Shown: in pieces, positions 1 to 64,000 of the stretch
How positions within the stretch are numbered: the first letter of the stretch is position 1
Layout: each line of letters opens with the position of its first letter
DNA from: Eledone cirrhosa
Taxonomy: Eukaryota
DNA: 64,000 bases
NCBI GenBank assembly: GCA_964016885.1
Contig: OZ024745.1
Coordinates: 89,900,001 to 89,964,000 of the forward strand
Reading direction: 5' to 3'
Notes under the pieces: generated by a model
Database searches by the model: none
Seen by the model: the letters and a program-made list of their open reading frames with translations, nothing else
What the model was told of the DNA's origin: nothing
Position numbers and translations under genes: made by a program

Positions 1-16
1 ACCTACCATTACCTCA

Positions 17-1448
17 ATGGCCAAGAAAACCCACACAGATAGATGGAACGGGTGGACCAGAGCCATACGGACACCCGAAAACCACGATGAACTAAAGAAA
101 ATGATTGCACATGCGGTGGGGGCCAGCATAAAATTAACCCTTAAGGAACATATGTTCAAATTTAATGGAAAAACATATGCCCAAGAGGAAGGAGCAGCCA
201 TTGGTGTTAGCATTTCAGGCGCGATAGCCCACTTATTCATGGTATGGTGGGACAGTAGACTTAAACTTAAACCTAAAGAACAATTAGAAGACCACTTAAC
301 CCTGATAATGTACTCCCGCTACGTTGATGATATAAACATCATAGTTAAAACGCCCCCACTAGAGAACAGTCAGGAATTAGAGAAAAACACAATGGAAAGC
401 ATCCAGCAAATAGCTAACTCCATCCACCAGAGTATTAGAGTTACTATAGACTACCCAAGTAAACACCCCAACCATCGATTACCTGTACTAGACACGGAGC
501 TCTGGTTAGATACCATTAATAACAAAAAACAAATCCTCCATTCCCATTATGCCAAACCCATGACTTCCAAATATCTGATCCACCGAAACTCAGCTGTTTC
601 GGACCATACCAAAATCAACATACTGATTGCGGATTCGGTACGGGTGATGAGAAACGTGTCCCGCATGTGCAACCCCGAAGAACTAGAGAGACACATACAA
701 CACTTCATCCACCGTATGCAGTTCTCTGGTTACAATCAGAGAGATAAAATCAGAGTGTATAGAGGAGCCAGAACCAAATGGGAAAAAATGGTAAATAATG
801 ACACAAATGGGACCTGCCCCTTGTATAGGAGCAAATTTTGGAATAGAATAGAAAGAACTAGGAATAAGGCTAATAGAATAAACTCATGGTATGATAGCAA
901 TAAATGCCAGAGTGTAATGTTCATCGATACAACCCCTAGAGGTGAATTAGCTTACAAATTTAGAAGGGCCCTAGATAAACATAAACTCAATATTAAGATA
1001 GTTGAAGGACCAGGTGCCTCCGTACAAACACTTATTAGCAAGATATACCCTTTTCAAAGACCCCTGTATAGATAAGAAATATATAACCTGTAAATTAAGT
1101 CTCCATATTAACTGTAAAACTAGAAATGTAGTATATAGCATAAGATGTACTGAAGGACAATGTAGAGACAAAAATATAGTGTACATAGGTGAGACAGCTC
1201 GTAGATTAGGGGAACAGATAAAGGAACACTGGCGAGACCTTGAAGATAGTAAAGAATCATCTGTACTCTACTAACATGCTAAAATAGAACATAAGGGTAA
1301 ATTAGAGAACATAGAAATAAAAATAGAATCTACACACAGAAAATACGCAATGTTTAGACAAATAACAGAGGCAATAAACATAAAAGAATTACAACCAACA
1401 TTAAATAGAAAACATGAGTGGAACAGCAACATCACAACTTACAATTAA
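17..1448 (+). pseudogene. PLE RT/GIY-YIG ORF with frameshift (~1065) and in-frame stop (1272)
   Basis: ORFs 17-1075 and 1002-1274; the copy at 46319-47209 shows the uninterrupted C-terminal frame. Confidence 0.85.
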
Positions 1449-1649
1449 GGACAAAATGAAAACACACACGCACATAGCACAAACAACCAACCTGTAACAT
1501 GTAAATAAACAAATAAATAAACGAATATAAACACACACAGACACCCGGATGTGGCGCATGCGCAGACTGAGCACACAACACACACACAGAAACAAGATGG
1601 CGTAGGACAGAAGAAAGGAGAGGCACAAAAACCAAGAAAATAATCCCCA

Positions 1650-1692
1650 GTCACTGAAGAGGTCACAGAATGTGTGACGAAAGAACTTTGAC
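1650..1692 (+). ncRNA. minimal type-I hammerhead ribozyme (PLE1 pLTR)
   Basis: GTCA-CTGAAGA-G-GTCACA gaatg TGTGAC-GAAA-G aa C-TT-TGAC; same motif at 47411-47453. Confidence 0.75.
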
Positions 1693-1897
1693 AATATATA
1701 AACAACCATATGGTTGTGGAACCAACCAACCAACCGGAAATTTGTAAATTCCTAAATTTATAAATTTATTATAATAAATTGCAGTGAAACAACTGGTGCG
1801 TGTGTTTCTTATTGGCAACATGACCCTCCCAAAGTATAACAATATTGGTTTCAACACACGTTTTCAGATAAAGAATCTTGCTAAACAAATTCAGAAA

Positions 1898-1950
<53 letters not shown>

Positions 1951-2011
1951 GTGAAGACTAAAATATGATCCCTAAGACTAATATAATCACTATCTAGAGG
2001 ACTCGATAGGG

Positions 2012-2057
<46 letters not shown>

Positions 2058-2061
<4 letters not shown>

Positions 2062-3142
2062 GGAGGTGAGTTTTATTGTAGTACAATAAAGCAATGCAGA
2101 TATCGGATAAGAAGCACTCTACAGTTTGTAGGACTGGAGTATGCATAATATAAGATCAAAAGATGGTTAAAGGAGTTCCATGTATTTTATTATGCGCATT
2201 TCAAAAACAAACATCATCATGCAATAATACTTGTGTTTTCATCAGATAAAACAGGAGAACATGATATGAAGGCTAAAAAACACTTGTGGATAGTGCAGTT
2301 TTAAATCTACATATGAAAAGTGGTTTTAGATTGATGTGTGATATTGGGAAAAATATTTTATTTAGAGATGGGGGGGGAGGATGAAAAAGGGGGAGGAGAT
2401 GAGAGGAAGAGATGGGTAATAGAGAGAAAGAGATAGCTTTTATAACTGAGAGGAGATATACTGTCCCACACAGAGAGGTTGAAAACCGTTGGAAGATAAT
2501 GTATAAACCCCAAAAAATTTTTGAAAATCAACGAAAGGAGGATATGTGCGAGGAAAAAGTATTTTATTTAAGGAGGGGGGCTGTGTAATGCAATGTATCT
2601 TTCTCTCAGTTATAAAAACTATCTCTTTCTCTCTATCGCCCATCTCTCCCTCTCCACCTTCACTCTCATCTCCTCCCCCTTTTTTTCATCCTTTCCAGCC
2701 CCTCTCCTTAAATAAAATACTTTTTCCTCGCACATATCCTCCTTTCGTTGATTTTCAAAAATTTTTTGGGGTTTATACATTATCTTCCAACGGTTTTCAA
2801 CCTCTCTGTGTGGGACAGTATATCTCCTCTCAGTTATAAAAGCTATCTCTTTCTCTCTATCACCCATCTCTCCCTCTCTACTCCTCCCCCTTTTTCATCC
2901 TTTCCACCCCCCCCCCCTCTCTAAATAAAATATTTTTCCCAATATCACACATCAATCTAAAACCACTTTTCATATGTAGATTTAAAACTGCACTATCCAC
3001 AAGTGTTTTTTAGCCTTCATATCATGTTCTCCTGTTTTATCTGATGAAAACACAAATATTATTGCATGATGATGTTTGTTTTTGAAATGCGCATAATAAA
3101 ATACATGGAACTCCTTTAACCATCTTTTGATCTTATATTATA
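2058..3142. mobile_element. non-coding HHR element, family A, head-to-head palindromic insertion between (TA)n tracts
   Basis: 2147-2580 is the reverse complement of ~2700-3140; HHR on - at 2184-2252 and on + at 3034-3102; internal ~200 bp duplication. Confidence 0.8.
3034..3102 (+). ncRNA. type-I hammerhead ribozyme, family A
   Basis: GTTTTAT-CTGATGA-long stem II (CAAATATTATT/GATGATGTTTG)-GAAA-TGCGCA-TA-ATAAAAT; palindromic stem III ATGCGCAT; copies at 2184-2252(-), 37174-37242, 63396-63464. Confidence 0.8.
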
Positions 3143-3709
3143 TATATATATATATTAGTAAAAGGAAAAGAAAATGCTGACAAATTTATCCCAGTGAAAA
3201 ATAGTTTAATTAGGAATAAGTAAATATCAGTAATACGTATTGGTTAGTATTCAGTTTTAGTTTTAAGTATTTACCTGTTGCGCATTTCTAATGCTTTTTC
3301 AAAAATAATTTTGATATATAGCGCCCGTGATGTTTGATCTAATCTGATCAGTTTAGGAAATTCTACCTGTTTTATGTGAAAAAAGTTGCTCCAGATGTAT
3401 TAAGATTTGCTTGGTTGTTGAATGTAACGTGAATGAGCACTATAAGTTTCGCGCCAATTTGTGTTGCAAAAATTCTTGTAGTCAAAACAATTTTGCAAAA
3501 ATTCTTGTAGTCAAAACAATTTTGATTGGTCGGTAGAGGTCACGTGAATGTTCAAAATTGATCTTGCGCCAAATTTAGGTTTGTCGAAGAGTGTCCTTTT
3601 TCGCCTGATTGAGAAGTCACTGAAAAATAAGTCTTTTAGGACAAATACGTGTGTGTGTGTGTGTGAGGTAATGAGGTTCATTGTTGTGATAATGGTCAGT
3701 AGGGATGTG

Positions 3710-6700
3710 TGTGCGAATTTGCTTATCTCATCCCCCTTGTTCTCATCTTTCCTGATCAGCGTTACTACTCCGCTGCCTACAGAACTGGGAATCCTCCCGT
3801 TCTACTGACAGTTGCAGTAGACCGGTTCGAAGATGCCCGAGAACAAGTCTGGCAGGCCTATGTAAAACTCATTGGGAAGACCATCTAAACCGGGTGATTT
3901 GCGTTTCCCGCAGCGGCCTAGGGCATCTTCTATTTCGCCCGCTGTGATCGGCCTTTCGCAGCTCTCTGCATCCGTGCTCGAGAGTCGTGGTACGCCATCG
4001 AGTTGGAGCTGAAGTCCATCACCTCCCTCGACATATCGCTTTGCCCGAACAGTTGCGCAAAATACTGCTGGAAGGCCGTGCACATCTGCTTGGATTCAAG
4101 TAGAATGCGTCCATCTTTGTCTTGCAAAGACCGAAATGTGGATCTGTTGCCACTTTTCGCCTCTGCCACTCAGGCCCAGCTAACAGATTTGGCTCCCTCG
4201 TTTCTTAGAGCACGTGTTCTACTTCTGACAATACAACCTTCGTGTTTCACGTTGAAGAACTGGTCTAGTGCCGTTCTCGCCGCTAGCACGTCAGCTGTAC
4301 TGCCATTCCTAAGTGCCTCTTCTACCAGTTTCTTTTCGGTTTAGTTTTTTTCTAAAGCTACTTCCTTGCTAAATGCTATCGATTCTATTATAATTGCTCT
4401 GTTGAGAGAGCTCCACCACTTTCTGTTGACGATCGCCCCGTCAACTGGCACTTAACTAAGGTGCTAATCGGTTTACTGTAGGCCTTGCGCGCTGGTAACG
4501 ACATGTTTAGCTTCCAGTATCCGGGTCCCTGTCTATGTGTTCTATCAAGGTTGACTACGCAGGTGATTAATTTGTGGTCTAAATAGGCAACCATGTGCAT
4601 TTGTGGACAGCTTAATGTTTCCTTATCATTCTGTCTAATTAAAAATCTATCTACATACGATCTAGAAGACCCAGTGCGGTTGTACCACATCCTCAGTGGT
4701 ACACTTGGGAAGTCTAGTCTATATCTATCAGTCAGTTGGAATTGGCCGATGAGATTTTTTAGGCTATTACGCCTCCTCTATTATCACAAGCTTCTACATA
4801 GTCCCAACGTGCATCTAAGATGCGATTCCAGTCCTCCGCTAACACTAAGGAGCGAGACGTTCCCAGGAATTGCTCCAGACGCTTGAAGAACTCTGGTCGC
4901 GATGTCCCAGTCGGGGCATATACGGCCACCAGTCTGAAAGCTCCACCTTCACTACCATTCACATCCAGGACCACCAAGCTGCCCTCCGGGTTCAAGTGAA
5001 TCGTCTGTGCTTTGAGATCCAAGTTCTTTCGAAACAGAACAGCAACTCCTCCTCCTGGCTGACAGAGAGATGCGTAGATCTCAAAATCATCGAACATGGG
5101 TGATAGCTGCTGCCTGTCGTGAATCTTGGACTCGGTGTTGGCTATCACATCTATACAATGTGACCTGAAATCATTTAAAAGCTGGCCCTGTTTCCAGGGC
5201 ATGCCCAGGCCACGTAGATTCAAACATCCAACTTGTATAGTCACCATGTTGGTGAAGAAGAGTTAGGGAGAGAAAAGGCATGAACACTTACCTTTTCGTT
5301 TCCTGGAGGTCGGGTTGTTCAATCTCCATGTCCAGATTGGGAGTTTTGGGGTAGGGCACGGTTAAGGGGTGTTTGGCAAGTGGGGCCCACATCATGTGGG
5401 AAGATCCTTTTTAAAGTTTCGTACTCAAACTTATCAGGGTAAGTTTGAGGTTTGGGGGTGGGTTGCTGGTGAGGAAGGCTTTCCCTTCCGTTTGTATTGT
5501 GGAGTCCTTTCGGACAGTTTCCACCAGTTCTTTGTTTCTTGTTTTTATGTATGTGTAATGTGTTTTGTTTTTTATGTGTACTGTTTCTGTTTGTCGTTTT
5601 CTTTTTGTGGTTGGGGTTTGTGATTGTGGTGGTGTGGGTGTTTGTTTTGTTGGTGAAGTGTCTGGTTGTGTTGTTGGTGTGGTTGTCGTTTGTGGCGGTA
5701 TGTTTATGTCAGTGTTGATGTGTGCGTGTTTTCAGTTTATGTTTTTGTTGTATTTTTTCTGTGTCTTTTTTGCTTCTTGGATTTTTGAGGTTCCACTTCA
5801 TCCTCACATGGAGATGTTGAGGACCCGTCTCTGAGGTGTAATCATTGTGGGTAGGTGGGAGGGTATGTTTTGTTGTGGTGGGGTGTTTGTGTGTGTGTGT
5901 TTGTGGGCGTGTTGGACAGAGGGGAAAGGGGTGGGACAGAGTTCTTGAGGGGAATTTTTGGTGTGGTGTCTTTTGTGGTTTGTGATGGTTGGGTGAATGT
6001 TGATGGTTTGGGGGTTGTATTTTTTGTTTTCGGGTGTGTCTGTTGTAGTTTTGGGGTTGGCAACAACGCCTTCTTTTGTTTTTCCACATCCAGCATTGGG
6101 CAAAATGCTTTTAAATGTGTGTTTTTTCCACATTTGAAACATTGTGGTCTTTTGCCCTCCACTGCGATGAGGACAACATGGTTATCATCCACCAGCACCC
6201 TTTCCGGTGTTTTTTTCAATCCTTTCCGGTTTCATTTGAACCAAAAGCTCCATTGAGGTCCCGTTCCAGTTCTGTCGGATTGATTTTTTTACAGAGAGGA
6301 GGTTGTCTTCACCCTCCTCCACAACACCACCCAGAATCCACCAAATATTGATGTTCCGTGGGATCTGGGAGATCCTTATTTTATGGGTTCTTCTTCTCGT
6401 GTATGTTGGGAAGAAGATGTGTTGGCTCGTTCTAATTGGAGCCACCGAATATTTCTGAGCGAGGGCCTGGCTTTTAAAGAGCACCGAGACACTCCCGTAC
6501 TGCTTGGCCCTCTGAAGGTATGCAATGTCTGGCATTGCCTCCTTTAGCGCGGTTTTCACTGTTCTATTGCTTAAAGCCATAGGTTTCTTGGTTTGTGAGC
6601 AGATCGTCCGGAAGAAAATTGTTTTTCTTAAGGTCGCGGCCCTAATTTCCGGTGGGGTACTTATTCGAAAGCCGTTACCTTCGAAAGTTATATGTTGCGC

Positions 6701-6965
6701 AGCGTCCTTTAGGTTCTGCGCTTGGTTTGACAGATATATTTCTATAAACAGCCATTTTTTTTTAAACGTTAGTTTTTCCAAACATTTTTTTTTCCTGAAC
6801 TATTTCGCCTAAAGGCGTAGAATATTTTGAGAGACTGACCAAATCAAAGGTTGATCTGGCAGTCTCTCTACAAATTGGTATAACAATGAACGCTCACAGT
6901 CAAGAATTTTTATAGAAATTTAAGCAGAACTTACCCAGCAAGTTTCACACGTGTGTCCATCCCAG
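3710..6965 (-). mobile_element. Tx1-like (L1 clade) non-LTR retrotransposon, degenerate, 3'-deleted
   Basis: ORF1 fragments with zinc knuckle CFKCGKNTHLKAFC. ORF2 from 5247 has APE motifs (GCLNLRGL, LVAVYAP, DWN, DHK, GPGYWKLN) and the RT start KSPGLDGLPNEFY. Multiple frameshifts. Confidence 0.85.
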
Positions 6966-6979
6966 AAGATAGGTAGATG

Positions 6980-7292
6980 GATAGATATGTTTCTTTATTA
7001 GCCACAGGGGCACAAAAGAAGGGGACAAATACAAAGGGGGAAGTTTACATACAATAAAAACGTGTAAAATATTATCACAAATGCAATTGAAAAGTTAATC
7101 GATTTTCCCCAATAGGGGGAGACATTTCATATGGGTAACACATACCCCCGAAAAAATGTGCAAACCTCATCTCCAGGAGTACGAAGAGTTTGTGCCCCCT
7201 TCCTCTCTTCCTCCTTTTCCTCAACCTACAGGCTGATATAGCGAGAAAGCCCATTCACTTGGGCCATTCTCGCCACTTTCACCCACCTTTCA
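6980..7292 (-). mobile_element. Tx1-like 3' end fragment
   Basis: Encodes a C-terminus [21 protein letters not shown], then a 3' UTR and AATAAAGAAACA followed by (TATC)n. Confidence 0.65.
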
Positions 7293-7310
7293 TAAGATAG
7301 ATAGATAGAT

Positions 7311-7339
<29 letters not shown>

Positions 7340-7341
<2 letters not shown>

Positions 7342-7665
7342 TGTTTCTTTTATTTGCCACTAGGGCATCAAAAGTGGGACAAGTACAAAGGGGGGAGTTT
7401 ACACAAAAAGGCGTCCTCAATAAGGAGGAGGCAATAACAAAATATAAAAATAAAATAAGATATAACAAAAAATAAAATGTTTAACAAAATCCTCAATAGA
7501 GAGGAGGCGCCTTGGGGGGTCGCACACACCCCCGAAAAAAGTGTGCAACCCTTCTCCTCAGGAGCACAGAGAAGGGGTGCTCCCTTGGTCTTTCATCTTC
7601 CTCACCTATAGTCTGATGTAGAGTGAAGGCCCATTCACACGGGCCATTCTCGCCACTTTCACCCA
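7340..7665 (-). mobile_element. second Tx1-like 3' end fragment
   Basis: [19 protein letters not shown]; homologous to 6980-7292; flanked by (GATA)n on both sides. Confidence 0.65.
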
Positions 7666-7879
<214 letters not shown>

Positions 7880-8444
7880 TACCACAAATATATTGACTCA
7901 GGTTTCTCATCACTGTCCAACAGATCTTAAAACAGATATATTCCCCTGTTCATTATTACTAAGCTGGCTCTGACATTTTACAACGATATTACGCGATTAG
8001 CAATATTGTTCCGGACTTGTTCCAAAATCGTAAATTCGCATCACAAAACCAAATTCTCTAATTGGCTCAGCAGATTTACTATGTCACATGTACAAGTCCA
8101 TAGAGATAGGGTTACAACAATATCTTCTGAAGTCTGCTAGAAAATTCTAATCCTCTGCCAGTTGTCTAATCACCTGGGAAAACCATTATCTGTCTATCGT
8201 GAAATGTCATCCTAACCTGATTTTATGAAAATGAGACATCTTTTGCCTTTCTTTTTTTGTGTGTGTGTTGGTAAGGGGTTATTATCTTTTCGAATCAAGC
8301 TTTGAACAAAACTGTACAGTGCAGATGTTTCTAACCTCAAATGATGAATTGTCATTTCTTTTATACGGGAAAGCTATATGAAATCCAAGGATGAGAGATC
8401 ACAACTATTCTAGCAAGATTTCAACGCTCTTGCATATGCTTGAA

Positions 8445-8586
8445 TCCGGCGAATTGGCAGAGTCGTTAGAAAGTCGGATATAATGCTTTGTGGTATTCGT
8501 TTCGGCTCGCTATTCTCTGAGTTCAAATCCCGCCGAGATCACCTTTACCTTTCATCCATTCGTGGTCGATAATAATATACCAGTTT
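8445..8586 (+). mobile_element. tRNA-derived SINE (octopus-type)
   Basis: A-box TGGCAGAGTCG, B-box GAGTTCAAATCC, body ccttTcatcc..ggtcgataa..taccagt. Confidence 0.7.
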
Positions 8587-9042
8587 AGAATTGAGCTCCA
8601 TTTTTCCTCTATATCTCTTTCTCATATCAAATTTCTCACTCACCCTATTCTTCTTGAAGAAATCTGTTGTATTCAGGGTATTCAGACTTGGAGAGGGATG
8701 GGCTCCGCCAGGTTTTAAAATTCCTAAGAAATGCCGTATAAGAATACGGCACCCCAACGACTCCCCAAGGAGTTACGGTACCTTGCATATGCTTGTAATA
8801 TCTATTCCCTTCGGCTAGCCACAAAAAATATTTATTTATGTGGAAAATATACGCTATAATGGACCTTTCTTGTTTTTTATTTTCTTTTTGGTGGATATTA
8901 GTGGTGTACAAGACGCACGTTGAATGGAACTAAATATTAAAACTATTGAAAAAAATGGTTCTGTAGATAAAGAATTGGACTCGTGAATTCAGACCACTGC
9001 TTGCTTTCCATTGTTTGTTTTAGATATACACTTATTATTAAG

Positions 9043-9250
9043 GGGTGTGGGTTGGCAGAATTGGTAGAGCGTCATCAAAATAGTTATGGTTCTTTACGTT
9101 CTAAGTTCAAATCCCACCGAGATTAGTTTTGGCTTTCATCCTTACGGGGTCGATAAAATAAAGTACCAGTGATGCACTGGAGTTGATTTAATCGACTTTC
9201 CCCCATTCACCCTTCAAACTGCTGGCCTTGTGCCAAATGTAGTAAATAAT
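9043..9250 (+). mobile_element. tRNA-derived SINE, same family
   Basis: tggcagaattgg..gttcaaatccc..ggggtcgataaaataaagtaccagt..gctggccttgtgcc; partial copies at 10455-10575, 33380-33545(-), 37750-37805(-), 43815-43895(-), 47935-48050(-). Confidence 0.75.
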
Positions 9251-9811
9251 TATTACATTGATTTACGTTCTTTACCTGCAGGAAATATATCTGCTGTTGA
9301 TAATATGTTAGATAGACTGGTGTCCTATCAAATGTTATCTTCATTTATCATCTACACTTAATGCTATTGAATCCCTAATTAATCCTAGGTTTTATAGATG
9401 GTTCTGTATCTTGGTTACATTCCTTATTTTGGGTAATTGCTGGCCTTGTGCCTAAAATAGAAACAATTATATTAGAAAGTGATTAATTAGAAATTAGTTA
9501 TATCATTAGGCGTTAATATGCAAAAAGTAGTGAGAAAGATTTCCATTTAGCGAAGATAACAACCACTTAATAATGGAATTATATGAATAATATATCTAAC
9601 GAGTAAAGATATGTTACAGAACAACCATCACATACAGTTGTAATGATAACCACAGTCCAGTCTAAATGGTTAGATTCTGAATACTATAGTCATTTCGGAG
9701 AGGTTGAATACAGCAACAAAACACTTTTCAATTTACCAGATAACTATAACCACAGCCTTGATGTATTCATGTAATTCTTTGCCAATAGATGTAAAGTAGA
9801 CAGAGACGTAG

Positions 9812-9928
9812 AAGACAACGATAACGACGACGATGAGGTCGATGACGGGGACGAGGACGAAGAAGAAGAAGAAGAAGAAGAAGAAGAAGAAGAAGAAGAA
9901 GAAGAAGAAGAAGAAGAAGAAGAAGAAG

Positions 9929-9974
<46 letters not shown>

Positions 9975-10005
9975 GCAGCAGCAGCAGCAGCAACAACAAC
10001 GACAA
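9812..10005. repeat. compound trinucleotide microsatellite (GAC)(GAA)n(CAA)n(CAG)n
   Basis: direct reading. Confidence 0.95.
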
Positions 10006-10799
10006 GGGTAACTGCTGATCATAGGAAACAAACATATTTAGTAAAATTACTGTCCAATGGTACAACAAAGAAAGAAATAGCACGTAAGCCTGAAAACATT
10101 GAAAATAGATTATGTGGTGTTTTTTTTAATATGTGGTTTCAGCCATGTAAATGAATATCACTTTCTCTGCCTGATATATGATTTATTTCATTTTGTTTTG
10201 TTTAAATCTCAAACGATATTCTTTTTACTGATACCCAACACCCTGAAGTCAAGTGGGGATTTTTATTATTTTACTCTATTCATTCTCTTAATTTGTCTGT
10301 TGTTGCTGAAACTGTCCCTGCAGCTTTTACGCTATTTTTTTCCCTACCGTCTTTTTTCTTTTAATTATCTTATCTGGTTATCTATTTTGAGCCTGTCGAA
10401 TATTACATTCTTCTACTAACAAACAAGAAATTTGAGCATCATTATTAATTTAACGTCTGAGTTCAAATCCCGTCGAGGTTAATTTTGCCTTTCCTCCTTA
10501 CCGGGTCGATAAAATAAAGTACCAGTAATGAACTGGGTATTTTGCTGGCCTTGTGCCAAAAGTAGAAACAATTATTAATTTACTAGCAATATCGAATTTT
10601 TTTCATCTTTGATTATTCATTTCGAAAGATCTTGAAACACAAGCAAGTAGTAAATTATTTAAAAAATCAATGCATACATAATTACAAAATGAATGTACAC
10701 TGAGAAAAGTGACAGATATCTCGAAGATTTATATATTACTTAAGTAGTGTATTGGCAGAATCGTTAACAGATTGGATAACGTGAGCTTTCGTTTCAAAA

Positions 10800-11790
10800 C
10801 CCGTTTCGTGTTATATGATTTCGGGATCTATATAGTGCTAAATTACCAGTGGCTGTGGGTCCTTCAAAACACAAAAATTTGAAAATTTTAGGAAATGTAT
10901 AAATTGCAGTAGTTTCATTCTCCCGTGTAGAACAGACCATCCGGAGTATGTTCCATCTCATTGTATAGGGCATGGAGATCATCTTTAAGTCTTACACATA
11001 GACAGCATGTGCCGTTTGGTTTGCCTTGTCGGGTCTTCGAATAGAATGGGTGTCCGCATGTCACCGTTATTTAAAGGTATTCGAAATCATACTGATGTAT
11101 GAGTTTATGCAGTTGTTTGTAACGAACTCCTAATTGTGTACGATGTCATTAATTAAGCAGCTTTTATCTAAAGAGCAGGAATTTATATTTGGGCAATTAC
11201 TTAGTGTCCTCGTATCACCTTGAGTGTTGAATCATGTTTTAGAAATATTATGTTTGTTATGTTTCTTGCTAGGTTAGGTGCGGTGGATTATGAGCGCCTA
11301 ACTGTATTTCTGTTGAGAATGATAATATACTTATACTGTGTGGGGAAGTGTTTGTTCAGTAAAATGAAGCAATATCTAGCTATTGGTGTGGACACCACTA
11401 TGTTTGTAAGAGAGGGTTATACGAACTAATCTGACTATGCATTTTATGCCTATTCCTATTATGGTTAGGGGTTCTAGGTGTGCTATTGATGTAGGTAATT
11501 TTTTCCTAATATCTATAACTAGCTAGGTTATCATTACAGTATGAGGCAGATTCTCTAAATTTGTGCTCGTTGACTGAGAGGCTCAAGATTCTAAGGGGTA
11601 TATTCCTAACGAGTTCAGTTTAATGATTACCTTCTGTAACTGTAGTTGTTGAGGGCTCGGTGGAAGAGCTAAATAATTAAGGGGGGTGTTTGGGTGATAT
11701 CTATATAATAAGTATGGTTATATTCTACAAACATATTGGGTGTCTTATAGAACAGTGGTCATTTCCGGATCACCTTCAGCGTGACATCCT
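10800..11790 (-). mobile_element. highly degenerate PLE fragment (RT C-terminus + GIY-YIG)
   Basis: Minus-strand translation gives HFPTQYKYIIILNRNTV..STAPNLARNI and NCPNINSCSLDKSCLINDIV..SYI, homologous to 15926-17638; many stops. Confidence 0.65.
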
Positions 11791-11794
11791 TAAT

Positions 11795-14376
11795 TGATAT
11801 ATATATATACAATGATATTAAATAAATGTAAACTATATTTATAAAACCATATTTATTTTATTATATATATTTCAAGGGAAACAAAGACAACATTGGTACG
11901 CTTTCATCAGATAAAATACAAAGTTTGTTTTATAAATAGAGACATACCCATGAAAACCATACCTTATCGGTTGGAAATTCACTGGATAGTGCAAATATAT
12001 TAGGGATTATTCAAACGTATGTGTCAAGATGCAAATGAATAAGTAAATAATTGAAAAACAACCGTTTATTTAAATGACACCGGAGAAAGAGAGAGAGAAG
12101 AAAAAAATATAAGTGGATAAAGATAGAAAATATTACGAGAGAGATAGAGAGAAGAAATAGACAAGAGAAGATGAATATAATTATTAAGATTAAAATTACA
12201 ATTAAAATTAAAATTTTAATTTTAAAAAAATTAGAATTATATATGTATATATTTTATGAAACTTTAAGAAGTGAAATTATAGCAAATGTTATAGATATGA
12301 TTTAGAGAAATCAATATATTAAAACCAAGTGGATAAGATTGTTATGGAAATAATTATAAATATTATAAGTGTAATTATAATTTATATATAGTTCTATATG
12401 TTGAATTCAGGCGATGGCTACAAGAATTAAATAAATTCGTCTTAGATTAATAGAGTTCTTACATATAAGTATGAAAAAAATTTCCTTAACACACAATTTG
12501 CAGAATCTAGATAAAGCTGTGTTTCTGAAATTATTTCCCAAGTTAATGAAAAGTCCATATTTTTGCATTTTAAGTTCCATACCAGGTTTGAAAGAGAAGT
12601 TGAAGATTTTTTTATAAAATCTTTTGAAAGAGCATTTGTGATTATTCCAGCGACTTTTAAATTCTATAGAAGTTGCACCTCCATAGTTAAATATATTATC
12701 ACAGGTACATTATCACTGTACATTTATAGGCCACGTCCTTATGTAAACACTTATTTTGTAAAGGACAATTTAATTTAATTCTACAGTTACATTTTGTGGA
12801 ATTGTTGTTATTCGGAACGGGACTATTATATTGTATATTGCTAGAGATATTACTGGTATTTTGGTTATTTTTGGTTAGGGTTTAAATTTCTATTATTGAT
12901 TCTATTTATATTTTGTGCTATGTTCATAGTAGTAAAGTAGGATAGTTTTATAGTATGTCTGTTAAAGATTGAGTGGTATCTGTGGGCTTCAGGAAAACAT
13001 TTATCTAGTGGTTTAAAGAATAGCTTTCCTAAAGGTGTTTTAACGCTTTATGAGAATGGGGGTGTGTACCAAATAATATTTCTAATTGTATTTTTTCTGT
13101 TAGTTTTAGAGTTTAAGTTAGATTTTGTATTATAATTATAATTAATAGTAGGGTTATTTGCCTTATTACTGTTGTCGATGTATTTAATCTTATTTATATA
13201 GCCTGCTCTATTTAAAGCTTCATTATAATATTCTGCCTTATCGTCAAAAATGTTTTTATTAGCGGAGATGCGTGAAATACGTTGTTGGATAGAATTAACA
13301 ATAGTGTTCTTGATAGATCTAGGATGATTAGAGTTAAAACTTACATAGTTTAGATTCTCATTAATTTTATGGAATGGATAGTATAGCCCAGTGTTAAGGT
13401 TTAATGTTACGTCTAAAAAGTTAACAATTTTATAGTTATTCTCTATTTTTAACTTAAGATTATAGCTATTGAAGAATTGGATTATGGATTTTCTTTTTCT
13501 ATTAATTTCACAATTACTATGATTTTCAATTAAAAACAGCATATCATCACAATATAAATGACCGGCCATCTCTGGTATTTTTCTATGCAGTATATTATTA
13601 ATAAATAGTCCCACAAGATCCGTTATTTGCGCCGAGTCTGATGATCCCATGGTGATATCAACATTATTTTTTCTATCGGCTCCAGTCCAGAGATGATTGT
13701 TGAATTCAATTAAAGTTTTCGCTGCGGTTAAAATGATATGCATTTCTTCGCTAGATAAATCTGTATGTTTAGATGCATAGATAAGAGCTTTATTAAGTAA
13801 ATTAGGAGTAATGGAGGAGTAGTAGTTTGCAATATCCAATTGAATGAACTTTTTGTTATGCTTAAATGTTATGTTATTGAACCAATCTATAACTTCGTTA
13901 ATACCGTTCCATAGTTTTAGGTAAGATATTTCTTTAAGCCGATAGAATATTTTTTTTTATATCACCATGGGATCATCAGACTCGGCGCAAATAACGGATC
14001 TTGTTGGGCTATTTATTAATAATACACTACATGGAAAAATACCAGAGATGACTGGTGGTTTATATCGTGATGATATGCTGCTTTTAATTGAAAATCATAG
14101 TAATTGTGAAATTAATAGAAAAAGAAAATCCATAATACAATTATTCAATAGCTACAACCTTAAGTTAGAAATAGAGAATAACTATAAAATTCTTAACTTT
14201 TTAGTCGTAACATTAAACCTTAATACTGGGCTATACTATGCATTCGATAAATTAATGATAATCTAAACTATGAAGTTTTAACCCTAATCATCCTAGATCT
14301 ATCAAGAACACAATTGTTAATTCTATCCAACAACGTGTTTCACGCATCTCCGCTAATAAAAACATTTTTGACGATA
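11795..14376 (-). mobile_element. PLE family PLE3 (AT-rich member of the 'GLYRDD' group) with HHR pLTR and inverted 5' segment
   Basis: ORF 13048-13839 (DIANYYSSI, MGSSDSAQ, NFLDVTL, SNHP, WYTPP); GIY-YIG remnant ~12410-12800 (KCNCR..CPL..C); 13960-14376 is an inverted duplicate of ~13237-13660. Confidence 0.85.
11854..11918 (-). ncRNA. type-I hammerhead ribozyme, family B
   Basis: TATTTTAT-CTGATGA-AAG..CTT-GAAA-TATATA-TA-ATAAAATA; related copy at 39290-39356(+). Confidence 0.7.
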
Positions 14377-15322
14377 TCGGTCCTTTGTAGCCTCAGTACC
14401 CCCACCCCCTTCCCCTATTCTATGATAGAATTGGCCGACTCCGCTTTTTATAGCAGATGTGATAGACCCCGGATACTTGCTTTTTTATCCGATGACTGCC
14501 CCTTTTCCGTGCTTTCAACATTTCTTAGTGGTATCTTTGCTTTAATTTCTCGTATATCAGTATTTATTATTTGGGGGTGGGGGTGGGGGTTCTGAATTAA
14601 TTTTCCGTATAAAATTTTTCATATACTTCGTACGAGCATTTATGTAGTTTGCACTAGAATTTTTGTATCGTAGCGGCACCCTTAGAGATAGTATTAGTAT
14701 TCTTTTTCGGGTTTCTGAATTATTATTTTGTATTAGTTTATTTTTTGCACTGGGTGGTTGCTGGCCTGGTGCCTTGGGTAGAAACAATTATTTCGTATTA
14801 GTCTCGGGACTCTGGATTATTATTTCGTGGTAGTTTCTTTAGTATCTTGGCCCCGCACTTGTTGACCCGTCACCGTAAGATATACTCGATTGATTACTAC
14901 TACCTCTTAAAAGGGTCTCATTATAATTCCGTCCCACCTAGTACTTTTCTATAGTCTAGCAGTACCAGTGAGAGACTTGACGGCTGTCGTTAGGGAATAG
15001 TAACCAGAAATTGTTTTTTTTTAATATTTAATTGTTTTTTTAACATTCTCAGTATTCTTCTATATATTTACCCCATATTGTCTTACTTATTGTTTCGACT
15101 TCCTCCCCCTCCCCCTCCCTAGTATATTTCTTTGACCTCCTGCCCTGCTGTAGTTGGCACTATCAACGCACGACTGGGTTTCCTCCACCCCCTCTCCCTC
15201 TTTCTTCTACTGGCAGGTTCAGCTACCCCTTCCTTCCACAAATTGCCATGATAGAATTATGTGTCTCAACAACAAACTTTTGACCAATCCTTGTGACAAT
15301 CACTTTTAACATATATGGAATT

Positions 15323-15418
15323 ACCCTCTGAGAAGCTCGGCTATTCATATACCAGGATAAACATTTTCATTTAGTCCAAAATTAGCGGTCAAAACGGCTT
15401 GAGCTCAGCCCTCGGGGT
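15323..15418 (+). ncRNA. degenerate hammerhead-like motif in PLE4 pLTR (also 18881-18976)
   Basis: two-copy consensus ACCCC-CTGAGAA-..CGGCTA/TAGCCG..-GAAA-CGGCT..AGCCG-TC-GGGGT; each copy has disruptions. Confidence 0.4.
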
Positions 15419-15590
15419 CCTACTCGTTCCTATTACCCTAGTATTGAGTACTTTGGTGCGTTATGGTCCACCTGGTTCCTTACCACATTTCCTTCGTTAT
15501 ATAGCTCCTATTCCCGTAGTAGAGCACTTTCCGACCCTACCACGCCGTATCCAGACTTTTCCGCTAAGCTCAAGTTCTTTCACCCACACC

Positions 15591-17730
15591 ATGCGAAAAC
15601 ACAACATCGACTTCTCCACCAAGAACATCCCAGTTCCACCTAAAAAACTTTACCTTCGGATGCTCACGCAAAAAATCGACCTATTTACGAAAAGACTTAG
15701 ATGGAGAACTTTTTTCTACGACAGATATTGCGACAATGAGGACTTCGGTACCAAGGAGAGATTCGGATTTAATACCTACAAATATCCCCCTCCGAACCCT
15801 ATTCTCTCACCCTTCGAGAATGACCTTTTCCAACTAGTCAAGAAGATTAAATTCAAACCCAGACACAACCGATTCCTACAAAAACTCCGTAGCAACTTAA
15901 CAGAGTATGATAACACCATGACATCATGGTGCACTCGGATAAAACTGGTAACCTCTACTTCGTCAACCCCGACAGATACCACACACTGATCAGGAGCAGC
16001 CTAAACTCCACCTATAAAAAGGCTAACCACTCCTGCATCAAGGACATCAATCGAGATGGACAACAAATTACCTCCAGCCTCGGGGTCGCCGACCGCACGG
16101 AACCCCTAGAGCCACGGACACCCCACTTCACACTGAAGGACCACAAATCCGATTTCGACCGTAAACCTTCTATCAGGCTTATAAACCCAACGAAGTCCGA
16201 CATAGGGAGAATCAGCAAAAAAATCCTAGACCGCGTTATACCAAAAATTAAGCAACACGCCAGACTTAGCCTATGGGTCAACACCCAGGAAGTAATCTCA
16301 TGGTTCAGCAATATGGAGGACAAACGAGACACAAAATTCATCCAGTTTGACATAGAGAGTTACTATGCTTCAATTACCTTACCGCTACTTACGGCTGCCT
16401 TGGACTTTGCCGAAACACTTGCGCCCATCACCGACCAGGAAAGAAACATCATCCTCCACGCCAGGAAGACAGTCCTACTCTTCGACAACTACAAATGGAT
16501 AAAGAGAGATCCCGACTCACCCTTGGACGTCAGCATGGGCGCGACGGATTCGGCTGAGGTCACAGATCTTATAGGATTATTCATACTAGTTAAACTCACC
16601 GATATGTTTCCTGCATTCGGCGGTGGATTGTACCGTGATGATGGGCTCCTTATCCTTAAAGGGTACAATCCCAGTAGTACAGACCGGGTCCATAAACAAT
16701 TAATCAGCTTCTTCCGCGACTGGGGATTTAAAATAACACTACAAACGTCCCTGACCCGAGTAAACTTCCTGGACGTTACCCTTGACCTCGATAATGATCT
16801 GTACTACCCTTACAGGAAACCCAACGGCAACCTGCACTACATCCACCGCCGGTCAAACCATCCTAGGAACATCACCAATAACCTGGTTAAAAACATCTCC
16901 CTCCGCATATCTCGTTTGTCCGCTAATGAGCAGATATTCGAGGAACATGCACCTTATTACAACCAGGCCCTCAAGCGGAGTGGTTTCCGGGAGGAAATAT
17001 CCTACTGTCCAGCTTCCATTAGCGGAACCAGCAGGCGACACCGCCGCTCACGCAATGTAACATGGTTCAATCCTCCCCACAACGCCGAGGTGACAACTCA
17101 TATCGGGAAAATCTGCTTTAGGCTCATCGAAAAACACTTCCCACTACAACACCGCTACCACAACATAATTAACAAAAATACCATCAAACTCTCCTACAGC
17201 ACCACACCAAACTTTGCACAAAACATCGTCTCCTCTAACAACAAAAAATTCAACCCCTATGGAAGAAATAACCTAAATAGCAGTGGAGAGCCGACCAGGA
17301 GGTGCAACTGTCCTGATGGATCCATTTGCCCCCTCGACAACAGATGCAGAGATCGTAATGTGATCTACCAGTGCAACGTGAGGACGGACACCTCCAACAA
17401 AGCTTATATAGGATTAACTGCGTGTGACTTCAAGACCCGGCTATACCAACACAGACATACCTTCCGAAACCCGGCCCGGCATCACGCCACCACACTTTCG
17501 GGCCACATCTGGGACCTCAAGGATAACAATATTACCTATGATCTCACTTGGAGTTTACTGTCCAGAGCCAACTCTTACACGGGAGGACGCCGTCCGTGCA
17601 ATTTATGCTCGGAGGAAACTTTACAAATGCTGTTTTAGATGGACCAACTCCTAAACAAGAAAGACGAACTGGTAACTGCATGCAAACACAGATTGCGTAG
17701 GACTTACCTCGCCCTCAAACCCCATAATGA
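15591..17730 (+). pseudogene. PLE RT + GIY-YIG protein; one frameshift (~15920) and a late premature stop (17636)
   Basis: DFSTKNIP, RLINPTKSDIG, FIQFDIESYY, GLYRDDG, NFLDVTL, SNHP, WFNPP, CNC..CPL..C, VIYQC..YIGLT..FK.R, CNLC. Confidence 0.9.
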
Positions 17731-18986
17731 CCCGGGGGGTAGACAAGGGCTGTAACACCCCACTTGCCGACTTTGTAATGGGTAACCCATGCTGGCAAAG
17801 GTAGTCGTAAGATCTTCTTTTATATCTTTTTATCGCTTCCTCTATATTTCCTTCTTCCCCCCATCCCTTGCTAGTCCTTCCACCCCAGTCCTCTCTCTTT
17901 GTCGTCGTCCTTTTCACTTTCTCGCCTACCCGAGGCAGCCCCTCGGTCCTTTGTAGCCTCAGTACACCCACCCCCTTCCTCTATTCTATGATAGAATTGG
18001 CCGACTCCGCTTTTTATAGAAGATGTGATAGACCCCGAATACTTGCTTTCTTATCCGATGGCTGCTCCTTTTCCGTGCTTTCTACATTTCTTAGTGGTAT
18101 CTTTGCTTTAATTTCTCGTATATCAGTATTTTTTTTTGGGGGGGGGGGGGATTCTGAATTAATTTTCCGTATCAAATTTTTCATATACTTCGTACGAGCA
18201 TTTATGTAGTTTACACTAGAATTTTTGTATCGTACCGGCACCCTTAGAGATAGTAATAGTATTCTTTTTCGGGATTCTGAATTATTATTTCGTATTAGTT
18301 TATTTTTTGCACTGGGTGGTTGCTGGCGTTGTGCCTAGGGTAGAAACAATTATTTCGTATCGGGACTCTGAATTATTATTTCGTGGTAGTTTCTTTAGTA
18401 TCTTGGCCTCCCACTTGTTCACCCGTCACCGTAAGATATACTCGATTGATTACTACTACCTCTTAAAAGGGTCTCATTATAATTCCGTCCTACCTAGTAA
18501 ACTTTTCTATAGTCTAGCAGTACCAGTGAGAGACTTGACGGCTGTCGTTAGGGAATAGTAACCAGAAATTGTTTTTTTTTTATATTTAATTATTTTTTTA
18601 ACATTCTCGATATTCTTCTATATATTTACTCCATATTGTTTTACTTATTGTTTGGACTTCCTCCCCCTCCCCCTCCCTAGTATACTTCCTTGACCTCCTG
18701 CCCTGCTGTAGTTGGCACTATCAACTCACGACTGGGTTTCCTCCACCCCCTCTCCCTCTTTCTTCTACTGGCAGGTTCAACTACCCCTTCCTTCCACAAA
18801 TTGCCATGATAGAATTATGTGTCTCAACAACAAAATGTTGACCAATCTTTGTGACAATCACTTTTACCATATATGGAATTACCTCCCGAGAAGCTCGGCT
18901 ATTCATATACCAGGATAAAAATGTTCGTTTAGTCCACAATTAGCCGTCGAAACGGCTTAAGCTCAGCCGCCGGGGTCCTACTCGTT

Positions 18987-19061
<75 letters not shown>

Positions 19062-19066
<5 letters not shown>

Positions 19067-19915
19067 ACAAAGTAATACACAGACACATGCGAATATATAC
19101 ATCTACATGCATATACCCACATATATCTCTGAATTTGTGTGGTGGCAACCTTAATCGTTGTTGCTCTATGAAAAATAGGGACAAAATAATCTGAATGGTT
19201 TAGATTGATTCAATATCAGAGCTATATAATACATTATAAAGAAAGAAGAAACATTAGATATAAATAAAAAGATATAATATACCTAAATTCCCTCATTATC
19301 CTCGACTACGTAGTTTCGTGGCTATTATGCAAAAACATTACATCATAGAGATGCAGTATTTTTGTGAGGTTTGCCGACTTATCAAGAGGATAGCTCAGTT
19401 AGAGTTATAAAACACGTCCGTAGGACGCGAGATAGAATCCCGAAAGGTGGAGGGGGAACTTATCACGTGATACAGCGGTCAAGAAACAGAGCTAAGCCTC
19501 TTACAACCAAGAGAAAAATACCACCAAAGGCTGAGGGGGTGTTTATGTCAACGTCGTAGAAGAGTTGGCTAGGATGGCGAGAAGTGTGATTAGTGAAAGC
19601 TTAACAGCAGTCACTATACTTCAGTTGTTACTCTACCGTAGGGAGTTATAAACAATACAAAGAAATACACAGACACATGCGAATACATACATATACATGC
19701 ATATACCCACATATATCCCTGAATTTGTGTGGTGCCAACCTTAACCGTTGTTACTCTATGAATAATAGGGACAAAATAATCTGAATGGATTAGATTGATT
19801 CAATATCAAAGCTATATAATACATTATAAAGAAAGAAGAGACCGAGGATAATGAAGGAATTTAGGTATATTATATATTTTTATTTATATCTAATGTTTCT
19901 TCTTTCTTTATAATG

Positions 19916-19920
<5 letters not shown>
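19062..19920 (-). mobile_element. family C (~590 bp unit) HHR element: 1.3 units plus short inverted arm
   Basis: 19062 is repeated at 19652; HHR 19299-19390(-) with TTGATAA core; inverted arm 19843-19920; homologous to the 28907-30880 array. Confidence 0.8.
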
Positions 19921-20000
<80 letters not shown>

Positions 20001-20114
20001 AGTATATATATATATATATCCAAAATTAAATTAAGCGTTGTTATGTCTGAAAGACATGCGCCATATCCACTGCAGAATAAGCACAAAGATTCCAATGAAT
20101 AGATCCGAACATTT

Positions 20115-20762
20115 TATATCAACTAGAAATAGATTGACATATATATATATATATAAAATAAACATATGAAACAATCACAGCGAATAATTTGTAAAGTGTG
20201 TAAGCACACATAGCTAGGTAGGTAACTAATTAAAGTTTAACTAGAACTTCAAATATAGATACCTTTTAAAATGATTAATCTCCTTTTTATATATTTCTTT
20301 AAATAAAAAATATATTTCACCAATTAATCGGTAAATCACAGTAGTCAAATTCGGATGGTCACCAAAGGAGAAGATCCAACCATCTGTGTTTACATAGCAA
20401 ATGCAAATCTGTCAATAGAAATAGATTGATGTATATATATATATAAAATAAACATATGAAACAATCACAGGCAATAATTTGTAAAGTGTGTAAGATGGTT
20501 GGATCTTCTCCTTTGGTGACCATCCGGGATTTGAGTACTGTATTTTACCGATTAATTGGTGAAATATATTTTTTATTTGAAGAAATATATACAAAGGAGA
20601 TTAATCATTTAAAAAGGTATCTATATTTGAAATTCTAGTTAAACTTTAATTAGTTACCTACCTAGCTATGTGTGCTTACACACTTTACAAATTATTCCCT
20701 GTGATTGTTTGATATGTTTATTTTATATATATATATATGTCAATCTATTTCTAGTTGATATA
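20115..20762. mobile_element. ~290 bp-unit HHR element, palindromic
   Basis: 20124 is repeated at ~20415; 20493-20760 is the reverse complement of 20117-20385. Confidence 0.8.
20507..20600 (+). ncRNA. hammerhead ribozyme with G3:C8-swapped core (GTGACCA)
   Basis: TCTCCTTTG-GTGACCA-stem II-GAAA-TATATT..AATATA-TA-CAAAGGAGA; mirror copy at 20279-20371(-). Confidence 0.6.
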
Positions 20763-20779
20763 TATATATGTATATATAT

Positions 20780-21160
20780 AATTAGTTTTGCGAGGTTTTT
20801 GATATGAAATCGTGTGTCGAAACAAATATTGTTATACTTGGGGAGGGTCATATTTGTGTAATAATACTGCCAGAATTAATAACAGAACACACTCACTGTT
20901 TGGTTGGCTTTCGCTTCTGTGTCTTTTATATCGGTTAATTTAGTTTATTCGGTCCTCAATGTTACCATTGACTGACTAACGGTCAAAAATACAGATATAA
21001 TAGAGACACAAACATATATATAGTCTAACAAAGTTCTTTCGTTGCACATCTGCAACATCGTCAGTGGTGCTATTATGTTTCCTCCTATTATGAGTGTGTT
21101 CTGTTATTAATTTTGGCAATATTATTACACAAATATAACTCTCCCCAAGTATAACAATAT
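20780..21160 (-). mobile_element. family H non-autonomous PLE1-like pLTR element with HHR and short inverted arm
   Basis: CTGACGA-T-GTTGCA gatg TGCAAC-GAAA on - (~21025-21070); shares its 3' end (atgaccctccccaagtataacaata) with PLE1. Confidence 0.7.
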
Positions 21161-21340
21161 ATATATATATATATATAAATGGAAAAAATGAAATTTCATT
21201 TCTCACTCTTAGTACAGCTGATACTTAAATATAAGTATGTATACGTACATACATATATGTATACAGACGTACAGTAGTATGTATATACATACATGCACAC
21301 ATATATATATATATATGTACGTATGGGTTTACCGAACATT

Positions 21341-21411
<71 letters not shown>

Positions 21412-21414
<3 letters not shown>

Positions 21415-22170
21415 AAGATCGGAATTAAGTATTAGTATTCCGCAATTCACAGTAATAATAATAATACTACCTCGAAGAACAGAGAATTTTCATCTGAGCT
21501 CAAATACAAATATATTACACAGAGAGAAGTGTGTTACACAGTGAGATGTGTGTAAAACATTATTACATGTGAGTTTAACCGTTACTGTATGGAGAACAAT
21601 ACCTACAGGTTAGCAATTAAATAGAAAAAAACCTAAGTCAGAATCAAATCTCTGAAGTAGAGTTTTAAATTACTAACCTTATAACTACAAGCTTGCTGAT
21701 ACGAATTTAGTTCGTTTCACCACAGAAATGTGCGGTATAACAGCCCATAGGATCTTCAGTCAGCAAGTATGGGTACTGTTTACCACACATCTAGCTTAAT
21801 GGATAGAGAGAAAGCTAATAACACGTTGCCCAGAGTAGGTCGAAATCACGTGTTATGTGCATCAAATAACGGCTCTCATGAATTGGGGGAAATGCTAGAG
21901 AGTGCAGCCCAACCATTCGAATTTATTAGCTCTACAATCTGGAGCTCGTTAAATATACAAAGATCGGAATTAAAGTATTCCGCAGTTCACAGTAATAATA
22001 GTAATTTACAACTCTTCTTCAAAGATTTGATTCTGACTTAGGTTTTTTTCTATTTAATTGCTAACCTGTAAGTATTGTTCTCCATACAGTACCGGTTAAA
22101 CTCACATGTAATAATTTTTTACACACATCTCACTGTGTAACACAATTCTCTCTGTGTAATATATTTGTAT
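21412..22170 (-). mobile_element. ~545 bp-unit HHR element with inverted arm
   Basis: acaaagatcggaatta at 21412 and 21957; 22010-22170 inverts ~21500-21665. Confidence 0.75.
21692..21767 (-). ncRNA. type-I hammerhead ribozyme
   Basis: CTTGCTGA-CTGAAGA-stem II-GAAA-CGAA ctaaa TTCG-TA-TCAGCAAG (8-bp stem I, canonical core, GUA site). Confidence 0.85.
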
Positions 22171-22178
22171 ATATATAC

Positions 22179-22260
<82 letters not shown>

Positions 22261-22410
22261 TAAATATATATAGAGAGATAGTATAGATATAATAGAAAAT
22301 GTGAAAACTAAAATCCGAAGAGGGCTCGATAAGGGTTTTTTTTTTAGTTTCAGATGATCCTGTAAAGGGTGGGAGCAGCGATTCTTTTCTTAAACATTAA
22401 TCTCTTCTTA

Positions 22411-23808
22411 TCTATACATATATATAAAACTGAAATTGTCTGTGTGTGTGTGTCCTAATTTTTGCAAAGTCTATACAAATCCAAATTTCTACTCCGATTG
22501 ACTTCAAACCTGCATTCTTAAGATAATTAACTGCAGCTTTTATTTTTCAATTTTCTGTTGTTAAAAGGGTGTTAGGCGCCAGTTATCAATCTCTCTTTCT
22601 TTCTTCGTCTGTCCTTTTAGATAGATACATAGCTATAACGTCGTGCCCTTATAATATCAGTCTGTATATCTGGCATTACGACATTATGACAAAAATTGTT
22701 CTCATTGCTGACGTATTATCTTCGCTATTTTCCGTTCATTGCCAGGGAACGTCTTCACGAACAAAAGTATCGTCTTCCTGTTTTCCTTCGGTTTCAACGT
22801 TTTTCGAAATATTTACTTCTGCGTTCACAGATTGATTTCTTTAGTTTCAGAAGATCCCGTTATGGGTGAACGCAGAGATTCTTTGATTAAACTTTAATCT
22901 GTTAATTTAATATATATATTCGTGTACAGATATTTTTGCATACACAAAAACAAAATATAAACAAACTTATTTATTTCACGAAAGCATAGACGGCTTATCG
23001 TCATTGTTACTACTTTTGCCACAAGGCCACCAATTACATAGTCAACGGTTCGGAAATCACATGCATCACTGACGAGTTTACTCCTTACTCTACCAGTTAG
23101 TCTTAATGTACTTCGTCCTGCATTTAGGTCATGCCTCGAAGGAAGAGATACTCCATTGGGCGAAATACTGCGAAAGCGGCAAGAAAAAGAACAAGGTGGG
23201 CAAACGAATCATCAGTGGAATCTGCTATTCGACGATCGCAAGATGCTTAACGTACTGCCACCAGAAGAGCACTTGAAACAGACAACCAACGAACCATTCG
23301 CCGAACCGTGTCAGGTTTGGAATGTCTATCAACAAATCCCAGGGTCAGATCCTAGCTGTTGCTGGTCTTCTTTTGGAAGAGTCATGTTTTTCACACGGGC
23401 AACTATACGTTGGCTGCTCAGGAGTGGGAAGCAAGACACGTTCACATTGCATATGCCCGACACGAAATAACAAGAAACATTGTGTACAAGAAGACGCTAC
23501 AGTCATTGTTTAGGTAGACAAGGCAGAAGGGGATATACACGATTGGCTGAAGAAGTATGAGACTGTGTTAGTAGTACGACCAACGGCTGCTATCACACCA
23601 ACAGCAGCAAAAACAACAACAAAAAAGAGAGGGGACGCAATTACATGCTTTTCAAAATTCTTAATGGAAAATTATTTGCCTAAGCACAATATGTAGACAC
23701 CATCCCGAGGCCGAGGTATTTCGTACTTCTCTGTACTGTTTCAGAAAGGAGGGATAAACATGCCAATCTATGTTTAGAAGCCCGAGCAACGCCAGGCCAT
23801 TCTGCTAA
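22411..23808 (+). mobile_element. non-autonomous Helitron remnant with nested family D pLTR fragment (~22600-22920)
   Basis: 5' A|TCTATAC; PIF1-type helicase C-terminus MSINKSQGQ..CFSHGQLYVGCS (23322-23513); 3' cccgagcaacgccaggc..CTAA|T. Confidence 0.65.
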
Positions 23809-23866
23809 TAATATGTATACAGATACATATACATGTATCTATGTATATATGTATGTACATATGTAC

Positions 23867-23977
<111 letters not shown>

Positions 23978-24300
23978 CATATACATATATCTATGTATAT
24001 ATGTATGTACATATGTATGTTTTCTCTTTCTCTTAATTTCGAGTATATTTTTTTGACCGGCCACCTTCCTGGTGGCAAGGTTGTAAAAGAAAAGAAATTG
24101 TCATCCCTTGAATCGCAAGAATGTTTTGCATATTTTGAAGGTGCCAGCTATCGCAGCCATTTGTAGACTATGAATTAGGGAGCTGCGCTTTTTGTCCGCA
24201 AATCCAAGTTCGGTCATACTTTGGTCCAAGCGGGTTGGTATATAACCCGTAGCACCATATGTATGTATATATGTATGTATGTATATATGTATATATCTAT

Positions 24301-24459
24301 CTAAGGCGGGTAAAATTCCCGATCTCCATGGACGAGTTCTCTCCAGCGGTCTCTGTCCCTCATTATCGCTGCCATGTCCTGCGTCTCCAACAGGCCAGTG
24401 TCTGTCCTTAGGGTATCAACATACGTTAACCTTGGTCTTCCTCTTCTAATGTGTCCTGA

Positions 24460-24460
<1 letters not shown>
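24301..24460 (-). mobile_element. RTE-clade LINE 3' fragment
   Basis: RRGRPRLTYVDTLRTDTG..RDRDRWRELV..EFYPP*; same family as 52395-53810. Confidence 0.8.
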
Positions 24461-24494
<34 letters not shown>

Positions 24495-24500
<6 letters not shown>

Positions 24501-25318
24501 AAAGCAAGTCCACAGAATTATTTGATAATATATATACATCATTTCTTCTCCCAATTAGAATAATTAACCACACAAAAAATCAATTAGACCAGGCTATAAG
24601 ATTAAAAGGCACCTATAAAGAAACAGTAAATAAATATACCATAGCAGAATCTTCGCGGCCAACCGCTATAAAATATCTACCCAACATAAAAACAGCACGT
24701 GGAAATTAATTAAATATACGGTCAACCATACACAATTAGGCATAAAATTAAAGTTAGAAATGCTTATATACATACCAGGATTAAATCCCTAAATCCCGAC
24801 CCATGGGTTTCGTTCTCATTTTGAGATATCCTATTAAGGATAAATCTCGAGTTTAGAACTCTTCATGGGACAAACTCGCCAGGAGAGATTTTTTTCTGAA
24901 GTTGCCCCCGCCAAACACGAATTCAAAATGGCTGAGAACTGTGACGTGGCAGTGGTCAAGTCAGAAAGAATGTGATTGGTTGCTTACGGCGAGTGGGTTG
25001 GTTGCTAGAAGTCGCAGCCCAATATTGCCCAAATTGTGTCTCAACCTTACGGGAGATTATTAAATATAAATATTTACACATACAACGATTAAACAAAGTC
25101 ACAGATATATATGTGTTTTGGCAACCATTCACGATGTGGCTCAATGAAAATTAATAAATTAAATAATCAGAGCAAAATACTATAAAGTAAAGCAAGTCCA
25201 TTATGATTATTTAATTTATTAATTCTTCATTGAGCCACATCGTGAATGGTTGTCAAAACACATATATATCTGTGAATTTGTTTAATCGGTGTATGTGTAA
25301 ATATTTATATATATATAT
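24495..25318 (-). mobile_element. ~690 bp-unit HHR element with inverted arm
   Basis: aaagtaaagcaagtcca at 24496 and 25184; 25201-25315 inverted; HHR 24793-24871(-): GTCCC-ATGAAGA-GTTCT..AGAAC-GAAA-CCCATGGG-TC-GGGAT (C3A). Confidence 0.7.
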
Positions 25319-25426
25319 TTGAGGGCGGTTGACCGGGCTGCTAGCTGCTAAATGGTCGGCCCCTCTCATGTCTCTGATTTTCAGCACCATGGAGTTGGTC
25401 TATTATATTCCTCTGTTATATTTCGA

Positions 25427-25484
25427 ATACCTGATGATGTCACCGGATTCATACTGAACCCGGTCATTGAAATTATCATAGTAT
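25427..25484 (+). ncRNA. type-I hammerhead ribozyme, family F (second copy 25865-25922 on -)
   Basis: ATAC-CTGATGA-..ACCGG..CCGGT..-GAAA-T(G/T)ATCA-TA-GTAT. Confidence 0.7.
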
Positions 25485-25526
25485 AATAAACCTTTTAAGG
25501 ATTACACCAGTCCAGCCTCCTGTTAT

Positions 25527-25672
<146 letters not shown>

Positions 25673-26377
25673 ATTAGGTTTGTTGGTTCCCCACTGGATA
25701 GAATTGGTCATTCCGTATGGTCAACCTCGATGTAATATTATGGAGAGCACTCAACGAAATGCAACTCACCGGTCTTCGTTTGTGTAGTTGATGGTGCGAG
25801 TATGGAGTTAATTATTATAAAATAACAGGAGGCTGGACTGGTGTAATTCCTTAAAAGGTTTATTATACTCTGATCATTTCAATGACCGGGTTCAGTATGA
25901 ATCCGGTGACATCCTCAGGTATTCTAAATATAACAATGGAATATAATAGACAAAATCCATGGTGCTGAAAATCAGAGACGTAAGGGCGTCCGAACATTTA
26001 GCAGCTTCTACTCCGGTCTGCCACCCTCAAGTGGTGATTATTAAGCCTACTTATGTCCATCTGGTGAAGGGGCGCAGGGTTATAGTGTACTACTACCACC
26101 CCATCAAAGACAGAGGCTAGCGTTGAGATCAGGTCACAATCACGCTGGTCATGCGTGCTAAAATGTGCCGCGAAAAATATTTTATCAAAGAACATATATC
26201 TTTAACAAAGCTATATATAGTAATATATAGTAATATATAGTGGGCGTCTTATATATATATGCGTGTGTGTATGTGAATGGGTGTATGCTTGGGGGAGATG
26301 TATACAAGTCTCTGTGGGCGGATGGTGGTTGATAAACTGCATGGTTGTCAAAACACATATATATCTTCTCCCAAGTG

Positions 26378-27574
26378 ATGCTTTCGGAAAGCTAGAAAGG
26401 CGACTCTGGGGTCGGCGAGACATATGGAGGATGACAAAGGTAAAGGTGTACAAGGCATGTGTGCTCTCTTGTCTTCTTTATGCCTGCGAGACCTGGGTCA
26501 CATATTGACCCCATCTTAAGCAATTGGAGCGTTTCCACCAGATGTGTCTCAGACGGATCCATGACGTTCACTGGAGGGACCACATCAGTGATATCGAGAT
26601 TTTGGAAAGCTCTATGTGTGAGAGTATAGAAGCTCTTGTGCTTAAGCAACGACTCCGTTGGAGTGGTCACCTTGCCAGGATGAAGGATTCTAGAATACCA
26701 AAGCAACTCTTTTATGGAGAGTTGGTTAAAGGAAAACGACCGCCACATAAACCAAAAAAGAGGTATAAGGATTCCTTGAAAGCCTCTTTGAAAGACGCTA
26801 ACATCTCTGCTGATACATGGGAAAATATTGCTGCTGATCGTAATAAATGGAGAAAGCCTGTATATGAGGGAAAAGTTGCCTTTGATCATCTCGAATCGCA
26901 TACGAGAAAGTAAAGCGAGATATGAGAAAGGGCATTGCTGTTGCACTTCCAGACAGCGAGGGTCCTCCTATGGTGCTGACATGCAGCGTCTGTGCGAGAT
27001 TCTGCCTAAGCAAAGCTGGACTCGAAAGTCATCTTCGCAGTCATAAAGTAAGACCAGTGTTTGACTACCAGGCTGCTGTTGGAGATGCTACTCATCATGC
27101 TTGCCAAACATGTGGTAGATAATGTAAATCAGCAGGAGGGCTCAAGCGACATGCAAAAGTACATGAACTCCAACCACAGCCGGCTATTCCCAGTGAATGT
27201 TTTGGTTGCCGACTCTGTGCAAGACATTTTGGATCATTGGCTGGGCTAAAAAGCCACATTCGATCGCAGCGCTGTTAGTTGCGATCGTGTGTGTGTATGG
27301 ATATGTTTATGTGGGTGCGTGTGTGTATATATATATGTATATGTATATTATTATTGTTATTGTTGTCGTTATTATTATTGTTGTTATTATTATTATTATT
27401 GTTATTAATGTATATGTGTGTATGTATGTATATGTGTGTGTATGTGTGTATATGTGTGTTTGTATATATATATATATATATTTCTTTTTTTTTAATTTTA
27501 TTTTTTATTTATTTATTAATATATATATTTTTTTTTCTCCTCGTGCAAAGGCCATACTCGATAACGAGGGGGCA

Positions 27575-27582
<8 letters not shown>
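26378..27582 (+). mobile_element. RTE/BovB-like LINE 3' part with C-terminal C2H2 zinc fingers
   Basis: TKVKVYKACVLSCLLYACETW, LERFHQMCLRRI, RLRWSGHLARM..RIPKQLFYGEL; CSVC..H, CQTC..H and CRLC..H fingers; 3' hairpin ctcgataacgag before (TA)n. Confidence 0.85.
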
Positions 27583-27614
<32 letters not shown>

Positions 27615-27620
<6 letters not shown>

Positions 27621-28159
27621 TAAAATAACAGATTAAAGTTTAAGCAAAGAATCGCTGCTTTCACCCTTAACGGGATCTTCTGAAACTAACAAAGTCAATC
27701 TGTAACCGCAGAACTGGATATTTCAAAAAACGTTGCAACCGGAGGAAGACAGGAAGACGATACTTTGGTTCATGGTGACGTTCGCTGGCAAAGAACGGGA
27801 AAAAACGAATAATACGTCATTAATAGGAGCGGTGAAAAACAATTACGTGCAAGGACAGAACCACGTTTATGGTATAAAAGAGGTCGTAGACTAATGTTCT
27901 CTAAGTGGTGCATAGAGACGTTCTCTGGCAATGAACGAAAAAACGAAGATAATAAGTCATATGTGGAGCGTGGAGAACAATAGCGTGCAAAGACAAAACC
28001 ACGTAAATGGTATAGCAGAAGTCGTAGACAAAAATTCTAACTTTGCTTAAACTTTAATCTGTTATTTTAATAAATATTTGCTCTTCGGTTCTTATATATT
28101 TGATATGTATTTTCCTTATCGAGCCCTCTCTGGATTTTAGTCTTCAATTTTATTATTAT

Positions 28160-28165
<6 letters not shown>
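27615..28165. mobile_element. family D pLTR, palindromic insertion
   Basis: Left arm (-) is homologous to 57170-57605 with HHR at 27628-27703; right arm (+) 28041-28165. Confidence 0.75.
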
Positions 28166-28189
<24 letters not shown>

Positions 28190-28192
<3 letters not shown>

Positions 28193-28450
28193 ACGGGAGG
28201 AAACATAATAGTACGACTGATGATGTCGCAGATGTGTGACGAAAGAACTTTGATAGACTATATATATATATTTATATCTGTATTTGTAACCTTTGGTTTA
28301 TAATGATAAACATTAATTGCCAAATGAATTAACTATGGAGATATAAAAGATAGAGAAGCGAAAACCAACCCAAACCAAATAGTGAGTGTGTTCTGTTATT
28401 ATTTTGGGAATATTATAACAATATGACCCTCCCCAAGTACAACAATATTT
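28190..28450 (+). mobile_element. family H fragment with HHR
   Basis: CTGATGA-T-GTCGCA gatg TGTGAC-GAAA-GAACTT at 28217-28250; PLE1-like 3' end. Confidence 0.65.
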
Positions 28451-28604
28451 CTTTATTATTACCCAAGTTTACGCGAAGTTAGACCATTATTCGCTTAACC
28501 TTGTGTAATTGAATAATTATATTGTTGTTTATTACACAATTAAATAGCTCTGTACTATAAATAGAGCACTCTTCTTTCCTTTACCTTTTCTACGGAAATA
28601 CTTA

Positions 28605-28633
<29 letters not shown>

Positions 28634-28638
<5 letters not shown>

Positions 28639-30879
28639 TTATAAACACACAGATACATGCGGACACACACATATATACATGAATGCATCCGCACCCAACT
28701 GTGAGTTAAGGGTGCCAACTTCACCGATGTTGCTCAATGAATGACTGGGACAGACCAATTCAGTTTGAACCAGACTGAACCAGTATCAGAGTTAAAAATA
28801 CATTATGAAGAGAGAAGAAACATTTAGATATAATTAGTAATAAAATGTATCATACCTAAACTGCTCCTAAATTCCTCAACTACGTAGTTTCGTGGCATAA
28901 ACAAAACGTCGTGTAGACGCGTTCTTGAGACTAGTAAAATGAGGTATCCTCTTGATAAGTCGGCAGACCTCGCAAGGACTCTATATCTTTCATATATTGT
29001 TTTTGTTTATGCCACGAAACTACGTAGTCGAGGAATTTAGGAGCAGTTTAGGTATGATACATTTTATTACTAATTATATCTAAATGTTTCTTCTCTCTTC
29101 ATAATGTATTTTTAACTCTGATACTGGTTCAGTCTGGTTCAAACTGAATTGGTCTGTCCCAGTCATTCATTGAGCAACATCGGTGAAGTTGGCACCCTTA
29201 ACTCACAGTTGGGTGCGGATGCATTCATGTATATATGTGTGTGTCCGCATGTATCTGTGTGTTTATAAATATATTAATAACTCCCTCTGGTCGAGCAATC
29301 TTTGAAGTGTGGGGACAACTGGAAAGCTTCCATTACTCATACTTCTCGCCTTCTTCACTACCTCTTCTGCGGCCTCGATATGAATACCCCCTCCGCCTCC
29401 GTGGTATTTTCTTCGTGGTTATAAGAGGCTTAGCTCTGTTTCTCGACCGTTATATCGCGTGACTATCTCCCCCTCCGCCTTTTGGGATTCTTTCTCACGT
29501 CGTGTAGACGCGTTCTTGAGACTAGTAAAATGAGGTATCCTCTTGATAAGTCGGCAGACCTCGCAAGGACTCTATATCTTTCATATATTGTTTTTGTTTA
29601 TGCCACGAAACTACGTAGTCGAGGAATTTAGGAGCAGTTTAGGTATGATACATTTTATTACTAATTATATCTAAATGTTTCTTCTCTCTTCATAATGTAT
29701 TTTTAACTCTGATACTGGTTCAGTCTGGTTCAAACTGAATTGGTCTGTCCCAGTCATTCATTGAGCAACATCGGTGAAGTTGGCACCCTTAACTCACAGT
29801 TGGGTGCGGATGCATTCATGTATATATGTGTGTGTCCGCATGTATCTGTGTGTTTATAAATATATTAATAACTCCCTCTGGTCGAGCAATCTTTGAAGTG
29901 TGGGGACAACTGGAAAGCTTCCATTACTCATACTTCTCGCCTTCTTCACTACCTCTTCTGCGGCCTCGATATGAATACCACCTCCGCCTCCGTGGTATTT
30001 TCTTCGTGGTTATAAGAGGCTTAGCTCTGTTTCTCGACCGTTATATCGCGTGACTATCTACCCCTCCGCCTTTTGGGATTCTTTCTCACGTCGTGTAGAC
30101 GCGTTCTTGAGACTAGTAAAATGAGGTATCCTCTTGATAAGTCGGCAGACCTCGCAAGGACTCTATATCTTTCATATATTGTTTTTGTTTATGCCACGAA
30201 ACTACGTAGTCGAGGAATTTAGGAGCAGTTTAGGTATGATACATTTTATTACTAATTATATCTAAATGTTTCTTCTCTCTTCATAATGTATTTTTAACTC
30301 TGATACTGGTTCAGTCTGGTTCAAACTGAATTGGTCTGTCCCAGTCATTCATTGAGCAACATCGGTGAAGTTGGCACCCTTAACTCACAGTTGGGTGCGG
30401 ATGCATTCATGTATATATGTGTGTGTCCGCATGTATCTGTGTGTTTATAAATATATTAATAACTCCCTCTGGTCGAGCAATCTTTGAAGTGTGGGGACAA
30501 CTGGAAAGCTTCCATTACTCATACTTCTCGCCTTCTTCACTACCTCTTCTGCGGCCTCGATATGAATACCCCCTCCGCCTCCGTGGTATTTTCTTCGTGG
30601 TTATAAGAGGCTTAGCTCTGTTTCTCGACCGTTATATCGCGTGACTATCTCCCCCTCCGCCTTTTGGGATTCTTTCTCACGTCGTGTAGACGCGTTCTTG
30701 AGACTAGTAAAATGAGGTATCCTCTTGATAAGTCGGCAGACCTCACAAGGACTCTATATCTTTGATATATTGTTTTTGTTTATGCCACGAAACTACGTAG
30801 TCGAGGAATTTAGGACCAGTTTAGGTATGATACATTTTATTACTAATTATATCTAAATGTTTCTTCTCTCTTCATAATG

Positions 30880-30882
<3 letters not shown>
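28634..30882 (+). repeat. 591-bp tandem array (3.3 units, 28907-30880) plus inverted arm 28634-28906; retrozyme-like family C
   Basis: exact 591 period; one HHR per unit at 28947, 29538, 30129, 30720; flanked by (TA)n. Confidence 0.9.
28947..29034 (+). ncRNA. hammerhead ribozyme with U3:A8 covariant core
   Basis: TCCTC-TTGATAA-GT(C)GGCA..TGCCAC-GAAA-CTACGTAG-TC-GAGGA; predicted cleavage after 29029. Confidence 0.75.
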
Positions 30883-30921
<39 letters not shown>

Positions 30922-30924
<3 letters not shown>

Positions 30925-31292
30925 GGATATTCACATACTGTATATATATAAGGTGAAATTGGAAATAGCACGGAAAATATATTTAAGGATCTGTTTTACT
31001 TTTATTTCCGTCTAAAAAAGAGTTTTATAACGTATATAAAATATATAAAATATATAATATATATAATATATATAATGTATATAATGTATATAATATATAT
31101 ATTATATAAAATATATAATATATATAATATATAACCGGTCTCGATGTATCAGAGAAATCCATCTTATCAAATGTTGAGTATTACAATTAAAAAGAATTAA
31201 CAATTAAAGATTTAAAATTAAGTGTTAAGACAAGTTAGCTCATCTTTCTTGTTTGGCAGACTGGATCTAAAATGGAATCTTCTATATAGAGA

Positions 31293-31383
<91 letters not shown>

Positions 31384-31403
31384 TGTGGAGGGGGTAGTGG
31401 CAC

Positions 31404-31445
<42 letters not shown>

Positions 31446-32274
31446 CAGTCGTGGAGGGGGTAGTGGTACTACTAGTAGTAGTGGTGGTGGTGGTGGTGGT
31501 AGTGGTTGTGTTTTGTCACACAGAACAAAATTACTTTAAGGGAGAGGGAGATCTTCTGTAAATATGTGTGTGTACCTCAATTGTGTTAATGGACTGGTCA
31601 AGAGTTCAGGTGGGTGGCGAGGGGGGGAAATGTAATCTAGAGACAAATTCTTTGAGTGAGATAGGTAAATAGGATTGACAAAAGTAGAGTTGAAAAAGAA
31701 ATTGTATTTTTGGAATATGGGTTTAGAGAGTATGAGTGTGTATGTGAGAGTCTATATATTAAAATACACACATGGAGTGTGTGCATGTGTGTGTGTGGAA
31801 GTGTAGTATGTGTGTGTGTAGGCCTCAGCCTATCTGCACAGGTCTTTGTGTGGTGGGAAATTAAAACAAAAACAGAACAAAGCATCAGTGATGGCTTTCC
31901 ATCAAGAATTTTAGGAAAGTATGTGTATGTGCAATTTCTTTCTTATTCGTGGTGTGTGTGTGTGTGTGTGTGTATGTGTGTGTGTGTGTGTGTGCGTGTG
32001 TCTTTGAGGGAGAGAGAGAGAGTGAGAGACTGAGAGGGAGAATCTAATGGGGGTGATTACATATTTAATTTTGGTTTAAATCTGTTAGTAAATATTTTTT
32101 TTCATTTATTCTTTGTTGTCTGAAAGAATCCGAGCACCTATAAAGGGGGCACGATTTTTAAGTTGGGTAGGGTGGACATTCTGCAATGTGGCTACTTAAA
32201 GGGATATCTTTTGCGTTTACGCCATATTATATATATATATATAATATGGCGTAAACAAAAAATATCCCTTTAAG

Positions 32275-32278
<4 letters not shown>
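30922..32278 (-). mobile_element. ~1.3 kb non-coding dispersed element, family J (contains (TAG)n and (GT)n); second copy at 43895-45222(+)
   Basis: two homologous copies in opposite orientation; HHR-like TTGATAA-GATG..CATC-GAGA-CCGG-T at 31129-31175(-) and 44946-44996(+). Confidence 0.75.
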
Positions 32279-32320
<42 letters not shown>

Positions 32321-32479
32321 CAGAGGTTTCATTTAATTTGTTGGGATTCAACAAGCTTAACAACTTTTAATAAAATAATGTATACTAGATTTTATTTAAT
32401 GTAAAATACTATATATTTATTTAAATAATTTATAATCCTTAACATACACATTTCAACCAATATATTATTACTAATATAC

Positions 32480-32672
32480 TTAATTGTTTCTACTTTTGGC
32501 ACAAGGCCAGCAATTACCCAGTGTATTACTGGTACTTTATTTTATCGACCCCATAAGGATGAAAGGCAAAGTTAACCTCGGCGGGATTTGAACTCAGAAT
32601 GGCAAGGGCCGTAACTCTATGCGTCAAAGAATGGCGTCCGACCCTCTACCGATACTGCCAATCCACTGGCCA
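32480..32672 (-). mobile_element. tRNA-derived SINE
   Basis: reverse complement of the 52012-52185 family, with A/B boxes. Confidence 0.75.
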
Positions 32673-34014
32673 TTATTACTAATATACTTAATATAATATA
32701 ATTATTAATATTAAATTATTAAATTAAATCTTTAATATTAAGGCAAATTTTGATCTTTAATTTTGATTTCTAATTTTTAATTTTAATCTAATTTTTCAAC
32801 CTATCATTATAAGTATTATATTCAAAACGTAATGAACCATGCATTATAAACTAGACATGAAAAATGCGCAAGCTCAAAAGTGCCACAGAATGTTATAATA
32901 AACCTTCAAAAGTGTGGGAGTAGAGTTGTTGCTAAAAAATATTGTAATCATTATATATCGTAGATTCTGTGGCATCCTTTTAATATAAACAACTACAAAA
33001 AACAATCAATATTAAATCAATATATTATACATAATAGAAAACATAAAATAAACAATACAAAAACAAAATATTTACATACAATTGCAATTATCAGTGTATA
33101 TACATTTTCTTTATATTCCCTGAGCAAATTAATAAGATTTGTTTTTATTATACATAATTTGATGACTTGTTGGAGTGTATTAAAAGATAGCAACAATTTG
33201 TGATTAAATTGTTATCTTAAGCAACTCACTTTTTAATAGTTGTTGGCTGAGCGAAATTGTAAAAGCCTATGAGCAAATATAAAAAAAATACACAAACAAC
33301 ATTTCCTTGTGTTATTACAACATTAGATAAAATAATTGAGCAATGTCGTTATATTTTGGTCTTATTGCACATTAATAGTGTTTCTATTTTTCGGCACAAA
33401 TCCATTACGGCAGTCCATTACTGGTACTTTATTTTATCGAATTAGTAAGTATGAAAGTCGAAGTTAACCTCGGCAGGATTTGAACTTAGAATGCAAAGGA
33501 CCATAACAATACTGCAAAGCATGGTGTCTGACGCTCTACCAATACTTGTGTTGAGCTGGTCATTAATTTATGGTGGTCGTGCGTGGAGTAGAGCAATCGC
33601 TAGTTGAAATATTATGAACAAAACATTTTTATTTGCCGAAGAACATATTTTCAATACTGTTTGTGAATGTGACGAAGGAAATACATTCTGATATGGAACA
33701 GTGTACAAAGTGTGTCTGTGAATAACATAATGTTACCTCATGTTGTTGTCAAGACATAATGGATTTCGTATATCCAGTTAGAAGATGAAACCTAGCCATC
33801 TCGGATTAGTTATATTTCATGCCATGTGTAAACGTGTTTGAGGATAGCAAAATATGCGTGTTTCTTGTCTGATAACTTTCTGCTAAACTGATTGGTTTCG
33901 TTTTTGGCACTATACAATACTCATCCAACAGATAGCTGTATTGGATCCTTGATTGGTTAATATTTAGGTGAGGGTGCTTGATGCAGAGTTAGTGCAAAAT
34001 GGATCAATGAGTGT

Positions 34015-34668
34015 AATAATAATAATGATAATAATAATGAAAATATTGTGTACAATGCTGAGGTGCACTACAACTCATCAAAAGTGCATATATAATACAT
34101 AGGGTAATATAAAAACGTCATGAAAAAAGAACAGTGCATGAGTCATGATATACACATATGTGCATGTGTATGGAAGGGGGACATCAGGTGTAGTTTTGGT
34201 GTATTTCGGAATGTATGATGGTTTTAAAGGATGCAGTGTGTCATCAGCTAACAACTGATGCAGGAAGTTTGTTCCATCCTTCAGCAACTCTGAGCATGAA
34301 GAAATATTTCCTAAAGTCATGGGAGCTGTGTTGTTTTCTGACTTTGTAGGCATGTCCACGTGTTAGACACATGGAGATCAAAAAGGTGTTCGGGGTTGTT
34401 GTTGGTCGGATGGTTAATAACTTTGTGGGTGTTTACCAAGTCCATTGCCAGAGGGAAGCAAAATATTCAGGGTATGGTAGGTGTCTGATGGAGGGTATGC
34501 GCTTGGTTGCATGTCTCTGAACAGTTTCCAGGAGGTCAATGTTCTGAGCAAGATAGGGGTTCCAGACTGATGACGCGAACTCCAAGTGTATTCGTACCAT
34601 AGATGTATACAGCTTTAAATAGATGGCTGGAGAGCAGCTAATGAAGGTCTTGCTGATTGATGCCAAGT
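34015..34668 (-). mobile_element. CR1-group LINE 3' fragment
   Basis: LYTSMVRIHLEFASSVWNPY..LLETVQRHATKRI; (ATT)n tail at ~34015-34040. Confidence 0.75.
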
Positions 34669-34878
34669 CAATCTTAATAAATTGACTGATTTATCTGTTC
34701 ACTACTGCTAATCCACCGCTGTTTGTACAATTTTTTAGATAATGTCAATTTGAGCTTGAATCATTGGCGTAATGAAATTTGAAAAGATTATAAGCAAATC
34801 TTTTTTAAAATACACAGACAACATTTAACTGTATCGTTGCAACATTAGATCTAATAATGGAGCAACATTTGTGCAGAA

Positions 34879-35343
34879 TTATTGTTTGTGCAATAAGATA
34901 TTTGCAGATCTGTACTTGGTCTGCTCTTTAGCCAACTCGGTACGTTTAGAAGCTCTACGCTCGGCTTGCTTTTGAGATATAATAGCTGAATTTGCAGATC
35001 TATACTTGGCCTGCTTGTTTGCCAACTCATACCGTTTTGAACATCTATACTTGGCCTGTTTTTGTGTTAATTTAGCAAAATTCACAGCTCTATAATCGGC
35101 CTGTTTTTGTCTTAACTTCTCCCGATTCCGCATCCGGTAAGCTGCTTTCACATCCAATTTAATACGCCCATCTAGATTATTAGCACAGAAATGTGAACAA
35201 GCTTGTGGGACCGCATCATTGTAAGTATATGAACTGCCTGCAACATCAAGACCCAATTCACAAGTGCAGCGTTGCTCATTCACATCGGCAGTGGGGACAC
35301 CAAGATCAGTGACAGGTCTCGATTCACTCGCGAGATACATCAC
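34879..35343 (-). other. ORF fragment with five 15-aa basic repeats (..KQAKYR..), possibly a Helitron RepHel N-terminal region
   Basis: REKLRQKQADYRAVN/FAKLTQKQAKYRCSK/RYELANKQAKYRSAN..; family assignment is inference. Confidence 0.35.
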
Positions 35344-35369
35344 AGCTACACTATATATTTAAACATATA

Positions 35370-35435
35370 TACAGTGATACCTCGCTACTTGGCGGTTCAA
35401 CTATCGCGGATTCACGATTTCGCGCATTTTTAGAA
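35370..35435 (+). mobile_element. pogo/Tigger-like terminal inverted repeat remnant
   Basis: TA|CAGTGATACCTCG..; no partner TIR seen. Confidence 0.35.
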
Positions 35436-35856
35436 TATATATATGAACACCTAAAATTTTTCATTAAATCCATTAAAATATTAATAATAAACACAGTTCT
35501 AATCATACGCTATATATATATATATAAATATAAGTAATTAATACCGTATAAATGGTACAAAGACTGTTTATGTAAAATGTATTTCTCAACAGAGTATTGA
35601 ATACTTAGGCGAAATTCAAAACGAAGAGTGATAAAATTTCAAGCAAAGAGTTTAATTAGGTAATGACTTACAAATTTGTTTCAGTATATAGACAAAGCCT
35701 GAAGCGCTAATTATAATAATTAGTTAATAATATTACAAAATATATTAATATTATATTAAATATATACTGAAACAAATTTGTAAGTCATTACCTAATTAAA
35801 CTCTTTGCTTGAAATGTTATCATTCTTCGTTTATATATATATATATATATATATAT

Positions 35857-36997
35857 ATTTGGGGAGGGTCATATTTGCGTAATATTGCCAGAATTAATAA
35901 CAGAACACACTCACTGTTTGGTTGGTTTTCGCTTCTCGCTGTCTTTTATATATATATATCTGCGATCTAACTTACTCGGTCCTCAATGTTGCCATTGACT
36001 GACCGGCGGTCAAAAATAATACAGATACAATATAGACAAACACATATATATATAGTTTACATAAATCTTTCGTTGCACATCTGCAACATCGTCAGTGGTG
36101 TTATATTCATTGTTCCTCCTGTTGTGTTGTATGTCTACGCCATTTTTTTTGTTCAGTCTGTCTATATATTTATTTATTTATTTGCTTGTTTGTTTATCTT
36201 ATTTTATTTTGTCTTCTTTGCGCATGCGTTTGCGTGTGTGTATAGTGTTATGTGTGATGTGTGACTAGTGTGTATAGTGTTGTGTCTGCTGGGTGACTAG
36301 TGTGTGTTTATGTGCTTGTGTATGTATTTATTTATCTTATTTTATTTTATTTAATTTACTTATTTATTTATACTTCTCTTAGGTCAGTGTTGTTTGTTTG
36401 GGTGTTGTTGTTTATAGTATAAATAAATAAGTAAATTAAATTAAATTAAATAAGATAAATAAATACATACACAAGCACATAAACACACACTAGTCACCCA
36501 GCAGACACAACACTATACACACTAGTCACACATCACACATAACACTATACACACACGCAAACGCATGCGCAAAGAAGACAAAATAAAATAAGATAAACAA
36601 ACAAGCAAATAAATAAATAAATATATAGACAGACTGAACAAAAAAAATGGCGTAGACATACAACACAACAGGAGGAACAATGAATATAACACCACTGACG
36701 ATGTTGCAGATGTGCAACGAAAGATTTATGTAAACTATATATATATGTGTTTGTCTATATTGTATCTGTATTATTTTTGACCGCCGGTCAGTCAATGGCA
36801 ACATTGAGGACCGAGTAAGTTAGATCGCAGATATATATATATAAAAGACAGCGAGAAGCGAAAACCAACCAAACAGTGAGTGTGTTCTGTTATTAATTCT
36901 GGCAATATTACGCAAATATGACCCTCCCCAAATATAACAATATCTGTTTCGACACACGATTTCATATAAAAAACCTCGCAAAACTAATTCATCGCCG

Positions 36998-37000
<3 letters not shown>
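35857..37000. mobile_element. family H, near-perfect ~1.1 kb palindrome
   Basis: 35857-36375 mirrors 36415-36933 (identical ORFs on both strands); HHR cores at ~36055-36100(-) and 36690-36735(+); (TA)n on both sides. Confidence 0.85.
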
Positions 37001-37386
<386 letters not shown>

Positions 37387-38720
37387 TCTAGTCCTTCGCT
37401 CAAGATTAATCTATAAGTTTAGATGTCTGCCTTCGTTTAAGTAAATATTACAGTAAGATTTTTAATATAAACAACTACAAAAAACAATTAATATTAAAAC
37501 GAAAAAATTATCAATGATAAAAGAAGCGGATGCAACTTTTTTTTTTATAAAGTTATATTCCTGTTTCTTTAAAGAACATTTCATTTTTGTTCTATTGTAG
37601 GCGAAATAATGCAATGGTTTAATAGGGAAGATATAACTTACCAATTATGTCTCTAACCGTGTAACGCTTTTTAAGTAGATAACTATAATTGAAAATACTA
37701 AAGAAATGGAACCAACAATTCAATTTGAAAGTCGTCTACTTATAGTGACAGTGTATTACTGGTACTTTATTTTATCGACCCCGTAACGATGAAAGGCAAA
37801 AATGCAAATGCTTAAAATTTAAATTGCCTTAATTCTATCGTCTGCTGTTTCATTAAAGGGAGATTCTCGTCTGTATTTAATTCTATCGTCTACTGTTCCA
37901 CTAAACAGATATACCTCCACTATCGTCTCTATTTATACATTTTAACTTATAACTTATACACATTTGATTTGAAATATTTTATCTAGTCCCCCCTCTCAAT
38001 ATTATGATGATTTCTTTCGAATGAAACAGTTCTAGTCCTGTAGAAGCCATTTATATATATAATTGAACTGAGTTAAAAATTCACAATATTTATAATTAAA
38101 TAAGCTCATATATATATGTGTGTATTTATCTGTTTATTGTATTATATATAATGTGTGTATATACAGGATGTCCCCCCAAAAATATATACACACTTCAACA
38201 GCATTCTAATAACTATTGCCTGTACAGGTAATCAAAGTGTCAATCGAATGTTAGTTTCGTGTTTTAACAGTACAAATTTACAATACACACATAAAACCAG
38301 TGTATATACATACACAAGTGTGTATACACATACATGAATGTGTATATACAATATATATGTATATATATATAGACACATATATTCACGGTGCAACGGAACA
38401 TTAAAATATAGATGCGGGAGGGGGGGGGGGTATATATAGGGGCGCTGGGGATAAAGGAGTGTAAAGCGTGTGTAATTGATATATTGAAGGAGAGGAGCGT
38501 GCAGCGATAGAGTAACAAATATATAGAGAGGGGGAGAGATGGTATTGAAGGGGAGGAGTGCAAAGCGAAAGAGTAAGAGAGATATATATAGAGACGGAAC
38601 AGATAGAGAGAAACAGGCGTAAGTAACAGTGGAAGAGATATATAGAGAGGGGGAAACGTGTTATTGAAGGGGAGGAGTGTAAAGCGAAAGCCTAAGATAT
38701 ATATAGAGAGAGGGGGAATA

Positions 38721-38754
<34 letters not shown>

Positions 38755-38756
<2 letters not shown>

Positions 38757-39400
38757 ACACTTACTCTGATTGGTTGAAAATTAGCCAATGACATACGATC
38801 ACCACCACCACGGCTATCCCCGGAAAATTTATGAAGAAGTTAGGCATATATGTTAGAACACGAAAAGTGAACATTCTGTTGTTTCACACTTTTCGTGTTC
38901 TAACAGATATTATTCTTCCACCTTAATCTTATTTCTTCTTTCACTTAGATATACTTACGCTGTGTATATTTCTCCTTTAAAACTTATTTCTTCTTTAACT
39001 CCATCTTGACTATCAATATGTATAATCGTTCTTTCTAACCTCTTCTATCTTTCTCCTTTCTTTTTTCTTTTTTTCTTTTTTGTTCTCTCTCCCTTACTTT
39101 TCATCTTCTTCCAACAGTTTAATTTAAATAAACCGTTATCTTTTCAACCTTTCGGACACCCGTTTGCATACTCACTCATAACTTTGTATTACCCTCAATA
39201 AATGTACTATCTTCACTATCCAGGAAGCTCCAACCGTTAAGGTTGTCTTTTTTCCGGGTATGTCAATATTTATTTATAAAACAAATCTGTATTTTATCTG
39301 ATGAAAGCGCACCATATTTTGCCTTGGTTGCCCTTGAAATATGTATAATAAAATAAATATGGTTTTATAAATATTATTTCCATTTATTAATATATTGTAT
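38755..39400 (+). mobile_element. family B pLTR with inversion junction
   Basis: hairpin tgttagaacacgaaaagtg/cacttttcgtgttctaaca (38851-38905); homology to 11810-12070; HHR at 39290-39356. Confidence 0.65.
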
Positions 39401-39414
39401 ATATATATATATAT

Positions 39415-42400
39415 AAATTACACAATTATCAAAGTTATGTTCAAATCATTTAATTGGTGACAATCTTTTCTCCCAAACTTTAGTTTGGAATCATTGGAGC
39501 ATTATCAATGTTTGTAGATATCATTAACCTCCTATTCAAATGAACAATCATATAGATACATATATATTGATATTGTGAAGAAAAGTTTCGTATTTACAGG
39601 GTGGAATGGATGCGAAATATATTATACGAGAACTGTACAAAAATTCAAATTAAAAGCACAGAGTGGAATACATGCGACAGATAATACAAGGGAATAGCCT
39701 GATAATTAAAGAGGCATTGAGAAAGAATGAGGACACTAGCAGTACATATGCAAGCGTGTAGAAAGTGCACATGCGTTAGTCATATATATATGCGAAGGAA
39801 ACAAGCAAAGGTATTAGGCATATATAAATAAATAAATAAATTAATACTGTATAGCAAAGGTATCACACAAAATACCAAGCAAATGTGTTAGTGTATTAAC
39901 ACTTTATGGCGAATGTAATGTGATGATAGTGTTCAAATTTCTGTGTGTTGAGAAATTCAAAGTTATTGTTGTTTTTTCCATTACATATGTTAAATTATAT
40001 TTTAGTTAATGTTTATATTGAATGTTTTTAGTTAGTTACAGCAATGGATTGTAAATTGGTCATATTGTATTCTTATTCATGGATTAGAGTTGTTCAACAG
40101 GTAGTTTTTCTAACGGTTTAATTTCTGGAAGTGAGTATGAGATCCAAGATTAAGGGGAGCTAATGCGTAAAGGGAGGTAACTAGCTAATTAAATTAAATT
40201 AAAATATATAGGAAAGTATCAATTTTTAAATTCTTTGCTCTAATACACATTATATTGTGATACAAGTGAATCTCTTTTACATAATGTTATATATTTATAC
40301 TTAATTTTAATACAGTCTATTTTCCTATAATATATTAAAAGTCTCATTAGATTGTTATTTATCCATTACTGGGCAAGATATAAGTTATGGAAATATGTAT
40401 AGCTGGTTACATGTCCAATTAGTTAAATTTATTTGTGCAATAATATACATTATATTGTGTTAAAAGTTAATCCCTTATATACAATGCTATTAATTTCATT
40501 ATAAATGTATATATAATTTATTATTACATATTACATTAAATGTCTCTACATATTATATATCCATTACTGTATATAATATAAGTAATCTATAGTAGTTATA
40601 TTAAAAGGTGGTAACTTTATGTTTATTTCTAATAGTTCTTGTAGAGTATAAGGTTAGAGATAAATAGGAGTTGTGTAGAGGAAAGATCTGATGAAAGAGT
40701 GTGTTGCTGTGGGGGCTGATAAGTCCTAGAGGTGAAGTGTTAATGGTGGTGAGGAATTCAAATCTCACATTGTTATATACTAGCAGCTAGTTTGAAAGCT
40801 ATGGAACGAGTGTCGGTAGCGGTGCTGGCATGAGGAAAACCTCTCTGATTTTTTATTTAAGAGGTCTAGTTTCAAAAGTATTATACTACGGGTCCCTAGA
40901 AGATAGAAGTTACACAATTTATTCGGTGGTTTATATGATGTGGCCCTACCTACTACTTTCCATTGAAGTGTATATTGTCTATTCCTAGTTTTCAGAGAGT
41001 GTATGTAGCTAGATAAAGAAGTGGAGTTGGCTAGATTGTGTTTTTTGAATGAGTGGAGGTGCGAGTTGTATCACGTCTTGAAGCAGTTCGAAGTAGAGCC
41101 AATATATGTTTTACAAGAGTTGTTTGCGTTCACCGTTCATGAGTAAATGATGTCTTTGATTAAGCAATTATTACCTAAGGGGCAAGTTCTATTAGTTCTA
41201 TAGTTACATTTATTCTGGATGTTTGCTTGCCGGTTACTATGTTGTGTAGAAGTCTGGTTGCTAGGGATAGCATTAGGGTAATGATGGTTGTCATTCCTAT
41301 TGTTATTGATTTCATTAGTGCTATTACCATTATTACTATTACTACTAGGATTTACAGGTACTAAATTTACCTCCTGTTGTGTTTTAATTAGTTGGAAATA
41401 ATAATTAATCTTCCTTTTATTACTACTAGCTATATGGTACGCGATGTTAGGTGTGGTAGAATGAGAGATTTTAATGGTATTTTTATTGATAAGATTATGG
41501 TATGATTATGGCCGGATTGGAAATGTTTTTCCAGGATTGAGAAGAAAGCCTTACGTAAAGCCTTAGATTGAAAGGGGGATTGAATACACAACATAGTAAC
41601 CGGCAAGCAAACATCCAGAATAAATGTAACTATAGAACTAATAGAACTTGCTCATTGGGTAATAATTGCTTAATCAAAGACATCATTTACTCATGAACGG
41701 TGAACGCAAACAACTCTTCTAAAACATATATTGGCTCTACTTCGAACTGCTTCTAGACGAGATACAACTCGAACCTCCACTCTTTCAAAAAACACAATCT
41801 AGCCAACTCCACTTCTTTATCTAGCTACATACACTCTCTGTAAACTAGGAATAGACCATATACACTTCAATGTGAAGTAGTATGTAGGGCCACATCGTAT
41901 AAACCACCGAATAAATTGTGTAACCTTTGTCTTCTAGAGACCCGTACTATAATCTTTTCGAAACTAGACCTACTAAATAGAAAATCTGAGGTGTTTTTCT
42001 CATGCCAGAACCACTACCGATACTCGTTCCATAGCTTTAAACCTAGCTGCTAGTATATAACAATGTGAGATTTGAATTCCTCACCACCATTAACACTTCA
42101 CCTCTAGGACTTATCAGCCCCCACAGCAACACACTCTTTCATCAGCTCTTTCCTCTACACAACTCCTATTTACCTCTAACCTTATACTCTACAAGAACTA
42201 TTAGAAATAAACATAAAGTTACCACCTTTTAATATAACTACTATAGATTACTTATATTATATACAGTAATGGATATATACTATGTAGAGACATTTAATGT
42301 AATATGTAATAATAAATTATATATACATTTATAATGAAATTAATATATAATGGATTAACTTTTAACACAATATAATGTATATTATTACACAAATAAATTT

Positions 42401-43402
42401 AACTAATTGGACATGTAACCAGCTATATATCTTTCCATAATTTATATCTTGTCCAGTTATGGATAGATAATCTAATGAGACCTTTAATGTATTATAGGAA
42501 AATAGACTGTATTTCAAATTAAGTATAAATATATAACATTATGTAAAAGAGATTCACTTGTATCACAATATAATGTGTATTAGAGCAAATAATTTAAAAA
42601 TTGATACTTTCCTATATATTTTAATTTAATTTAATTAGCTAGTTACCTCCCCTTACGCATTAGCTCCCCTTAATCTTGGATCTCATACTCACTTCCAGAA
42701 ATTAAACCGTTAGAAAAACTACCTGTTGAACAACTCTAATCCATGAATAAGAATACAATAAGACCAATTTACAATCCATTGCTGTAACTAACTAAAAACA
42801 TTCAATATAAACATTAACTAAAATATAATTTAACATATGTAATGGAAAAGACAACAATAACTTTGATTTTCTCAACACACACAAATTTGAACACTATCAT
42901 CATATTACATCCGTCATACATTTTTAATACACTAACACATTTGCTTGGTATTTTGTGTGATACCTTTGCCATACAGTATTAATTTATTTATTTATTTATA
43001 TATACCTAATACCTTTGCTTGTTTCCTTCGCATATATATGACTAACGGATGTGCACTTTCTACACGCTTGCATATGTACTGCTAGTGTCCTCATTCTTTC
43101 TCAATGCCTCTTTAATTATCAGACTATTCCCTTGTATTATCTGTCGCATGTATTCCACTCTGTGCTTTTAATTGGAATTTTTGTACAATTCTCGTATAAT
43201 GTATGTCGCATCCATTCCACCCTGTAAATACGAAACTTTTGTTCACAACATCATTATATATGTATCTATATGATTGTTCATTAGAATAGGAGGTTAATTA
43301 TATGTACAAATATAATGCTCCAATGATTCCAAACTAAAGTTTGGGAGAAAAGATTGTTAGCAATTAAATGATTTGAACATAACTTTGATAATTGTGTTAT
43401 TT
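39415..43402. mobile_element. 4-kb palindrome of two diverged 3' PLE copies (GIY-YIG + 1.3 kb 3' UTR), head-to-head
   Basis: 39415-41240 mirrors 41593-43400; + strand 41620-42050 reads KCNYR..C..NC..IIYS..KTYIGST..CNLC with stops; decayed HHR at 43314-43365. Confidence 0.85.
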
Positions 43403-43408
43403 ATTTAT

Positions 43409-43693
<285 letters not shown>

Positions 43694-43894
43694 GAATAGC
43701 TTTCCCCGTATTTTTGACTAGAGGAATTTTAGCCTGTTAATGGGGTTTAGAACCCTCAGATAAATGGAAAAAGATGAGTATTGACATACTTACGTGATAT
43801 ATATATATATATAATTGTTTCTACTTTAGGCACAAGGCCAGCAATTACCCAGTGCATTACTGGTACTTTATTTTATCGACCCCGTAAGGATGAA

Positions 43895-45311
<1,417 letters not shown>

Positions 45312-45568
45312 GATAGATCTACCAAAATATACGGTAGTGTCCAATCCGTATGAAGAACTCAATGTAATCCAAATATCATGAAAATAGAAGATGTATTCAA
45401 ATTCTTTTCGATGAAAAACACAGGATAACAGAGTCAAGATAAATTAATAAAAATAATGAATAAAAACAAAGAAACAGTTCCTTATATTAAAAACTGAAGG
45501 CAGACTTCAGTTTCAATATAAGGAACTGTTTATTTGTTTTTATTCATTATTTTTATTAATTTATATCT

Positions 45569-45629
<61 letters not shown>

Positions 45630-46044
45630 TAAATAATCGAGAATCAGAATTTCGGCCCACGAAATAACGATAAACAAACTTCGACATGTGTGGCAGAGGG
45701 CTCAATAGTTTGGATGAACCAGAGCTATAACTATCGTTAAAATACCAACACATAAAGACGATGCCTAGGATCATTCGCACAGCCGAAAAAAACGACCAGG
45801 AAAATTCGGGTCACTCAAATAAAAAATTAATAAATTAATAAATTAAATGAATGTAAAAAACTCACCCGGACCCGCTAGAAGGATGTTAAATTCTAGCTTT
45901 TTGGGTTTCTGCAGTTCCTTAATCAATTACTGTCAGCCCACATAAAAAATATCTGACTTCTAGTAAAGAGATGAACGTGGAAACTGCTTTCTCAACGGAT
46001 GTTTCGTTCAAAAATACAGGGGGACCTGTTACTGGACGCACGCA

Positions 46045-47600
46045 TGTTTGGAAGTCATGGGTTTGGCATAATGGGAATGGAGGATTTGTTTTTGGTTATT
46101 AATGGTATCTAACCAGAGCTCTGTGTCTAGTACAGGTAATCGATGGTTGGGGTGTTTACTTGGGTAGTCTATAGTAACTCTAATACTCTGGTGGATGGAG
46201 TTAGCTATTTGCTGGATGCTTTCCATTGTGTTTTTCTCTAGTTCCTGACTGTTCTCTAGTGGGGGTGTCTTAACTACGATGTTTATATCATCAACGTAGC
46301 GGGAGTCCCCCCCCCCCTATGACTTCCAAACATCTGATCCACCGAAACTCGGCCGTTTCGGACCATACCAAAATCAACATACTGATTGCGGATTTGGTAC
46401 GGGTGATGAGAAACGTGTCCCGCATGTGCAACCCCGAAGAACTAGAGAGACACATACAACACTTCATCCACCGTATGCAGTTCTCTGGTTACAATCAGAG
46501 AGATGAAATCAGAGTGTATAGAGGAGCCAGAACCAAATGGGAAAAAATGGTAAATAATGACATAAATGGGACCTGCCCCTTGTATAGGAGCAAATTTTGG
46601 AATAGAATAGAAAGAACTAGGAATAAGGCTAATAGAATAAACTCATGGTATGATAGCAATAAATGCCAGAGTGTAATGTTCATCGATACAACCCCTAGAG
46701 GTGAATTAGCTTACAAATTTACAAGGGCCCTAGATAAACATAAACTCAATATTAAGATAGTAGAAAGACCAGGTACCTCCGTAAAAACACTTATTCGCAA
46801 GACATACCCTTTTCAAAGACCCCCATGTATAGATAAGAAATGTATAACCTGTAAAATAAGCCCCCATATTAACTGTAAAACTAGAAATGTAGTGTATAGC
46901 ATAAGATGTACTGAAGGACAATGTAGAGACAAAAATATAGTGTACATAGGTGAGACAGTTCGTAGTGTAGGGCAACGGATAAACGAACACTGGCGAGACC
47001 CTCAAGATAGTAAAGAATCATCTGTACTCTACCAACATGCTAAAATAGAACACAAGGCTAAATTAGAGAACATAGAAATAAAAATAGAATCTACACACAG
47101 AAAAGACGCAATGTTTAGACAAATCACAGAGGCAATAAACATAAAAGAATTACAACCAAAATTAAATAGAAAATATGAGTGGAACAGCAACATCACAACT
47201 TACAATTAAGGACAAAATGAAAACACACACACACATAGAACAAACAACCAACCAGTAACATGTAAATAAACAAATAAATAAATGAACATAAACACACACA
47301 GACACCCGGATGTGGCGCATGCGCAGTCTGAGCACACAACACACACACAGAAACAAAATGGCGTAGGACAAAACAAAGGAGAGGCACAAAAACAAAGAAA
47401 AGAATCCCCAGTCACTGAAGAGGTCACAGAATGTGTGACGAAAGAACTTTGACAATATATAAACAACTATCTGGTTGTGGAACCAACCAACCAGAAATTT
47501 ATAAATTTATTCCTAAATTTATAAATTTATTATAATAAATTGAAGTAAAAGCAAATGGTGCGTGTGTTTTTTTATTGGCAACATGACCCTCCCAAAGTAT

Positions 47601-47607
<7 letters not shown>
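46045..47607 (+). mobile_element. 5'-truncated PLE1 copy with inverted RT segment (46045-46306) and poly-C junction
   Basis: ORF 46319-47209 is an intact RT C-terminus + CxxxxCxxC + GIY-YIG; ORF 46029-46226(-) equals PLE1 aa ~126-185; HHR at 47411-47453. Confidence 0.9.
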
Positions 47608-47685
<78 letters not shown>

Positions 47686-48317
47686 TACATATGTACATAT
47701 ATATACAGAAAGATATATGTCTATATACATAGACAAAAACATACACGCACATACACACATACCCACGTATATCCATGTGAGTTTGTGTGTGCCTGTATGT
47801 ATAAAACCGTTTCAGTGAGTAACTAACGAAATCGAGAGGTAAATATATTTCCGCATTTAATATACCGGTTTCAGCATTGTCAATTGCGGATATGCATAAT
47901 ATTGTTAAGTTGGATATTTATACAAATAATAGTAATAATTGTTTCTACATTTGGCACAAGGCCAGCAAATACCCAGTACATTACTGGTACTTTATTTTAT
48001 AGACCCCTTAAGGATAAGAGGCAAAGTTAACCTCGGCGGGATTTGAACTCAAATAATAGTAATAGTAATAATAATAATAAAAAGGGGAATAAAAATTAAT
48101 TTTGACATACATATTCAGAGAGGAGAATTCATTTCTTTATCGTGTCTGTCCGTCTTTCTCTGTTAATATTTTGGCTTTAGTCAAAATGCGGAAATATCCA
48201 CTTTGTAAATAAATTAATGTTTTGATATTACACTGAAAGAATCTCTTCAGCATTTTCTATGGCAAAAATATTTTTCCTTTCTACTATTTGTTTTTATATA
48301 TCAACTCGTGTGTTACT

Positions 48318-48361
<44 letters not shown>

Positions 48362-48366
<5 letters not shown>

Positions 48367-51085
48367 GAATATAGACATAGAATATTCGAAAATATTCTGT
48401 ATGTTTATAATAAACATTTTGAAGACCTAATCGCTATAGAATAGAATACGTCACGTATTACAATTAGATTCTCGATAAAAGCAAGGGAAGTAATCTACGC
48501 GTTTCATTCTTGTTAGAAATCATCAGGACTACATATCCAGTGCTTTTATCGAGAATGACACAGCTAGAGACTTATAGAATACTTAGCTGTGTACAGGAAC
48601 TGGTTTGAAAGAGCGGTTGCCGGTCCGGCAGAAATTAGAAATTGGAATAAATGCTCTGAAATAGCGATATATATGTGAATATAGACATAGAATATTCGAA
48701 AATATTCTGTATGTTTATAATAAACATTTTGAAGACCTAATCGCTATAGAATAGAATACGTCACGTATTACAATTAGATTCTCGATAAAAGCAAGGGAAG
48801 TAATCTACGCGTTTCATTCTTGTTAGAAATCATCAGGACTACATATCCAGTGCTTTTATCGAGAATGACACAGCTAGAGACTTATAGAATACTTAGCTGT
48901 GTACAGGAACTGGTTTGAAAGAGCGGTTGCCGGTCCGGCAGAAATTAGAAATTGGAATAAATGCTCTGAAATAGCGATATATATGTGAATATAGACATAG
49001 AATATTCGAAAATATTCTGTATGTTTATAATAAACATTTTGAAGACCTAATCGCTATAGAATAGAATACGTCACGTATTACAATTAGATTCTCGATAAAA
49101 GCAAGGGAAGTAATCTACGCGTTTCATTCTTGTTAGAAATCATCAGGACTACATATCCAGTGCTTTTATCGAGAATGACACAGCTAGAGACTTATAGAAT
49201 ACTTAGCTGTGTACAGGAACTGGTTTGAAAGAGCGGTTGCCGGTCCGGCAGAAATTAGAAATTGGAATAAATGCTCTGAAATAGCGATATATATGTGAAT
49301 ATAGACATAGAATATTCGAAAATATTCTGTATGTTTATAATAAACATTTTGAAGACCTAATCGCTATAGAATAGAATACGTCACGTATTACAATTAGATT
49401 CTCGATAAAAGCAAGGGAAGTAATCTACGCGTTTCATTCTTGTTAGAAATCATCAGGACTACATATCCAGTGCTTTTATCGAGAATGACACAGCTAGAGA
49501 CTTATAGAATACTTAGCTGTGTACAGGAACTGGTTTGAAAGAGCGGTTGCCGGTCCGGCAGAAATTAGAAATTGGAATAAATGCTCTGAAATAGCGATAT
49601 ATATGTGAATATAGACATAGAATATTCGAAAATATTCTGTATGTTTATAATAAACATTTTGAAGACCTAATCGCTATAGAATAGAATACGTCACGTATTA
49701 CAATTAGATTCTCGATAAAAGCAAGGGAAGACGTATTCTATTCTATAGCGATTAGGTCTTCAAAATGTTTATTATAAACATACAGAATATTTTCGAATAT
49801 TCTATGTCTATATTCACATATATATCGCTATTTCAGAGCATTTATTCCAATTTCTAATTTCTGCCGGACCGGCAACCGCTCTTTCAAACCAGTTCCTGTA
49901 CACAGCTAAGTATTCTATAAGTCTCTAGCTGTGTCATTCTCGATAAAAGCACTGGATATGTAGTCCTGATGATTTCTAACAAGAATGAAACGCGTAGATT
50001 ACTTCCCTTGCTTTTATCGAGAATCTAATTGTAATACGTGACGTATTCTATTCTATAGCGATTAGGTCTTCAAAATGTTTATTATAAACATACAGAATAT
50101 TTTCGAATATTCTATGTCTATATTCACATATATATCGCTATTTCAGAGCATTTATTCCAATTTCTAATTTCTGCCGGACCGGCAACCGCTCTTTCAAACC
50201 AGTTCCTGTACACAGCTAAGTATTCTATAAGTCTCTAGCTGTGTCATTCTCGATAAAAGCACTGGATATGTAGTCCTGATGATTTCTAACAAGAATGAAA
50301 CGCGTAGATTACTTCCCTTGCTTTTATCGAGAATCTAATTGTAATACGTGACGTATTCTATTCTATAGCGATTAGGTCTTCAAAATGTTTATTATAAACA
50401 TACAGAATATTTTCGAATATTCTATGTCTATATTCACATATATATCGCTATTTCAGAGCATTTATTCCAATTTCTAATTTCTGCCGGACCGGCAACCGCT
50501 CTTTCAAACCAGTTCCTGTACACAGCTAAGTATTCTATAAGTCTCTAGCTGTGTCATTCTCGATAAAAGCACTGGATATGTAGTCCTGATGATTTCTAAC
50601 AAGAATGAAACGCGTAGATTACTTCCCTTGCTTTTATCGAGAATCTAATTGTAATACGTGACGTATTCTATTCTATAGCGATTAGGTCTTCAAAATGTTT
50701 ATTATAAACATACAGAATATTTTCGAATATTCTATGTCTATATTCACATATATATCGCTATTTCAGAGCATTTATTCCAATTTCTAATTTCTGCCGGACC
50801 GGCAACCGCTCTTTCAAACCAGTTCCTGTACACAGCTAAGTATTCTATAAGTCTCTAGCTGTGTCATTCTCGATAAAAGCACTGGATATGTAGTCCTGAT
50901 GATTTCTAACAAGAATGAAACGCGTAGATTACTTCCCTTGCTTTTATCGAGAATCTAATTGTAATACGTGACGTATTCTATTCTATAGCGATTAGGTCTT
51001 CAAAATGTTTATTATAAACATACAGAATATTTTCGAATATTCTATGTCTATATTCACATATATATCGCTATTTCAGCGCATTTAT

Positions 51086-51090
<5 letters not shown>
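48362..51090. repeat. 310-bp tandem array, two ~4.4-unit arms inverted at 49730/49731; 8 complete HHRs
   Basis: period 310 (48421, 48731, 49041, 49351); HHR on - at 48468, 48778, 49088, 49398 and on + at 49936, 50246, 50556, 50866; (TA)n on both flanks. Confidence 0.93.
49936..50024 (+). ncRNA. type-I hammerhead ribozyme closed by a 16-bp stem
   Basis: ATTCTCGATAAAAGCA..GTAGTC-CTGATGA-T TTCT aaca AGAA T-GAAA-CGCG-TA-GATTAC..TGCTTTTATCGAGAAT. Confidence 0.85.
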
Positions 51091-51138
<48 letters not shown>

Positions 51139-51289
51139 AATACATTTACATATACTTATATGTTATGAAAGCTAGTTGTCTTTCTTCTTCTATGGTATAA
51201 AGATATTAAATATATATATTTGACTTTATCGAGTTACAAGTCAAATATGTCATACCACTGTATGATATATGGTCAAATGCGTAAAAAAC

Positions 51290-51502
51290 ATACATACATG
51301 GTGGCTGCCAACTCGTTTTCGAGTACGGCCATTACTTTATATCCATGTAGGAGAACGCCTACCGATGCGCTGAACGAGTGTGACTTTTTAGTTGAGCCAG
51401 CGACTTGAAAACTCTGGTACAAACACTAAACCTGTGACAATTATTGACACATAGTGCTGGGCCCATGGTACCATGTGACAAGTGCAGAGAGATCTCCAAG
51501 TC
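51290..51502 (-). mobile_element. RTE-like 3' end with C2H2 finger remnant (another copy at 63820-64000)
   Basis: SVCTRVFKSLAQLKSHTRSAHR*; 3' ggccgtactcgaaaacgagttggcagcc resembles 27550-27580; flanked by (TACA)n. Confidence 0.6.
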
Positions 51503-51571
51503 TATACATACATACATACATACATACATACATACATACATACATACATACATACATACATACATACATAC

Positions 51572-52010
51572 ATACGAGGGTTCACGGCAAAATGACAGTT
51601 CGAAAAAATGGTTTAAGTTATGATGTTTATTTTTCAGCATATGGTCCATCTAGGCCAATACACTTCTGCAAGCATTGATACCAGCCTTTAAGTTCATCTG
51701 TGTAAAACTGAGAGCCGTCGGATTTAAACCATGTCAAAGCTGTATTTTTACATCTTCAACTAGTGATCATCTTCAACCTCATCTCTTCCACTTTTAAAAC
51801 GATTTACCCCTGTGTAGGTTGCTGATTTTTGGGGGACATTGTCCCCATAAACTTTCTCCGGGATGTCAATGATTTCCCTGATCTCCCACCCTAGCTTCAC
51901 CAAAAATTTGATGTCTTTTGGAAGTCATGTTGCTCAAGCGGGTGAAAACTTCCGTCTGGTGGCGCTGCGTTGCAACTTGCATTTAAGGGATCATATTAGA
52001 ACATATTATG
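51572..52010 (-). mobile_element. mariner-like deletion derivative
   Basis: TA|CGAGGG terminus; minus-strand WYQCLQKCIGLDGPYAEK* resembles a mariner transposase C-terminus. Confidence 0.55.
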
Positions 52011-52011
52011 A

Positions 52012-52185
52012 CACGTGGATTGGCAGTATCGGTAGAGGGTCGGACGCATAGTTACGGCCCTTGCCATTCTGAGTTCAAATCTCGCCAAGGTTAAATTTGC
52101 CTTTCATCCTTACGGGGTCGATAAAATAAAGTACCAGTAATGCACTGAGTAATTGCTGGCCTTGTGCCTAACGTAGAAATAATCA
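52012..52185 (+). mobile_element. tRNA-derived SINE
   Basis: tggcagtatcgg..gagttcaaatc..ggggtcgataaaataaagtaccagt..gctggccttgtgcc. Confidence 0.75.
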
Positions 52186-52394
52186 TGACACATTAGAACG
52201 AGAACGTACAGATGCATTTTGAGATCAAAATCCCTGCGTATAATTTTTAGCTATGTACTTTTTACACGAACCTTTTGAAGCCAATTTGTACATGACGAGT
52301 GGACAGTTCCATTGTCTCAACAACTGGAATATTCATTATAGAAACCCACAGAGTTCCATCATATTTACATACATACACACTCATATATATATAT

Positions 52395-53810
52395 TTAAGG
52401 CGGGTAAAATTCCCGAGATCCATGGACGAGTTCTCTCCAGCGGTCTCTGTCCCTCATTATTGCTGCCTTATCCTGCGTCTCCAACAGACCAGTGTCTGTC
52501 CTTAGGGCATCATCATACGTTAACCTTGGTCTCCCTCTTCCAGTGTGTCCATGTAGGGGCTCCCACAGTAGCACTGAGTGCAATGTCAACTCTGGATGTC
52601 GGTGAGCCTGTCCAGCTAACCTCAGTCTCCTCTGTGTCACTTTTGAGCTGACTTTTGGGAGGCTTCCATACAACTCTGTGTTTTTCATCCTCAGTGTATA
52701 CTGATTAATGCTCAGAGCCATCCTCAGCATTCTCGTGTAGCACCAATCCACCATCTGAGTGAGTTTCTTGGTCAGTGTCCAAGTCTCAGACCCATACAGC
52801 AGCACAGACTCCACTACAGTAATGAAGAGACAGATTTTCAGGTATTTACGAAGGTCCGATTTCCACACCGATCTCAAGCTGTGGCACGCGGCCCAGGCTT
52901 TGCACTTCCTATCAACCACATCAACTTCCGTATTCCCAATCTTTGCTGCCAAATACAGGAAGTCCTCAACCAATTCTAGCGGCTTCCCGCCTACATTAGT
53001 GATCCTCTCTGGCTTCTCAACATTCTCTACCAGATATTTTGTTTTAGTCTCATTCATTCTCAGCCCCACACTCATCAACACAGTCTCAACCTCCTGCATC
53101 AAATCCTATGCCTCCTTCACTGTATTTGTCACCAAAATGATGTCGTCGGCAAATTCAGCATCCGATATCTTTTTCGCCTTAACTCTCCTGCTCTGAGCCG
53201 GTGCTACAGTAAAGCCAGAGTCCTGGTGTTTCTCCAGTGCAAGGCGCATACAATAGTCCACTACGATGATAAAAAGGTTGGGAGCCAATGTATCTGCCTG
53301 GAGCACTCCAGCCAGTATCTCAAAGAACTCTGTCATCCCATCAGGTGTAATGACTTGGGCTTTGGTGTTGGTGTAGAGCAGTGATATCAGGCCCACTATC
53401 TTCTTGGGGATTCCATAAGCCTGTAAGATCTTCATCAGGCAGTGACTGTCCACGGAATAAAAGGCCTTCCTAAAGTCAACGAAAACCATGACCGCAAGAA
53501 GGCACTTTGCTCTAGCTCGCTCTAATATCCTCCTCAGCATCAGGATGTGACAGGTGGTTGATGATTTCCCTCTCTGAAGCCGTTCTGGTTGCCCTGACCT
53601 TCTTCTCCATCTCAGGCTGGATCCTGTTAAGAATCATCATGTTGGGGGTCTTTGCCACAAGTGACGTCAGTGAGATCCCCCTGTAGCTGTTGGTGTTAGA
53701 GAGATCTCCCTTCTTTGGCACTGGGACGATGTTACTGATTTTCCTTTCTCCAGTGCCTGGTTACAGAACCCAAGGATGATATCATCAAAATCACACCTCT
53801 TCATCACCTC
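52395..53810 (-). mobile_element. RTE-clade LINE RT region, 5'-truncated, degenerate
   Basis: PKKGDL..YRGISL, FVDFRKAF, GVLQADTLAP, FADDI, LLYGSETW, GRPRLTY. Confidence 0.9.
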
Positions 53811-53824
53811 TATATCTATATCTA

Positions 53825-53883
<59 letters not shown>

Positions 53884-53884
53884 C

Positions 53885-54087
53885 AAGGAAGAAATAGCAG
53901 GTGATGTGTTGTTATGGAGTCCATCTCATGGAGCAAGAAACGCTGGTCGTCCCAAGAAGATATACGTCAAGCAACTTGAGGACGATATTGCATGCGCTGC
54001 AGAAGAACTGGCAAACGCTATGAGAGACAGAGATGGATGGAGGAAACGTGTCGTAGAAAGCCGAGTAACCTCGACCTAATGATGATG

Positions 54088-54090
<3 letters not shown>
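53885..54090 (+). mobile_element. RTE-clade LINE 3' fragment
   Basis: [29 protein letters not shown]; (TGA)n tail. Confidence 0.7.
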
Positions 54091-54124
<34 letters not shown>

Positions 54125-54146
54125 CATATATATATATATATATATG

Positions 54147-54298
<152 letters not shown>

Positions 54299-54535
54299 CA
54301 TAGTATTAAGGATATTATTTATGGTTATGTATATAATAAAACCTTTTATGGTTATATATTTTTTATATACAAACCCCAAATAGTGAAAGATAGTCATTCA
54401 TTACTATCTTATTACCAGTAAGATAAATAGCTCAATGTAATAACATCAGTTGCTTTACAGAGCAGTTATATAGAGATTACAATAATCAAAGTTCAGTTTA
54501 AATCATTTATGATTTAAACTGAACATTGATTATTG

Positions 54536-54604
<69 letters not shown>

Positions 54605-54929
54605 ATGAAGCAAATAAAATAACCCAGCTGACAACAAATAAACTCTCTAAAAAAAAAATAATAAATGCGGAATAAGCAGTTAAGAAACTTGGTGAAAACA
54701 CATACTCTCGGGTCTTGACTAATCGTTCCCGCTAATTAAATTTTGATAATCTATCTTCGGCAAAATTTTATTTTGACTGGTAGCATTCCTGTCACAATTA
54801 ATTTTCTTTGGACATTATAAAAAAAATACATTATACATGACATAAAACAACGTATCTCTAGCGCTCATTTTCCTGTCATAGCCCATATTTCTTATATATA
54901 CATATAAATGGATACCGATCTAAACCCTC

Positions 54930-54974
<45 letters not shown>

Positions 54975-54980
<6 letters not shown>

Positions 54981-55292
54981 ATACTTGGGGAGGGTCATAT
55001 TTGTGTAATATTGCCAGAATTAATAACAGAACACACTCATGTGTTTGTGTCTATATTGTATCTGTATTATTTTTGGCCGCCGGTCAGTCAATGGCAACAT
55101 TGAGGACCGAATAAATTAGATTACCGATATAAAAGACACAGAAGCGAAAAGCGAAAACCAACCAAACAGTGAGTGTGTTCTGTTATTAATTCTGGCAATA
55201 TTACACAAATATGACCCTCCCCAAGTATAATAATATTTGTTTCGACACACGATTTCATATAAAAAACCTCGCAAAACTAATTCAGCGCCGTT
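54975..55292. mobile_element. family H mini palindrome
   Basis: 54975-55040 inverts 55170-55235; homologous to 36745-36998. Confidence 0.7.
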
Positions 55293-55392
55293 ATATATAT
55301 ATATGTGTGTGTGTGTTACTCTTTTACGCTTTTACGTGTTCCAGCCATCCGGTTGAGGCCATCCGGTTGAGGCCATGCTGGGGCACCGCCCT

Positions 55393-55430
<38 letters not shown>

Positions 55431-55657
55431 CATTTAATTACATAATAAACAACACAATATAATTAATTCATATAACTCGTTCGTCAGACAAATCAATTGT
55501 TGACGAACCTGCAAGAATCATCTAGTTTCTCGAAACCTTCGGTAATGAAATAATTATATTGTGTTGTTTATTATGTGATTAAATAGCTCTATACAATACA
55601 TAGAGCACTCTTCTTTCTTTTACCTTTTCTACGGAAATACTTAATACATACACACAT

Positions 55658-55803
<146 letters not shown>

Positions 55804-55974
55804 TGAGAGACAGAGAGAAACAGAGAGACAGACAGATAGATAAATATAGCTGACATTTTTTTGTCACTTTTCTACTTTGAAAAGAAATATCTACACTCTA
55901 CCCTCAGTATTGTGTGCTCAATAAATTAATTTTTGAATGTTTTAAATACGCATTTTAATTATATATATATAGAT

Positions 55975-57690
55975 AGATTACGAAGCATTTTCCCCCTACA
56001 CATAAATATAGTAAAATTTTTAATAGAAATACTTTTACTATTTCTTACTCTACGACTCCTAATCTTGCACATAACATCACAGCTTCAAATTTAGCTAAAC
56101 TACCTAGCCGTAGGAACACGTGCAACCCTGTAGTTAGTACTAACTGTAATTGTAGGAATCGGGTTGATTGCCCCCTATCCGGGAAATGCCTCTCTAGTAA
56201 AATTGTCTACATATGTAAGGTTGTAACACCCACGTCCCGTAGGGCCTACATAGGGTTAACCGCCAATAGATTCAAGCAGCGTCTTTACATGCATACCCAT
56301 TCCTTTCGTTACCCTCTAAGAAGGAATATGACGTCACTTTCAGCTTATATCTGGAGTCTAAAAGACAACCAAACCCAATATAAGTTACATTGGGAGATCC
56401 TAGCTAGGGCTAGATCGTATAACGGAAATAAAAGACCTTGTGACCTCTGCGCCGCTGAGGCCCTGGAAATACTCTATGCCACAGACCACATCTTAAACAA
56501 AAAATCTGAGGCAATTTCGGCTTGTAAACATAAATTGCACAAAACTTTCCTGTATTACAGCCCCACGTTATACCCTAATGGATAGTACGATCTATACGTG
56601 GATATTTTACGTCTTGATGTGGGAGCTAAGTATATGTTTTGTTTATCCCATTACTTATTTGCATAGGTAAGTATATATTACCCGTATGTTTCGTGAAGGT
56701 ACGTATACCTTCTCGTACGTATATTTGATTGTTTATGTTATGGTGTATAAACTTTTTTTTTTTTTATTCTGTTACATATGGTTTGGCTATGTGTATACGG
56801 GAGTTTTGCGTCTGTGTGAGTATGCAGGTTCGTACGTATGTAGGGTGCGTGTATATGTGTACTTCATGATTTGGTTGTCTTACGTCTCCGAACATTCGTG
56901 TATTTACATGTAGGTATGTGTGTGCGCTTGTTATTTACTTATTTATTTATTTATATACGTTTATATAATTATTTATTTATTTATTTGTATACACGCATAC
57001 ACACACACACATATTTATATGTGCGTGGTTTTGTATACCTATGGTAAGTGTTTTGCGTATGCTTGTGTATGTACGTATTTGTTTGCGTGTATGTATTTAT
57101 TTATTTCTATTACTTCTGTATTGTATTTATTTACCTTGTTCTTAACTCTGTAGCGGAGATTCATTCGGTCTCCTAGTTAGAATTTTAGTCTACGACTTCT
57201 GCTATACCATTTACGTGGTTTTGTCTTTGCGTGCTATTGTTCTCCACGCTCCACATATGACGTATTATCTTCGTTTTTTTTCGTTCATTGCCAGAGAACG
57301 TCTCTATGAACCACCTAAGAGAACATTAGTCTACGACCTCTTTTATACCATAAACGTGGTTCTGTCTGCGCGTAATTGTTTTTCACCGCTCCTATTAATG
57401 ACGTATCTTATTCGTTTTTTTCCCGTTCTTTGCCAGCGAACGTTTCCATGAACCAAAGTATCGTCTTCCTGTCTTCCTCCGGTTGCAACGTTTTGTGAAA
57501 TATCCACTTCTGCGTTTACAGATTGACTTTGTTAGTTTCAGAAGATCCCGTTAAGGGCGAAAGCAACGATTCTTTGCTTAAACTTTAATCTGTTATTTTA
57601 ATAAATATTTGCTCTACGGTTCTTATATATTTGATATATATTTATCCTTATCGAGCCCTCTTTGGATTTTAGTCTTGAAATTTATTATTA

Positions 57691-57695
<5 letters not shown>
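55975..57695 (+). mobile_element. 5'-truncated PLE (GIY-YIG remnant + long 3' UTR, family D pLTR)
   Basis: NCNCRNRVDCPLSGKC..IVYIC..AYIGLT..FKQRL..H, CDLC; HHR at 57518-57593. Confidence 0.85.
57518..57593 (+). ncRNA. hammerhead-like motif with U4A core (CAGAAGA), family D
   Basis: ACAGATTGA..AGTTT-CAGAAGA-TCCC gttaa GGGC-GAAA-GCA..TGC-TT-AAACT-TTAATCTGT; CAGANGA also at ~22350, ~22848 and 27628-27703(-). Confidence 0.6.
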
Positions 57696-57756
<61 letters not shown>

Positions 57757-58350
57757 TGTGAACATTTTCAACAGTTTATGTTTTAATTGCTTTTATTTCT
57801 ACCTCTATATATTTTGGATTCTATATATTGTGTATTTAAAGTTTTATTTTCATTCCTCTTGTTCTCTTCCATTGCAATCTTATTATGAATTATAAATGTT
57901 TCATTTTATCTTGCTATTCATATCATATAAGCTCTTACCAAAATTCAACTGAAAGGTAACTACGTATATTTATTTCCTTAGGTAAATATCGACATTCTAT
58001 TTTACTTCTCTTCTTAAAAATCTTTCCATAATGATTGTGATTGTGATTGTGATTGTACATGTGGGTATTAATCCTGTTGTTGTACTTACGTCTGTGTTTT
58101 GTTTTTCCATATCTCTTCTTATATTATCTGTATATAAATAATCCTTGCATATTTTCCAGAATTTATTTTCCATGTGCCAAGATGAATTTCATTAACTTTT
58201 AATCTTGTATACCATCCATCCATATAATACATTATTTTAATATGACTTCTTATCTTTATTACAACTCTCCATCTCATTCTTTCGGAATAATTTTCTTCAT
58301 TTGTTCGCTTGATAGTGTATGTGCATGCATGTGCGTGTCCATTCTGATAT

Positions 58351-59187
<837 letters not shown>

Positions 59188-59331
59188 ACAGATCGCAACT
59201 CGAGCTGTTCGACGGGGAAACAATTGTAATACGTAATAAATTGAGTTCCGATGCATCACTGATTCTTCGTTTTCCATTCTATCATATTCTGCTCCGGCAT
59301 ACCGCCTATGGACGCATCGTAGCTACCATAA

Positions 59332-59385
<54 letters not shown>

Positions 59386-59489
59386 TATATTCTAGTCGAT
59401 CGACTTTCGTCAAATCGGACCGAGGAAACCATGTTTCCGTTGGTCTTTCCAATTGCTAATACTATCTATCGGTCGCAACTCCAGGTAGA

Positions 59490-59608
59490 AGGAGCAACGT
59501 GAAATAAAGTGTCTTGCTCAAGGACATAACGCATCGCCTGGTTCAGGAATCGAACTCACAACCTCACGATTGTGAATCCAATACTCTAACCACTCAGCCA
59601 CACGCCTT
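59490..59608 (-). mobile_element. tRNA-head SINE with CORE-like segment
   Basis: tggctgagtgg..gagttcgattcc..gtccttgagcaagacactt. Confidence 0.7.
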
Positions 59609-59630
59609 CATATATATATATATATATATA

Positions 59631-59744
59631 GGTTGAAATAAAATGAAAACGAAATTTCATTTCTCACTCTTAGTACGGCACTTACTTAAATGTAAGTATG
59701 TGTGTATACGTACATACATATATGTATACAGACGTACAGTAGCA

Positions 59745-59824
<80 letters not shown>

Positions 59825-60262
59825 TATACATACAGGTACACATACATATATGCACGTATCAGTTTAGCGGACGCTTATTATAACGCCGCTTTGTTCGTTT
59901 GTAAACAAACTGAACAGCCTGAATTTTTATGCCGTACGGTGTTAAGGCAACCACGTCACCTTTTTGTTCAACACTGACACAGGAACGATGTACTAGTTTC
60001 AAGCTTTTAGCTATCATCAGCACCGTATACCCATCTGCCAGATAGTTGAACGTTCGAAAGTATATATTTTCCTTATGAAAATTAACGGCTGAGCAGCCTA
60101 ATTTGCATATCGAGTGAGCTAAGTCGGTCAGGCATACCGAAAACGATAAGTTGAAATAAAATGAAAACGAAATTTCATTTCTCACTCTTAGTACGGCACT
60201 TACTTAAATGTAAGTATGTGTGTATACGTACATACATATATGTATACAGACGTACAGTAGCA

Positions 60263-60315
<53 letters not shown>

Positions 60316-60385
60316 TTACAGGTACAGATACATATATGCACGTATCAGTTTAGCGGACGCTTATTATAATGCCGCTTTGTTCGCA
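59631..60385 (-). mobile_element. family K (~520 bp unit) HHR element
   Basis: unit start repeats at 59631 and 60150; HHR 59985-60026(-): ACGGTG-CTGATGA-T AGCT aaa AGCT T-GAAA-CTAG-TA-CATCGT. Confidence 0.8.
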
Positions 60386-60490
60386 ACAGAGCTTATTGGT
60401 TATGTAATAAACAACATAAGATAATTATTTCATTTACCAGTCCTCAGAATGAATAAAAAACATCTATATTATATAACATTGTTATTTATT

Positions 60491-60547
60491 CATTCTGACG
60501 ACTGAAGACAGACATAACATCTGCCTTCAAGAAACCACTGGTAAATG
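60491..60547 (+). ncRNA. type-I hammerhead ribozyme in a small palindromic insertion (60398-60590)
   Basis: CATT-CTGACGA-cTGAAGaCAGA..TCTGcCTTCAa-GAAA-CCACTGG-TA-AATG. Confidence 0.65.
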
Positions 60548-60586
60548 TAATTATTATCTTATGTTGTTTATTACATAAATAAATAA

Positions 60587-60694
<108 letters not shown>

Positions 60695-61459
60695 ACGATT
60701 TTATCATTCTAGGATGAATTCTAATAATAAGAGACATATATTTAAATATATATATAAATAGATGTCCCTTATTTTAAAATTCGTCTGAAAATATCCATCT
60801 TATCTTAAAATCCATCTTAAAACATTTTATAATTCATCTTACAATATCTTAAACTTCCATCGTTTCTAATGTTGCCTTCTTCAGTTAATTCATTAATTCA
60901 ATCAACCGAACGTGAAATTGACGTAAAACCGGGGGGGGGGGATTCTCCGGGACATTGGGTGAAAAGGCTGACCTCTAGAAGTACATATATAACAAAGTTT
61001 TACTGGAATAGCATGGAATAAAGAGTCAAATTTCGGATATCAAACTCAAGACGCTACGATTGAGCCCAGCATCCTAGGCACTACGCCACTAAGCCATGCA
61101 CCTTCAGTATATGTTACTAAATATTTAAACTAAAATAACATTAAAAATATATTAATATTTGCAAACAAAGGAAAATTACCATCCTATATATATGATTATT
61201 GAATTTCTAAGCGTCAAAGTCGAGATTTACAAGGATGTTTTTTTATGTTTAAAATATAAATGTATAAATGTTGCTGTCTAAATTCCAATGTAAGTATGGT
61301 TGATGGTATGAATGGTTAGATGTATAAGGTCGTGAAGAATGAAATTTGTAGAAATTTGCGGCAAAGAAACAGATTTCTACAAATTTCATACTTGACGACA
61401 CAATATTTATTTACGTTTTCGCGAATAGGCATGTATAATACAATACAACTACATATATA

Positions 61460-61499
<40 letters not shown>

Positions 61500-61507
<8 letters not shown>

Positions 61508-62073
61508 CAAATAACGAAACGAAATTAAATTTCGTTTCGCTTCTAACTCACTTTTGTATGACTGACGCTTAAACAATTAAGTTAAAGTGTACATCTACAT
61601 ATGTATACGGAAGTATTAGTATGCATATAAATACACACATGTATACATATGTACATGTACTCAGCTTTTCACTAGACACTTTACAGTGAGTGTCAGCTAG
61701 TCTGTATGTAACCACACAGGCGGACCGGGTTTTAGAGTCATACGAGTTTTCAAGGAAACACATTTCCTCTATTCTCCAGAGGGCCAGACAGGAATATTGG
61801 ACTAGTTTCGATGTTATTACATCTCATCAGCAATATTTACCCATCTTCCGGCTTCTCTGGAGAATTGTAAAAGCACATATCGTTATATGCTTTTTCTATG
61901 AAAATTAGTAGTGGGTAGACCAATTTGCATAGAACGTGAGTCATTGTACGCACCGGTTCAGCGGAAACGATAAAAACAAATAACGAAACGAAATTAAATT
62001 TCGTTTCGTTTCCTTGAAAACTCGTATGACTCTAAAACCCGGTCCGCCTGTGTGGTTACATACAGACTAGCTG
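61500..62073 (-). mobile_element. family K relative (~470 bp unit) with canonical HHR and inverted arm
   Basis: 61793-61837(-): AATATTG-CTGATGA-GATGT aata ACATC-GAAA-CTAG-TC-CAATATT; 62010-62073 inverts 61694-61758. Confidence 0.85.
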
Positions 62074-62074
62074 C

Positions 62075-63506
62075 CTAAATGAAAAATTTACCATTATCTC
62101 TAATCTAGATTCTATAATAAATAGACGTACAGATTTGTTTTCTATCTGCCTGCATAAATTCCATAGGACTTTTCACAAAGTATACAGCTAATATTCAATT
62201 CTTTATCAATTTAGAATCTTTTCTCAAAGGCACATATACACACACCTCTTTAAATTATACCCATCTTCCTACCTTACTTCAAAGGGCATTATACACTCTA
62301 TAATACTTGTTTACTCATTACCCTCATTCTATCTTCACCTTGTAAAATCCTTCATAACATATACATTTGTTTTTTTGACGTTAGAATATTCATCCGCAAT
62401 TATTATTTTTTTCTCTCCATCATCAAACTTTTTAATCTCAATACATTAACTCTCTCTCCTTCTTTTGACGCTAGAATATTCATTCTTAATACATATTAAC
62501 TCTTTCTTCGCACATATTATCAATTCCTTCAATATACAAACCTTAACTTCACATTATTTTTCTCAAATCATCTAATACACAAACCTTAATAATATTTTAA
62601 TACATATTAACTCTTTCTTCGCACATATTATCAATTCCTTCAATATACAAACTTTAACTTCACATTATTTTTCTCAAATCCTTCAACACGCAAACCTTAA
62701 TCATTTTTTCTCTTCATTAATTTTGAAATTGCCATAATACTTATAAACATACACCTTTTTGACGTTAGAATATTCATCCGCAATTATTATTTTTTCTCTC
62801 TATCTTCAAAATTTTTAATCTCAATACATATCAACTCCCTCTCTTTCCTCGTACATATTTTTTCCCTTCGTTAATTTTCAAATTCTTTTAATTTATACAT
62901 TATCTTCCAACGGTTCTCAACCTCTCTATGTAAAACAATATATCTTTTCTCAGTTATAAAAACTATCTCTTTCTCTCTATCACCCATCTCTCCCTCTCCA
63001 CCTTCACTCTCATCTCCTCCCCTTTTTTCATCCTTTCCACCACCCCTCTCTAAATAAAATTTTTTTTTTTTTTTTTCCTCGTACATATTTTTCCCTTCGT
63101 TAATTTTAAAATTCTTTTAATTTATACATTATCTTCCAACGGTTTTCAACCTCTCTATGTAAAACAATATATCTTCTCTCAGTTATAAAAACTATCTCTT
63201 TCTCTCTATCACCCATCTCTCCCTCTCCACATTCACTCTCATCTCCTCCCCTTTTTTTAATCCTTTCCACCCCCCCCCCTCTCTAAATAAAATATTTTTC
63301 CCAATATCACACATCAATCTAAAACTACTTTTCAAATGTTGATTTAAAACTGCACTATCCACAAGTGTTTTTTAGCCTTCATATCATGTTCTCCTGTTTT
63401 ATCTGATGAAAACACAAATATTATTGCATGATGATGTTTGTTTTTGAAATGCGCATAATAAAATACATGGAACTCCTTTAACCATCTTTTGATCTTATAT
63501 ATTATA
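62075..63506 (+). mobile_element. long family A copy with internal tandem subrepeats and terminal HHR (63396-63464)
   Basis: homology to 2600-3140. Confidence 0.75.
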
Positions 63507-64000
63507 TACATATATATATATATGTATATAGTGGTAGAACACTGGAAGGTAATGACCGTTGTAGTAGAGCACTCAGTCCATGGGACGAGTTAGGTAGAAG
63601 TGGTTACACAACAGTTAGTTCAACATACCAAGATCAATTGTTTCACCTTAGCGGATCCGCAGCTCGTAATATGTATATATATATATATATATATACGTGT
63701 TTTTCTAAGATGTCCATTGATAATGGTTGGTTTCTTTTGCTCATCGTATAAACATATACGACATATTTTATAAATTTTATTCGTACATACATACGTACAT
63801 ACGTGCATACGTACGTACATACATGGTGGCTGCCAACTCGTTTTCGAGTACGGCCACTACTTTATATCCATGTAGGAGAACCCCTACGATGCGCTGAACA
63901 AGTGTGACATTTTAGTCCAGCCAGCGACTTGAAAACTCTGGTACAAACACTACACTCGTGACAATTATTGACACATAGTGCTGGGCCCATGGTACCATGT

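What the first reader, a model, noticed from the sequence alone, without database searches (positions are those of the whole stretch)
20279..20600. Apparent natural G3:C8-swapped hammerhead
Seen: in both arms of a ~290-bp-unit element the core reads GTGACCA. In the + copy it sits between a 9-bp stem I (TCTCCTTTG/CAAAGGAGA) and GAAA with a long stem III. Established: C3G/G8C is the classic laboratory rescue pair. Inference: a rare natural example; with the C:G and U:A families, three of the four possible 3:8 pairs occur in this one window.
Basis: partly seen in the sequence, partly recalled or inferred. Interest (0 to 1): 0.75.

Follow-up and report, generated by a model that had tools for sequence, protein, structure and literature searches.

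The report
Repeat family with swapped hammerhead core
About 500 copies of a non-coding jumping repeat in this animal genome carry a hammerhead-ribozyme motif whose paired core letters are swapped (G3:C8), while sister branches of the same family carry C3:G8 or U3:A8, so a change I found reported only as a laboratory rescue mutant has arisen and spread in nature and likely still supports self-cutting, which is untested.

Summary
Both arms are truncated copies of a ~542-bp non-coding Penelope-type (retrozyme-like) repeat. With only the flanks fixed, 92 of 100 listed copies (of 142) read G3:C8 and none C3:G8. Genome-wide, one stem I/flank pattern gives G:C 386, C:G 44, U:A 9, A:U 0 and 49 mismatches. 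On a tree built with positions 3, 7 and 8 masked, all G:C copies form one clade (100/99) nested among C:G copies, next to a large U:A sister family. The pair changes 3 times and the free position 7 changes 13 times. Stem I and a long leader:loop II pseudoknot covary. Stem II starts with U·U, a known natural variant. An apparent A3:U8 family was a false positive. Corrections: the unit is 542 bp, not 290; both window copies are damaged; three pairs occur within one family, not only one window. Cleavage is untested and no RNA run was listed. Natural G3:C8 was not found in the papers I could search, but three key papers were not available.

The parts
20009..20416 (-). Left arm: 5'-truncated copy of the 542-bp repeat unit, ending at the family's fixed 3' end beside a (TA)n tract
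   Evidence: blastn against the natural tandem copy L013; end-point histogram
20372..20393 (-). Intact 5' leader of the - copy, predicted to pair with loop II (pseudoknot)
   Evidence: duplex -16.1 kcal/mol; covariation in the family
20279..20371 (-). Type I hammerhead motif, - copy: core GTGACCA 20362-20356 (G3 20362, C8 20357), G12 20318, A17 20288; C1.1 replaced by A at 20287
   Evidence: sequence; alignments
20412..20494 (-). 84-nt inverted piece of unit positions 84-167 between the arms; source of the apparent 290-bp direct repeat; replaces most of the + copy's leader
20493..20761 (+). Right arm: 5'-truncated copy of the unit, ending near the family's second common 3' end (unit about 170)
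20507..20515 (+). Stem I, 5' strand
   Evidence: compensatory changes
20516..20522 (+). Core G3 U4 G5 A6 C7 C8 A9 (swapped 3:8 pair: G 20516, C 20521)
20523..20560 (+). Stem II region: U10.1·U11.1 (20523/20560), C-G 20524/20559, C-G 20525/20558; loop II holds the pseudoknot strand (about 20528-20548)
   Evidence: fold assignment is inferred
20561..20563 (+). G12 A13 A14
20564..20590 (+). Stem III (A15.1 20564 : U16.1 20590), 8 Watson-Crick pairs, up to 11 with wobbles
20591..20591 (+). A17; predicted cleavage between 20591 and 20592 (AUA triplet)
   Evidence: position by analogy with hammerhead numbering; not assayed
20592..20600 (+). Stem I, 3' strand

Best explanation
This is a type I hammerhead motif with a natural G3:C8 core pair, fixed in one branch (about 500 copies) of a non-coding Penelope-type repeat family whose other branches carry C3:G8 or U3:A8, and it likely still cleaves the element's RNA after the AUA triplet. 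Shown: the motif, the copy counts, the single G:C clade, covarying stem I and leader:loop II helix, and that the motif lies on the strand with fixed 3' ends and ragged 5' ends (the retrotransposed strand). Inferred: a C:G (or U:A) master copy took two transversions that restored the pair and went on amplifying. The leader is transcribed first and would pair with loop II, which blocks a competing hairpin that buries GAAA and docks stems I and II. The weak stem II (U·U plus two C-G) and the 3:8 pair would then form, and cleavage of tandem transcripts would release about 542-nt monomers, probably circularised and copied by the reverse transcriptase of an autonomous Penelope-like element that I did not find. 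The two copies in the window are likely impaired: + has lost most of its leader, and - has a mismatch next to the cut site.
For: Core left free: 92 of 100 listed (of 142) are G3:C8, 0 C3:G8. Same stem I and flank, genome-wide: 439 of 488 matches are Watson-Crick (386 G:C, 44 C:G, 9 U:A), and G:G occurs once. Second pattern: C:G 722, G:C 526, U:A 1355, reversed controls 9, 7, 11. Tree of 122 of 171 candidate copies with 3/7/8 masked: 53 G:C and 14 mismatch copies form one clade, 100/99, and the mismatch copies in it are scattered, as decay after insertion predicts. Among paired copies 3:8 needs 3 changes and position 7 needs 13. The chance that 2 of about 7 changes on the stem branch hit 3 and 8 and stay complementary is about 1e-4, or about 3e-3 over 30 pairs (rough). 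After the swap, changes shared by 5 or more copies hit 37 of 250 other sites but 1 of 46 paired or cleavage sites, and that one keeps its pair (Fisher p 0.015). In 67 copies, 5 of 9 stem I pairs and 5 of 10 pseudoknot pairs show two-sided changes; slid controls pair 33-61% against 95%. Stems I and III change in step across more distant families, nearly always with A17. Literature: C3G/G8C partly rescues in the lab, also in a Penelope-element hammerhead (PMC11167929, PMC8495972); natural U3:A8, U10.1·U11.1 and 2-bp stem II are known (PMC3088659 section 8, PMC4209133).
Against: There is no cleavage or expression evidence, and copy ends do not pile up at the cut site (2 of 218 segments start at it). 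Lab rescue by G3:C8 is only partial, and cleavage was not needed for insertion in vitro for the Anolis element (PMC11167929). Stem II lacks G10.1:C11.1, and its TCC/GG letters were fixed by my patterns, so their constancy is not independent. The hairpin alternative for stem II pairs 92%, though without compensatory changes and broken in 12 of 66 copies at its third pair. Nested minimum-energy folds usually do not give the hammerhead (pseudoknots not modelled), and whether a 15-20 bp leader helix fits with the active core is untested. Copies were partly chosen by similarity in the ribozyme region, which inflates conservation there (terminal changes per site 0.75-1.0 in stems against 1.6 elsewhere). 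The 100% pairing at 3:8 is by my choice of rows. Stem III shows no two-sided change within the lineage. The tree bootstrap had not settled.
Confidence: 0.78

Rival explanations
1. Dead ribozyme carried along: the G:C master had lost cleavage, and the branch amplified anyway because Penelope-type retrotransposition does not need it; the restored pair is luck.
For: Hammerhead mutants did not affect insertion in vitro, and no RNA ends were seen at the cut site, for the Anolis element (PMC11167929). Naiad elements spread without canonical hammerheads (PMC8557442). No genomic pile-up at the cut site. Lab rescue is only partial.
Against: Two complementary transversions on a branch with about 7 changes (about 1e-4). 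A separate U:A switch exists in the same family. After the swap no shared pair-breaking change appears in stem III, stem I 3' strand, A17 or the pseudoknot, while loops and position 7 change.
Confidence: 0.12
2. The hammerhead fold is kept for something other than fast cleavage, such as a binding site for the partner element's protein or a slow, protein-assisted switch, so the pair is selected as structure.
For: The Anolis element's hammerhead cleaved only with added protein (PMC11167929). Minimal Penelope hammerheads are weak in vitro (PMC4209133). Here stem II is weak, and a hairpin that buries GAAA competes with the pseudoknot.
Against: The 3:8 pair belongs to the catalytically active core (established knowledge). 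The cleavage triplet and all other core letters are kept in distant families.
Confidence: 0.07
3. Another register or fold: the core starts at TTGGTGA, or stem II is the hairpin ACCGATTAATTGGT behind a 24-nt insert.
For: The hairpin is in the minimum-energy fold of the + copy and pairs in 92% of cells.
Against: Homologous copies put CTGANGA and TTGAAAA in the same columns as GTGANCA. The hairpin's third pair is broken in 12 of 66 copies and shows no two-sided change. Known alignments have no insert over 1-2 nt between the core and its stems (PMC10085705). A different stem II would not remove the 3:8 swap.
Confidence: 0.03

Closest known systems
Type I hammerheads in pseudo-LTRs of Penelope-like elements (Cervera and de la Pena 2014, PMC4209133)
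   Same: Type I topology; dispersed single copies and opposite-strand pairs 100-700 bp apart; a U3:A8 family is reported in Schistosoma mansoni
   Different: Here stem III is long (monomer-type, like the fungal and protist variants, not the minimal dimer type), stem II opens with U·U rather than G10.1:C11.1, and a G3:C8 branch exists; no G3:C8 in the two of four parts I read
Non-LTR retrozymes of animals (PMC7229834; bioRxiv 10.64898/2026.07.22.740005)
   Same: Non-coding unit, one type I hammerhead per unit, head-to-tail tandems, proposed origin from Penelope pseudo-LTRs
   Different: Unit 542-544 bp against about 170-400 nt reported; mostly truncated or inverted copies rather than long arrays; circular RNA not shown; swapped core
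Pseudoknot-stabilised hammerheads and natural core variants (Perreault et al. 2011, PMC3088659)
   Same: Pairing between the stem I side and loop II; 2-bp stem II; U10.1·U11.1; natural U3:A8
   Different: Section 8 names only C3:G8 to U3:A8 as natural covariation; the predicted helix here is much longer (15-20 bp)
Laboratory C3G/G8C rescue mutant (Martick and Scott 2006, as cited in PMC11167929 and PMC8495972)
   Same: Same exchange of the 3:8 pair
   Different: Engineered and only partly active; here natural and fixed in about 500 copies

Membership tests
Type I hammerhead ribozyme | Core U4 G5 A6 N7 A9 and G12 A13 A14 | tested here: met
   86 of 100 listed copies exact with the core left free
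Type I hammerhead ribozyme | Letters C3 and G8 | tested here: not met
   G3 and C8
Type I hammerhead ribozyme | Watson-Crick pair between 3 and 8 | tested here: met
   439 of 488 matches paired, three pair types; tree
Type I hammerhead ribozyme | Stem I flanking the cut site | tested here: met
   9 bp, 5 pairs with two-sided changes; broken at 1.1 in the window's - copy
Type I hammerhead ribozyme | Stem III with A15.1:U16.1 and an NUH triplet | tested here: met
   98% paired, AUA; differs in step between families
Type I hammerhead ribozyme | Stem II closed by G10.1:C11.1 | tested here: not met
   U·U plus two C-G pairs; a known natural variant (PMC3088659 section 8)
Type I hammerhead ribozyme | [quoted passage not shown] | tested here: met
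   in sequence only: leader:loop II helix, 5 of 10 pairs two-sided, -14 to -23 kcal/mol in the 12 copies other than window +
Type I hammerhead ribozyme | Site-specific self-cleavage | not testable with these tools
   no assay; no RNA run listed
Non-LTR retrozyme | Non-coding tandem units each with a type I hammerhead | tested here: met
   three G:C tandems, 542-544 bp (L006, L013, L087)
Non-LTR retrozyme | Expressed as circular RNA monomers | not testable with these tools
   only contig sets of unknown library type
Penelope-like element (autonomous) | RT plus GIY-YIG ORF flanked by this repeat as pseudo-LTRs | tested here: not met
   no such arrangement in 113 loci or 5 extended loci; only a sample of copies was examined
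Penelope-type insertion pattern | Inverted 5'-truncated copies, fixed 3' ends, (TA)n targets | tested here: met
   pattern as described in PMC8557442
Minimal dimeric PLE hammerhead | Missing or tiny palindromic stem III | tested here: not met
   stem III of 8-11 bp

The most novel reading that the evidence does not exclude
The hammerhead's 3:8 pair switches among Watson-Crick pairs in a single retroelement lineage (C:G to U:A and to G:C, never A:U), each version active enough to drive an amplification of hundreds to over a thousand copies. This would be the first large natural G3:C8 family, a natural series for measuring how much cleavage a retrozyme needs, and a sign that CUGANGA-based surveys miss whole hammerhead families in animals and phages.
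Probability: 0.5. Interest if true: 0.75.

Novelty: new variant of a known kind. Interest (0 to 1): 0.6.

Why it matters
The 3:8 pair of the active hammerhead was proven with an engineered G3:C8 rescue; the natural covariation I found in print is U3:A8 only. Here one family holds C:G, U:A and G:C in nearly the same background, so the three can be compared directly, including why A:U is missing and whether the long pseudoknot is what lets the swap be tolerated. It also bears on the open question of whether Penelope-type elements need their hammerheads: a pair kept through two separate double changes argues that they do. Rfam at E<=1 missed this locus, and descriptors that require CUGANGA would miss these ~500 copies.

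Tried and rejected
1) A fourth pair, A3:U8. One search gave 37 hits (control 6), about 31 from one repeat. Of 20 fetched, 18 are an unrelated repeat without stems I or III, 1 is a chance match and 1 (L186) is a lone hammerhead-like copy with a weak stem I. One search gave 3 chance-like hits. A:U is rejected, and pattern counts alone can mislead. 2) First tree was confounded by non-homologous flanks; it was redone on homologous segments only. 3) Expression: no RNA holder listed; the three contig sets laid cannot show ends or strand; no evidence either way. 4) Autonomous partner: the RT ORF behind the repeat in L017/L114 is 5'-truncated and runs into a different 3' flank, so I read it as a junction with another element. 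5) Genomic trace of cleavage: none; three fold-back junctions inside stem I (L006, L027, L095) fit either a cut end or plain 9-bp microhomology. 6) Rfam: no match at the locus; weak HH9 matches only at 61778-61848 and 59023-59101. 7) Viral contigs: 16 hits to a swapped-core pattern, 1 with full stems (L200). 8) Earlier notes for this genome or sequence: none. 9) Three papers most likely to mention natural G3:C8 were not held (Przybilski and Hammann 2007; Hammann et al. 2012, id recalled; Lunse et al. 2017).

Full report
Observation. The + strand reads stem I (20507-20515), GTGACCA (20516-20522), a 38-nt stem II region, GAA (20561-20563), stem III (20564-20590), A17 (20591) and the stem I partner (20592-20600). 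The - arm has the same core at 20362-20356 but an A for C at position 1.1 (20287). My scan of the window with any Watson-Crick 3:8 pair also listed C:G motifs (for example 3033, 21767-, 37173, 61837-) and U:A motifs (28947, 19392-, 59087-). Rfam gave nothing at the locus.

The element. The window lies in a 3.0-Gb assembly; a 131-base query gave 1301 first-look candidates, of which 40 were scored. Head-to-tail G:C copies are 542-544 bp apart in three places. Across 218 segments in 127 of 150 loci, 5' ends are scattered and 3' ends pile up at unit position 277 (46) and near 170 (13), beside (TA)n tracts; the peak at 184 is an artefact of the reference's end. That is the polarity of a retrotransposed RNA with the hammerhead on the sense strand, and it matches the inverted, truncated, microsatellite-targeted layout described for Penelope-like elements (PMC8557442, passages). 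I found no RT ORF belonging to the repeat, so it is filed as non-autonomous and retrozyme-like. The window holds other Penelope-type ORFs (one weak GIY-YIG match).

Is G3:C8 the family state? With the seven core letters left free between fixed flanks there are 142 matches. Of the 100 listed, 92 have G3 and C8, 86 read GTGANCA exactly and none has C3:G8. With stem I and the flank fixed and 3, 7, 8 free, the genome holds 488 matches: G:C 386, C:G 44, U:A 9, A:U 0 and 49 mismatches (A:C 6, A:G 1, A:A 1, U:G 2, U:C 2, C:C 7, C:A 8, C:U 4, G:A 5, G:G 1, G:U 12); reversed controls gave 0. Of the 30 non-G3 loci fetched, all but one or two are the same repeat family. A pattern free of stem I gives C:G 722 (several families), G:C 526 (98 of the 100 listed are this family by eye) and U:A 1355 (a close sister family), with controls 9, 7 and 11. 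The same pattern for A:U gave 37, which on inspection of 20 were not a hammerhead family.

History. From 171 candidate copies I kept 122 that align over at least 230 bases; the 49 dropped were truncated, from distant families or non-family. Positions 3, 7 and 8 were masked. All 53 G:C copies and 14 mismatch copies form one clade (100/99; stem branch 0.019) inside a grade of C:G copies; 16 U:A copies form another (100/100), and a few more U:A copies sit in the unresolved base. Distant families are C:G, so C:G is taken as ancestral (inference). Among paired copies the 3:8 state needs 3 changes, while position 7 needs 13, five of them inside the G:C clade. The bootstrap had not settled, so support values are rough. 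The chance of two complementary hits at 3 and 8 among about 7 changes in 383 columns is about 1e-4, or 3e-3 if any of 30 pairs would have counted. Within the G:C clade, changes shared by at least five copies fall at 37 of 250 other sites and at 1 of 46 stem III, stem I 3', A17 and pseudoknot sites, the one being A to G opposite U (p 0.015). This test is biased by how copies were collected.

Structure. On 67 chosen copies (23 G:C, 16 U:A, 28 C:G) the fold with stem I, stem III, a 2-bp stem II and a leader:loop II pseudoknot pairs in 95% of cells. Eleven pairs change on both sides: five in stem I, five in the pseudoknot and the 3:8 pair, which is paired by selection of rows. Slid controls pair 33-61%; shuffles ignore relatedness. 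More distant families keep core, TCC...GGT, GAAA and A17 with different, self-consistent stems I and III (TCC and GGT were fixed by the pattern). Position 10.1:11.1 is U·U; PMC3088659 (section 8 read in full) reports natural U·U there and 2-bp stems II. The alternative, a hairpin behind a 24-nt insert, is broken in 12 of 66 copies at one pair and shows no two-sided change, and PMC10085705 (part 3 of 8) states that no known alignment has inserts over 1-2 nt at that place. The leader:loop II duplex is -14 to -23 kcal/mol in 12 copies from four families, against -3 to -11 for a competing hairpin that buries GAAA; in the window's + copy, which lost most of its leader, the values are -11.0 and -11.9. 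Nested minimum-energy folds mostly do not show the hammerhead, as pseudoknots are not modelled.

Mechanism. Shown: motif, counts, clade, covariation, polarity. Inferred: co-transcriptional leader pairing, cleavage after AUA, release and circularisation of 542-nt monomers, mobilisation by a Penelope-like RT (by analogy with PMC7229834, passages, and the 2026 preprint, part 1 of 5). Against: no end pile-up at the cut site (2 of 218); in the Anolis element the C3G/G8C mutant was only partly active, cleavage needed protein and was not required for insertion (PMC11167929, passages). No RNA data were listed.

Novelty. Full-text searches for G3C8 (0 papers), G3-C8 (1, a lab variant, PMC3884650 passages), C3G with G8C (2, both lab mutants), GUGANCA and similar (0), U3A8/A3U8 forms (1) and C3-G8 (2) found no natural G3:C8. 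PMC3088659 and PMC4209133 (parts 1-2 of 4) name natural U3:A8 only; a text search of the former's 11 supplements found nothing relevant (figures not visible). Passages of PMC6155905 and PMC6765202 added nothing. Przybilski and Hammann 2007, Hammann et al. 2012 and Lunse et al. 2017 were not held and could hold a prior report. Earlier unchecked notes of this scan describe G3:C8 motifs in phages and protist elements. My own viral scan found 1 full type I G3:C8 motif among 16 hits, in a 169,713-base contig (L200), so the swap is not unique to this genome.

Verdict. A new variant of a known kind, well supported in sequence and untested in function. Interest 0.6.

Noticed in passing
window 21692-21767 (-), in inverted arms 21504-21675 / 21999-22170: C3:G8 hammerhead of a related family with the same U·U stem II base, leader pseudoknot and a similar upstream motif; many copies genome-wide.
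   Followed up: partly
G000, loci L149-L168: Sister family with U3:A8 (TTGAAAA), about 1350 copies, same stem III and compensated stem I; larger than the G:C branch.
   Followed up: partly
L056, L061, L077: Copies with C:A, G:A and G:C cores, all with A7, on a background close to the older one; possible intermediates of the switch or simple decay.
   Followed up: partly
L186:about 950-1050 (-): Single hammerhead-like copy with an A3:U8 core in another family; stem III 8 bp, stem I only 3 bp.
   Followed up: partly
L169-L185, L188: Unrelated dispersed repeat that mimics the A:U pattern by chance, without stems.
   Followed up: yes
window 28947-30807 (+) and 19297-19392 (-): Four tandem 591-bp units each with a U3:A8 hammerhead, and a related single copy; a retrozyme-like array.
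   Followed up: no
window 2183-2253, 3033-3103, 11854-11918, 37173-37243, 39290-39355, 63395-63465: C3:G8 hammerheads with A10.1:U11.1 and short palindromic stem III (dimer type).
   Followed up: no
window 59041-59087 (-), 61793-61837 (-): Compact type I hammerheads (U:A and C:G); the only ones with a weak Rfam HH9 match.
   Followed up: no
window 15914-17638 (+), 13048-13956 (-), 46274-47209 (+), 55977-56585 (-): Penelope-type RT and GIY-YIG-like open frames by motif; Pfam gave one weak GIY-YIG match among the two window frames scanned.
   Followed up: partly
window 48357-51091: Perfectly inverted pair of 4.4 x 310-bp tandem arrays, 99% identical; no hammerhead found by my scan.
   Followed up: no
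L006, L027, L095: Fold-back junctions that fall exactly in stem I; fit a cut RNA end or 9-bp microhomology.
   Followed up: partly
L200:70-175 (-), 169,713-base viral contig: Complete type I hammerhead with G3:C8, standard stem II, 10-bp stem III.
   Followed up: partly

Follow-up and report, generated by a model that had tools for sequence, protein, structure and literature searches.

An Inverted Pair of 310-nt Repeat Arrays in (TA)n

The window, by which we mean the whole 64-kb stretch of DNA analyzed, holds two adjoining arrays of period 310, each of 4.4 copies, which TRF placed at 48357-49730 and 49730-51091. The arrays form the arms of a palindrome: 48357-49692 pairs with 49730-51065 over 1336 nt with 100% complementarity, across an unpaired spacer of 37 nt (49693-49729) that is part of the left arm. 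The left arm lies on the minus strand, reads leftwards in the RNA sense from 49730 to 48357 (or 48366), and measures 1365-1374 nt. The right arm lies on the plus strand and measures 1360-1362 nt; both ranges reflect the way in which the overlap with TA is counted. These lengths bear out the near-equal palindromic arms of ~1369 and ~1360 bp described in an earlier note on this DNA. Compared with a single unit, each arm carries one mismatch, at 48365 in the left arm, which may already be target TA, and at 51077 in the right arm, 14 nt before its end. The arms meet at 49730 in a single shared G with no inserted bases. At its outer end (51057-51091, plus strand), the right arm alone carries a tail of 26-35 nt of unit sequence.

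Both arms run outward into microsatellites, as the earlier note had also seen for its (TA)n boundaries. On the left is (TA)13 (48340-48366), preceded by a (CT) run and overlapping the unit's own ATATATAT stretch, and on the right is (AT)23 (51090-51136). The flanks are not mirror images of each other: when 2 kb from each side was compared, a single match was found, to a dispersed repeat of 120 nt at 87.5%. No terminal direct repeats beyond the 310-nt unit itself are present at the locus. With 49731 taken as phase 0 of the unit, the left arm runs from phase 271 to phase 85-94 and the right arm from phase 309 to phase 120-121. In both arms, the RNA 3' end faces outward into (TA)n, and the two 5' ends meet centrally. 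The outer ends differ by 26-35 nt in phase, defining a "short" 3' site on the left and a "long" 3' site on the right, and the inner ends differ by 38 nt. Relative to the predicted ribozyme cut, the left arm starts at +5 nt and the right arm at +43 nt. All 8.8 units are essentially identical to a common form, in keeping with the recent event proposed earlier; such near-perfect identity would imply a recent insertion, and conversion from arm to arm could also homogenize the units.

A Canonical Hammerhead Motif and a Stable Circular Fold

Every one of the eight complete units carries a hammerhead motif, four in each arm. Scanning the whole window gave 24 matches; of 20 block shuffles, one gave 2 matches and the other 19 gave none. 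At 49960-50002 (plus strand), the motif is of type I, with a helix I of 6 bp, CUGAUGA at 49966, a helix II of 4 bp that opens with a U.U mismatch, GAAA at 49987, and a minimal palindromic helix III consisting only of an A-U and a C-G pair round a 2-nt loop (palindrome ACGCGU). The predicted cut follows A49996 at a GUA site, with 49997 as the first base after it. The motif repeats every 310 nt, with mirror copies at 49462-49420 minus 310n, placing predicted cuts before 49997+310n on the plus strand and before 49425-310n on the minus strand. The available text of PMC4209133 describes a "canonical" metazoan type I form with a helix I of 6 bp, a helix II of 4 bp, and a helix III of 1-2 bp with a palindromic loop, states that the weak helix III needs a second copy for efficient cleavage, and notes a U3-A8 core as a variant. 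By motif, the hammerhead of the 310-nt unit is this "canonical" form, as the earlier note had read from CUGAUGA, GAAA, and the GUA site in each unit, and cleavage is predicted.

Beyond helix I come a UAU bulge and a 3-bp helix Ib, followed by a perfect 16-bp helix (49936-49951/50009-50024), which closes a predicted ribozyme domain at 49936-50024 (plus strand). The earlier note had proposed folding the unit as a circle, and the circular fold is stable, with a minimum free energy (MFE) of -67.8 kcal/mol and a z score of -4.6; none of 100 shuffles was as low. This fold recovers both the extension of stem I into the 16-bp helix, with pair probabilities of 0.97-1.0 at 14 of its 16 pairs, and all three of the further hairpins that had been pointed out. 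A ribozyme-competent circular fold lies 1.5 kcal/mol above the MFE, and in the circular ensemble helix II reaches a pair probability of only ~0.15. Folding alone cannot name the strand, because the fold of the antisense strand is just as good (z score of -5.3); the motif scan found no hammerhead on the antisense strand. The unit is 34% GC, its longest stop-free frame is 59 codons when read round the circle, and it holds no reverse transcriptase (RT) or GIY-YIG open reading frame (ORF). Rfam returned no matches at gathering score anywhere in the 64-kb window.

A Dispersed Genomic Family with Two Fixed End Sites

Between 76 and 100% of the unit's sampled words are present in 20 public sequencing runs from 17 organism labels and 16 studies; no RNA run is among them, so they have no bearing on expression. 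We compared contigs for 4 of the 24 listed runs, using a single unit (49921-50230) without flanks as the query, with the species of the runs not fixed relative to that of the window. In run X2, which possibly represents another individual or species than the window and gives no copy number, 590 contigs match the unit, 355 of them at 99% or more, 148 at 95-99%, and 87 at 90-95%. A variant with A>G at 49981 accounts for about a quarter of the summed depth. Among the loose ends listed for this run, nine contigs leave the unit into TA behind 50135, which is the short site of the left arm, and one leaves into TA behind 50166, near the long site of the right arm and in the region matching its tail. 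In run X2, copies of the 310-nt unit form a genomic family that varies in sequence, is dispersed, and uses the two end sites seen in the arms. The dispersed copies that the earlier note had asked about are therefore present, varying in sequence and leaving into TA at fixed sites. That note had also placed the arm ends at different phases of the unit; the offsets at both ends stand, and the phases are not arbitrary, because the outer ends fall at the two sites where unit copies in run X2 give way to TA.

Two runs with other organism labels, X1 and X3, each yielded one 340-nt contig that closes on itself as a flawless 310-nt circle, at a depth of 10-12 and with neither flanks nor variants. These contigs look like trace DNA of a high-copy repeat, arriving through index hopping or as diet or environmental DNA, and we give horizontal transfer low odds because a single variant-free, flankless contig at that depth is all that either run shows. 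Screens of public assemblies for viroid-like circles should be wary of such contigs. Almost none of the unit's words occur in runs X23 and X24, which come from another sample (label H); this is no proof of absence, and 0 of 12,836,656 reads of raw Hi-C run X21 (label J) were placed on the unit, a count that is not a test of presence. Exact patterns of 27-30 nt from the unit had no matches in metagenome contigs, viral contigs, or prokaryote genomes. It is highly improbable that the unit also exists as a free, species-crossing circle, that is, as a viroid-like animal RNA written into the genome from both strands by a pair of enzymes from a Penelope-like element (PLE).

PLE Remnants, Hammerhead Repeats, and Other Inverted Pairs in the Window

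A 574-amino-acid ORF remnant at 15914-17638 (plus strand) carries the motifs given for Hydra-clade PLEs in the clade description of PMC8557442 (DKT, YRDD, CxCX5C, VIYQ..YIG, and CxxC), the VIYQ..YIG motif being a GIY-YIG-like core. The ORF had no Pfam or PDB match, and its homologues have no informative names. By its motifs, it could represent the kind of helper that acts in trans on the 310-nt RNA. No PLE sharing sequence with the 310-nt unit was found within the 64-kb window, this ORF and the PLE ends included. A second ORF, at 46274-47209, gave a weak GIY-YIG match below the Pfam cutoff. The 574-amino-acid remnant belongs to a Hydra-type PLE remnant at 14377-18988, in which a 1056-nt direct repeat (94%) flanks the ORF and which is inserted into an older two-armed PLE at 13239-14376. 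The motif scan found no hammerhead in the repeats of the Hydra-type remnant.

Sequence comparison, motif scanning, and folding identified a diverged relative of the 310-nt unit at 58508-59186 (minus strand), consisting of ~1.9 units that are 77% identical over 157 nt and carrying a U3-A8 hammerhead in an 18-bp helix. Like the right arm, the relative runs into (TA)n at the long 3' site, and it keeps an 8-bp hairpin through changes on both sides. As judged from the two sequences, predicted structure is conserved where sequence is not. Taken to 59334, the relative combines the U3-A8 core with a stable helix III, which suggests ribozyme exchange within one scaffold. The ribozyme of its second unit contains an internal duplication, and the 5' 150 nt of the relative match no explained part.

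Several further families in the window carry hammerheads or inverted arms, and the long closing helix of the ribozyme is found in three of the other families. A second retrozyme-like family, at 28628-30882 and 19057-19924, has units of 591 and 590 nt that are ~72% identical to each other, with a U3-A8 hammerhead, a long helix II insert, and a palindromic helix III; each insertion lies between TA flanks and includes an inverted arm and a one-sided tail of ~170 nt. Repeats with a single hammerhead lie at 59628-60383 and 61492-62073 (minus strand), with units of about 470-520 nt, an ACUAGU helix III, and a long closing helix, and the former has the UAU bulge and the U.U mismatch of the 310-nt unit. 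One family accounts for three two-armed insertions at 35847-36998, 54965-55310, and 20740-21170, all in TA, in which one arm ends about 50-60 nt past the other. Another, at 2058-3150, 37053-37278, and 62841-63509, has a hammerhead-like motif near its 3' end with a long helix II and a UGCGCA helix III, and its copy at 2058-3150 is two armed with a tail of ~90 nt. At 39416-43401 lies a 4-kb, head-to-head, decayed PLE-like element whose arms are 94% alike over 1834 nt around a 336-nt spacer and which ends in a 290-nt TA tract.

Apart from the 310-nt palindrome, we examined 14 inverted pairs in the window. In seven of them both arms end in TA and a single arm carries a tail, of about 50-60, 90, 95, or 170 nt, with the orientation of three of these seven inferred from the tail alone. 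Two of the remaining seven end at the same site, one is interrupted, and four have no clear pattern. The pairs at 2.1-3.1, 35.8-37.0, and 39.4-43.4 kb have arms of roughly equal length, and five other pairs have very unequal arms; those of the 590/591-nt family measure about 780 versus 76 nt and 1970 versus 280 nt.

Two-Ended Priming as the Probable Origin of the Palindrome

According to the available text of PMC8557442, PLE insertions are often partly tandem, carry an inverted copy with a 5' truncation at their 5' end, have a tail of 30-40 bp at one end only, and in the Naiad and Hydra clades target (TA)n; the origin of the inverted arms and one-sided tails is stated there as unresolved. By analogy, the palindrome of 310-nt units is this ordinary PLE insertion form, with an inverted 5'-truncated arm, a one-sided tail, and a (TA)n target, the lower bound of its 26- to 35-nt tail falling slightly below the published range. 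Pairs of hammerheads on opposite strands 100-700 bp apart have already been noted for Schistosoma PLEs (PMC4209133). The text available for PMC11167929 reports that a purified PLE protein, that of Poseidon from Anolis carolinensis, nicks and extends both strands of AT-rich DNA in vitro from two adjacent RNA start sites, the interval between which is the tail. The protein is predicted to be a dimer.

We consider the locus to be a single insertion of a repeat of the non-LTR retrozyme type, with two outward arms in (TA)n, written by a PLE RT primed at nicks in both strands, and would put the probability of this reading at about three in four. Reverse transcription from both target ends, as the earlier note had proposed, fits arms whose RNA 3' ends both face (TA)n and whose ends match family-wide sites in run X2, and we favor it because of the nicking and extension of both strands in vitro. 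The anatomy, the two fixed 3' end sites, the dispersed family, and the structure kept in the diverged relative are observed, and we infer the remaining steps from them. Tandem copies would be transcribed, and the hammerhead, probably as a dimer formed via the palindromic helix III, would cut the RNA at GUA. A PLE protein would then bind the RNA near unit phase 85-125 and nick TA on both strands. One cDNA would start at the short site and give the left arm; the other would start at the long site and give the right arm with its tail. The two cDNA 3' ends would be joined at 49730 and then filled in. The short site coincides with the AUAUAUAU stretch, whereas priming was not homology based in the account of PMC11167929.

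The form of the template is less certain than the two-ended priming. A template with a ribozyme-cut 5' end could be a multimer in which some sites had stayed uncut. It could also be a cut monomer in which helix I keeps the two ends together and the enzyme jumps the nick. The leading enzyme may have run off the template end, with 5 nt lost, and the trailing enzyme stopped 38 nt behind it, leaving equal arms. In the alternative, with the same two-ended priming, each enzyme would have gone 4.4 times round a covalently closed 310-nt circle, and we regard this template as a serious possibility, although one that falls short of even odds. A closed circle would explain the identity of all units, would suit the stable circular fold, and would not require four ribozymes in a row to stay uncut; moreover, circular transcripts of related repeats are known from coral, mussel, and axolotl, and PMC7229834 proposes a circular template. 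On the other side, a closed circle offers no end, whereas the left arm begins 5 nt past the predicted cut, a coincidence expected for one or other arm about 4% of the time, and the inverted arm at 19843-19918 begins within 1 nt of its own predicted cut; a circle also leaves the equal arms without a reason. Because of the start of the left arm, we lean, if only slightly, toward the ribozyme-cut 5' end. Across five ribozyme-bearing insertions, 6 of the 10 arms have their start between -1 nt and +15% of a unit relative to the predicted cut (nominal P of 0.001), a count for which the cutoff was chosen after seeing the data, the arms are not independent, and two of the periods rest on short terminal repeats; the arms of the insertion at 28.6-30.9 kb start 29 and 124 nt before its predicted cut. 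Against the cut step stand the finding in PMC11167929 that ribozyme cleavage is dispensable for insertion, the in vitro cleavage of only one of nine predicted retrozyme dimers in the text available from bioRxiv 10.64898/2026.07.22.740005, and the low probability of helix II. The similarity of the outer offset to the inner offset suggests two enzymes that moved together until the leader ran off, an idea that we keep as a hypothesis because the arms are roughly equal in three other pairs of the window and very unequal in five.

An unlikely alternative to two-ended priming is that a single target-primed cDNA snapped back and copied itself, making the second arm a copy of the first. Fold-back would directly give near-equal arms and a short 37-nt loop, but in its simple form it fails because the loop lies on the left arm and the tail on the right. 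The position of the loop would mean that the left arm came first, yet the right arm has 26-35 nt that are absent from the left, as well as a C where the left end has a T. Fold-back begun from the right arm would offer only 1090 nt of template for a 1365-nt arm. An extra register slip or a later deletion would be required, and one-sided tails recur in 7 of the 14 other inverted pairs.

Two further explanations are each very improbable. An event at the DNA level, either an inversion within an array or two insertions in the same TA tract with later loss of the DNA between them, would draw on the repeated insertions that TA tracts take, as seen in the nested elements at 20.1-21.2 and 35.6-37.3 kb; however, inversion in an array of single orientation cannot yield two 3' ends at the family's end sites, the junction at 49730 has no leftover TA, and the arms are identical in sequence. 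An assembly or amplification artifact that joined two arrays, or a chimeric read, would be in line with the trouble that tandem and inverted PLE structures cause in assemblies (PMC8557442), with microsatellites at both flanks, and with the junction not being found among the joints of run X2 or the 6 of its 26 loose ends listed, a run that may represent another individual; against it, the two flanks do not mirror each other, overlap joining would not produce an out-of-register junction such as this one, the outer end of each arm falls at a genuine end site of run X2, and the window is full of older, diverged copies with the same layout.

Comparison with Known Systems

Classical satellite DNA forms long arrays in blocks with random ends; the 310-nt repeat forms a short array with defined ends at this locus and has dispersed ends in run X2, and it may form long blocks elsewhere. 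It resembles viroids and viroid-like circular RNAs in size, in having a hammerhead and no ORF, and in its stable circular fold, and differs from them in being a TA-flanked genomic family with a ribozyme on one polarity only, a branched fold, and no Rfam match. A viroid-like replicon with no genomic copy was rejected on the TA-flanked genomic copies in the window and in run X2.

In L1 twin priming, two target-primed cDNAs are joined at their 3' ends to give an inverted 5' part, with the two cDNAs covering non-overlapping, adjacent stretches of the RNA and with poly(A) and a target site duplication (TSD). Here, the starts of the two arms are at most 35 nt apart in phase, and both arms contain the same sequence. 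Classical twin priming was rejected, the 5' end of the right arm being 214 nt away in phase from the priming site of the left arm.

The element fits the published non-LTR retrozymes, an assignment made by features and not by sequence comparison with known families. Its unit size, 34% GC, lack of a long ORF, and type I motif in each unit match the definition in the available text of PMC7229834. As in the repeats of coral and mussel and in satellite 2 of axolotl and newt, a tandem unit within 150-450 bp has one hammerhead, low GC, and no ORF, the circular fold is self-paired, arrays are short, and PLEs lie alongside; the U.U mismatch at the base of helix II is shared with axolotl HHR_Amex2. Retrozymes are derived from PLE pLTRs according to the text available from bioRxiv 10.64898/2026.07.22.740005, which gives most families seven units or fewer. 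Head-to-head multimeric arms, tails, and (TA)n targeting are found here and in none of the parts of these accounts available to us, and we found no description of a head-to-head multimeric retrozyme insertion in the open literature, the scope of our search.

With PLEs (Hydra, Naiad, and Neptune in the available text of PMC8557442) the element shares the inverted 5'-truncated arm at the 5' end, the one-sided tail, a (TA)n target with no readable TSD, tandem copies, and a hammerhead in the repeat. Unlike them, it has no RT or endonuclease ORF, its tail is 26-35 nt, and both arms are multimers of equal length. Like Poseidon in PMC11167929, it lies in an AT-rich target and has two adjacent internal start sites that define a tail, with extension of both strands observed for Poseidon in vitro; unlike it, Poseidon is autonomous, primes without homology, and can dispense with ribozyme cleavage, and the inverted arms are not explained in the text available for that study. 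Both ingredients, the non-LTR retrozyme unit and the PLE form of inverted arm plus tail, are already published, and the element class is not new. The mobilization of retrozymes by PLEs has so far rested on co-occurrence and pLTR similarity, and in the 310-nt copy a retrozyme shows all the marks of PLE insertion and is nearly free of mutations, with one mismatch per arm. The copy also has a built-in ruler in its unit phase, predicted cut site, and two start sites, and the phases of arm ends across this family can separate a circular from a cut template and two-ended priming from fold-back. The combination of known ingredients in a pristine copy makes this insertion a useful mechanistic specimen.
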